In this document: positions 1 to 64,000 of the stretch, in pieces | Numbering within the stretch: the stretch's first letter is position 1 | How the letters are laid out: each line of letters opens with the position of its first letter | Program-made: the position numbers and the translations under genes | DNA from: Blasia pusilla | Lineage: Eukaryota | Length of the DNA stretch: 64,000 nt | Assembly (NCBI GenBank): GCA_050084515.1 | Contig: CM114271.1 | Span: forward strand, 26,226,001-26,290,000 | Direction of reading: 5' to 3' | The notes under the pieces: generated by a model | Databases searched by the model: none | The model's input: only the letters and a program-made list of their open reading frames with translations | Told to the model about the DNA's origin: nothing

Positions 1-166
1 CACCCCCTACTACCAAGTCACTAACAACTTGGAGTACAAAATGTACTCACTTCAAGTTTTTGCATGGAAACAAACTTGTTAATCCATGGGACAGACAAAT
101 CCGCAGATATGCCAAATTGACTTCCGGCCCACTTTTTTGTGATATCCACGTCGCACACGCGAGAAT

Positions 167-423
167 CAAGGTTGTACGAAAATGGACAAGTCTGGACATG
201 TCCCACGGACATGCTGCTCGATGACCCGTGGCCCGCATCCGAGCAACCTCTTGAAGCCCGTAGAGCCCATAGCGGGCACCTGGGCTGGTCGAGCCCGCAT
301 TGGTTTTGTGCCCGCTATGGGCTTGGCGAGTTCTAGGGGCGAGCCGCACGTACCCGAGCCTGCACAGCCATGTCCGTCCTTGGACATGTCCTCACACACG
401 GACTATGTCCGTGTGCGACCTTG
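167..423. mobile_element. Non-autonomous TIR element (MITE, probably hAT-type), within a larger cluster of related sequence (~80-870)
   Basis: Ends CAAGGTTGTACG ... GTGTGCGACCTTG are imperfect inverted repeats; internal GGACATGTCC and GCCCG motifs; similar to the copy at 21868-22318. Flanks gcgagaat/gaaggaat are only a weak 8-bp TSD. Confidence 0.55.
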
Positions 424-3400
424 GAAGGAATAGGTGCGAGCTTGGATTAAGGGTGAAGGGCAAGGATCAAATGGGTGTGGAAGCTGAGGGCCTACGCTTG
501 GTCTACATTGAGCCCACCTAGCTTGTTGCGGCTCAACACGAGCCAATGCGGGCTAAGCGTGGGCCCATAGCCCACACACCCGCTTGGCCTCGGGCTGGCC
601 AATGTACATGTGGGTCCATTGCGGGCTCAACGCAGGCCAAGAAGGCTCGATGCAAAAAAAGAAAACATATATGAGAAAGGTGTGGGCTTGGTATAGGACG
701 TGGGTTGGATGTAGGCTAGATAACAAGTCGCAAGAACTAGCAGCGGGTCGTTGGGCTAGGATGTGAGTTTTTCGAGCTTGGATCTACATTGTAGGCGGCG
801 AGAACTTGGGCCAACACGGACATGTCCATCATAGGGATAGACAACCCAAGTGGTGTCATGCAAACCCAAGGCACAATGTAATACCACATGACACTTCTAA
901 ATTAAACGGGCACCCACTAAAGGTCTCTCTACCACCTCATACAAAGGGAAGTGTGGGTGACCTAAACACATATACCACCACATGAGAGTAGGTCACATAT
1001 AACCTCCCAAGATAGGAACACAACATAATCCCTCCAAGAAATTTTGGACAGATCTGGGAACATACCATCCCACACCCGTTGTCACATCGTAGCCCACATC
1101 TCAATCACAACCATCCTCCACTTCCCTACATCCAGCCCATAATCCTTTCCCGCGCCCTATTTGCATCTAGCACATGCAAGCTAGACGTAGGCCAGCGTAG
1201 TCTACATCCTACCCGCATGGGCCCAAAAAAACTTTAAAATTTTAATTTTTTTTCAAAAAAAAATCCCTCTTGCGCCAGGCTTTCACCTTGCCCGGAACCC
1301 CTCTTGCATGAGCTGGATGCGGGCCATAATTGTAAGAGGGATATGGACGAAGGAGGATGTGGTGCAAGATCGGGTGTGGGCAAGGCGGTTAGGTCCACGT
1401 GGACAAGTTCGTCCCTAAGACAAAAAAGTCCGGGGACGCAGACTTTGTCTATGTGTAATCCTACTAATATTACAATTATATATAAGGAATATTAGATGCA
1501 AGGCCTATGAGTAAAGAGAAATTGATAACCATGGTCTTGTTACTTCTATAGAAAACCACATCTTTTTCTTTTAAAAATTTTAACTACAAAAATATAAGAT
1601 AACCGTTATTGTATATAGGTGAGGTCCTATATACTTAGAGAGTAACATGGTTTTTGGGGTTCTTCCCCTTTGCAATGACGATGCTCAATTGTATCTATCC
1701 ATAGTTTTTGGAGCTACCTATGACAAAGATGAAGAAGGGATGTGAGAAGTAACCTATCTTTGTGAGAAGGTTAGTTTATTTCCAAAATTCTATAAAGATT
1801 GACTCAATTGGTTATTGAAAGGGTACATGCAAATTAAATGTGATATTGCATATACTTATCTTTATCTTTTTCTATGGCATTTGACAACAAGCTAGTTGCA
1901 GATGGTTGGTTTCTTTTGTGATTTTTTAAAATAATATAACCAATAACCTCAAGAAAATAGAATGAGACATAGAAAATTTGAAAAGCATAGAAGAAAAAGG
2001 ATGGACATAGAGAGAAAAAATCAAGAAGGGGACAAACATAAAGGCGCCTCCACCATCTTATATGGTAGTTGGTGAAGTAGTAAAATTGAGGGATGTAAAA
2101 AACTTACCCACTCCACTATGATTTTATACAAGTCTTTATTGTGATGGTAAATTTCACACTAAAACATGGTAAAGTGAGTTTTTTACTATGAGTTTACTCC
2201 CCCAAGAAGAATTTCAACTTGATAAAAAACTCAACAAAGCCTCGGATGGCTTAATGATCAATTGTAAGATTTCCCATTTGGAAGAGGTATCATGTGTATT
2301 GTATCAAAATATATATGGGTTTTTTGTGTATAAGTATGGATAGAGGAAAATTACACAAATACACTACTAATTTTGATTGTGGTGCGACTCGTGTGTATAC
2401 AAATGCAATTATCCCAAATGCATTACGACATTTACTCATAAAAGGAGATAGATTTTAAAGGAAAAGATTTGTCAAATTTTAAGTATAATCACTCAAAGTA
2501 GTTGTGGTTAATTATTTGTAGGAATGTTTTATTTAAGTAAAAAATTTGAGATATTTATGGTGATGGAATCTCAAGTTAAGTATTTTGAGTCATATGTCGT
2601 GAAATCTCTTTAGCTAGCTAGCTAGCTACTTCATACTATTATCACTTGCATTTATTTCCTTGCTTATTTTAAGAATTTTGGAGAGCACTATCAAGATAAA
2701 TGAAGGGCATGGTGATTTTTTCATAAGGACCTAACAATGGCAAGATGAGGCCATATAACGTGATGGGTTGGTCTACTTCTTCCTTACCACGTTGTATGCA
2801 ACATATTCGTTTGCATAATATCAAACCTAGATTTTTTTAGTTGCCTAATTCCAATAGATTCCAACCCAAAGGTTATGAAGAGCAAGGATATGTAGATCTT
2901 CACCAAGGTGCCAACGATGATATCCTTCTTCTTCAAAACCTTCAACCACACACGTTGGCACATCTCTACGTCCTAGATCCATATCCTATCTGGTCAAATG
3001 TTCTCTGTATATATTATGATACATCCATACAACATTTCATATGTTAGTACCAAAATTTAGAGAACAATATTCATTGCATTCAATAAATGTACTACTTTGA
3101 GACGGAGACATACTTCACAAATATGACGATATCAATTGAGCTGACATGGCCTGCTTCTCATGGCGTCCCTTCAATATTCATGCTATCTTAAGCTGCTAAA
3201 TTGGTTGGCTTTGCCTCGGCCAAATTAGTAAGTGGCCTTTGGGTCATTTCTTGCATTGTCGAATGACATGCTTGAACGACTCATTCCTCACCTTGGCCAT
3301 ATCCCTATTTAAGATGAATCTAGGCCACTTTGCATTATATTGCAAGGGAGTATGTACCTTGTTTCTTTTGCACCTCCTCCCCTCACCACCAAACTCTCAT

Positions 3401-4689
3401 AACATGGAAAATAGTGGGAAATAGAATAATTTTTTGTTCAAATTCAAGCATAAGAAGCTTAATTTTCAAACGATGCTCTAGTTTCTTGATGTTATATGAA
3501 TATGAACAATTGCACCATATTTGCAAAACGGCCATCCTTCCCAAATCGATAATTTGTTTTTGAAACATTGCGATTATGGTGTGACTTTTGATAATCATAA
3601 CCATTGCAAGTGGAATGGTTGCAAAGTAGCTTGCGATTCCCGGATAGTCGCAAAATAGTTTCCATGATATTTTATGCCCATCATATAACTAATAATATTT
3701 GCAAATTTTGACGACTAAAAATAACACAATCGATTAGAAATCACATCTAAACCGAAAAATCTTCCGCAACCACAATAGGAGTCGAGAAGAGAAGAGTGAT
3801 TCACAGTGTCTTGTATCTCCCCTTGAATTAACCCATCACATCCCTTTGATGACCATGGACTAGTTCTAAATTGACACAAATACAAGGGACATGTGAAAAA
3901 TATGTCTATCCTACGAGGCAAAGAGTAGATTTGAAGATCCTCTCGGGATACTCCGAGGGACATGTGGAATAGATGCCCATACTACTAAGTGGTGAGTAAA
4001 CATAAACATCCTCCATATGGTACCCTCAGGGAGGTTCCATGAGATCTGCTCTACAATAAAAACTAAATGCAAGAGCACTACAACCTTTCAAAGTCAAAGC
4101 AATATTCGGGGAGATCGAGGATTACAAGTAAAGCTAGCCGGTCAAAATTGAGAATTTCCAATTCATTTAAAAGTTTCCTACCGAAAACCAACTGGATTTA
4201 TGTAGCTTCTGTGTATAACATATTTAAAACCGGGATAAACATTTCCGATTGGAAATTCCCGGTAATGTAGTAGGTCCCACGGAAAAACTCCCCGAACCCT
4301 GAACCAAAGGCCATCAATGTATCAAGGTCACTCACACCCACCACCACACATGAATAGTGAACTTACAAAAAAAACCAAGATCCATGAACGCATTCCTACC
4401 CAACCTCCCAATGAACAAGAATAAGTCCTCATCCTACTTTCTCACCTCAAGTTCCCAAGAAGGAAAGAAAAAATACGAGATCTCAATAAAAAAAAGGATG
4501 GTGGAAAACCCATCGGAAATACAAAAAGGGAGGCCACAACCCCAAAAAAGTCACCTCTCCCATCGACTAAAGTTGCTAAAGTCACCGACAATGGAAGAAA
4601 AATATCGGCAACCCCTAAAGAGACCACCACTAAATGGGAGAGAAAGCATAAGAAAGAAGGTGAGAGGGATATATATATATATATCCCCG

Positions 4690-5470
4690 GCCCTAACGGC
4701 ACGAACGACATAAATTCGGTTCCATTAAGTTATCGTATAAAATCTCATCCGTAATCTGAAGTTTGACCGAACACGTCACTGTAGACATGCTCTCTCGACC
4801 CCTTGAGAAGTGCCGAATCTCCGCGAGAGGGCGATCCCCATGGCACTGCACTGCACCGCAGTACAGAACAGTACAGTGAGTGCCATCATCGTCGTCGTCG
4901 CAGTACAGTGACACTACTACAGTCGACTCGTGTATGGCACCACTCACTGACAGGCAGAGATTTGCGTAGACCGATGGACTGACGGACTCATGGAGTAGTA
5001 AGCAGTACGACGCTGCGCCGCGCCGCGCCGCGCTGCGCTGCGACGACGACGGACTCGGACGGAGCTCGTCTGGAAACTTCCCGTCGAACAGGACGGAGCG
5101 AAATTAAACCGATGGGGGAGCGCGTACGGCAGCAGGGGCAGCATGGGCAGCAGGGGCGCTGCACTGCAGCGAGCGGTGTATGAGTACTGTAGGGCCATTG
5201 ATGTGCGCCAGAGAGGGCGGGGCTGGCTGGCGCCTCCAGCGTTAGTGAGGAGTGAGGACTCGGGGGGAGGAGAGGACTGACGAACGAAGAACTACTCCGG
5301 CGGAGGAGGAGGAGGAGGAGGAGGGGCTGCCGCCGCAAGAGACGATTACGGCAGTTCAATTAGACGTGTGAACTAATTCCGACCGACGACCGCCGCAGCC
5401 TCCGCCGGCGCGAGCTCGACAGTTGTGAAGACAGGGAAGTCGCGTGTACATGACTACGATACGAGTGTTT
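4690..5470. promoter_or_regulatory. CpG-rich non-coding island with (GGA)n and GCGCC-type simple repeats; possible regulatory region or untranslated exon
   Basis: Sharp GC/CpG rise between AT-rich TE-like flanks; (TA)n at ~4669-4685 and (GGA)n at ~5302-5323; overlapping ORFs are low-complexity with no recognisable domain. Confidence 0.35.
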
Positions 5471-7441
5471 GTATGTAGTTTCGTCATTTTTTAAGTTATG
5501 AATTTTATTTTTTCAAATTTTGTGTTTAATTTATATATTTTATTTAGAATGTGCAATTTTTATGTATGATACGGATCATTAAATTTCTTTCAAAAATATT
5601 TTTGTCATTTTAAGGGGGTACTATAAAAATGGGTAAGGACATATACATTTAAACATGAGCTATTAATAAGGGATCCCTGCATTGCATGCATCTAGTAGTA
5701 TTTGAGAGGGGTGTACCTAGGCACCAATGAGAGGAGAAGGAAATCCAATGGTAAGGTGTGGGGGTGAATTGGACATACTCGCTTGGATGACGGTTATGTC
5801 TCGTGGAAGCTTATGTTCAAGGAGTCATGTTTTTTTTTATTGATCAGCAATCACAAGCACTAGTAGTAGCCATCATTTGGGTAATAAGCGTCTGGGCCTA
5901 GGGTCACTTCAAACTCAAGAGATCTAGATCAAACCAAATACCGACCTAATCCCCCACTCTCCAATACAAACGAGTCATTCAAGACTTGGGATATATTTCC
6001 TTGACAGTCTAGGGATTTGAAATGATAATATTGGGCCTAATGGTCCCAACTTCTGAATACACCTTGAAGGAGTCCGTAACTAGAACTCAATGTCTGAGCA
6101 AGGTGCAAGATTAGTACCCAAAAATTGACTACCTAGGCTTGGCTTGGTGTCAAAATCCCAAGACCACCCTCTCAATCCATCACGTGCTCTTGGTTTCATC
6201 CTCATGATTCTTGAGGTGGGTTCAGGTTCCAAACATCCTCGTAGTCTCTCCCCCTTATATATAATTTTAGAGAAATTCACCTCATCCCTTTACCCAAAGA
6301 ATCCCTCTTGGGTCATTCTTTATGGCTCTCAACCGAAAATTATTATTCCAATTGTGCTTGGAATATTTCAAAAAAATTTCTTGTCTATTTTTTGACTAAT
6401 TAGTTTTATAGAACCAACTCGTGTCAAGCTTTCCAATGCAATCTTACTCAAGATAAATTTATCTCTAGTCCGGCCTTTACGAATCAAACATGGAGAACCC
6501 CAAAACACTCAATCATGTTCCAAATTAGGTTGTAGTTTCATCGGAGTCCTACTCTTGTGAGACTTTAGCTCCTCTCAAGTTCCACTATGAGTTTTTATTG
6601 TGCTCTTCCAAGCAGTAACCATCGTCATTCGAGATGCCCATTAAGGAAGATATTTGCTTTTGCAACTCATGTATCACTCGTGAGACTTTGAAAAGTTGCA
6701 CCTTTTTCACCTTCAATTGTTGACTCTTAGTTCAAATATCTAAAAGCTTCTTTGTCAACCAACTCAACGAAGGGTTGGTCACATTCTCTTTCAACTTTCT
6801 TTTTCCTTCTAACATCTTGATCACATCATGAGCGACTACATACTTTTCTAACTCACTAATCCTTTTCACTAAATCTTACAATTGAAATGCTAACTCTTTT
6901 ATCCCTTGTTGATTCAACTCTCTTCATCTCCATCCTTGGACTTTCTACTCTTTTGATCAGAAATTAACAACTTTATCTCATAGATCCACCATCTCTCCTC
7001 CCCATTTATCCTCTAATCATTTACTGATTTCAATCTTGTTGGATTCTTGAATAAATATCCATCCTACATAATTATTGCATGTGATTTATGTTTAGTGCCT
7101 CTATGACTAACTCCATATACTTTTGCACATATAGTTGCAATCCACAACTTTGGTTGGAATCCTAGTTCTTCATTCTTGTTTCCAACGTCTTCCTTGATCT
7201 TCCTTAGTAATGGCAAAGGTTTAGAGGATTTTTTTTCTTCACAAATTTCAGAAATTTTTGGTTCCGCACTTACAAAAAATTTGATAGTTGCTAAATTGTG
7301 ATAATAGTGCATAGGAAATCTTCTACTATACTTCGAAGAGGACCATCAATCCCTTTTTTTGTCATTTTCTTCTCAATCACTTTCCAATTCTTCAACACGT
7401 AGATCATCTTCAAACTTAATCTCATGGAGATGGTTTTGTAG

Positions 7442-7600
7442 GCATGAGCCTGCCCAATAGCGGCCTAGCCCACCCTACAGGCCTACCGCGGGCTACAAAA
7501 CTGGTGCAGGCTCAGCCAGCCTGGGTCAACGCTACAGGCTCGGGGGCTCAGATGCATGCCTCAAGTACCCAGGCGGCATGTCCGTTTCAGTGCAACTTTG
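7442..7600. mobile_element. Partial copy of the same MITE family
   Basis: GCATGAGCCTGCCCAAT matches 22075 GCATGAGCCCGCCCAAT; ends GTGCAACTTTG like the family's right TIR. Confidence 0.5.
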
Positions 7601-10029
7601 GGGAAGAGTTGTTTTGGCTCTTCCAAAGGATATAAGACGTAGGTAGATGGCTCTCATCAATCATCTTTGTCATGCTAAACCTAGGGAGCACTCCTTCTTT
7701 TAGGATTTGGTAGGATCTCGAGTGCTAGAGTTTGGATTTCCTTACATCGAAGAGTGGATGAGGCATGACAACCATAGATAGATTCAAGAGTGGTGTTGGC
7801 CATATGAGCAGCTTTTACTTTTTTTTTGACCTTGATAAGCGTGCAAGTATATTTTTGTATACTCACTTGTATATATGTACATATCTATATGTATGTTGGG
7901 AAGATCGATGGTGTTTATTGTGTGGATATGAACACCAATATAGATTGTGTAACGTTGTGTATGGCACTGCATGCGCACGACACCACGAAGTGTGCCCATC
8001 TTATCCACTCAAGAAATAAGTTGTCTTTAGCTATTGCGTTATTGTATTATAGACAACATGTCTCCATCGCTTCGCAACGTGCCCAAACCAATATGCTTCT
8101 ATGACGGACTTATGTTGTGGGAGATGCCAATGCTAGAGGTCCTCTTGAGTAGGCATGTTTCATCAGTTGTCACTAGTATTGTTTTTGGAGTTTGTGAGGT
8201 TAGATTTTAGAGGGTTTGCCCTTCTATTTTTTTTTCACATCTTATTGGGTGTGATCTTAGTGTTTAAGGACTATGTGAGTGTCTCTTCTTGTACTTCCAA
8301 CGGATTCCCCCATCTTCCCTATACATTTAACGTATTTTCTCCTTTTAAGAAGGGGGCAAACTAGTTTGCTATACTTGGAGACACCTCGTAAAATTATGTC
8401 ATACATCATTTGCTTAGTTAAGGCTTGTATCATCATATTACTTTTCTCTATACTATGGAGTGGCGTCTTGATTTGATTTATTTTACACATTGTAACAGGA
8501 AAATATTTCTGATACTACAAGGAACAAGAATTTTCTTAGGGTAAAAAAACCTTTCTTTTAATTTATGGGGGGCATGTCTCACCAAAGGTCGGGTGATAAA
8601 CTTGTCATTTTTAAGAGGGGGCAGACTCTTGAATATGCCCCTGTCATGCATTGATTATAACGCACCCTAATAATGAATATTTCTTTTTTTACCCTTTTAT
8701 TAACTAGATGGGACTAGCTGATTAGAGGTGATAAATATCATAATTGGAGGCCACCGCAAAAGACGGCTTGGAGCCCTCAAATGATTGTTGAGAGGGCCGT
8801 TGTACCCTCTCCTCAAGGCCTGAAGTAGTGAAATATATATAGATAGTGGGTGAAAGTATGTAGTGACTTACTATAAGGAAGTCTGCCCATCTCGTGGATA
8901 GAGAGAGATACAACGTCCTTGGGCCTCGAGTCGAGATTCAAAATTCGGTGGATTGGTCCCAATGAGACCCGAATCGAACAACGTTTAAATCTCTGCCGTA
9001 CACGAATATCATCTCTCGATATGTACGATGCTCTGCAGGAATTTCGTATCTCGTGGGCATGTACTCTACGAGCATGTCGCCGACTTGTCTTGCTTTTCTG
9101 TCTGCCAGGGGTCGCGTGCCTTACCGACATACGATGGGCGTATCTCTGGGGTATATACGATGGGCATGTCGTCGCTTTTTCTGCGTGTTGGAATAGTTCC
9201 CAAATGCGCGTGAGTTTCTTGTCTTCCAGTCAAGATTTTGTCTTGTGCGTCCTGTGCATGAATAATTTCTTCTCAGCATCCGATGAGATTGTCAAGACAT
9301 TCGGAGACATTGGAAGTGGGAACAAGAACGGTCGCTGGTACAGTGCGAGCTTTTGAGTGTGTCGCTGGTACATAAGCGTGTCGTCGCTTCCGCTGTCCAC
9401 GAATTCTTTCTCGACCGACGATGCTCATGTCAGAACATGTAGAGAGACGCTAGGAGGAATGGTGTCGGCGGTGACTAGAGAAGAAACGGCAGCCACAGCG
9501 GCGCGAAAGGTGTAATCCTCTCTCGTCTCATGGTGCCAAGACCAAGGTACTGTATCTACCTGCCAACCTCATAGATTCCGCTAGCCCATTGGTACAGCAC
9601 CATAGTCAGTTCCAGCCGTGAAAAAATCCTGTCTTTACACTTGATTTCATGTCATTATTAATGCTTCGTTCAGGTGACAGTCAATTTCTTTGAGAGGCAG
9701 CCATGAAGTATTTTGTTTCGTAGAAGGACATCAAATTTGCATCCACAGATAGCAGTTGTGAACTATTAATTTGAAGACGGTTTGCAAAAAGTGTCACGAG
9801 CTCCTGTTAGAGGATGGAGTTAGTCAGGGCTACCAACCTTGTACCAGGTGGCGCGGATGGGATGTTCTTTCCATTTCCACCATAGGCGATTTGGTATGCA
9901 AGCAATTTGAAGGCGTGGTTCGAGCAAGCCCTTGGATCAAGCGTACAGATGTAGAAATGAGTCGAAATACACATCCTTCATATAACCTCCCACGATGGCC
10001 GACATGGGAACAAGAATAGCCAAGAATTT

Positions 10030-13000
10030 TCAAGATAGTCCTTGATCTTGTCTTCTGTCGTGGGCAGCCCCCTGCGGATTCTCTCTAAGTAAAGGTGTCG
10101 TGATTGTTCTTTCATCACCCCAGCCACCTTTACGACTTTCTTGAACATTCTCGGAAGAATCTACAACCAGTTCCACACGTGGTTCATCGCTGACTTCTGA
10201 AGCTCGATTAAGGTTGGCAATATGCGATTGCAAGCGAGAGATACAGGTCTGCACAGCGTCATGTACGCGGACAAAAAGCCATTCATGGCCAACTAGTTCA
10301 TCCAAACCACCTTTCGAGAGAGTAATCATCACCTTCGGATTCGGGTTGCACAGAGCCAGCTGCATCAGGACACCACAGCATTAGCGTCTTGAAGATCGGC
10401 GAACATTGACCATGAGTAGGAGGACACCACTGAGCTCACGGTATATTTTTGCGGTATAGGAATGACACATCAACCTCGTCTTTGCTGCAACAAACACTCC
10501 GAAGATCACGAGGGTTTTACTCAAAGAGTCACAACATCTATCCGGTCATGAAAATGAAAGGCCTCTACCTGAATACCACGTGATTTAAACTCGTAGTAGA
10601 GCTCTCTGATGGCATGTACTGCACTGGAATCAATATAGGTGACAGCTGCACAAGGCAAAAGAAATAGCCATCACACCAGGAGCGTTTTAATCCAACCAAC
10701 GTTCGTATGGTGTCCCTGTGGATACAATTGGGACACTGAACTAACAACGCGCTACTTAACACTGGACTATGAGAAGCCAAAGGACCCAAATGACAATAAG
10801 AAACCAAAGTACGGAAGCAGCAAGTACCCGACAAAGTATAGCTGACATGTCTCACAAAAGTTAGAGTATGCACACAGGCTGTTGAAAGCCAACAACAGCA
10901 GTTCTAGGGAGGAACCTGAACAATTTCCAAGCCCAGCAAACTACCCATCATGTCAGCTCCATGAACACGTGAGGAATATGAGGGCACTCACGAGACATCT
11001 CCATGATGACGTAGTGTACTCGATCGACTTCGACTCCACGTCGTACACTATTTCCTGGATCTTGTTCAAAGGCTCTAAGTCTGTAGACATCAAACACACC
11101 TCCTCCAGATATGTACAGGAAAAACAATCGAGGGTACGATTAATACGCGTGACACTCATAGGCTTTGAAAGAAAGTGCCGTTTGTGTGTGTTCTGGGGGG
11201 GAATTTTGGTGGCCATGGGGGGGTGGGGAATTAGGATAAGGTTGAACATGTTACTTGCCTGTCCTTTATGACACTTGTATTCGCAAAGTATATTGGAGCA
11301 TCGACACGCATGATCACAATTCCATTGTAAGTGTAAACACCTGGGTATTGCTGTGAATTTCTGTACACGGTGGTGCCTGGCAATCGCCCCAATACAGCTA
11401 CAGAGCAGGCAACAACTTTAATCAGTGCTAGAGACACCTACACAGATCTCTCCATGAATTTTCCCTAAATGAATGTGGAAGTTTGCAGATTGTAGTTTCA
11501 AGATCTTGGATGTGCACCACACATCCAAGATTATTAAGTCCCTGGAGAGCTGAGTCCAAACAAAGATGGAAGATGATATAATCTTTTCTAAGCATGTCAG
11601 GCACAAAGCCACTAAAAGCGGTGAAAATCAGAATACGTACCTGTGTGAGGATTAGCTGATTCATAAATGACGAAGACGAGAGAGAGACCAACCTGGAGCA
11701 CATTGCCAGTAGCAGCACAGTTAGATTTTCAACCACAACCCACGTTTACTTCACATGTCATCTAACTTGTGACACTGCATTGCAATTTTGAAGTTTGGCA
11801 CACTAACAGTCCTTCAGCAAAAATGCATTTGAACGTCAAGGTGTTCCTCGAATTGATGTACTTCAAAACTCAGATTTCTGGTGAACCGGGAATCATAGAG
11901 ACAAAACAGCGAGTTTCAGGAATTTACCCCGACTAACACTCCGACTTCGATGCCATAGAATAGAGTGAAAAGAAACGTAGCCATCCATAAAAGAAGGTCT
12001 CTCTTCTCGACCCGCCATAGAAACATTACTTCCTCGTAATCAATCTGATAAGAAGGTTATTACCGCTCACCTTAGTTCCGCTTGTAAGCACAATTTCTTC
12101 TTGAGTAGGCCATGCTTGAAAACCCACTAGACATGAGGCTATGTGAGCCTCATGTAAAGTTGGTTTTCAATCTAAAACCATTTAGCACTTCCAATAAACG
12201 AGAAAATTCCAGGCCAGGCCAAATGTATCATATTACACAGGATCTACAAGACATTTCTCCTCATAGGGTACCTGAACTTGCCTAGTGATCTGAGACTGCA
12301 TGCTTAGAAAGTGGTACTTTGCAAGATTTTGCTCTGGAATTTGAAAGTGCTAACAATCAACTTTTGGAGGTTTCAGTAGCGACATCTCCCAATATGGTGT
12401 AAGGGTAGATGGGACTGTAGACTCACGGAGTTCCCAATGAAAATGCTCTCCTTTGCACTCGTAAGGACTCAGATTAATCCACTCACTAGATGTTATTCAA
12501 AAAGATTAGGATCAATACACATCCTACCTCACAACTTCAAGGTGAACAAATTTCTGCAAGGGAATTTGTTTTTGCAACATACTGACCATCTTTTTCTGCA
12601 AAGTTTCTGGAAACAGAAAAAGCAGCAAATGGAGAGAAAGATAGAGGAACCATACCAGCCCCATGACAGCAGAAACGACTATGGCCGCCAGACCACACTG
12701 AATCATCACCACACAAATGGTGGGTAGCAAATTCCAGAAGTTGTGCATACAAACTTCGCAATTGAAGTCAGGACCTGGTATGACCAGTCCATCTCCTATT
12801 TTTCTCAAAAGAGCAGGAGGCAGCAAAAAATGGACAACCTGTGCTATTACTTGTAATTAAGTACATATAACTACTAAATATTGATATGGTAATCATAAAA
12901 GTTTTGTACCTGGGGAATATCTGTGAAAAGAGGCGTCAGAAAAAGTAGAGATGCACCGATAAGAACGAATACCACAATTCCAAAGAGTCCAGTCTTAGAC

Positions 13001-16000
13001 CCACTTTCATTGCTGACAGCTGACCTTGAGAATGAGCCTGTACAAATAGCTCGGAGAGAATCAGTCTACTTAGTTGGAGTATTAAAAGCTACACTACTTC
13101 CAGTAGTTATGGAAGAATCTAAACAGCTGCATACCTTTCCAAAAACTAAGCAGATTACAATGCCTGACTGACTAAGAACACGAGAATGATCGATCATACC
13201 TGTGACAGGATATGCTGAGAATGCTGAGCCCACAAGGTTGGCTAGACCTAGCCCAAAGAGCTGTTCATGACAAAAGGATGTACATTGGGAAAAACAACAG
13301 AGACTGGAGATGAGTTCCTTCTACTGCACTGTCAAAAAAATGCGACCAGAATGCAACACATAATTACCACTTCCTGATTGAACCCAGACTCACAACCTAT
13401 TGCTAGATCAATTTCAGCAATCATAACTATTTTATCATAGAACTCCACACACATGAATAATTTCTTGCACTCATTTGACTCTTCTTTTACCTCTTGGTTT
13501 GAGTCGAGCTCATATCCATTCTTCGATGCCAACGTTTTTGCAATTCCCACAGATTCCTGCGTCATGGAGAAGACTTCTAGGGAATTCAGCTCATTTTGAA
13601 GGTGTATTATCCCACGTTTCTTTCGTTAATTCTCAGTCATATCAACTACAGGTTCCAGCTTCATACTTCGCAAATTAAGAAATGCCACAATTTGGAAATT
13701 GCTGGTTTGGTGAAAGTAACCAGTAACTCACCAGAATCCCTACCCCACTCACTAGCACAGCATGTGGGAACAACCTCCACAAGTAGCTGGAGCTAATGTT
13801 TAGAGACCAAGGAGGAAATCCTTGAGGTATTTCCCCAACCTACAGACAGCCCAACATTGATATTGTGAATACTTTCTCCTGACTGTTATAACATGTAATA
13901 TGCAAATTACACATTCACACTTTAAAAGTCTGCATGATCAATTGGTTGACTCTCCATGATCCAAAAGAAGCTTACTTTATGCAGGGTGCAGTAGTTAGTT
14001 CCACGAGTGTGTGAGCGTTATCACAGACAACCTTCTGATCGTTTGTGGCAGATATCATATTAGAATTCAGGGAAGGGAGGAATGCTCAAGGTATATCGTG
14101 CAGAAACACTCGCTATTCAGGAAGCTTTCTGATGCAAGAGCCGAGATAGAAAGGAAATATTCAATCGACCTACTAATTATTTCATGGCCAATCTGCTTTA
14201 TCCAGCTTGACAAGCACCAGTTACAACACTTCGTGGATTTTCACACCTTAGTTTCAAACAACCTTTGTTCATGAATAAGGAATTGTCAACCCAACGATTG
14301 AAAATGAGCAGTATGTGAGAGAAGGAAACTTTCACCTTTAGTTGTACCTTATTTCTAACTCTACTTTGATCAATCCCTATTGGATCAAAGGATTGCTCTA
14401 TGACCGCAACTGCCAAAGCCATTTCTCAATCAAATCCATTCTTAGAGTTACGAATGTCAACCACATCCTGACATTAAATGAACAAGTATAACATGTATGA
14501 CGCATGTGGGAAGGACTCTGTCACAGGGGCCCATCCGCTTTCTTGCCGGCTTGTGCTCAAAGGAAGCTAACTAGTTGCTGTATGGTAGGAGATGGTTGGA
14601 AAGGTTTTGTCTATAATTGATCGAGTTTAAAAGAGTGTCAAATAACAAAAACGAGACTGACAGATACACCCTGGACTCCTCCAACTATCAACACAACATC
14701 ACGTCTCTGTGCATCTACTTTTCCTGTCTTTGTCGCAAATTTTCCATTGAGGGTCTACAGAAATTTGAACGATGAGCTGATCACGAGAATTTTTACCACG
14801 CTGATAGAAGAAGGATGGAATACTTTTACAAATAAGGTTCCCAGGACGACAGCTGAAAGAGGTCCTGCTGCTCGCAAGTGCCTTAGTGACTTATACGTCT
14901 TCCCCTGAAAAGATTTAATATGTACATGACAATTCTCAGGTTGTTCAATCGAAAAGATAAATAGTAATTTGAACGAAGAATACAATGAGATAAGAGTCCA
15001 GTAAAGCCCAAAGGGACAAAACAAGAACAAGAGAACGCATAACAGCAGAACCTAACCAGAAGCTAGACCCAAATATCCTACACTCAGGAACCAGAAGGGC
15101 CAGTCGTCAGAACAATTGCGACACCTAATCTACAGCATTTCCACGTAGTTATCCTGAATCTGGAAACCTCCTTCCTAATACTGCCCGAGCACTTTCGAAC
15201 TTTTGATATCTAAAGCAGAAGAATCAGCGACAGACTTGGGTTGTTTCAAGTAACTGAAATGTCCCCATCTTTTCTCACAGGAGAGGTGAAACAGCAGAAA
15301 CCTCTTTCGAAAACTGTAAATCAGTAAAATGCAAGACCTGATTCAAATTTCTCGTCAAATATGTTGCAGTGTGAAAACGGTACATCGCAACAAAAGGACT
15401 AGTCTCACAAACTTTGTTTCTGATAAGCCAAATCAGACGGAGAAAAGAAAGCAGGTTACAGTGCAGTGGAACAATTGTGCAGATGGGTTTCTTACCAGAT
15501 GCTTCATCGTAAGGACAACACCCAAGATCGTGAACCCCATTACGAAGGGTTGCCACTTGAACTGCACAGCAAAGGATCACAATTTCCGAACAGAAATGTT
15601 GACTTGAGTTTGACAAACCAGGGAGAAAACCTGTCACGAGTTACTACTTTTTATCCTAAGATTCAAACTTCTAACTACATCATGCATTTGCATCAGAAGA
15701 ATGGGCAGACAGCGTCAAAGGTTGACATGCACCTTATCCAGCCCATCAATAATGCTCTTCATTATGACCAGAAACTGGGAGCTGTTGGTGATCTCATAAC
15801 CAAGCATACTTTTGGCCTGAGACAAGCCGATAATAATAGCTGATCCTGTTGTAAAACCTGAGACAACGGAATGACTGATGAAGCGAATTAGCCATCCCAA
15901 CCTGTGATGACAACAGTGCCGCTTTTCAGCTTCGCATCGCCGAAATAACTACGGAATACGCTGGTTATATAGCCTATTTCGTTGTGGCACGTTCATTGGT

Positions 16001-18991
16001 AAGTTAATATGACCAGACTTGTCTAACATGACATTTTGAACATTTTGAGACATTGGTACGTAACATCATGAACAAAAAAAGACAACAAACCCATAAAAGG
16101 CAAGCAGCCTTCATAGTACTCGTGAACAAAGTTCAACAAACCACTCCCAATGATGTAGAAAGAGAGTTCAGATTACCTGACGAGGCCCATTAAGCACTCT
16201 ATGATGCCGACCAATAACGCGAGCTTAATTGCAAGCTCCACGTACAATTTTGCCGCGTCTTCAGAGTTGTCGGTTTCAGATTTAACAATAGGCATCAGAC
16301 CATTCGCAACTAGCAGTGACACCATTGCCACTGTACCCACAGCCAGTTGTCTTGAAGAGCCAAATATTGCATAGGTTAACACCGGAATGAAGCCACAATC
16401 TGCCACGAGTGAAAATCAGTTACACTTGAGGAAAAGAACAAGTTTGCAAGGAAATCCACAAGATCAAATTTCACCTGGGACAATGTGTTCTAGTTCTAAA
16501 AATTATCATGTATATCCCTGAGGCAGTTGAACTAACAGCAGAAATTCTGGAATTTGTTAACAGTCATCACGCTACCTCTGATAACTAACAGGATGCTCAC
16601 GGTCACCTTACTTCCCGTCCGAAGTTTAGACGTTTCACAAGTGACTGTACCATCTCTCTTTCCTGATAAGCCTAATCAGACGATACAGATGGGAGTGACA
16701 GTTCTCTGCATGAATTGTGGTCAGCGTCTGAACAGCTTTCTTCAAGGTAAATCAGGGAGGAGAATCAGGCGGAGCTCTGAAAGAGGTTGAAGCGGTCAGT
16801 GCTGTTGGATCATTATCCGGAAAGTCATACAACCATGTCGGACTTGGTTGCCTCAACTACATCCAATGCGTGTTATATACGGAGATCTAGAGAGAAGGCA
16901 GAGTCTGGGACCATGGAATGAATGAGCAGCGTCCACGGAGACCCAAAAGTCCGATTGGGACTGGGGAATTGTAAGAGTTGCATGGTGTGGCCAGGCCGGA
17001 CCAATTTTTCACGAGGGATTACTGCTTTGAATCCCTCGTGAAAGTCATAAACTCACCGTAATGAAGTCGACCGGTTGATAACAAGTTGTCAATTTGTTGA
17101 CGTAGCCAATCCTGCTCGTCACCTTTCAATCCACCTTCCCATGGCTCACTAGGTATTTTGTCTATCAATCCTCCATTCCTATCCTTGTCAAGTTCTTGAT
17201 GTCTATCAAAGTTTGAAGTCTAATAGTCTTTTCGAACCTCCGAATCGAAAAATGGTCAGCGGTTACAAGTACTCTTTGAAACCTAAAATAAAGACTGGTC
17301 AATTAGTTCCTTTTCTCGAGAGAGTTACGTAGGGATCGCATAGTGAAGCCTTTGCGTAATGACGGCACCTAATTCTTGCGAGGAACAGCCTCTCTGGCTG
17401 TTCCTCGCGAGAATTTCAGAACTTTCCTGTTCTATCGGCATGTTGCTGATCAATTCCATTCCTTGTTTTCGCTATTCTCCGATCTGTTCACTACTCATCA
17501 CTATCTCATTTGGGACTATCAGTTTTCAACGATTCTAAACTTACTCTGTCGGTTATCCTCTATTTAGGCTTAGCTGTTGTCCATTCCAATGAAACTGGAT
17601 TTTGTCAATTCTATCATACTCTTTAAGATCGCTTTCTCATGACCTGATCCGATAAGAAGTACCATCCATGCTCCTTAAAGATCCCTCCTAGTGAAGAACA
17701 TAAATTGAGTCGGTAGTCTCGCCTTGACGACTAAACGGGGGACAGCTCTTTCCGATTCACTCTCGGAAGTCTGTGCCACGGTCAATCAAGTATCATGTGC
17801 ATGTTACATTAGATCCTTCCACGTAAGTCGTCAGATAAGGTCCTTGACACTAGAGATCACTAAGACCCGGGAACTCCCACCAACTGCTATCAGACTGCAG
17901 AAATCTAAAACTCTGGTACATCCGCCAGAATCTGTGCTTCTATCCGAGAAACTTGTTTAAGAGTCTGGGATGACAAATTCCACAAGGTAATTCGAGGAAG
18001 CAATATTTAGCCACTGTATGATCCCGAAGAAAGCCCTCATATTGAAGGCTCGTGATAATGTACCTCGAACGATTTTGAGAGCAGGGTTTTCCCCGCAAGT
18101 CAAGCTTCATTAGAGGCTAATTAGAGCTTTAAAAGTCATCGAATGGAACGAAAGTTCGATCTGTGCACTACCTCTCTTCCGCGTCCTCAGTGCAACGCAA
18201 GTTTCGAAAATCATTCCCGCGAACAGATCTCAAGATAGACTGACAGACTCTGAAGTTCTGGGAAACAAGGTGACTGCAACTGAAGCTCTTTGACGAAGAG
18301 AACTACGTGAATTCGAAACAAAATGATGTGATATTTCTAACATTACGAAAGAATCCCCTCAATTCGACAACTTCATGTCGCATCTATGAACACCAGCTGC
18401 GTAAGATCATACATCTAGTAATTGAGACGGAAAAAGAAGAAACATACAGAGTCCATAAATTGGATGAAGACCCGCCAATTTCGCGTAAGACATCGACTGG
18501 TAAACGGTTCCCGGCACCACATTTTAGATACGAATCCAGCCACCCTTCACTAGTGGTGGCAATTGCAGCAGCATGCTTCAAGAACTGCGTATAGATATAA
18601 ACGCGTGCACAATTCACGAATCTCTGGACCTCCTTACAGCCAAAAGCCATGAAACATGAATCGATTCGAGGTGACAAACCTGCGGTATAAGCATTGTGCC
18701 GACCGTCACACCTCCAATAACATCTGCCTTGAAGTCTTCTTTCCAATTGTACCCCTTCATCCATGTTATGCAAGGAAACACGCGCTCCCAAGACCATAAA
18801 CCGCGATTTTTCCAACCAGCAAGATGTGAAGACTGCTCATTCTGATCAAACAATTTTGTCGAGAAGTCATATCCCGTAGGACGTTCTATTGTTAAAACCC
18901 TCACTGGACGCCCATTGTCCCTCCCCCGCGACGACGGGAAGCGCTCCTTATCTAGATTCAGAATGTCAGATTGACTGTCTGAAACAAACAT
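10030..18991 (-). CDS. SULTR4: Group-4 sulfate transporter (SLC26/SulP + STAS), 711 aa, 17 exons: 18991-18680, 18496-18448, 16399-16177, 15901-15733, 15561-15496, 14904-14797, 13839-13732, 13556-13491, 13260-13200, 13037-12910, 12697-12656, 12044-11928, 11692-11641, 11397-11259, 11080-10992, 10645-10569, 10359-10030
   Basis: Hand-spliced exons total 2136 nt with consistent phases and no internal stop. The peptide is collinear with Arabidopsis SULTR4;1 as I recall it: PQSMSYAKLAGLHPIYGLY, AIFGSSRQLAVG, LGWLIRFISHSVVSGFT, ESVGIAK..YELDSNQELFGLG, GSFSRSAV, LGRLPGTTVYRN, STAS VTYIDSSAV and WLFVRVHDAVQ. All introns are GT-AG except intron 14 (GC-AG). Start ATG chosen by homology. Confidence 0.93.
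17007..17043. repeat. Perfect 14-bp inverted repeat with 9-nt loop in SULTR4 intron 2
   Basis: TTTCACGAGGGATT-actgctttg-AATCCCTCGTGAAA. Confidence 0.85.
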
Positions 18992-21819
18992 GATTTCCTC
19001 ACCGCCAATTCTCCGTGCACTGATATTATTGACAAGATAGTCCAATTCAGCTCAACACTTCCCAGTGCATTAGCGAATTCCCAATCCAATGACGGCTTCT
19101 AAAGGAAATGAACATCGGTAACGAACGATCAAATACGTTAGTCTGTCTGTCCCGCGGTACCAACAACAGCAACAGCAAAGGACGTCGCGGCGAAGCGTGT
19201 CCGGGTGGAGAGAAGAGCTTTTGCTCCTCCTCAAACATGAACTAGAATATGAATTCTTCGATGACGAGAGATACCATCAGAGCTCCCACAGGGATTCTTC
19301 TTTCCAAAGATGATCCAATCGTTTCCCGGTCCTAGCCGACGTTTTATTCACACGCTCATTCTTCTTACTCAACGCTCGAAACCAGATGCATGAACCTGAT
19401 CTATTGCCGTGCTCCGATCACATGCCGCGAAACTTGCTTTTTGCCCTGTGAACGACAAAAACATTTACCTGTCCGTCCTAAAAGATGCCTCCGCTCCGCT
19501 CCAGGCAAGCAACCATCACACAGTTCTGTAGCCCTCGCCCGCCCGCTCGGACGGACAGGATTGGGATTAGTGCTCTAGTATTGACTCGTAAATCTCTATC
19601 TCGTTCCTATTGTGGATCGTTCTGCGCAACTTGGCTACAATACAAATGGACCTCGCTAACGGGCAGCGAGTTTGAATTTCACCTGCGCACGAACACCACA
19701 GTTCATCGCAGTGGTGGATTGTGGATGACATCCTCTTTTTAAGGCCTCTTTAATGCCGGTTACGGATGACGCGCTGATCCATGCTCTCATAACTACGCCG
19801 ATCTCCATCTATATCTCGATTTATGTGTTGGAATTCACTACTTCCAAAACTGGTCATGCACATATTCCACCTGATCAATCAAAAAGAGGCATAACATCGT
19901 GCAACACGTAGAGGAAATCACGGAACGTACGCGCCTTCCCTTCCCCTCTGATATGCCTTCACATGGTAGCGATTGAAGCGTGGGAGTCGCAGCGAGCGCA
20001 ATATGGATGAAGTAGTGGAAAGGGAACGGGATGCAAGACTCGCGCACGGAGCTTCAAATCACGCAGACACCTAGATTGAACTAGGGAAAAATCCTAAGAG
20101 CCATTCTTGAAACTAGGGACGAATGGTATTCACGAGGCAATAGGAGTGTAGGCGCCTAGACAGAGCTAGAGAAGAACAGAACTCTACCCGCTAAAATGCG
20201 TAATAAAACCGAGATTCCCACCATTCATCTCCTAGCAATCACGGATTCCCATGTGCTCAACTCGATCTGGTCAGAGTCATAAAATCAGTTTATTCACTGC
20301 GGATCCAAACTAATCTGAAACACAAGTAAAATGAAAAAATCATCACGACGCATCTTCACGAATTACTTCATTGTGTTTGGAACTCTTTGCCTTATCAAGG
20401 TTGAGCAATCCGCCATGGACTCGTGAGTAACGTGTGATTAGTTTTCTAGCGGTCATATCATCCTTTATTTTCTGGAGGATTCTCTCTCCTGTTTGAACAT
20501 GCCTGTCACACGAATTTGAAAATAGGAGTCAATGTTGCATCATGTGCATCGTATGGATGTTTGCTTGAGTTTGGTATTCTAGTATCATCCTATCATAATC
20601 CATTCTCTATCAATCTTTGGGAAAAAAACATGTCACTTGTTGAAATGACTGTTTGGAATTTGAATTTGTGTCAAACGTGCCCTTCATGTCTCCACAAACT
20701 AGGATATGATAGTACTTTGCATGAATTAATTTATGGAGTGATCGCTTAATTAATTATGGAGTAGTGGACAACCGGTTTTAATTTTTTACTATTAATTTTT
20801 TAATTAAATTGTCCCCTCCCTCCCTAGTCCCAAGGTTCCTTTCAAATGAAAGGAAATAAATTTGTTAATGTGTTAAAATTTTATCTTTTAGTGGCACATG
20901 CACTTTGGATTAATAGTATAAATTGGAAAATAGGAATGAATTTTGTATATTGTGCGTGTTATATCTTTTGCCTTGTCCGGGTACTTACTAGTGTACCCTC
21001 TCTTAATCCACTATCTATCAAATGTTTGGGGGAAAATCTGTTACTTTTTGAAACAAAATTTTTGTTCATGGTTTTGAATTGGTCTTACAAAAGGGATTCA
21101 AATTAAGGGATCTCTTTGAATTTTTATATCAAATAGTTGTCGGGATTGAGGAAACTTCCAATATTATTATCTTGAAACTATTAGAAGTTCTATTCATATG
21201 TAGTCAAGTGAACTTGAATGCCTCACATTATTTACTTTCTTGAAGAGGAAATATGACACTTCATGTTGCTCCTTTGAAAAGAATTTTACTTTTTTTTCAG
21301 GGAAAAAAATCCTAACAGAGTAATTCCCTCTTCCTCAATTAATATTATAAATTTTGGAAGAGGGACTACTATGGGAGGAACATGGTTTATATGAAAATTC
21401 AAAATTCATACCAGCAAATTCATCGAGGGTATGATTATTTTTCAAAATTTTAGATTTGTTTTTCCAAAAATTCATGAATATTGAGGATGTACTAAAACTC
21501 GGTAAGGAAAGTCTCTTTTAAAGAAGTTAGGCTCTTTTCATATGGCAGATATAAAGTATTATAATACCTCTTTTGAAAAGGAAATAAGGTAAGTCGTTGA
21601 TTTATACGCGACTCAAGTTGAATCGAGCATTAGGTAATCTTACCTATTTTTAAATTTAAATAAAATAATTTTATTTTAAATTTAATATTAAACCAATAAT
21701 ATTCTAAAATTGATTAGGCATCTATTGCCTTTAAAGAGTTATGAAAATTTTTAATGGAATATTTTCCTTAAAATAAAATAAAATAATTTCTTTTATAACA
21801 TTTCCAAATTAGATAATTA

Positions 21820-23452
21820 TCTACTACCCTTTAAGCTCATAATGTGTAAATCGGGCGTCGTTGTATCAAAGGTTGCACGGAAGCGGACAAGTCCATCCAT
21901 GGGACGGAAATGTCCATAAAACTGCCGTAAGGGTACCCACGACCCGCATCCAAGCCTGCCCTTGAGCCCGCCAAGCCTATTCGCGTAGACCCGGGCTAGT
22001 TGAGCTGCAACCGTTTTGTGGCCTGAGTGTAGCCTCCACCATCCCCAACTAGGCCCATAGGGCGGACTGCACGGGCATGAGCCCGCCCAATGGGAGCCCA
22101 ACGCGCTCTGTGGGTGTGGTTGCGGGCATGCCGCGGGCTAGTGCGCGCTATGCGCGTGCCATAAAACAAGTGCAAGCTTGGCAAGCCCGGATCTACGCGA
22201 GGGGCTCGGCGGGCTCAGGGACGAGCCGCGAATACCCAACCCCGTAGGGACATGTCCATCCCTAGAACGAACATGGACACAATTCCGCAGACACAAGATT
22301 TTTCCATGCGCAACCTTGGGTGTATTGCACGTACATTCTTACTACCATCTATTATCCATGACAGTAAAGGAATAAGAAAGACTACTTAAAGTTAATTAGT
22401 TTCTTTGGAAATATATTTTCTAAAGATAAATAAATTTGAATAAGATACACTTTAGAAATTATAATTCATGAAATTGTGAGACAAGCACATTAACCTATTA
22501 TTACTAATTGAGGAAGGGATATTAGCGGCAAATAGATTGAAAGTGAGTTCTTGTTATTTTCCTTCTCATGAGCAGTAGAGGAACGCCTAACCTAGCTAAC
22601 AATGTCGCTTTGGATAGAAACATGGCTTGCCGATGGAACGTATGCACACACATTCATGTTTGTCATCTCGATGCGGAAATCCTGGAAATTTGAAACCCAT
22701 CGTTGTAGTGCATTGCGCTATGAGTTTATCTCAAGTGAGCTCTAGTGATTACATGACCAAATTTTAATTTTAATTTTAATTTTAGGGCTAAAATAGATTA
22801 ATTTTAGGGGGTGGGAAGGGATTCAATCATATATGATTTTTATATATTTTTATTTTTGATTATATATACATAAATATAATAATTAGCGATTACATATGCA
22901 TAATAAGACAAGATAGTGAGATAATAGGACAAAATAGTTTTAATGGAGAAGGAATATTTTAAAAAAATTCTATGTAAGGGTAAAATTACGTTGGGGATTG
23001 GGATATCATTTAAATTTGAATGGAGGATTGTAATTACTTAGAAGAGTGAGATGTTATTACTCTTCTAAGATTTTAGAAGATATATATTCTATTTAAAATT
23101 TGGAATAAATAATTTTATTATTATCTAAAATAATCATATTAATTCACATGTGATATTTTGGGAAAGGGAAATTATTTTGTTAATTAAAATAAACTAAGAA
23201 TTTAGTTAGTTAAGGTTATTTTTGTGGGAAGAGTGGAAGGGGAAGAATTGATATTGTTCAAAATTTTACGGAGGAGTGTTTAGGGGAGATGAGTATCATT
23301 TAAAGGTGAAAATTTATTACTCTTTTAAGATTTAAAAAATGTAAAATTCAAATTTTAAGTATAATCAGAAAAACTATTATTGACACCTGTATTTTAAGGC
23401 CCTTTTATTGAGGAAACTTTGTCATGCCTGCATCGCACGGGCAATATACTGG
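21820..23452 (+). mobile_element. Non-autonomous Helitron
   Basis: 5' A|TCTACTACCC; 3' GC-rich hairpin GCCTGCATCGCACGGGC followed by aatataCTGG|T (CTRR end, A/T insertion site); AT-rich interior with no Rep/helicase ORF. Confidence 0.6.
21868..22318. mobile_element. MITE (probably hAT-type) nested in the Helitron
   Basis: Termini AAAGGTTGCACG ... TGCGCAACCTTG; flanks gttgtatc/ggtgtatt (6/8) fit a decayed 8-bp TSD; GC-rich interior similar to 167-423. Confidence 0.6.
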
Positions 23453-24239
23453 TATATTATAGTGGGCGACCCTATATGTATAAAATAATGGCAGAGTAGG
23501 ACAAAATAGCAACATGCTTGAATTTTTTCTCTTTTTCACATTAGGTGGTTTATATCAAACAAGTAGAGAAAATACATTTGAGTGGAAGAGGAAAATATTT
23601 TAATTAATTTATTAATATTATAACGGATGATCCTAGGTATATAAGAAGACGATATGAAGGGGGTGGGGATGGAATTTCTTTGGAGAACTAATGGCCCCAT
23701 GAAGTGAAGTTGGTGTTTCAATTTTAAGATTCCTTTAGAAAGTTACTTAAATGGGAAAAGAAGTAGTGGGGATTCACTAAAGGGTTGCTTTGGGTGTGAG
23801 ATTGCTTCATTTAGAGTAAACTTTATACAAGGTCACAAATTTAGAGACCTTATCTCCCCTAAGATTGGAGGTTTTCTAGCATCCACATGATGATAGAGGA
23901 GACTAGTATAATTTAAATAGATCATTGTAATTACCTGTGACTTATGACTTAACTAACTCCCTAAATTTTTAATCAAATTCTTAAATAAATTTTGAACGGT
24001 CTCATTGGTTGAGAGGATAAATGATTCAATTGGTTGACAGGGTCAAGTGTTCCAAGAGGATAGGTGTTTGAAAATTAAAGGGGAATTCTTCAACAATAAT
24101 ATAGATGACACACTATGTGATACGACAATCTAGCCGTCCATGTAAGAAAGGTTGAAATTGTAGAGGTAATATGAAAGCTTAAATTTGGAGAAGTATGGAG
24201 GAATTAATCCAAGACAAGATTGGAGGAAAACTAAAATTG

Positions 24240-25066
24240 AATCCCTTGACGTACCGCCGATAGAAGTTCGCCAATCCCATGAATGCGCGAACACGGCTCA
24301 CATCAATAGGGCGGGGAATGCGTGAGATAGCCTCTACCTTCGTCTGCTGAACACCAAGGCCCCCTGGGTATATTGAATGACCCAAGTACTCAATCTGGTC
24401 GTAGAAGAACTTGCACTTGCCTGGATGTAGCTTCAACCCATGAAGTTGCAATCGTCCAAACACCTCCTCTAGATGTCGCTCATGCTCCTCAACCGTGGCG
24501 CTAAAGACTACAGTGTCATCAATATAACACCTAGCAAAATCCATACCAGCCAAGATCCTATCCATGACCCTCTAAAACTCAGCCGGGGCGTTCTTTAACC
24601 CAAATGGTAAGAACCGCCACTGATACAAACAATCCTTCCCGTGAGGATCGATGCCCCAAAATGCCGTCTTCTGCCTATCCTCCAATCTGATAGGCAGCTG
24701 ATGATATCCGGCTCGCAAATCCAATGAACTGAAGACCTTTGCGTGACCAATCGCATCAAAGATCTCCTCAAGGGTGGGCATGGCATACCTATCGAACTTC
24801 ATCTGCCGATTGATAGGTCGGTAATCCCCACACATCCGCCTATCCGTCCAGTTGCCATGCACATCCTTCTTGGTGAGCATGACGGTGGCAGATGCATACT
24901 CCCCATGCGACATCTCCACTAGTCTTGCTCCAACCAAGTCTTGGCTCCTACTCTGAATCAGAGGTCTCTCCATATCATTGTACCTATAGGGTCTTCGGAA
25001 GATCAGCGTATCACTCGATAACTCAATGCGGATCCCCGGTCCCTTCAGCTTACCCAAATCCTCCAT
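24240..25066 (-). pseudogene. Ty3/Gypsy reverse transcriptase (one in-frame stop at ~24572, truncated)
   Basis: RRPYRY, RMCGDYRPIN, DLRAGYHQL, PFGLKNAPAEF*RVMD, CYIDD, LKLHPGKCKF, IEYLGH, VRAFMGLANFYRRYV. Confidence 0.93.
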
Positions 25067-25512
25067 GCTAAACGCAAAGCAGCTCCTATAACTCCTGAGA
25101 AACTAATCTATTCGGTGCCGCTCTCCTCCTGTCAACTTAGGGCCCATATCTCGCTCCCAAGTCTCCATCGTGACAACGGTAGGACTCTCCGGCGCAGGTA
25201 TCGGTGATTGCTATGGTGCAACCCCGTCTCAAACAACACTCGACCGCTCTCCTGCAACCAATTGCAAACTCTGATCTCCTCCACATGCAATGTGCGGCAC
25301 CACTCTTGATGCTGTGGCTATCATCTCCTGGCGTACCTGCAAAAAATCCCAAGAAGTCCAAGGGTGTCTCTCCCAATCTCCCATGGTGTGTCGATCTCCT
25401 CGGGTCTCGCCCCAACCATTGCCTCCACCGTCTCGGTAGGCATGGGGCTCACCAACGCAACCGTTGTGATCTGTCGCGATCTCATCCGACGCTGCTCAGC
25501 CACTCCCAAGGT

Positions 25513-27203
25513 GAAGATCCATGTCAAGCAGTTCAGGTCCATCGCCTAATCCAAGACATGGCGTCGTGATGCCTCTGATACTGACGGTATTGCCTTCACT
25601 CCTACAGGAAATCCCATTGCCCGCTCTCTCTCATCGGCGTTGGGCTCCACCAACCTCTGAACTTGGTCATCCCAAACCAAGCCAGGATCGGCCTCCTTGT
25701 ATGCATAGGAAGCGGGAAAACTCACAAACGTGGTAAACCCTAAACCCGCGGTTTGCCTATCCTGTTGACCACAATCAACGGTGGTCGATCATCGTGCCTC
25801 ATTTCCTCTGAGCGATGACTTGGATCCAGAATGGAATCCACTAACAAATGGAAGGGGCGCTCCACTCTCGCATACGCCCTCATCAAAATTTAGAGAGGCA
25901 GTTACAAGGTATCCTTACGTTATGGTTTTGAAAATGTGCAAAATTTTCTCTAAGACTAGGTTTCGCTTATATTCTTATATGTAATCAAGAACCCTAAGTA
26001 TTACGATTTTAATTTAATGCCTTCATCATACCTGGCTCTTCTACGTTGTCGTGTTGCGAGTTTTTTCTTCGAGTAAGGGCTAACCTTCTAGCTGAAGCAA
26101 TCATTCGTGTAAGGTGAATTCTCTAATAAATTCCCTTATTGAGTATAGAATTACTACATTCACTCTCCATTCTCTCACAAAAAAATCACAAATGGTAGTG
26201 CCGAGATGACCACTTCTTCATAACATCTAACCCCAAAATTCATAATAATAAAATCTTTCTAAACTACTTTACGCTTGTACACAAGAAAAATAACACAACT
26301 AACTAGTTTTGAATCCTACTCAAACAAGTCTATTTACATCCATATATCACTAAATAAGGACATACAAAGTACAATCCCATGTCCTTCCGTACGTGATAAT
26401 AGGAAGTATCACTGAAGTTGATGATTGTATAATATGGTTCATGAATGCCTCTCTAAATCGGTAGACTAGATAATGAGTGAACCAATAACTATCTACAAAG
26501 AAGAAATTTATGTTGTATGGATTAAGAAAAGGAAAATTAGGTACAAAACACGCTCCATCCCTATCAATGATTAACGAATATCATCTATTCTCCTCTCATT
26601 CCCTACACAAATTTAGATCATGGATAAATTGGTACATACCTTCCGAATGGGGCACCAAGTTGGTCCACCATAGACGCGGGAAATGGGCTCTAGAACCTAC
26701 ACTCGCCGCATCCAAGAACATTGTTGGGCCGATCCAGGCACGCACCTGATGAGCACTCGTCACCGCCCGTGACCTGGAGTCTCCTAAGATCGGCACATTC
26801 TCAAGAATGTAGGCTGGAGAACGAGACTGGTGCTCTTGCAACTGCCGTAAGATCCTCAACATCTCCCAAAAAAACGTGGACCGAGTGTCAACCAACCCGC
26901 TACCTCGTCCAGCACTCGATTGGCCATGACATGGCCAACCGGAAATGACCAAATCAATGGTGCCTAACCGGTCTAAGTCATGTGCCCCCAGCAACAAAAT
27001 ATCCCTCGGTAGGGAACTCTGGTACCCCTATACCGCGGACGCAGACAATAAGTCGGGAAACGTAGGCATAACTGCGCCTCATGTCGTAGTGAGACGCGCC
27101 TCGCAACATCATCACTCTCCACATACAGGTACAGTTGCACTCGCACTCCAGCCTGCAAAATAGCAGCTAACCCGGTGCTAATCCCTCCAAAGAGATCCAA
27201 CAC
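25513..27203 (-). pseudogene. Retrotransposon-encoded DNMT3-like C5 cytosine DNA methyltransferase domain (disrupted)
   Basis: Motif I VLDLFGGISTGL; motif II YLYVESDD; motif IV IDLVISGWPCHG (Cys codon 26931-26929); DTRSTFFWEMLR; motif VI YILENV; motif VIII LDAASVGSRAHFPRLWWTNL; after the insertion, motif IX EPNADERERAMGFP and motif X SRRHVLD*AMDLNCLTWIF. Frameshifts at ~27055 and ~25735. Confidence 0.9.
25892..26640. mobile_element. 749-bp AT-rich insertion of unknown class interrupting the methyltransferase
   Basis: Removing it plus one 2-bp AA/TT overlap restores ...TNLVPHSE-ILMRAYARVERP... in frame; composition differs sharply from the flanks; no clear TIRs. Confidence 0.65.
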
Positions 27204-27598
27204 TCAAATACCCTCCTCCAGGATACACCACACAATGGGTGTGGTATCCAAGGGTATTATCGTAGCACTCCCTGCTACCTCGGGTTCCTCAGACCCATCA
27301 CGCTTCAGTGCAAACGTCTCGCTCCACGCGGTCTGCACGTGCTCATCTGCCAATCGTCGAAGCTCCTCAGTCGAGCCCCACAACGGCACGTCTCCTCCAC
27401 AAAATGATGCGACTACCATAACACTCATCTATATAGAAATGTCAGGAATGGGAGTATCCCTCTGCATGGACATGTCCCTCAATCAAATCACTAGGCCAAG
27501 TGATGGCACTGCTAAATGTTGCGAAGATCGCCATCTCTCCTTGCCGCCGCTCGATCACTGCACATGTAAATCAAACGGGTAATGATCTAAGGCGCCCA

Positions 27599-27940
27599 TC
27601 ACCTAAGTGCCATCCTGGTCTCTAGGATGCGCGACTCCTCCCAATAATCCAGGGACAACCCCATCGGGTATAACACTGCTCCACCAACCAAGACGTCGTA
27701 GGACTCTACATCAGTCACTATCGCCTTGGCGCGCACCACGGCCTCATCTGTAGGATGTCCCGGGAAAATCCTCACCACAACCTCCTGTTGGGTGATATAC
27801 TGTATGGTACTCACTCCACCCAAGGATGTCTGTATCCGTAATGGACAACGCTCCACATTGGCTCTCGTCAAGCCCAATCCTGTGAATGACGCTTTCCCCA
27901 ACATCAGGGGTTGCGCTCCTGAATCCAACAAGACACGCTG
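27599..27940 (-). pseudogene. Retroviral-type aspartic protease
   Basis: VLLDSGAQPLML (D-S-G active site), flap region IQTSLGG, C-terminal YDVLVGGAVL. Confidence 0.85.
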
Positions 27941-28225
27941 CGGATTAAAAGCTCTACCTTGGGACTCACCAACTGGAAGACCGCTCCTCGGTTATCCAAC
28001 AAGACAACATCACGAGAAGCCATGGCACGCTCTATCACGCGTCTAGCGGGCATCTCCGCCATCCTAGCAGCCGCAGCCTGCCATGAATCTGACATGGACG
28101 GCCCGAGCATCCGCTCCAAGGGCAAGTCCATCACCTCCTCTGCAATCATCTCTGAATGTGATGCAAGAACTCCAACTCCACGCTCACATACCGTAGCGGT
28201 CAATTGAAAAGGGCGCACCCCAACG

Positions 28226-30140
28226 TCATAACATCGAAAGCAAAAAATAAAGGAGCGCGGTACACAATGGTGGCCTCCCCAACAACGTGCTCGACACATG
28301 CCCCTCCTGAGCATCAACAATAGGAGTCGTTGCACTCGCTTCTCCCATCGCCCTTTGTGCATGCACACCAACAACATCACCAACTCTCCAGGAACTTTGA
28401 TCAGGACCCATCGATGGGATCCTCATCGCCTCGGACAATGTGAAAGAGTGAGGAACCCTAGTCTGTTTCTTGGCTTCCCCTCGCTGTGGATCCAACTCTG
28501 CGGCTGCTCCACGCGTCACAACTGCAGCTGCCTCCATCTGGACAACCCCGCACATCCAACCAGGATCCTCCATATCTTTGGCTGCTCCATATGATTTCGA
28601 TGCCACGGATCCGGCATCTGGTAATCTCAATGCCATACCGGAAATCTACTCCTATAGTTGATGTATCTGAGCAGCCATCCTAGCCTCACGCCCAAAATCT
28701 CCCTCAATGCGTCTAGGAAGTGGGACTCTACCTCCTCCACGGGCAGCTCCACCACAGTGTCGGGAAACTCCAGCTCCTCGTCCCCCAACGGGAACATCTG
28801 GTGCACGATTTCTAGGCCCACCCGGACCGGCTACTCGCTCTGGTGCCCTCTCTGGCCCTCGGTTCGGACGTAACTCAGGATGTAAAATGAAACACTTGGC
28901 GCGTGTATGACCATACCTCTGACAATAGTCACACCGATAACCTTATGGTGCAACACCATCTCCTCCTCCATGTTGAGCCACACGTCCATGACCCTGACGA
29001 GTGCAATCGCGTTGATGATGGGCTCCACCACATGACCAACAAGTAATAGTAGGCGGCTACTACTGAGCCGCATATGAAGGTGCAAGTCTATGTGGCATGG
29101 CCTCCGGTATCCTCCCTGAGCTTGTGGTGCCACAATCGACCTATCTCGGAGTCCACGTTGTTGCATAGGTAGTGCAGGAAATCGTGAGTGCTCTCGCCCA
29201 GAACCCATGGTGGCTACGCTCTCTTCCGCCATGTTGCGCTCAATATTCTCGGCGGTCCTAAAAACATCTCTCAGCGTAGGGGAGGTGTTCATAAGAACCA
29301 CCCCCTCCCGCACTCGTGTCCGCAGGGTCCGGTCCAGCATCGCGTACCATGATTGGATAGCCTGACCCTCTATCACCCCTTGGGTGACGTTGATCAACTG
29401 GCGCAAGCGGTGTAAGCCTCATGCAAACTCTCACCCGGGCGCTTGTGGAAGTCGTGGATGTTCCGCAACTTCTCCGTCCATACCCCCTGGTAGCTCGCCC
29501 TCAACTGAGCAAAGAACTCAACCACGGGGTTGAACCTGGGACGAACCCGACTAGATGGTGCAACTGCTCCAGTGTGAGTGACCCCTCCTAAAACATCACT
29601 AGTGGAAGAGGAAGTAGCCTCTCTTGACTCCTCCTCCTCATCTGGGAATGGCTCCGTCCATGACACATAATGTGAGTCGTAGTAGAGCCTCCACGCCTCA
29701 ATCTCACGTGCATATCTCTTAGAGAACTCATGGTAATCGTCCATGGGCGCCCCCTCTAAATGCTGAAACATACCGTTCCATGTTGTAAACGGGTTAAATT
29801 CTCTAGAGTTCTTGGCCCGCTGGGAGTCGCACCAACTCCTAAACTCTGCTATGAAATCGTGCAACTCAATCGTGCCTATTGCACTTGAAAACCTACGCGG
29901 TCCTCTACTCGGGTTGTCCATCTCCTACACCCAACTAGTAGGACCACTCACATTGTATAGCGATGTGCTCACAAACTCCTCTACACGTTCCCCCTCGTCT
30001 GAAGACGACACAGAAGGAGTTCGAGGTGGTCCCTCACGTGGAGACCCTTGAAACCTCGCGCCACTCCGCGTAAAACCTCTAGAACTACTCTCGAGTTCAC
30101 CACATTGCCTCTCCAAGTCCCGAACGGACGTCGTGATGAC
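28226..30140 (-). pseudogene. Gag with CCHC zinc knuckle(s), frameshifted
   Basis: Capsid-like segment (LHDFIAEFRSWC ... KLRNIHDFHKRPGESLHEAY); canonical CDYCQRYGHTRAKC knuckle at ~28892-28934 and a variant CWSCGGAHHQRDC at ~29003-29041, both in a frame not shown in the ORF track. Confidence 0.8.
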
Positions 30141-30931
30141 CCTCATGCTCCTCTCACCCAATCCCTCTCTCCTCGCGAGTAATCCCTCAATCACTCATCC
30201 CAAACATGCGGCACTCGATCTACACTCTCCCTCCCCGAGACGTGTAACGTGCGGCAAGAAGTGGCGTGGTGCGCCAAATCGACCAGGCTATCATCTCATC
30301 AAAAACCTCCCCTCAACTCCGGACATCCCACACATGTCTATGTCCCCTAAACCACATACATAAATGATGCTCTCAACATGCACAAAACCCAATATCCCCA
30401 AATAAACTACCCAAATTCTAGAATCCCTCACGCGTGTAGGGTAAAGGACCAGAACGAGTAACCTGAACACATGTCGATGTCGCTCCTCAGCAACTGCAAA
30501 TCTCAATCCCAACTTGGTCGTGGAGACAACTCCTCCAATCAGCAAGTCATACTCCTCCCGTACTGACGTTGCTCAAAAATCCTCGATAGACAATGCGGAT
30601 CCAGTGGAATGGTGCGTCATTGCAGGCGGCATGGAACGGCTACAAACGGTACGGTCCTCGATGATGGGATGCGGCACTCGGCGGCATACCCTCCTCACTC
30701 AACAATAAACCCACACTCTGCTCCACAATGACGGTGCGGCTCCGCGATCGAGACGGTGCAGTTCGGCCACGAGTGGCATAGCGCGGCAATCAGCGGCGCG
30801 TTGCGGCTATAGGCATCACGGCACGGTACTCGATCGTCGTCGAGGGGCTACCAATCACAACATAGCAACATGAAATCAAAACTCAAACACCATAATCGGA
30901 GGTCATCTACCATCACAGGTTGATGACGAAA

Positions 30932-31180
30932 GCAATGGCGAAAAGAGTGGACAACGGCGAATCGTCGCTCGAGCAACGATGGCGATGGCGGCCAAACCTA
31001 AGTGAAATGCGTGGTGGCGGCGCAACCTAACCCGTTGAGAGAATCAAGTGGTGGCGGCGCAATTGAGAGAATCAACGGTGGTCGTGGAAGACCCTCCACT
31101 TCGTAATGGCGGCAATGGCGACCAAAGAGTGGACAACGGCCGAATGCGGTTCTGAGCAACGTTGGGCAACGGCAACGGCC
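30932..31180. repeat. Degenerate direct repeats in the retroelement 5' leader
   Basis: GCAATGGCG..AAAGAGTGGACAACGGC..GAGCAACG at 30932 and 31112; GTGGTGGCGGCGCAA and TTGAGAGAATCAA each occur twice between them. Confidence 0.65.
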
Positions 31181-32002
31181 GACGATGGACGGTGGATGGT
31201 GGACCGTTGACCGTTGATGGTGATGGTTGACCGGCGACCGGCGACGGCCGCCGTCGGCGTGGCGGTTGGTTTAGGGTTTGAACAATTTAACCCTAAAAAT
31301 TGCCTAACAATGGCAGTTTTGCAAGATTGACCATAACTTTTTACTTGCAACTCTGAATTGCGCACCATTTATTGCACAATGTGCACAGCTTCACGATCTA
31401 CAATAGCATTAAAAAATATTTGTAATTGGAAATTCTAGTAAAAAATGACAGGGATTGTTGTAAAACCCAATGTCTCTTTCTCCTACACAAAATTCGGGAG
31501 CGCTTCCGCGCTGATTTCTCCCAACCAAAATGTAAAACTTGTAAAAATACAAATCAGCAAGCTACATGGTACTCCCAAGAGCACCGGCATGGGGCAATCC
31601 GCCCCCATAATCAATCCCTATCAGAAATTGGGCAGCGCTTTCACGCGCCACTCTTCCCCCAGAAAAATTGGCAAATGCAAAGAACAATCAAAGCAGCCCT
31701 TGCTCCGGTGAGCACTCCCATGAGCCGCTAAACGGGGAACACGGTCCCCAACCTGCAAAAACAGTGAGTGATCAGCAAGCTCCCCCATGAAGCTCTTGCA
31801 TTCTCTCTTCTCTCATTCTCTCTTTCTCTCATTCTCTCTTTGTAAAGTAAGATCAATCTCTCTCTACACCATCTCACACCATAGCTCTCAAAGGTGTGCA
31901 CTCTCTCTCATGTCAAACCAAACCCACTCTCCTAATGAGAGGCTTGGTTTACACTCACAAGGCAAGGGACCATAGCTCCGCCGCCTCATGCCAAGAGGTT
32001 CA

Positions 32003-32355
32003 ACAAAGAGAGAATGAGCTCTCAAGCTCTCTCTCCTTGAGGTATACCCCTCCCCTCTCCCAAGCTCTCTCCATGATAACATATTCTCCCAAGTCACCTC
32101 CTTGGCTCTTGACCTGATGTAGGAGGTCAAGGGGCACTTACCAAAAATATAAAGTAGATCATATATTCAAAAGGGTACTTGCCTAAAATAGTAAGTTCCT
32201 CAATATGGCTCCAAATGAGCCAAAACGAAGGGGAAACTTGCTCTCTTAGGTGTCCCGGGGCCTTAGCAGGTCATCCTCAACATATTGAGCATGTCCTCCA
32301 CTACTCACAAAGGCGCTCTACTAGATCTCATCGATCTATCCTAAAAGACGTGACA
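32003..32355 (-). repeat. LTR-like segment, copy 1 (direct repeat of 34394-34723)
   Basis: Near-identical to 34394-34723; both end CTAAAAGACGTGACA on + (TGTCACG start on -). Confidence 0.85.
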
Positions 32356-34386
32356 GCACCATCAGTACAAGAGGAGTATGACTTGCTGATTGGAGGAGTT
32401 ATCTTCACGACCGCGTTGGGGTCAAGATTTTCAGTTGCCGAGGAGCAACATCGACATTATTTTCAGGTTACCCATTCAAGTCTCTTACCCTCCAAGTGTG
32501 AAGGATTTCTGGGTGTTGGGAAGTTATTTGGGATATTGGGTTTTGTGCTGATGCTAGGAACATCGATGATGTATGGATTTAGGGGACATGGACCTATGTG
32601 GGATGTCTAGAGTTGAGGATGGTTTGTGGATGAGATGATAGATCAGTTGATTTGCCGCACCACGCTGCTTGTTGCCGCACACGCCTCAATGAGAGAGTGT
32701 AGATTGAGTGCCGCATATTTAGTTTGAGTGATTGAGGGATTACTCGCGAGATTGAGAGTGATCATGTGAGAGGGGCATGAGGGCCATCACGGCGTCCTTT
32801 CATGATTTTGAGAGGCGAGGTAGTGGATCTGAGAGTAGGTCATGAGGGTTTACCCGGAGTGGTGCGAGGTTTCGAGGGTCTCGAAACCTCGCACCACTCC
32901 GGGTAAACCCTCCAGAGGGACCACCTCGATCTCCTTCTATGTCGTCTTCAGACAAGGGGGAGCGTGTAGAGGAGTGTGTTAGTGATCCTCCTTACACATT
33001 GAGTGGTCCTACTAGTTTGGCGTATGAGATGGACGACCGAGGTAGAGGACTGCGTAGGTTTTCGGGTGCTATAGGCACCATAGAGCTACACGACTTCATT
33101 GCGGAGTTTAGGAGTTGGTGTGACTCACAGTGGGCCAGGAACTCTAGAGAGTTCAACCCTTTTACAACATGGAACGGTATGTTCCTGCATTTAGAGGAGG
33201 CGCCCATGGACGATTGACATGAGTTCTCCCACAGATATGCCCAAGAGATTGAGGCATGGCAACTCTACTATGACCGACACTATGTGTCATGGACGGAACC
33301 GTTCCCATATGAGGAGGAGGAGCCAGGAGAGGCTGCTTCCTCTTCCACTAGTGATGTTTTAGGAGGGGTCACTCGCACTTGAGCAGTTGCATCATCTAGT
33401 CGGCTCCTTCCTAGGTTCAACCCCGTGGTTGAGTTCTTTGTTGAGTTGAGGGCGAGCTACCACGGGATACGGACGGAGAAGTTCGGAGCATCCACGACTT
33501 CCAGAGGCGCCCGGGTGAGAGTTTGCGTGAGGCTTACACTCGCTTGCGCCGGTTGATCAAAGTCACTCAGGCGATGACAGAGGCTCAGGCTATCCATTCA
33601 TGGTACGCTATGCTGGATCGGATCCTATGAACACGGGTGCGGGAGGGGTGCTACTTATGAACACATCCCCTATGTTGAGAGATGTTTTTAGAACCATCGA
33701 GAACATTGAGCGCAACATGGCGGAGGAGAGCGTAGCCACCATGGGTTTTGGGCGAGAGCAGTCACGATTGTCTGCACCATGAGTGCAACAACGTGGACTC
33801 CGAGATAAATCAAATGTGGCACCACGAGCTCAAGGAGGATACCGGGAGGCCATGCCACAGAGACCTGCGCCTTCATATGCGGCTCAGCAATAGCCGCCTA
33901 CGATTACTTATTGGTCATGTGGTGGAGCCCATCATCAGCATGATTGCACTCGTCAAGGTCATGGACATGTACCTCAACATGGAAGAGGAGATGGTACTAC
34001 ACCAAGAGGTCATCAATGTGACTATTTTTAGAGGTATGGTCATACACGCGCCAGGTATTTCAGTTTACACCTTGAGTTACATCCGGACCGAGGGCCAAAG
34101 AGGGCACCAGAGCAAGCTGCCAGTCCAGGTGGGCCTAGAGATTGTGCACCAAGTCGTCCGGTTGGGGGACGAGGAGCAGGAGTTGCCCGACATGGTGGTG
34201 CAGTTGCCCGTGGAGGAGGTAGATTCCCACCACCTAGACGCGTCGAGGGAGACGTCGGGCGTGAGGCTGGGATGGTTGCTCAGATACAGCAGCTACAAGA
34301 GCAGATTTCCGCTATGGCATTGGGGTTACCTGATGCCGGATCTGTGGCATCAACATCATATGGAGGATCCAGAGATGTGGAGGATC
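32356..34386 (+). mobile_element. Second, inverted copy of the leader + gag of the DNMT-carrying family (pseudogene)
   Basis: Reverse complement of 28564-30572; e.g. GLRRFSGAIGTIELHDFIAEFRSWCDSQ vs GPRRFSSAIGTIELHDFIAEFRSWCDSQ; independent stops and frameshifts. Confidence 0.9.
32844..32912. repeat. Perfect 33-bp palindrome with 3-nt loop
   Basis: GAGGGTTTACCCGGAGTGGTGCGAGGTTTCGAG-ggt-CTCGAAACCTCGCACCACTCCGGGTAAACCCTC. Confidence 0.95.
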
Positions 34387-34723
34387 TTATTTTACAAAGA
34401 GAGAATGAGCTCTCAAGCTCTCTCTCCTTGAGGTATACCCCTCCCCTCTCCCAAGCTCTCTCCATGGTAACCTATGCTCTCAAGTCACCTCCTTGGCTCT
34501 TGACCTGATGTAGGAGGTCAAGGGCCACTTAGCAAAATAAGAAAATCGATCAGATACTCAAAATGGTACTTACCTAAAATAGTAAGTTCCTCAATATGGC
34601 TCCAAATGAGCCGAAACGAAAGGGAAACCTGCTCTCTCAGGTTTCCCGGGGCCTTAGCAGGTCCTCCACTACTCACAAAGGGGCTCTACTAAATCTCACC
34701 GATATATCCTAAAAGACGTGACA
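34383..34723 (-). repeat. LTR-like segment, copy 2 (23-bp internal deletion relative to copy 1)
   Basis: Direct repeat of 32003-32355 lacking CATCCTCAACATATTGAGCATGT; joined to the gag copy through a GATC microhomology at 34383-34386. Confidence 0.85.
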
Positions 34724-36261
34724 CTTTTCTTGCAGGTGACTATGACCAGAAATCTCTCTAGTAATGTCATCCTATAAGATAGGAATGCGCTTTCATTTCT
34801 TCCCATCTTGAATTCTTTAATTTGACATGCTAAATTTTCTTCTTCCAACTTTCATTCTGCTTGAGTGTAGAGTGTTATGAGTAAACATGGGCAGCCTCGT
34901 GTTTACTTATGACACTCCGCACCTACACAGGATATTGCAAAAACTTTATGGCTCTTGCAGCAATGATTGCATCGGATTTGAGTCAAATAGATCAAAGTGC
35001 CATTGTTCCAAACGTAAGTTGAATGTGTCCTCGTCTATAGCATTAACACTTGCACTTAAGTTTGCCCATCCATTTGCACTCACGCTATCCACACACTCAA
35101 CGTGGACAGAGGTCAGCATCGCGGAGTTGAATGTTTCCATTACTTTGCGATCTGGAAGCGAAGGTCATCAAATTTCAAATATTGGATATGGGATATGGGA
35201 AAGTAACGGATGCATCAATCATGCCTCTTAACTTCACTTCTTCTTATTCTCCTTTGAGGATACTTTGAACATGTAGTTTTCTTAACATGCTCCAGATTCA
35301 AACATGCCCCACGATACCTCATGCTCACATGTGTGCATTTTCAAGATCAACCTCATGCTCGTCATTGCTCCTCCTTATGTGTACACCAAATGTGAGGTAT
35401 TTTTGTTGCTTACAAATGACTTAAACCAATTTGATGGAAGAAAATTAAGGACACACGCTCCAAATAGCCTAATACATTTGCCTATTCATCCAATGCTAAA
35501 ATAACACACATGGATTTAAGGAAGACACGTGAAATATTTAAGAATTGTCTCTCATTTAAACTAGCATGCTATTTTTTTCAAGTGCCCAAGCTAAGAAAGG
35601 ATCCATCTTCTTTTGGTATTAGTTAGAACTAAGTCATTAGAGGTGATAGATGTCACAAGAGGAGGCCACTTTGAACATGTGCCAAATAGGGAGATATTTG
35701 TTGTTGAAACTCATGTCCCTAATACTAACCTATATTATTAACAGAGGATATACGGGGTTAAAGAAATCCCCTCCACTGTTGACATTTGATCCTATCTACA
35801 TGTGACACATCTTAGATTTAAAAAATAATTACGTTCAAGGGTTCGATTAAGTTTAGAGGGCCAATTAAATTATGGTGCCAAGAATTCTTTTCCCTCACTT
35901 GTGCTATGTATACATTAAGAGAAGATAGGTTTATAGAATCCCTCCTGGTGATGTTGATAGTTATCTTTTGAGGATTCTTGGTTAGTGGCATGTGGAGTTT
36001 AAAAGGAGGAAGTTGAGTTAGAAACGAAGAAACCCAAGTTTAAGGGAGAATACATGCGAGAGAAGTGAAGGGCGAGGAGAGAGATGATGAAACGGCATAA
36101 TTTTCTTAAAATAACTTCATGCGTAGCATGAGTAATTTATTAGTAAACCCGAATCCAAAATTTTCTACATTTTGGGCGTAATTTTTTTGAAATTCTCCTA
36201 ACATTTGAACAAATTAAAATCAATGTTGCTATGTTTTAAAAGGCAGGGGAGGAGGCATAGA

Positions 36262-37243
36262 TGTGATACCTGCTTTTTTTTGAATTTTTGTAAAAGTAGG
36301 ATTTTTAGTTAGAAGAGAGTACTTGTCTTCGCGAAAATAGAGTGAAGAAGACGTGTTTAAGAGAAGTGAAATAAAGAGGAAGAGGATTTGAAGATTCAGA
36401 ATTTGTAGAGTGAACTAGATTTTGAGGAGAAGACAAAGAGGTTGAGAAGGCCAAGGAATCATCTTTGAGGAAAGTGGAAATTGATTGGGATAAACTTCAG
36501 AAACAAGCGAAAGACTTAAGAGGACTTTGCGGTAGAAAACAGAGTGATAAGAGAAAGAAGACAAGACATTTTGTCTTTGCAACGAAGACTATGTAAAGAA
36601 GACAACATACACTCTTGGCGATCTTTGTGACGAAGATTTCCAAATGTTTGGATATTGTACATAGAAGTAGTTGGAATAGAAAAGACACAACAATTGGGCA
36701 AGAAGATAAAAAGGGGTACAATGCTTAGAAAGAATGTTGAGGTTACAGAAAATCAAGATAGATCATTGATGAGAGAGACTGTTAGTAAGATCTTAAGGGA
36801 CATCTTGGTCCAAACAATTGTTCTATATCTCAAGAGCACATCCGACTGAGATTAGTAATTAAGAAGACTCAGAGGATGAAGAACCATCATTCAAGTGAAC
36901 ATATAGATGTTGTTGGAATGATCCAAGCTTAGGAAGAAGTAGGATCTTAAGCTTGAACACTTTCATAGCCGTGCATGTGTTTTTGATGGAATAGTGAGCA
37001 TTCCACTCTTTCATTGTGTAAGGCAATGGTGGCAGTTTGTATCCTTTTGGATCTACGAGATAGAAAGAATTTTCGAGTCCGATTTCTTATAAAGAAAGAG
37101 TGAACAATGCATATGATGTATGAAATTTGTTATACAGAGAATAACCTACCGTGATGAATTGAATTCCAATAGTAGTAAGAGCCATCTAAACATTGTGAAC
37201 TCCTTAAAGCTTTTTCTTTATAATCCATAATCGGATTCGTGAG
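36262..37243 (+). mobile_element. Possible decayed LTR
   Basis: Purine tract AAAGGCAGGGGAGGAGGCA followed by TG at 36262; AG-rich body; ends ...TTCGTGAGA. No TSD verified. Confidence 0.3.
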
Positions 37244-39349
37244 AATATACTCCAAATTTTACTAGAGAAGACACTTCAATGGGAACTAAACGTCCTACTA
37301 ATAAAGGGACTCCCTCCCTCCCTCCGTAGCTCCAATGGTGATAGACGGTGATGGAGGCAGCGGGGCACGATGGTGGAGGCAGCCGAGAACCGAGGGTGAT
37401 TTTGGTCGGTAGGGGGGGACCCCTTCTGTCTCTTCGGGGCCGATTTTGGCTCGCAGGTTTTTGGCTCTCTATGCCCCCCCAAACAAATCATATCTTTAGC
37501 GACCATAAAGTTGATTTTGTCACATTAGAAGACAATAGAGCTAATCCATTCGCACCCTTCCACAAGTAATAATTTTATTTCATGATTGTAATGTAATCAA
37601 TGTAGTTAATCCTCACAAAGTTGTAATTTAAGGTAAGAATTTCATTTCATAATTATAATATGATATATTTAATCAGATTTTAGAAGAGTTCAACATGAAA
37701 AGAAAAAACTATTTCTTCTTTTAGGAATACGCATGTAGCCTTAATAGTCTAGATTCATGATGAAATTGTAGAGACATAAAATATTCACAACCCCAACCCA
37801 AAAAAATGTATAAGATGGCTCATTTTTGTTCCTTTCAAAACATTGAATTCATGTTTCATATAAGACTTTTTTACATGGAGGTGACAATGTCTCATTCATG
37901 TATTGTAGCATTCTATATCATGAACTTTCCCCTTGTTTCCCCACTTGAACTTGAAGTGCTACCAATACAATACAATACAATACATTTTGTGTCAAGGTTG
38001 TAAGTTGTATCCCCTTTCTTCAAAATTGATCCACCTGATCTCTCCACTCATAATTCTTTCCCTTGCGTGCAAATTTTTACGAGAAGCAAATAATAATGGA
38101 TATGTCAAGTTTGGTCATTATGGAGAGGCTTTCAACAAAGATAAATAAAATAAAAAAATATTTAAAACAAATCCTTGAAGAAAGATTCATGAATTCTTGT
38201 AAAGTACCACACGAATCATATGTCACACTTGGACGTCACAAACCTACAAGATACCCTTAGTATGAAGCCAGTCATATTCCTTTGTGATGAATGTCACGTA
38301 AATTTTGCATGAGCCAAAAAGTATTAATTATCAAACAAAGATTAGCTGGGTATAATTATTTTTAGTAGACTCATCGATTTTAATTAGTGGCCCAATTATA
38401 ATAGAGTACACATTTGGAGATGAAGAATTCCATATGAGATTGATCAAAATCTTTAGTAAAACTAGCATCATATGTAAGGAAGTACTTGTAAATCAAGTGG
38501 GATGAGAATATATACATCTTGAAATCTTCTCTAAGCTAGAAATTTTGGAGAATAACCTTATCTTTCCTCAAATTGACTAAAGTCCAAGGAAAAATAAGGA
38601 TATATTAATAGACGTGAGAACCCTGTTCTGTGGTCTACATGTAGAAATCTTTTTTTCCCTTAAACCAAGAGAACATTGTAGATTCATTATGTTACATAGC
38701 ACAATTCATCTTTTAATATTCAAATTTTCCAAACACTCATAGAATAAAGCTATGTTGACCCTAAGTTCTACTTAAATCCACAAAAGCAGAGAATAGTTTG
38801 GGGTTAATTTATGGAAAATGCGATGATCCAATTTTCCGGTAGGAAAACTATTCGAGAAATCCCTTCTTTTTCTAGAATAGAATCCATATCATAGAGGACT
38901 GCGTTAGATTATACCAAGAAAGTTAAATAATTGAGGCAAAGAACGCAAAAATTACCATGCTCTTTCATAATTTCTAATCTTAGCCATCTACAAACTAAAG
39001 GATTTGCTATTTATAGCTTTAATTCTCCATTTTAAGGGAACCTGCCTTAACAACCATCAATATCATATCAATCGGCCTCCACATTGGTTGGATATCACAT
39101 TATCTTGTTATTATTATAATTGTTAGTATATGACAATGTTACAATGATGTATGTTATGTAAAGATGTTTAAGGAAAAACATTATAATATTGGAAATTATG
39201 ATGCGATTCAACTAAAAATCTTGGAAATTAAACCAACTCTTCATTTTTCAACCATTCTTTTCTTTTTTCCTTTTGGGAAAAACTTGAACTTATTAAGGGT
39301 CCTTTTTCATCTATTTCTTGATCAAATCCGATCCTTAGTCATCCAATAT

Positions 39350-42327
39350 AGCACAACAAGAGTGGGTTGTGAAATTTGTACCCCTCGTCAATTTAATAGA
39401 ACTTTAAAATATGTTGAAGAAGCATGGGTGATTTTGGTAGCTAAGTTAGAAAAAAAATTTGATTCTCCTAGTAATTCTCCTATCCAGGTTCAGATGGCTC
39501 ATCTTTTAGAGGAATATAAAGATATTATGCCAAATGAACTTCCATCTCAATTACCTTCTAGAAGATCTTTAGATCATAAAATTGATCTTATACTTGGTTC
39601 GGACATCCCTAATAGGGGTCATGGTCGATGATTGACATATGCTGAATTAGAGGAACTCAAACATCAATTAACTGAGCTTTTAGAAAAAGAGCATATCTGA
39701 CCTAGTGTATCCCCTTATCCAGACCCAATACTATTTGTAGCTAAGAAAGATGGTACTATTAGAATGTGTGGAGATTATCGAGCATTAAATAAGATTACTG
39801 TCAAGAATCGATATTCATTGCCCCTTATGGATGAAACTATGGATAGGTTAGCAAAAGGAAGGTTCTTCACTAAGTTAGATTTAAGATCAGGTTATCACCA
39901 AATTAGAATATCCGAAGGGGATGAATTTAAGACTGCTCGTACGCGCTATGGTTTGTATGAATGTGTTGTGCTACCTTTTAGTCTTACTAATGTACCTGCT
40001 ACTTTTTGTACATTAATGAATGATATCTTTAGAGATTTGTTAGATGTATGTGTGATAGTATATTTAGATGATATAATAATCTTCTCTTCTACTTGGGAAC
40101 AACATATGTTAGATGTTAGAGAGATTTTTGATCGTCTATGTCAAGAAAAAATTATATGTTAAAAAGAGTAAATGTTCTTTTGGACAATCAAATGTAGTTT
40201 TCTTAGAATGTTTAATTAATAGTGAAGATGTTCATCCAAACCATAATAAAATTCAGGTATTATTAAGTTAGCATAGATCCCAAAACATAGCAAAGACTTG
40301 TTCATTCCTTGGATTAGCTACTTATTTCGGAAGACATGTTAAAATGTTTTCTGAAATAGCTAGTCCATTACATGCTCTAACTAGTAAGAAACATGTTTAA
40401 AGTTGGACCCAAGAGTGTGAAATAGCTTTTGAAAAACTCAAAGAAATTTTGAGTACTGAACCTGTATTAGCTCTACCTAATGTAAGAGAATCATTTGAGG
40501 TGCATACTGATGCATCCAATCTGGCCATTGGAGGATTGTTAATCCAAGCTAGGAAATCGATAGCTTATGAGTCCCATAAGTTGAGTGAGACAGAGATAAA
40601 GTGGGTAGCTCATGAAAAAGAAATGTATGGTGTAATATTTTTTTTTAAAGGTGGGAACACTACCTCATTCCAAGTACAGTCACTATAGTAACTGACAATA
40701 TTGCTAACACCTATTTTCAAACCCAACCCAGACTTTCACCAAAACAAGTTAGGTGGCAACTTGAATTATCTAAATACCATGTTATTTGGAAGTACGAGAA
40801 AGGAAAAGAGCATATACATGTTGATGTATTGAGTCGTAAAGTTATTTTGTTGCTCAAACTTTGGAGCAAGAATTGCTTGACTTAGTCGGATCCGCAACTA
40901 AAGTTGATCTTCAGGCAAGAGAGTGGCATCGCCAACAAGCAAGCGATCCTAAGCTTTTGAAATATTTGCAATTTAAAATGGATTGTGGGTTTTTTAAAAA
41001 GATAGAGTGTACATTCCAGATGGAGAAATTAGGACTACGATTTTTAGTGAGTACCATGATTGTATATTAGCTGCTCATGGTGGGCATGAGAAAAATCTAG
41101 ACCGAGTGAAATACATATTTTATTGGCCTTCTTTAATAAGAGATGTTGAACAATATGTAGCTTCATGTATAGTTTGTCAACAAAATAGAGCTTATTATAG
41201 AAAAATGGTTGGTTTATTTCAACCTTTACCCATACCTGAAGGAATTTGGGAATCAATCAGTATGAATTTTGTATTGGGATTACCTATGTCATAGGGTTTT
41301 AATGCTATTTTGGTTGTGTGTGATAGATTTAGTAAACAAGCACATTTTGTTCCTTGTGTAGAGTCAATTTTTGCCAAGCAGACTGCTGGTTTATTTCTTA
41401 CTTATGTATTTAGATTACATGGACTACCCAAAGATATAGGTAGTGACAGAGATATCCGCTATAATTCTGATTTTTGGACTCGGTTGTTCAATAGATTAGG
41501 TACTAATCTGAAATTTAGTACAACATTCCATCCTCAAACTGATGGACAAATAGAGCGTGTAAACCAAGTGCTAGAACAAGGATTACGGAATTATATTATA
41601 GGAGATTAATTAGATTCGTCTTTGCATTTAGCACTTATAGAGTTTGCTTATATTTCCACTCGACATTTTGCTACAGGATTTGAACCATTTGAGATAATAT
41701 ATAGAGGTAAATACCCTCTATTGATACCTATTTCCTTATCTATGTGGAATGAATCAACTTCTCCACAAACCCCCTCTACTCCTGATGTAGATTTGTATTT
41801 AAAATATCAATGGTTTTGTGTTAGATATGGCTAAAGCTAACATGCAGAGAGCTCAACGTCGATACGCAAAACAAGTAAATCAACACCGTCGAGAGATGGA
41901 ATTTGAGGTAGATGATCGTGTATGGTTGAAAACCAAGAATTTTAATTTTCCTTTTGAACAAGTGAGAAAGTTAGTACCTAGATGGGCTGGTCCTTTTACC
42001 ATTATTAGGAAAATTCAAAAGACCGCTTATGAATTGAAATTGCCTCCTCGTATGCATCAATATCATCTAGTGTTTCATGTTTCCTTGCTTAAGGAATTTG
42101 TGGAAGATTTAGAAAGTTTTTCAGATAGAGAACAAAAATGGCATCCGGTATTAGAGAGTTTACCGTCTTTGGATGATATGCAAGTGGAAAAGATTTTAAA
42201 TGACCGCTTAGTGCCAAAAGAAAGTGGTCAATATGAGAGGGAATTTTTTATTAAATGGAAGGATAGAGGAATATCCACTTCCACTTGGGAACCTCAAATG
42301 AAATTACCATGGAATCAAATGAGATAA
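39350..42327 (+). mobile_element. Decayed chromovirus (Ty3/Gypsy) pol: RT - RNase H - integrase - chromodomain
   Basis: [46 protein letters not shown]; integrase H-H-C-C (YHDCILAAHGG ... CIVCQ), DRFSKQAHF, HPQTDGQIERVNQ; WAGPF; chromodomain VEKILNDR...FIKWKD...TWEP. Many stops and frameshifts; gag and protease absent. Confidence 0.92.
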
Positions 42328-43035
42328 CCATTGAAATGTTGGTTGGAAACCAAACAAAAATGGGCCAGAAGGGAGGAGGCCTAAGAAGCGTAGAAGGGAG
42401 AAAAACTTAAGAGATACATATGGTGATAAAGATATATAGTAGTGGGTCCTTAGCAGATCATTGATGAGGGTGCAATGCGGTGGCATGATCAACTGATTCC
42501 CGCACATAGCCTGAGATGGATTTGTGATCATCTACTATATAACTCTATATCATATAGTGCAGTCTCATGGGATACCCAGAAGAAATTTCCCAAGAAATTG
42601 AGTCTAGAAAAGAAAGACAGTTGGTTTGAAGGACGCTTCAACCCCATTATATCCAAAGAAGGAGAAGGATATAAAGCCAAGCATGGTAACCAGTCCTATT
42701 GGCTTAAGTGAACAAGAGTTCCAACCAAGTGTGGTTTGAGTCCCTTTGGTTGAAATTAAGATAATTGAACTCAAGAATAATTATTTTATGCATTATTTTC
42801 AAGAAAATGAGATATATGACTTTATTGTTGAGGCAGTGGGAAAAAGTAACTTAAAGATAAGTTTCCTTCCAAAATACAATTACAGGTTCGGCAAGATTGT
42901 CGAAAAGTTAAGATTAGATATGGAATTGGAATGGGAAATTCCATATCTACTCATTAAACTTTAAGATTGAATCTTCTTAACATTTTCTTCAACATAATCG
43001 ATCTTGGGGTCGAGATCTTTGTTGGTTGGGGAGTG

Positions 43036-44379
43036 TGTCGCAGTGTTTGTACACATGAAATAGTCGATGCGACGCGTCAAGTAAATAAAACGCACACGAC
43101 CGAATAGTCGTCGACTTTTAAGTGCACAGGCATATTCTTAACTTGACTCAGCGATGAAGATTCATACCACAAGTAATTCTCATCATGTAAGTCAAGACTT
43201 GGAGCTTTAGAAGACTAAGCTAGAAGATCCCGCAAGGAAAGTGGTAGTAAGGCCCAATGGGCACTTCATGTAATACTTACGGGGAAATTATAAGTGTTAG
43301 CCAAGGATAAGTATGAAGGCTACACTCCTGTAAAGTAAGAATAAGATTTTTGAGGTTAAAAAGGAAAGATTGAAGATGGAAGTCAATTACGGAGAGTTGC
43401 CGTCCAAAAAGTAACGGTGTCGTTTGAATCTTGTGGACGGCCAAAGAATCTTGGTAAATATTTGTTCAAGAGAAAATCTCAAGGAAAATGGACAAAAATA
43501 CTTGAGTAAAATTGACCAAGTAGTAAGAGTGACCAAGGAAGAGGGAAAAAGTCTCTACCATTCAAAGAGAGCCAAATGGCAAAAGCTCCTTAGAGGAGAA
43601 TTGGAAGGATAAGTTAAAGGAGACTAAAACGCGTTTTGGAGGAGAAAATGGAGATCAAGGACGCGTTTAAAAGCCACGAAGAAGAGTTTTTCACGACACA
43701 AGTTTTCAGAGCGCCATCAGAAACAAAGAGCACGGGAGAAGTTGTCAAGTAAAGGGGAGTCATAAATCTGCTGCATAAAGTTGGAGATAACGTCTTAAAG
43801 CTTTTTGAGAGTTTTATTAGGGACTGCAAGAAGATTGAGACGCCATTGGAAATCTTGGAAGACGAGAGTTCTGTAAAAATTTGAATCATCTCTAGATCGT
43901 TTCTACAGCTCTCATAAAGTGAGGTTGAGTGCGCAGGGGTGCTGCAAAATAGTTGATTGCTGATTGAATTTGTGTACAATCAAGCGAGATCAAGGAGGAG
44001 ATTGAAGAGAGAAATTTCTGAAATCTTGGAGAATCTGGAGACTTGAGGAGATAAGATCAGTGCCTCCCTCAGTTTTCACATTAATTTTTGTTGGGATTGG
44101 AAGAAGAGAGAAAGCAAGGAGTCTTTGAAGCTTGTAGAATGTCGTACGTGTTTGATAGTTGGGTTCTAAAGCCTTGGGTCTTGAGCTTTGATGATGAGAC
44201 TGAGTGGTCTTCTTGTTAAGGAGAACTGAGCCCTGAATTTTGTATCTCAGAGTTTAGATTTATAGTTGAAAGTGATTTGAGTGGTGAGTGGCACGTAGAA
44301 AAGTGCTTTATTACCAAAAGTTTCAATTTTGTCAATAGTGGTCAACTTATCTTGGCGTTTAATAATATTTTCCGTGAAA
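43036..44379 (+). mobile_element. Probable LTR (~1.34 kb)
   Basis: Preceded by PPT-like GGTTGGGGAGTG, starts TGTCGCA, ends CCGTGAAA (decayed ...TGACA?) and is followed by TGGTATCA (iMet PBS-like) at 44382. Confidence 0.5.
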
Positions 44380-44388
44380 TTTGGTATC

Positions 44389-44391
<3 letters not shown>

Positions 44392-44428
<37 letters not shown>
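44392..44428. repeat. (TA)n microsatellite
   Basis: Uninterrupted TA run of ~35 bp. Confidence 0.95.
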
Positions 44429-44433
<5 letters not shown>

Positions 44434-47400
44434 ATACCATACATGTCCACCAAGACCAAAATCAATAATCTGCACACAAAAGCTTTCCGAAGACCATTAA
44501 CTTGATGAACAAATCATATAGACCTGAATTTTGTAAAAACTCTATAAATATAAGGAATGATTTTCCTATGCTTGGTGGTATCAACTTTTTTATTTCTCAA
44601 TCATAATCAAAGAAACCTCAAAGGTTTGGGGTGATACTCTCGTTTTTAAGATTCTCCCATTTATTTCTTTTCCCAAATTCTAATCATAAGTTTTGGTTAA
44701 TTCTATAGATTAGGAATGGAGGAAAGAAAGGATGTGGATTTATGGAAGGTAGGGTAGATATTAGGAAGAGATGGAATCATCAAACTAGGGCACAATTTTG
44801 GAACATGAGATGAGAAAAATGCATAATGAGTCACTCAAAAATGTTGGCAACCACTAGAGGATGAAGGGGATAGAGGAGACAACAAACTCCACCCATCATT
44901 TAGGAGAGCATAATATTGACTCTTCACAATGCTTGAATACGTAATACTAATTTTAAAACTTCAATGTAAGAGTGATACTTATGCAAAATAAGTACTTATT
45001 GTTTTAATTGACATGAATTTAATGGAATAGATAACGGTTAGGGATTTTATATCTTGTATGTGAATATTGTGAAATTAAAGTCATAACCTTTAGATCTCAT
45101 AAGGGACTTAGAATGAAAGGATTTCTATTTTTCATTTCCAAACTAAAATCGTAAACTAAATCACAATAAAAATGCATCGAGGTTATCTCCAATTGACAAG
45201 CATGATATACATATCAATTTGATGAAGTACAACACAACTTTGCAAGTTCGTATTTGGGATTCCACTTCGTGCAAGTGATTTGTGAGTCTAATCTAGTTTG
45301 TGACCATTCCAAACTCACTCACAAAGCGAATGTACAAGTCGTCGCAATTTACGACGCCTTGCCTCAAAAGACATAATTCTTACAATTAAACACTTTGTCG
45401 CTAACAATGTCGACAATAAATTCCCCTTTCACCACTTCTCCATTTTTGCTTGCTTCATTTCTCCCAACATATCTAGACTCCTCTTGTTATTTTGAAACTA
45501 TTTTCTTTTATAATGGAATGAACATTAAGTTTTTTGGGGGGGATTTTTTTTTAAAAAAATTATGTGGGAAGGGATGTAAATGAGTGAGGTTCATAATACT
45601 ACAAATTATTTTTTGAAAATGCGACTCCTAAACTATAACGAAAAAAACAGAGATATCATCCCAATAAATAACTTGAAAAGAAACTAATCTCCATTGTAAA
45701 GACATTTATTCTAGACAAGAGAAGACGAATAGAAAATCATTATTATGCAGTGGGAGAATACCATTACTTTGTCGAGGGCAGAAAACCAACAACTAAACGC
45801 TACATTGTGATTGAGGTTTAGCGGCAAGCGTCCTAAATTTAATTTTTACATGACCTTCTAACAATCAATACGATTACATACACCCACAAAAGTAGTAGAA
45901 AAGGTGTGATAGTTTTCATCTACTTTGCGAAATACTTACAACAGAAATGTGAGTGTAAGAAACAGCCTCTTTCATATCGTGTCGCGCAGATAATTTACAT
46001 TTCGATTTTTCTCTTCTGCATCTACATTACTTCACAGATGACTGAATGCAAGTTCTCACTAGTTTCCATGACTATCAAAGAGTCAAGAGGTATTGTGGTG
46101 TAATTGAGAAATTTTGTTCATTTCAGACTTTACATTTAGGCTACTGATTTGTAGTCAAGTATTTGATAAGGATGTAACCTATGTTTGCACCACACTTTTC
46201 ACATTGAATTACCTTTGCAAGACACTCTTCGTATTCGACTAATCAATCCAAGGAAAATTTTTAAAATTCTCACTAGGATACGGCCACTCAATCCATGGAA
46301 GGTTCTTTTAATTTCTCGCTAGGATATTGCCCATGGATTTCAAACGTTTTAAAACTTAGAAATTCTTTTGATATCTCATCGGAGTATTGCCTATAATCTT
46401 CACCTACTAACTTTCCACTCTTTCCATTCCCCTCTATACCAATCCTCTATTCCAATGTCCTATATTCCAATGACAGTAGCAGCATGACTTGTGGGGATGG
46501 GATAGAGGTATATATTACTAGTAGACCAAAGACGACGCAACTTTCGAAGTGAAATAAGCTCTAGGTACCATGCACCGTCCAAGAGACACTCATCTAGAGT
46601 ATTTGATGTAATCACGATTTTCATTCGCCATTTTTATTTGGTCATTTCAGAAGGTTGTCTTTCCTTTTGAGTTTGCCAATTATCGTGATATAGAAAGCTT
46701 CCCGATTATTGTTGGTTGCTGAAAAACGAATCCAAATCTCTCAGTGCATTTTCCCATTCAAGTAATTACATGCATTATAAACATGTACGCTGGTTACATT
46801 CCGAACAAGACAGTACAATTGCTAAGGTCTCATTCGTACCAAATGAACCAGCCAATTGTTCCTTGATCCTCACAGCAAAGAAGTAGCACTAGTATTCTCC
46901 ATTCCGCAATTTTACTTTGCATGGTACATGAGGAACCGTCCAGATGGATTCTTCTCATTGCAGTAATTCACCTACATTAATGACTGAGCCAGTGCTTCCG
47001 GTTTAAACAGTCCATCAGATTCGTAGTCTCAATTTTGTAGTCCCCACGGTTACACCTTCTATCTTATGTGGAGCCAACACAGGATCCATCATCCTCATGG
47101 ATCCTCTGTTGGCTCCATGGCATTGCACACTGTAGAAGTGGTATCTACTACACGATACTTGGTAGTTTGCTTGGTTCATACTGGAATTCCATCCAGGCCC
47201 ACTTCAGCTTTCAACATGATAAGCTTTGGTCGTCCTGTTCCATATCAGCAAGATAAGCCACAAGTCCAGGTGTCTACTCTTCGCACTCACTATCCTTTGA
47301 AGGCAGATGATTCCCCCAGATAATCTCATTCCTATAGGGTCAGCCCTCAGAGTCCCATGCATGACATCCTCACATCACATTGCCTCATGATTTTTGGAAC

Positions 47401-48275
47401 CATGCATCAATTAATGACAAAAGTTATGTCTTAATGCAAACATAGGCTAGAATCTGTCGGCTGGCACAGTGGCATCTACAGACCAGGGCTCGTGGATTCC
47501 TCAGAGTGGGAATTGAATTTGGTAACTCCTAACCACCTGACCATTGGCACTGAATCCGTCTGTGCCTCAATTCTTCATTAGATACCCCATCCCAGAGATC
47601 TGGCACACGGTGCAAAGAAACATCTCATGGATGACACTAAACCTGTTAACCACAAGAAAGGCCTGGCCAAGCCATCTCTTGGATGGCCCTACACTTGGTG
47701 CCCACAACGTAGTCGCGTCTCCAACTGAGACAAGATAGTATTGCATATGGACAGTCTAATCAGTTTCGTCACAAGTAAACGAGAATCGGCTTGATTGGAA
47801 TTTGATTGGCTGAACCCACACCCAGACAAGATGCTTCACCAATCTTGGAGACCCGATTAAAACAAACGTGAAAAGGAACATGACCATAACTTGATCTCCC
47901 AAACTGTCTATGTAATGATATTTAAACTCTCCTAGTACCACAGCTTGGAGAGCAAGATACCACAGTAGTTTGGAGGCCATTACACCTGGTGACTAGAACA
48001 TGCTAGACATTGCTACCACAGGGCACCACACTGTATAAAAATGGTACTGATATTTGTACCGAAGCCTATTATTTGTGGAGCATTCAAAACTCTTTCCAGA
48101 TCCCACATTGTACATATATTAAGTCTAACTACCCAGCTCCAACCCAAGGAGACACTTTCCCTTCTCAGAGTATCATCTGAAGAAAAAGGAGCATATCCTC
48201 CTCCACTCAAGTGTGACAGAAAGTGGCTGATGGGCCCATCTAAAGTACCAAAATGTACCAAGACACGTCAATACA

Positions 48276-51270
48276 TCATCTTGCATTATCTGAACCTGCT
48301 AACCTGCCTAATAATTTATCTAGCCCTGGACAACTCAGCCCAGGGCTCATATTATTGGTCAATGTCATAAGGTTATCAAACCTGAGGTTAGCATTGCCAT
48401 TTGATAAGTTTTCCTCCACAACTCTTCTTATCTTATTCTCCAGAATTATCAGGTTGGAGGCAATACAATCGACTTCATTAGATCTATCACACATTCTCAA
48501 TAAGCTACTATCTAGTTCAGTTAGCAGTCCAAATTTTGAATCCACATCTGTACTTCCCAACCCAGAGAGCTGCTCAGACACTCCGTCAACACACTTCTGG
48601 TGTGACTTTGCCTGCACGAAAAGCCATCCACATCACTCATTCTCAGAGTTCACCAATACATGTCAAAAACCTGCAACTGAGATATTAACCTTGATAATAC
48701 TTCTCAGGTTGTGGATTCCACATGAAACTTGCAGAGAGGAAGAGAGGAACGCCCAGGAAGGGCAGGCTTTGAAGACATGCATTGAATCTCCTTGCAAGTG
48801 CAGTTTCAGTGATACAAAAATGCTAGACCAAGGAATAGCATCAACAAAAGAAACGGAAGTACAGCCACAGCTTTGACATCATCCGGTTACCCCCTTATTG
48901 TAATGTGTTTTTGGACCTGGAAAGAACTGGACATCAGTCTTGCCCCATACCAGATCTTTTTCTCATCAGAACAACAAGACTATCTCAGGGTGGACTAATA
49001 CTCTCGAGTTTTGGCAACCCAAGATATATGTGATCTGCATTATCTGTAGCGGACTGAGATATGGGAGTTAATCCTGGATCAACGAGACATCCTAAAACAT
49101 CCTCTAAAGGAGATGAGTCTAGGCACATCTAAAACGCTGGGCAGGAGGATTGCACACTCCAAATTCCTTCACTCATCAGAAAAGGAGCCTGCCAACAGAA
49201 ATCAGGATACACTGCTAATCTCAAATTCTGAAATCCAAGAAATATTTGATTTTCAATGTCTGTGACTACGTTAGGTAGGGGAGATGACCTTTGTCTCAGA
49301 AAAGACTCCTAAGATTCTTATTTTTCAGCCACAATTCAATGGAAAAGGCATTCAAGACATTGATACAAATCCCTATCCTTCCACACAAAATAATCTAAGT
49401 GCTGATAAAGTGAACTTCATAGACTTACCCCTGACTGCATCCAATGCACGACTGCTTTCAGCTGCTGCTCTCTGTAGACAGCCACCTTTTCCTTGACTTC
49501 GATTTCTGCCAGTTTCTCCATGGCCTGCTGCAATGCCATTGTCAGTTTATCACACCTGGCCTCCATCTCATCACACCTACCGCAGCAATTTTTTTTGTTC
49601 TCCCCACCACAAACTAACAGCTCGCGGCCCTTCAGTCCTGGGAATATTTGTTGCTTTGGGACAACTACAACTACATCATTGGAACTTTTGGAAGTGGCCA
49701 CCGAAAAATGTTGCAATCTATCACAATCAGCACAGTCTCCACCATAAAATGAATCAGTCGGTTCCGACTTTTCACTCACTGAAGAGAGATCTTTGCTGCT
49801 CCTACTTGGGTTTGCATCAACTCTTTCCTCATGCACATGTGAGGGCTTGAAACTAATCCACTTGGAAGGCGTCGGGTCACTAGCCAATATTCCTGAAGAC
49901 CCCATTTCGTCACTACATTGGTTTCCCTTGCTTGTATTGCAGTCCAGAGGTTTCATGTTACTTGCAGCTGAAATTTCTGAAGCCTTGATGGAATAGTCCT
50001 TTTCATTACAAGAGCTCTTCAACACGGACCTGTCAGATACCTTGGAAAAGGTAGTTAGTTGAATCTGCTCCCGGTCTGCATGTTCATAAGGTTCAGAAAG
50101 TGATCGACTGTCCACTAGTGGCAAGACAAAAAGGTCAGTTTCCTGGTCTTCATCCTCAGAAACCTCTCCGCTAAACCTACCAACTACTTGCTGTCCCTCA
50201 AGACTTTCTGGATTCGGTAAATTCAGCCCACATTTAGGCAGTTCCATGGACTCGCCAACATTACCACCATCCTGGCAATCATCCTCGGAACACCCTCCAA
50301 GCTTGTTGTCCTCGTCCTTTACATCATCTTCAAGATGTAAGCCTGCATGCCTAATAGTCTCAGGTGTTGAGGCATTAGCTCCATTTTCAAGAAGAATGTA
50401 CGGTTTGGTGGGCTTCTCATCCAGGCGAAATTCTTGGAAAGAACCCGGGTTCAAAGCCTGGGAAAGCAAAGACCCCACATCTACCTCCATCATTGAACTC
50501 GACTCAAGGGCAAGCAGAGGCGATCCAGGAAAGAACATCGTGGCAACAGCTTGCACAGGGATTTCAAGATCTGGAAAAGGAGATGATAGTGAGGAAAGCT
50601 CAAGGTCAGGGAAAGGTGTGGATTGTCCTGTTCCCGAGGTAGGGGACAGTAGATGCGCAAGTGGACTGCCAGGGTAGAGCTGGTAGGCGGCTTGAAGATC
50701 TTCAGCCTGAAAAATGTCTGGAGACGCGAAGGGTGATGCAGAGTACGTCGGTGCAGGTTGTTGTCTTACCGGTCCTTTAGTCCCAAACGAATTAGCCAGC
50801 AACTGGGCGAACGGAACGTCAGGCGAGGATGGGGTAGTCACATGAGTAGCAGGTTCAGGAGGAGGTGTGAAAGGAGCAGTGGAAGGGGCAGTGGTGAAAG
50901 TGGAGAAAACGGGGGGAGAAACAAGTGCTGTCTCGTGGGCGTAAGGGCCCATTTGAAACATAGAGGGAGTTTCAGGAATTTGAGAAGTGGCGGAAGGGAC
51001 AGACAGTGAAACAGAAAATGTGGCAGGTGATTGCGCTGACGACTGGACTGCAGAGTTTTGAAACGAGGCCGGTGAGGAAGGAGGGGCTAACAAAGAAGGG
51101 GAAAGAGATGCATACTGATTCGAGCCGCCAGACTGCGGAGCACCATTAGCTGCCCATGTCCGAGATGATGAATTACTTCCATCGTGTATCCGTGTAGCAG
51201 GGGCGATTCTCTTCCCTCGCTTCCGTGTGCCCAGCCTCAGAAAACCTCCACAACAACCATTACGGCCCAT
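48276..51270 (-). CDS. At1g76660-like uncharacterised Pro/Ser-rich protein, ~725 aa; coding exons 51270-49429 and 48611-48276
   Basis: Family motifs LLAPPSSPASF, GPYAHETALVSPPVFSTFTTAPSTAPFTPPPE, TTPSSPDVPFAQLL, YQLYPGSP, STPFPD. Donor GGG|GTAAGT at 49428 and acceptor TTTTCGTGCAG|GCA at 48612 are both phase 0 and join in frame. The ATG directly follows an acceptor (aaacag|ATG), implying an upstream exon. Confidence 0.82.
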
Positions 51271-52599
51271 CTGTTTACAACACCACGTAGAAACCTATCA
51301 CACATGAGCAGGAGTATTCACAAAGCCGTTAACCCGGGGCAGTACGTGCAACCGTGGATGTCTGGTAAGTAATTTCGTGATCATGGGTGTCTAAGAAAAC
51401 AGACAGGAGGGACCGTCTTACGCAGAAGAATTATTCATTTGAGTGGAGCTCTCAAGTATGCAGACTACGTTAAGTGACCACAACTCGCCTAACAAGCCAT
51501 GCAAAAAGATTGGAGAGGTAAGACTGCATTTACGAAGAGAAATTTTACTGACCCAACTCTATAGACTTCACGAAACGCGTTCGAGCACGTGCCACGTCCC
51601 TGTTTCCAGAGACGCAAAGAACGACCTCTCACCCACGCTCTTTCGTTCTTTAAGACTCCTAGAGCTACGGCCAACAGTTCGGAAGAAAAGCAATGGGCAC
51701 ACAAACTAGAGCAAAAAGTACGGTAATGTCGAAAGCTTGCCCCATTCCGCTTCGTCAGCGACATTCAGGACTCACCCTAACGTTCGATAAGCAATGCCAA
51801 CTCGGAGTTCATTGATCAAAACGCGTGTGGAAAGGGCTACGTCATTGTTACCATAAAAGCAACACCGCCGAGACGGAAGGCACTGACAGAGCCACATAGA
51901 GTCGTGGACAAGAAAACATAACCAAGTGAAGCCATCACCTATGTCGAAAAACTAGTGTAACATGCAGGGCACAGACGGCATGGGCCTACCGGATCATCAG
52001 GAGATCGATCGCGAACCGTCGGTCCGATGGCCGCTCCCACATTCTGATCGTGTGAGTTGGCCCTGGCCATCATTCCTCTCATTTCAAAGCATCTCCTATT
52101 CAGGTTCCAGCCTTCCTCCTACGTGCCTGCTTCCGATTCCTTCACACTAAGGAGTACGACGTCTGATACACCGAAAGTGGAGACGACGAGCACAAACAGC
52201 GAGGGAGAGGCTAACTGACATCCACAGGCGAACCGGTGGCCCAGGGAGGGCACCACTTGGCCTTCATACTTGTAGTAATGCTGCACCGAGACTGCGCAAT
52301 GAAGTCTCAGAAGTTCGCTCCTATTCGATTGCTCATTTCTTTCTCAAATACGCACCAGTGCATCACAGAAGTACCACCATGGAGAGATGCGCGGGCACCA
52401 AAGACAGCAATATCGGTCTCCTTCCATCCTCCTCCCAAGGCACTAGTGACAGATGTAGCCACTACACCATTGCCGACTCGCTTCCTCGTTCGCGAGGCCC
52501 ATCATCTCCCGCACCATGCCACGGACAGATACTCCGTCCGACGCTACGCCCCCCGGAGTAGCGCGATATGAATAGGTCAAGCAAACGCTAAGGAAAACT

Positions 52600-54250
52600 C
52601 ATCCTGCACCTCCCGGGCGTAGACAGCCAGAAGGATCTACGCAAACACCGCTGAAAGCGATAACGAGGAATTGCACGAGTTCCTTTGGACAGGAACGCGA
52701 CTGTAGAAGCTCATCCGAAGGATCTGAAAAAGAACGGAAGGTACACCACGGTTGCCGCCTTGATGGCGAGTACGAAGCCTTCACACGGACGCCTAGATAC
52801 GAGCGATGAACATAGCCAGCGCGTGTCTGCGTGCGTTCACGAGGCGAGGCGAGCGTTCTTAGGTGGGGCAGGGCGGAGCAGGGCAGGCTGAAAACTGTCC
52901 GTGAAGAGATCGAGCTCCTACATCCGCGCCGCTGCTGCGAGGGAGCGAGTGAGCCAGCGAGGGAACATAGCCAGCCACTCGTCAACCACTACAGCGACAA
53001 TCATGAGGAGTCGTCCGACGCCCAAGAGCCCGCTACGACGACGACGACGACACATTCGCAGGGCAGCGGACACATCGCTGGAATCGGGAAAAAGAGCTGG
53101 TGACAATAACACGAGCTCCCGCACCGCACCACATCCCCAACCCCAACCCGAGTACGCTACAGTAATCGTTAGGCGAGGCAGACCCAGGCGAGCAAAAGCG
53201 AAGCATGACAGACAGACAGACAGACAGACAGACGGATCAGAATCTGCAGCGGAAAAAGATTTAGCAGCAGCAGCATTTCAGCTCAGCAGCGTGTCCAGAC
53301 CGAGCGTGTCTAGTAGCTCCTTTCGTCCCCCTTTCTCGAGAGGACCCCTCCTGTAATAGTAACGGCAGCCCTTGCCATCGGCTCCGCGACAATGCGGGGA
53401 TATGCCGATCGTAACCGTCAGAAAATCAGCAGAATCGATCTCCACCGTCCGACGCGTTTGTTGGCAGGGCCCGGCCCGATATAGGGTACCCCATCTCCAG
53501 TTTTCACGACTCCGCTTTCCACACTCCACGGCCTCTGCAGTGACGCCAGTTCACGTGCAAGCGGCCCTCGGGAGAAAAGTCGGCTACCCTGACGTGGCCG
53601 CGATTCCCTCTCTCCCCATCTCGTTGTTGTCGCGCTTTAGTTTAGGGTTTCTTTCAGCTTCGCGCTCCCCCAACCTTAGCCCCTTCCGCCTTGGGCCGCT
53701 CCGTCCAACGTAGCTGCCGGGCCCACCCGCCTACATATCTCCGCTCCCCCGATCGATCAATAAGTGTGTCGTGATTCTGTTCTTCCCGTGCGCTCGCTTT
53801 TCGTTAGCCATCCCTGCAACTTGCCGCCACCGCCCCTTTCGCGGAACCTTCCGTCCCTCCGTTGCCATACCCTACCCTATCATCGCTTTAGCTGGAAAAG
53901 GGAAAGCGGTACCGGCGTCCGGTTCGCTTAACGTCCGCCCGTGTTTTTATTATTATTACCTTGTAACCCGGAGAATGAGCGGAGTTATGCCACTAACCCT
54001 CGGAGCTTCGCCTGCACATGACCTTTTGACCGCGAGCTATGATTGGCTTGCCTGCGGAGCGGGCAGCGCGAGTAAAATTATGGCGAGGCGGGTAGGTCAT
54101 CCTCCGGTGTTGGGATCAAACTACGGGCATTTGTGGAGTGGAGTGAATGTTTCGCATCATTGCGTCACTTGGAAATCAATGCTCGGAAAGCAACCCGTGC
54201 TTTCTCAGGCGGGTGAAACGGTCGCAGGGACGAATTAGGGCCTATATCGT
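52600..54250 (-). promoter_or_regulatory. CpG-rich promoter / 5' UTR region of the At1g76660-like gene, with (GACA)n at ~53206-53233
   Basis: GC/CpG-rich island upstream of the minus-strand CDS with simple repeats typical of 5' leaders; no credible ORF. Confidence 0.5.
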
Positions 54251-55435
54251 CGTGTTAACCGCTCCCGTGTGTTGTGTTGACGCTAACGGGAGCTTACTTT
54301 CCCCCTCCGAAGCACTTCCGCTTCAGACCGCCCCTTGCTTTCTCTATTTCTGGGGGCTGATTCAAAACTTTCCCCATGTTTTAACGCATTCCGGTCCTTA
54401 CAGGTTAGTTTGGATTGTGAGGGGGTCTCTAGTAATCGAAACAAACTAACTAATGGGGGTCCCCTAGGAAAAGTCAACTATGGTAAGTCCTTCTTGGACT
54501 TCAAAGGGACCACGATTTCTTTTCGAGACGAGCAAAAGTATGGGATACTTTTCGTCGTCCATGTGTACATGGACCGTTCTGCCATTGAAAGAAAGCCCCA
54601 TGAGAAGAACGGAAAATGGTGCAGTGCGTGACGTCTTTTATCATCTATATCCGTGTTATTATTCGAGATGGCCGTGTTCTCATTTTGACACATGTCTTTT
54701 TTAGCCAATATAATCGTTCGCAATCTAAGTCAACAGGATGGTTCGAATTTAATTGTATGCTTAGGGTGGGTAATTCAAAATTACACATTTGTGCACCGCA
54801 CTGGCAACGACTAGTCTATGTGATGGGGATCCTTGATAGCCATCCAGAAGATATTTTCCTTCGTTCCTGTCCTTGCAAGAGAGTAAGGGACTCCTCTCCG
54901 CTTCCCATCTCTATTGAACTATACAAAAGGATCCCTTCATCTTTTTAATTTTCACTGATAATAATGATTTCTATCTTTGCAGTACTTCTACTCTCTAGAA
55001 CAATCCACAAATAATTAACTTCTCTTTGGTAGTTTATCCCTTCCCATAACATCTCTCTCATTTTCTCATAACACATTAGGAACAAATATGGGTGGATAAA
55101 GGCTCCCTTCCTCTTCTTCTCCTTGGGACCACATGGGCAAAATCCTTAATTCTCTCCTCCACTTTCCTATTGAAAATTGAACCATTTGAAAAAATCTCGT
55201 TAATTTCTTGAAAATGTATATCTTTCTCTCTTACCTTCCCCTAATGAAAATTCAATATTACCTCTCTCTTCTCCCATCTTACACGGAGAACTGTACTCTA
55301 CTTCATATATTCATCCCTTCCTAGTTTAAATTTTATTTGATCTCTCTTCCCCAGCCCACCGAAAATTGAACCTTAACAAAATGCAAAGTCCATCCTTATA
55401 GACTACTTATCATTTTCTCTCTCTTACTCTCCACT

Positions 55436-55800
55436 TTTTTTAAATGAATTTTCTTTCGAACTTCCTCTTTTATTGAAAAAACATAAATTTTATAAATTCA
55501 TTTTGAAACATAAACCATATGCTATGAGAAGAAATTTTGAGCTTATGTGAGATACTAGACCGAGTAATAGTGTAATTTTTAAGGAGAAATAAAAAATGGA
55601 AAATAACTACATGAAATATTTGAAATTTCTTTTTAAATGAATATTTTTTCGATCCTCCTCCTCCATTGAAAAATAATAATTTTTAATAATTCATCGTGAA
55701 ACCTTAGCCATCTGCTATAGAAAGAGAGTTTGAACTTATGTGAGGTTAAACCAAATCATAGTCTATTTTTCGAGGAGAAATAGAAATTTGGAAAATTAAA
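55436..55800. repeat. Degenerate tandem duplication, two units of ~190 bp
   Basis: TTTTAAATGAAT...ATTGAAAAA...TGCTAT...CTTATGTGAG...GGAGAAATA...GGAAAAT occurs at ~55438 and ~55631. Confidence 0.75.
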
Positions 55801-56540
55801 ATCTTGTAAAATAACTATTTGAAATACACCTTAAATATTTTACAAGTATTACTTATAAAGTATTACTTATAAATCCGAATAAGATTATGGGTATCACTAA
55901 TTTTGTAAGAAAATATCCATTCATTCGTAACTAAAGGCCCCACAATATTGAACAGCCGATTAATTACTCCTTGCATGACAAGTCTTGATAGACTTTGCGC
56001 AACGGAGCATTGAAAGATTCTGGAAATAAGAAAATCTTATGGCATATTCATCACAAATCTAAAAATAAAAATCCTTTATGGTGCCTCCTTTTTATGTGGA
56101 CAACCTCGCTTTCAACCTGACAAATTTCACCCATTCCAAAGATGCTAAAATGAAATTTTACATCTCATGTGACTTGCCACTTTGCACTTCATGAGCAAAA
56201 GACTATCAATTTTCTTATCCTATAGAAACACATTTTCATTAAGGAAATCATTTGATCTTATTGTGACAAGGATCATCAAACCTTGCAAAATTGTTCTCTC
56301 CGATCCAAGTGGTAGGTTCTACCAAGTTGGTATTATAGAGGGAAATCTTAAGTCCATGCATTACTATATTTGCAACAATTTTTCTATCCCTAAAAAAAAT
56401 ATCCAACTCAAAGTTTCCTCGCAAAGTAGTCGTAAGATTTCCACTCTAGCACCCTATAATAGAATTTAACACACTTTTTCCTTTTTTTTTATCTTCACAC
56501 ACTCGCACTTCACTCCCAAAGTAGCCATGAAAGCCTTGCA

Positions 56541-57586
56541 CACTATTTGGGAAAAGATTGAAAAAAAAGAAAGATTTTAGAACATATTCCAAGATTTTGA
56601 AAGTTTACGTAGTCACTTGTGTCACTCGCAAACCACTCATAGAATTCTTGCAAAGTTATTGCATGATAGTTTGAAACATACGCAAATTTTGTGTCCCCAT
56701 GGAATGTTTTTATTACTTGCAATGTAATGCCTTTCTTTTCCTATTTCGCACAAATTTGGACAGGTTTTCCAGTCCATCAAATGCTCTATCCCATGAGAAA
56801 AGGATTCTTTGGGTTTTATCTCTTTGATTTTTTTTCATTTTGTTCTTATTATTTAATAAATCATAAATTTTCTAGATTTTAGATCTCAAATAACAAAACA
56901 CTACCTTAATGTTCGATTTAAATTAAAATATAAAAAGGGGAAAATCAATGATAAAGGAAAAATATGTAGAAATATAATCCTTAATGATCGATGAATCTCT
57001 CCAACAACATAAGAAGAAACATAACAAATCGTAAAAAAAGTTCAAGGGTCCACATTATCGTCAAAAGAAACCAACTTTAGATTGAGAAGAAGGATTTGGG
57101 AAAATTGGGAGGAAATAGGAGTTTATAATGAGGATTAATATTTTTCAAATGCATTGCAATTGAATTTGTGAGTGCGTTACAAGTTCATTTTGTGTGTGTT
57201 CCATGTTCCTTACCACTTGTTTCTATAAATTATACTCGCGTTTGGAAACTTGCAAACTGATGGGTTTGCAAGTTGTCTAAAATTCCCCATACTCGCAACC
57301 AATACTCACAAAGGAAATATAAATTTGCAAGATATACTCACAAATTTCTTGTTTTTTCTTTCATTGTTGTTATGTAAGTACTTTGTAGCTCTAAAAACTT
57401 GCAAAATATATATACTTGCAAAATTTAAATATTGTGACTTTTTTTGTCACTCGCAATATATTCCTTATAGACTCAAAAATTACTTGCAGGATTTCCATTC
57501 GATTTAAAGTACTCACAAAGTAGTAGTTCATGCCAAAATGGGACTTGTGAAAAAAACTATTGGAAGCCATCCTATCACTTGTAGTG
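56541..57586. mobile_element. Possible non-autonomous CACTA element
   Basis: CACTA at 56541 and CTTGTAGTG ending at 57586; repeated ACTCGCAA/ACTCACAAA subterminal motifs; the 3-bp TSD does not match. Confidence 0.35.
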
Positions 57587-58119
57587 ATGTTGAAAATGTT
57601 GAAATAAAATAAGATTATTACTTCTAAAACTTAAAAATTAGATGTAGAAAGCATAAGTCAATATGACCTTCCACTGTATTATACACAATAGGATAATCAC
57701 ATTGAATAGTTAAAAGAGTGAATTTGAAATGGATTGCATGCAAAACTTTTAAGCATCTTCTATTGAGACCGAGAGATATTCAATACATCATACCACCTTA
57801 TTATATTTTATAAGATTTTAATGAACGATTGGAATCGAGATGTAAGAATGTATGAAAAAAAATTCCTAAAGCATCAACTGCAACCACACACGACTCCTTC
57901 TAGGTTAACCAAACATTACCACAAGTTTATGTGTAAAAAATATGAGATAACATAAAGAGTTAGAAGCAAATCAATACCAAAATCAAAATCAAAAGGGGCT
58001 AAAAGTACATACAAACGATAGGGGGGACAAATGAGACAAAAGATCCAAAGTAAGTCAGTACAATAGACCAAAAATGAAAGTAAGTTAATTAACACAATAA
58101 GCAATTGTATTAAGAGCAT

Positions 58120-58866
58120 GCCAACACATTAGTCAAGCACATAAGGATCCTTCAAATACAATATCCAAACACACAAGGAGCGTAATGTCGCAAGCATTCA
58201 TATCCTTATACGATCCACATTGCTAGTCACATCTACACACCAAACATCATCGATCTCCCGGACACAAAAATAGATCTACACAAATCAAACAAATAGATTC
58301 AAAAAATTTCACCAAAACCACACAACAAAATCGGAATAAAGACCACTCACATAAGTAACTCCTATCTCAAATCCACATCGTAATATCAAACCACATTTAT
58401 CCTTCCCCAATAAGGGAATCTGAACTCTAACACACAAGCTTTCACCAAACCCTAGCAAAAGAGGCGCTCCAAAGGATCCATATCATAACTCTATATGTAA
58501 CTAGATTCGATGACTTCAAAGATCTAGTCAAGTACCACTTATTCCAAAAGCCTTAGTGCAAATTATGAAATTCATCTCTCCTTTTGGCTGTTTTGGGTGT
58601 TAGCCAAAATGCCTCTTCCCCCGAAATATCCTTGGAAATGGTAACATGCACCCACATATTATTGAATGAGTGTTAACTCTGTCAATGGATCATTTGGCCT
58701 AAAATAGCAAAGAGATAAATTATCCTGAATAAAAATCTCAACAGTATGGAGGTGTCCCCAACCATATCCAATACCTTAAGACGAAGTTGTGCCCAAACGG
58801 CATGTTCATCATCTACGTCGTTAACACAATATAGAACTCTATCTATCGGCTAACTAAGATGTGACA
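58120..58866 (-). mobile_element. Possible decayed solo LTR
   Basis: Ends CTAAGATGTGACA on + (TGTCACA start on -), resembling the LTR terminus at 32355 and 34723; left boundary uncertain. Confidence 0.3.
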
Positions 58867-61859
58867 ATGTTAGCGTATGGAAATCAAGCTTGCTAATAGG
58901 AAGAAGACCAATACAAGAGGGAGATACTCTTTAAACAATAAGTCAAATCAACTAATAGGAACAAACACCAAATGACCTAGTTGAAAATATAACCAAAATT
59001 AACAAAATATGTAGGAGGGAAGAAAGATAAGAAACAACAATCTAGTATGTATCCTTATAATATGGCGGTTTGAGAACATCTAATTATGGATGTTGAAGTA
59101 AGGTGGAGTTGCACTATTAGACACTTAGTCTAAACCTTTTAATTCTTTTGGATGAAAATGCTCTAAAGATATCATTTAAAATGCTACAGCCAATTTTTTA
59201 GTTTTTGTACTTAGATTAAATATGAGATTTTGTTATTACACTTTGATTTTTTAATGATTTGTCTCATGCATTGCACATACCATAAGATTACTATTATTTA
59301 TTCTATATTATCCAATGAAGTAGGGAAACTTAAACAAATATTTACACTATTACCCTTACAAGATTACAAAAAGAATGCAAAATTCCTATTTCTTAGTCGA
59401 AAGAATTGCACTTATAAAATGGATATTTTTCCAACTTATAATATTTATCCTCCAATTTCTATTAGCTAGACTCATTCTAAATTTTCCTTTTCCAAGATTA
59501 TTTATCTTTTCGTCCATATGGGATTCTTAAGGATAAATAATAAAAAAATCTTTGATTTTTTTTCTACTCTAAAACAATTTTATAGACCATAATCATCCGT
59601 ATTTTTTCTACTCCATTCACAACATACGTACTAATAGAACAAAGTTTATAATTTCTTTAAACATATAATGTAAAATTTATGATTTCTAATAAAACAACCT
59701 TTTCATTTCATCTATGTTTTTTTGGGTTTTAAGAAAAATATTCTATAAATTTTGGTGTAAGTGATTTTTATTATCACAAGTGTGTAGGGCCAATAATGAT
59801 AATAGAATCATTAATATTGTGTTCTCCAATCGTTTTTAATCTCAATGTTTCAACCATGGTACACATCAAATTTATTATTTATATCCTTATGCATTTAATA
59901 AAAGTTAAGTAATCATGATTTTGTGCAATCTCTTTACATATGGATCCTTAAAGTACTAATTATAGCATTAAGATGTTAAAACGTGGAATGTTATATGAAT
60001 GAAAAATAAGCAAAAAAAGAGGTGAAATAAAGGATACAATATTCTTCAAGTAGAATAACTTTATCTTTAATATTACCATAAACAAGTTAAGCCCTTGACG
60101 CTTTAAGAGGCTTATTTGCGAAACAATCTAATACGTAAGAAAAACTTAATGCAATGCCCAAAAGCAAAGGCAATGGAAATCCCGATAGGTTTCATTTCAT
60201 CTGGCTAGTACTTGAATGTCAAGAAGGTACACAATTTGAATTTGAAGTTATATGCAATGCTTGAAATTTCTAGTCTCTTCCATTGAAAGGAAACTTGTAA
60301 CGAGACAACGATCAAACCACGTTCACTTTAAAAGACAATTGTCCTAAGCCTTGATACTTTATGTCCGAGAGGCATTTGCCATTGATAATGTAGGTTTATG
60401 GTGAGCCTTGAGGCTAATTAAAGCTACATGAATGACATATCATCCCCACGAATCAATGCTAAAGCTTGTTATATAAATTTTGTTTAACCTAACTTGATAA
60501 AAAAAAAAAATCCATGTTTTTTTGTCTTCTCTATTTTCAATTCCTAAGATAATTTAAGGAGCCAACTTTTTACATAAATCATTAAACTAGTAACTCTATA
60601 CTCTTATGTTCCATTTAAACAATTCTTAACCTTAGAGAATATATATATATATATAAAATAAAAAAAGAACAACATACATATATGTCAATATCATTATAAG
60701 GGATTAAATAATGTAATAAACTTTACGGATGCTAGATATTTGTTTTAAATTATCTGTATAACTTATTAAATGGAGCATCTTAATTTTCTATGTCTTTATA
60801 CGATTTCATTGGAAGATATTTTAATGTACAAAATTCTCAAATAGAGCACAAGCTATACAAATATGTATTATCATACATTAGAAGTAGAATAAAAACATAT
60901 CTCTTAGTTATCTCTCGATTATCCATGGATATTATTGTTGAATGTTTATTATCTATATGATTTTCCAAATGTTACATTTATATCTAACAAGTTTGCAAAC
61001 ATGCGATAAAATCAAATTATTTAAAAATCAATACGAAAACTCCATCAAGATCCTATATTCATAATAACTTTTATAAAGAATAATATTTTACAACCAAAGA
61101 AAATTATCTGTTTTCAAGTAGGATCCCCTAGTTTCCTTCATTAGAGCCATTTTAGAAAAAAATTAATCCATTTATAATGAAAATTATTGATTACAATCTA
61201 AAATTTTACTTATGTATTAAATAACAAGAGAGATTAAACTTGTTAAAGCTTCCTTATGTATTATCCAAAGGTCTCCATAATCAATAAACTAATTTTTTTC
61301 ACATGGAGGAGAAGGACAAGAAATAAAATCATATTTTGGAAGATTCTCAACAAGATAGGGTTTAGTAAACTTTCTCTATACATGCTTAATTTCCAACATA
61401 AGAAGTTAGGAAATAGAATGTTCGATCTTGAATACAAGAGGGAACGGTAGATCATGCAAGGGTTTAAGAGGGAGAGAAATAGGAAACGCTTAGAGATCAT
61501 GGAAAAGTTTACTTTTCTTCAAAATTACCAAAAGGATCCTCTCTATTCATCCATAATAAGAAAACATATACCCTTTTCGTCCCTTCACAAATGAAGAAAG
61601 AGTAGACGTGAAGGATTGGAGCATGGTTGCACAAAAATGAATAAAAATTCATTCCTATGTCAAACATGGACGAATAAGTTTAAATATGTTCATATGCATG
61701 GATTGTAAGAGGCAGGACCCGCACTTTTGATTTATGATGAAAGGCAAGGCAAGGGCGAGTGGGGCAAATATGGGGGACGGAGTCGCGGTGTAGGGAGGAA
61801 GAAACAAGAGAGAATGGAGGCAAGTAGGAGGAATGAAAAACACGAGAACGTGGAGCCTA

Positions 61860-61945
61860 AATGGACAAGTCCTTCCCTATGATAGACGTAAGTCCAAGAA
61901 CACTGACATGTCTACGAATATAGATGTTGTCAACACACAACCTTG
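61860..61945. mobile_element. Fragment of the hAT-type MITE family
   Basis: ATGGACAAGTCC ... GACATGTC ... ACACAACCTTG right-end motif. Confidence 0.45.
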
Positions 61946-64000
61946 GATTAGAGGGGATCCCTATCTCTATTTATAGGGATGAAGATGAATGAATCCGCTT
62001 CAAAACGTTTTCAATGTTCCCTCTAGTCATATTTATTGCATAGACACAAATGTACTAGTAAATATAAGAAGAGAAGTGAAGTTTCTTAAATCTTGTAATA
62101 TTTTTGGTCAATTTTTGAATTCATATGTTTATGTTATTTTACAGATATATTTCAATATTACAAAAGCTGAAAATGATTTGACTCTATCACGAATATGGAA
62201 GGTTATAGGAAAAATAAAAATAATGCCCTTAAAAGAGTAAAAGGATGTTATCACATAAAGAAGATTCCCTACAAGAAATACACATTTTTTCAATGAGGAA
62301 ATTTAAGATTTAAAATTGCACTCGTATTCAATAGTTTTCAAAGATATTTTAGTATTGAATGATCTCAAAACCTTTTATGATTAATATAAACCCATTAAAG
62401 CAAATTATTAATGAAAGTTACGTTACTATGCGAGGAAAGTTCATTCTTCGGGAAGTTAAGATATGTTAAAAAGGTCATGTGAGATATCATATTATCTCTT
62501 GCGGAAAGGAATTGAGTAGAATTACCAAATGATTTTAATTATGCATAAATATGAAAATTTCATAGTTTTCTCTTTGCTCTTGTTTAAATAATGAAACAAA
62601 ATTTAATTACATGTACTTAATATTATAGATGAAGGAAACCTTCTAATATGACTGTGAGGATGATTCAGTGACAAAATATTGTTATTGTAATCATTATAAC
62701 ATGACTATTATGAGAACAATAACATAGTGGATTATGTAAGAGTTGATGCATTGACATTCTAATCTTTCGATCTTCTTTTCCAATATCGGGGTAAAGTAAA
62801 CAAAGTGTCGACAAAGCTCCTTAGCGTAAGTAGAATGTTTGTTTCTTGTTACATTGCACGACTTTGATGTTGACATTTATTGTTATTGCAAATCGTCTTC
62901 CTAGTATATTTTACCACTATTGATCCATATTATTTACATTTATCTCAATTAATATATTGGAAAAAAAATCATCCCAAACGTTCAAGAGTTTTCTATAGTC
63001 TGGACATGAAGACATTTGACTTCATTTGTGATTAATTAAGTAGATAATTGAGTACTAATTGTTCATACTTCCCGCGAGTTCTGTTGAACAAGTTGTTGAG
63101 TGTTAAGAGACAAATTATTATCGCTCTATGATATTTTGCCACATGCATTGGGAGGAAATTAAGATTTTTTATGACTCGAAAATAAATAAACTATGTACAA
63201 AATAACTCAAATTACAACTTACAAAACCATCATAGTCATATCTTTTTTTGACTTATAAGATAATTATAGGCATATATCTGTGAAAATGGTTTATGAAATA
63301 ATAAAAACATCATCAAATAGTACATAGGAAAAATAATTAAAATAAAATGGGTTCAAAATTCATACTATATTTGGTTCAAAAAGCATACTAAAATAACATA
63401 TGTGAGATTTACTAAGAAGGAAATCGTAATATAAATGTTATAATTGAACCAACATTGTTTATTGAATGGAATATGGATTTATTTTGATAGGCTTCATAGT
63501 TATAGATTATTTTCCATGATAATAATTATTTTTTATTTTTTTATTTGAGTTTTATTTCATTAAAGAGTAAATCCGCATACTTCTAGTCTATATTCGAAGG
63601 CTTTGATGTAATTTTAAGCGATAATTTGTTGTTAACTCCTTAAAAAAGGTAGTGAAAGAGGGAGGGGGCGATATTTATCAAGAGTAATATCGCTGAACTC
63701 AATAACAATATGTTGCTAGAAGATTTATTAATCACAACACAACGTTTTTTTTAAGTTGTCATTTATTATTCTGAGTTGAACAAATTGGACTTCCCCCCCC
63801 CCAAAAAAAAAACCTAATTCAATAATTTTTTATATATTACGATTTCAAGTTTGAATCTTATATTTTCTCTTAACTCCATCACTTACTCCTCCTCTTTCCA
63901 TGCGACCTCCCGCGTATTGAAAACGAAAAATTCGATGTACATCTATTCTATTAACAAAAGGTGACTCATCGTCAAGAGGAATTCAGTCAATGACATGACA

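What the first reader, a model, noticed from the sequence alone, without database searches (positions are those of the whole stretch)
24240..30140. Land-plant Ty3/Gypsy retrotransposon with a DNMT3-like cytosine methyltransferase between protease and RT
Seen: on the minus strand gag (CCHC), protease (LDSGA), a full C5-MTase catalytic domain (VLDLFGGISTGL / DLVISGWPCHG / YILENV / DAASVGSRAHFPRLWWTNL / ERERAMGFP / RRHVLD*AMD) and a Gypsy RT follow each other with only point stops and frameshifts, no introns and uniform composition. This suggests the MTase was part of pol rather than a captured host gene. Established: the motif wording resembles DNMT3 (VLSLFDGIATG, DLVIGGSPC, AHRARYFWGNL, EMERVFGFP) in non-permuted order, unlike DRM. 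DNMT-carrying retrotransposons were reported in Symbiodinium and the charophyte Klebsormidium (de Mendoza et al. 2018, Nat Commun); I do not know of a description in embryophytes. Inference: a protease-released MTase packaged in the particle could methylate the element's own cDNA or its insertion site. This copy is dead.
Basis: partly seen in the sequence, partly recalled or inferred. Interest (0 to 1): 0.92.

Follow-up and report, generated by a model that had tools for sequence, protein, structure and literature searches.

The report
Liverwort retrotransposon carrying its own DNA methyltransferase
This is a dead, truncated copy of a jumping-gene family of liverworts that carries a DNMT3-type DNA cytosine methyltransferase inside its own polyprotein, a kind of element so far described only in algae and now seen, abundant and transcribed, in a land plant.

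Summary
On the minus strand, gag (CCHC), protease (DSG), a C5 DNA methyltransferase and a Gypsy-type RT lie colinear from 29921 to about 24240.

Two details are wrong. A 761-bp AT-rich nested insertion (25882-26642) splits the methyltransferase, and the copy is cut off inside RT. It has no RNase H, no integrase and no paired LTRs.

The methyltransferase belongs to the family's pol:
- Marchantia polymorpha and Calypogeia fissa proteins are colinear with the window at 45-75% identity.
- Raw DNA reads of the window's own organism cover the methyltransferase as deeply as gag and protease. That depth is several hundred times the flank depth, and most reads skip the insertion.
- Strand-biased RNA reads cover the whole element.

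By sequence and predicted fold the domain is DNMT3-like and not permuted. Its catalytic residues are conserved across the lineage.

A host gene in the window is closest to liverwort orthologues, so this is a land plant, not algal contamination.

The kind is known (Gypsy-Dnmt3 of Klebsormidium, de Mendoza 2018). Eight literature searches found no description in embryophytes. Catalytic activity and self-methylation of cDNA remain untested.

The parts
29922..30573 (-). 5' untranslated/leader part of copy 1, shared with copy 2. Upstream DNA (30574-31500) is also highly repeated in the genome but is unlike copy 2's flank.
   Evidence: blastn 30573-28564 vs 32355-34386, 83%. Alignment. Read depth about 1,060-1,290 over 30100-30951.
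28403..29921 (-). gag, with a CCHC zinc knuckle at 28933-28892. Broken by frame changes near 29409 and 29155-29086 and by 5 stops.
   Evidence: tblastn P0005 residues 4-490, 38-48% identity. ORF text.
27632..27958 (-). Aspartyl protease, active-site DSG at 27925-27917.
   Evidence: tblastn P0005 residues 627-736, 55% identity. Pfam RVP_2 0.02 and gag-asp_proteas 0.042, both below cut-off.
26643..27458 (-). Linker and N-terminal two thirds of the DNMT3-type C5 methyltransferase: motif I 27203-27171, PC 26934-26929, ENV 26802-26794, motif VIII 26694-26659. Frame changes near 27458 and 27072-27024, and 3 stops.
   Evidence: Pfam DNA_methylase 1.5e-10. tblastn P0005 residues 796-1069, 48-66% identity.
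25882..26642 (.). Nested 761-bp AT-rich insertion (33% G+C) specific to this copy. It is itself a repeat of the genome.
   Evidence: 1,011 listed DNA reads of X19 skip 758-772 bases here, 528 of them exactly 25881->26643 with 7 other letters in between. Depth 319-602 inside against about 1,930-2,240 beside it. RNA reads show the same joint as DNA. 14 of 14 homologues holding the WWTN/WWSN motif run straight across this point; 5 of the 19 proteins examined do not hold the motif.
25354..25901 (-). C-terminal third of the methyltransferase (target-recognition part, motif IX 25632-25609, motif X with a stop) and the linker to RT.
   Evidence: tblastn P0005 residues 1066-1247, 42-57% identity, 4 stops.
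24240..25180 (-). Reverse transcriptase (YIDD 24526-24515), cut off in the thumb/connection. No RNase H, no integrase and no 3' LTR follow.
   Evidence: Pfam RVT_1. tblastn P0008 residues 689-994 and P0020 residues 1-285, 74% identity, ending at 24212. Loose ends of 778 and 671 DNA reads at 24238/24240 run on into other sequence. No family match downstream.
32003..34723 (+). Second, head-to-head fragment of the same family: leader plus gag only (32355-34386, 83% to copy 1), flanked by 353-bp direct repeats (32003-32355 and 34394-34723, 87-93%).

Best explanation
The region is an old, dead, 3'-truncated copy of a liverwort Ty3/Gypsy LTR retrotransposon family. Its gag-pol reads gag(CCHC) - protease - DNMT3-type C5 DNA methyltransferase - RT - RNase H - integrase - PHD finger.

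Shown here:
- The methyltransferase is a constant, in-frame part of pol in this lineage, in liverworts, in Closterium and in many environmental contigs.
- In the window's own genome the family has several hundred copies that carry it.
- The family is transcribed, most likely in sense.
- The domain's catalytic residues are kept, and its protein sequence has changed no faster than protease or gag.

Inferred (about 45%): the enzyme is translated as part of Gag-Pol and enters the particle. It is either freed by the protease or stays joined to RT. It then methylates cytosines de novo, probably at CG, on the element's own new cDNA or fresh insertion. The C-terminal PHD finger on the integrase would supply a chromatin reader for targeting.

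The 761-bp AT-rich piece inside the domain is a later nested insertion in this one copy, not an intron.
For: Colinearity with Marchantia proteins P0005 and P0008.

Family hits: all 12 hits at 63-71% identity that bear an organism name are liverwort proteins (10 Marchantia polymorpha, 2 Calypogeia fissa).

Domain order by phmmer probes on 424 fetched proteins:
- PR-DNMT(-RT-RH-INT-PHD) in about 55.
- RT-RH-DNMT-INT-PHD in about 93.

Single ORFs CCHC-PR-DNMT-RT-RH-INT: P0288, P0081 and Closterium P0077.

Raw reads of the organism's own runs at 80% likeness or more, DNA depth summed over both mates:
- Flank: 3.3-5.2.
- gag: 2,048-2,237.
- PR: 2,325-2,479.
- DNMT: 1,933-2,236.
- RT: 1,972-3,514.

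RNA in the same call: three RNA runs cover gag to RT at 17-146 with first mate on +, against 0-15 on -. Most RNA reads are under 95% alike to this copy, so they come from other copies.

DNMT3 type:
- PDB phmmer ranking.
- AlphaFold2 model pLDDT 92.1.
- Foldseek top hits all DNMT3A/B/C, TM 0.81-0.85 by target.

Catalytic residues in 171 aligned domains:
- Motif IV Cys: 38 of 44 (PR-DNMT type) and 73 of 75 (RH-DNMT type).
- ENV Glu: 42 of 44 and 73 of 75.
- Motif VIII Arg: 38 and 37 of 44, and 74 and 73 of 75.

Non-synonymous distance of the window copy to 7-8 metagenome relatives:
- DNMT core 0.25-0.32; DNMT C-part 0.19-0.27.
- RT 0.17-0.29; PR 0.36-0.50; gag 0.44-0.47.
- Synonymous sites are saturated (above 1.1 or not computable).

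A related whole but decayed element, L002, has direct repeats of at least 300 nt, 94% alike, 8,747 apart and starting TG. They enclose gag-PR-DNMT-RT-RH-INT-PHD.

Host is a liverwort.
Against: - This copy shows neither RNase H, integrase nor LTR pair, so its own class rests on its relatives.
- No enzymatic activity is shown for any Gypsy-borne DNMT. The K. nitens domain gave no methylation in yeast (inconclusive by the authors).
- About half of the wider lineage has Glu instead of Pro before the catalytic Cys. The liverwort proteins and this copy keep PC.
- dN/dS could not be computed reliably because dS is saturated.
- The sense orientation of the RNA rests on the usual library convention and could not be calibrated on a host gene in the laid stretch.
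- Release by the protease, packaging and the substrate (own cDNA) are pure inference.
- CpG observed/expected in the copy (0.77-0.79) is not lower than the window's mean of 0.71, so the sequence itself shows no special methylation footprint.
Confidence: 0.85

Rival explanations
1. The methyltransferase fold is kept for a non-catalytic role, such as DNA or chromatin binding or particle assembly. The element then deposits no 5mC itself.
For: The only tested Gypsy-Dnmt3 domain gave no methylation in yeast (PMC5890265 section 10). Pro of the PC dipeptide is Glu in 21 of 44 and 43 of 75 domains of the wider lineage.
Against: The catalytic Cys, ENV Glu, motif VIII arginines and motif IX ERE are each kept in 84-99% of the aligned domains. 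The liverwort members keep PC. The authors called the yeast failure inconclusive because human DNMT3B failed too.
Confidence: 0.15
2. The enzyme is active but acts in trans on host chromatin or on other elements. For example, it might mark the integration neighbourhood or compete with host silencing, rather than methylating its own cDNA.
For: The polyprotein of close relatives ends in a PHD finger behind the integrase, which suggests chromatin-directed action. There are several hundred transcribed copies. de Mendoza 2018 discuss possible effects on the host epigenome (abstract and discussion passages).
Against: Nothing here tells the substrates apart. K. nitens, which carries such elements, has a plant-like methylome according to the same paper.
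Confidence: 0.3
3. A host DNMT3 gene, or a piece of it, was captured once at this locus or joined by misassembly. Alternatively the contig is algal contamination.
For: The domain is split by a 761-bp AT-rich piece that begins with GT after GAAG, which at first sight looks like an intron.
Against: - 1,011 listed genomic reads lack the piece, and RNA shows the same joint as DNA, so there is no splicing.
- DNMT depth equals gag/PR depth at several hundred times the flank.
- The same order is found in Marchantia, Calypogeia and Closterium and in 7 metagenome loci.
- A liverwort-type host gene lies 19 kb away on the same window.
Confidence: 0.01
4. The liverwort 'genes' of this kind (such as Mp_4g09160 and Mp_8g17980) are domesticated host genes derived from an extinct element, not a living transposon family.
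For: They are annotated as ordinary protein-coding genes in Marchantia. One bears a UniRef name that begins 'DNA (cytosine-5'.
Against: - At least 11 paralogous Marchantia models carry gag and protease.
- The window's genome has several hundred copies with a wide spread of likeness (153 / 2,992 / 35,764 / 69,617 reads at 99+/95-99/90-95/under 90%).
- The relative L002 has an LTR pair 94% alike.
Confidence: 0.05

Closest known systems
KnitGypsy-Dnmt3 of Klebsormidium nitens (de Mendoza et al. 2018, Nat Commun 9:1341; passages and section 10 read)
   Same: A DNMT3-type, non-permuted, intronless methyltransferase sits inside the Pol ORF of a Gypsy-type element of a streptophyte, with conserved key residues. 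Named K. nitens RT-RH proteins fall in the same RT clade as the liverwort family.
   Different: - The host is an embryophyte (liverwort).
- Copy number is high here: several hundred against 'fewer copies' in K. nitens.
- The relative L002 has plain direct LTRs, whereas the paper describes DIRS-like repeats.
- I could not learn the published element's domain order, because the figure and supplements were not visible. I therefore cannot say whether PR-DNMT-RT is the same arrangement.
- No named K. nitens DNMT-bearing protein was among my hits.
SymbioDIRS-Dnmt3 and SymbioLINE-Dnmt of Symbiodinium (same paper)
   Same: Retrotransposon-borne C5 methyltransferases. The DIRS ones are DNMT3-type and were shown to methylate CG de novo in yeast.
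   Different: A different transposon class (tyrosine-recombinase DIRS, LINE), a different host kingdom and an independent acquisition according to the authors.
Host DNMT3 (animal DNMT3A/B/C; plant DNMT3 of Physcomitrium)
   Same: Best sequence and fold match and the same motif order I-IV-VI-VIII-IX-X.
   Different: Only 20-23% identity to DNMT3A/B. No PWWP or ADD domain precedes the catalytic domain. It is embedded between protease and RT. An extra segment lies between motifs I and IV relative to DNMT3A (gapped in the alignment).
Chromoviruses (Ty3/Gypsy with a chromodomain behind the integrase)
   Same: A chromatin-reader module sits at the integrase C-terminus. This is recalled knowledge for chromoviruses. 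In relatives of this family the module is a PHD finger.
   Different: A PHD finger instead of a chromodomain, plus an added writer enzyme.

Membership tests
Ty3/Gypsy LTR retrotransposon | pol order PR - RT - RNase H - integrase | tested here: inconclusive
   This copy has PR and RT only and is cut at about 24240. The order is met in relatives: P0288, P0081, P0077 and P0289 and locus L002.
Ty3/Gypsy LTR retrotransposon | RT of the Gypsy type | tested here: met
   RVT_1. The RT is 74% identical to the Calypogeia RT-RH-INT protein P0020. The rice protein named 'Ty3-gypsy subclass' matches at 33% and roots the RT tree.
Ty3/Gypsy LTR retrotransposon | paired long terminal repeats | tested here: not met
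   No direct repeat brackets 24240-30573. The relative L002 has a pair of at least 300 nt, 94% alike, 8,747 apart. PBS and PPT were not examined.
Ty3/Gypsy LTR retrotransposon | gag with CCHC knuckle | tested here: met
   CX2CX4HX4C at 28933-28892. zf-CCHC in relatives.
Streptophyte Gypsy-Dnmt3 elements | C5 methyltransferase in frame within the Gypsy Pol ORF, in all family copies | tested here: met
   Equal read depth of DNMT and gag/PR.
Streptophyte Gypsy-Dnmt3 elements | conserved catalytic residues and purifying selection on the DNMT | tested here: inconclusive
   Residues are conserved. The DNMT's dN lies between that of RT and PR, but dS is saturated, so no sound ratio can be given. In this copy the motifs are readable but the frame is broken.
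Streptophyte Gypsy-Dnmt3 elements | DNMT domain forms one clade with the K. nitens element's DNMT | not tested
   No protein named as a K. nitens DNMT-bearing element was retrieved. Host DNMT3 sequences were not at hand for an outgroup.
DNMT3 family of C5 methyltransferases | non-permuted motif order, with closest sequence and fold to DNMT3 | tested here: met
   DNMT3A 6e-12, tobacco DRM 1e-8, DRM2 1.6e-4, HaeIII 3.5e-4; all 30 listed rows (ranks to 50) are DNMT3A/B/C.
DNMT3 family of C5 methyltransferases | N-terminal PWWP/ADD reader domains | tested here: not met
   Pfam finds only DNA_methylase between PR and RT. A PHD finger lies far downstream, behind the integrase.
DNMT3 family of C5 methyltransferases | de novo cytosine-5 methylation activity | not testable with these tools
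   Needs expression and methylation sequencing.

The most novel reading that the evidence does not exclude
Land plants, at least liverworts including the genetic model Marchantia, host a living, high-copy, transcribed LTR retrotransposon lineage inherited from streptophyte algae. It carries both an active epigenetic writer (DNMT3-type methyltransferase) and a reader (PHD finger on the integrase). The element methylates its own cDNA or landing site, and so contributes a transposon-encoded share to de novo methylation in these genomes.
Probability: 0.3. Interest if true: 0.8.

Novelty: new member of a known kind. Interest (0 to 1): 0.6.

Why it matters
Retrotransposons that carry the very enzyme hosts use to silence them are known from a dinoflagellate and one charophyte alga, neither of them easy to manipulate, and their function is still open.

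The same kind of element is abundant and transcribed in a liverwort. Colinear gene models stand unrecognised in Marchantia polymorpha, a model with transformation, genome editing and published methylomes. This moves the question 'what does a transposon-encoded DNMT do?' into a tractable land plant.

It also matters for annotation. DNMT counts and 'DNMT3' trees of liverworts will be inflated by these pol fragments; one Marchantia model bears a UniRef name that begins 'DNA (cytosine-5'.

The lineage is large: 269 cluster representatives at E < 1e-30. It has two fixed positions of the domain, with a single switch on the DNMT tree. This points to an old association rather than repeated accidents.

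Tried and rejected
- Own-genome search: no genome is held for this window.
- Intron reading of the AT-rich piece: rejected, because DNA reads lack it and RNA joints equal DNA joints.
- blastn of the AT-rich piece and of the downstream flank against the window: no other copy in the window.
- Search for a 3' LTR, RNase H or integrase of this family elsewhere in the window: none. The RT-RH-INT at 39485-42102 (+) is another, chromovirus-like Gypsy.
- The look-up of sequencing runs: no RNA holder listed among the indexed runs. The RNA evidence comes from the raw-read runs laid.
- ESM Atlas on the host ORF: only weak leads at 0.76.
- The listing of cluster members on 10 representatives: no organism names.
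- First metagenome scan with P0008 alone: nothing. The second scan, with an alignment, worked.
- CpG depletion as a methylation footprint: not distinctive.
- dN/dS: dS is saturated.
- tRNA and Rfam scans of the window: nothing.
- Earlier-findings look-ups by place and by sequence: nothing.
- Literature: 8 full-text searches and passages of 9 further papers gave no description of such elements in liverworts or any embryophyte.
- Not seen: subscription papers (such as the Marchantia genome paper, which I only recall) and all supplements. The supplements of PMC5890265 and PMC12344493 may list Marchantia sequences.

Full report
WHAT IS THERE

On the minus strand of 30573-24240 lies one colinear retrotransposon reading.
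- the CCHC knuckle (28933-28892);
- the protease DSG (27925-27917);
- methyltransferase motifs I (27203-27171), IV with Pro-Cys (26934-26929), VI ENV (26802-26794), VIII (26694-26659) and IX (25632-25609), and motif X with a stop;
- an RT with YIDD (24526-24515).

Pfam recognises DNA_methylase (1.5e-10) and RVT_1 (7.6e-10 and 1.8e-13). The protease is seen only weakly.

tblastn with two Marchantia polymorpha proteins found gives an unbroken chain:
- P0005 (gag-PR-DNMT) residues 4-1247 map to 29921-25354.
- P0008 (PR-DNMT-RT-RH) residues 57-994 map to 28215-24146.
- The chain has about ten changes of frame and at least 16 stops.

TWO CORRECTIONS TO THE OBSERVATION

First, the methyltransferase is split by a 761-bp piece of 33% G+C (25882-26642; the element has 52-53%). 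It lies exactly where 14 of 14 homologues that hold the WWTN/WWSN motif run straight on; 5 of the 19 proteins examined do not hold that motif.

It begins GAAG|GTATGT and so looks like an intron, but it is not one. In raw genomic reads of the window's own organism (run X19), 1,011 listed reads skip 758-772 bases here. Of these, 528 skip exactly from 25881 to 26643, with 7 other letters in between. The RNA runs show the same joint as the DNA. Depth inside the piece is 319-602 against about 2,000 beside it and 3-5 in the flank. The piece is therefore a later nested insertion of another repeat.

Second, the copy ends inside RT. Homology stops at 24212-24240. At 24238/24240, 778 and 671 genomic reads run on into other sequence, so other copies continue where this one is cut. 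No RNase H, integrase or LTR of the family is found elsewhere in the window.

A second fragment of the family lies head to head at 32355-34386 (+). It holds only leader and gag, is 83% alike to copy 1, and is flanked by 353-bp direct repeats.

IS THE METHYLTRANSFERASE PART OF POL?

Yes, on four independent lines.

1. Named relatives. All 12 hits at 63-71% identity to the 143-residue core that bear an organism name are liverwort proteins: 10 from Marchantia polymorpha and 2 from Calypogeia fissa. Their domain order by Pfam and by phmmer probes is gag-PR-DNMT(-RT-RH).

2. Whole polyproteins. P0288 (2,327 aa), P0081 (2,072 aa) and Closterium P0077 (1,928 aa) are single ORFs with zf-CCHC, aspartyl protease (in P0288 and P0081; no protease match for P0077), DNA_methylase, RVT_1, RNase H and integrase in that order. 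P0289 adds a C-terminal PHD finger.

3. DNA of relatives. Seven metagenome loci (L001-L004, L008, L010, L023) at 56-68% protein identity to Marchantia show PR-DNMT-RT colinear without any insertion. L002 is a whole, decayed element. Its direct repeats of at least 300 nt are 94% alike, 8,747 bases apart and start with TG. They enclose gag-PR-DNMT-RT-RH-INT and a recognisable PHD finger.

4. The window's own genome, at 80% likeness or more, depth summed over both mate directions:
- two flank bins: 3.3-5.2;
- gag: 2,048-2,237;
- protease: 2,325-2,479;
- methyltransferase bins: 1,933-2,236;
- RT: 1,972-3,514.

So several hundred copies exist, and nearly all that have gag and protease also have the methyltransferase.

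Listed length differences in a third to three quarters of the reads lie at or near nine of this copy's frame changes (29409, 29103, 28276, 27959, 27631/2, 27458, 27057, 25743, 25409). These breaks are therefore private to this copy or its close kin.

WHAT KIND OF METHYLTRANSFERASE?

- By sequence, the DNMT-only fragment P0001 matches DNMT3A best among solved structures (6e-12). DNMT3B/3C follow (1e-9 to 6e-9), then tobacco DRM (1e-8), Arabidopsis DRM2 (1.6e-4) and bacterial HaeIII/HhaI (3.5e-4 and weaker).
- An AlphaFold2 model built on 44 aligned domains has pLDDT 92.1. Foldseek returns only DNMT3A/B/C among its 30 listed rows (ranks to 50), at TM 0.81-0.85 normalised by target and 20-23% identity.
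- The motifs run in the unpermuted order, unlike DRM.
- No PWWP or ADD domain precedes the catalytic domain.

IS IT FUNCTIONAL IN THE FAMILY?

Key residues were counted in 171 aligned domains.

| Residue | PR-DNMT type | RH-DNMT type |
|---|---|---|
| Catalytic Cys | 38 of 44 | 73 of 75 |
| ENV Glu | 42 of 44 | 73 of 75 |
| Motif VIII arginines | 38 and 37 of 44 | 74 and 73 of 75 |
| Motif IX Glu-Arg-Glu | 40, 36 and 41 of 44 | not extracted |

The misses in the PR-DNMT type are mostly gaps in fragments.

The Pro before the Cys is Glu in about half of the wider lineage, but the liverwort members and this copy keep Pro-Cys.

Non-synonymous distances between the window copy and the metagenome relatives:
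- methyltransferase core 0.25-0.32, and its C-terminal part 0.19-0.27;
- RT 0.17-0.29;
- protease 0.36-0.50;
- gag 0.44-0.47.

Synonymous sites are saturated. The domain has been at least as constrained as protease and gag, but a sound dN/dS cannot be given.

Three RNA-seq runs of the same species label cover gag to RT at depth 17-146 with the first mate on +, against 0-15 on -. Under the usual convention this means RNA of the minus strand, the element's sense strand. Only 113-123 of about 2,900-4,000 laid RNA reads per run are 95% or more alike to this copy, so the transcripts come from other copies.

WHERE DOES THE WINDOW COME FROM?

A 625-codon open frame at 49417-51294 (-) is an orthologue of the land-plant At1g76660-like proteins. 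Its best named matches are:
- Marchantia paleacea: 60% over 87% of the query, E 1e-172;
- Riccia sorocarpa and R. fluitans: 51% over 98-99%;
- Calypogeia fissa: 57% over 64%.

Mosses, lycophytes and seed plants match only over 27-70% of the query, at far weaker E-values (3e-71 and weaker).

The window is therefore liverwort DNA, nearest to Marchantiales among named genomes. Algal contamination is excluded, also because the family sits at several hundred copies in that organism's own reads.

THE WIDER LINEAGE

A full scan of 1.84 billion cluster representatives gave 4,268 proteins at E <= 0.001 and 269 at E <= 1e-30. The top 150 are mostly long polyproteins.

Among 424 fetched proteins, two fixed arrangements occur:
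- PR-DNMT-RT-RH-INT(-PHD), about 55 proteins, including all liverwort and Closterium ones;
- RT-RH-DNMT-INT-PHD, about 93 proteins, all unnamed.

On a DNMT tree of the 74 proteins that hold both domains, the first arrangement is one side of a branch (SH-aLRT 97) and one change suffices. With a midpoint root it nests within the second.

On the RT-RH tree with 78 further relatives, the second arrangement is a clade (100). The first lies in a neighbouring assemblage together with RT-only fragments and named Klebsormidium RT proteins.

This fits one old acquisition followed by one move of the domain. Without host DNMT3 as an outgroup, two acquisitions from like sources are not excluded.

HOW IT MOST LIKELY WORKS

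Shown: an in-frame, conserved, DNMT3-type domain between protease and RT of a transcribed, high-copy family.

Inferred: it is made as part of Gag-Pol and so reaches the particle. It is either cut free by the protease or stays on the N-terminus of RT. It then methylates the new cDNA or the fresh insertion de novo. The PHD finger on the integrase of relatives may direct integration by reading a histone state.

I put this at about 45%. An active enzyme with another target gets about 30%, and a non-catalytic role about 15%.

The only experimental data are de Mendoza et al. 2018 (section 10 read). Symbiodinium DIRS-borne DNMT3 domains methylated CG de novo in yeast. The Klebsormidium Gypsy-borne one did not, which the authors call inconclusive because human DNMT3B failed as well.

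COMPARISON AND NOVELTY

The kind is known. de Mendoza et al. 2018 describe DNMT3-type domains in the Pol of a Gypsy element of the charophyte K. nitens. Later papers cite 'streptophytes (Gypsy-DNMT3)' (bioRxiv 10.64898/2026.05.21.726589 and PMC12344493; passages).

Eight full-text searches and passages of further papers gave no mention of such elements in Marchantia, liverworts, bryophytes or any embryophyte. The 2018 paper does not hold the word Marchantia.

Subscription papers and all supplements were not visible, so this is absence in what I could search, not proof.

I file it as a new member of a known kind. The new points are:
- the land-plant host;
- high copy number and transcription;
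- the unannotated Marchantia gene models;
- the PHD finger;
- the two arrangements.

I could not see the published element's domain order, so I do not claim a new variant.

Noticed in passing
window 25882-26642: The nested AT-rich insertion is itself a repeat of the genome (read depth 319-602 against 3-5 in the single-copy flank). It has no other copy in the window, and its class is unknown.
   Followed up: partly
window 32003-34723 (+): A leader-plus-gag fragment of the same family is flanked by 353-bp direct repeats (87-93% alike) that are unrelated to the DNA upstream of copy 1. It may be a gag-only non-autonomous derivative or a rearrangement.
   Followed up: partly
window 39134-42327 (+): A second, unrelated AT-rich (34% G+C) Ty3/Gypsy element with RT, RNase H, integrase and a chromodomain-like C-terminus. 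It is closer to seed-plant Gypsy (rice protein, 40-45% identity) than to the DNMT family.
   Followed up: partly
window 49417-51294 (-): A host gene: a 625-codon open frame orthologous to At1g76660-like / 'hydroxyproline-rich glycoprotein family' proteins. Its best named matches are liverworts.
   Followed up: yes
P0008 (Marchantia MARPO_0091s0058) against L001-L004, L008, L010 and window 25516-25180: The Marchantia gene model jumps from residue 694 to 696 over about 310 bases that are present in all six DNA loci and in the window. The stretch is covered by protein P0005. A predicted intron probably removed about 100 real residues between DNMT and RT.
   Followed up: partly
alignment of 171 DNMT domains: The Pro of the catalytic Pro-Cys dipeptide is Glu in 21 of 44 and 43 of 75 domains of the two arrangements. 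This is unusual for C5 methyltransferases.
   Followed up: no
window 25881/26643 joint, table 5c: DNA reads show three 7-letter variants at the joint (229, 218 and 36 reads). All listed RNA reads (23, 16 and 29 in three runs) carry just one of them. The transcripts seem to come from one subfamily.
   Followed up: no
table 1: Among places where reads differ from this copy, C>T (462) and G>A (471) outnumber A>G (265) and T>C (219). This is a transition bias of the kind expected from deamination of methylated cytosines among copies. It was not broken down by CpG context.
   Followed up: no
window 30926-31049: Many genomic reads skip 116-121 bases here (168 reads for 30931->31048). Most copies thus lack a short tandem-like piece in the region upstream of gag.
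   Followed up: no
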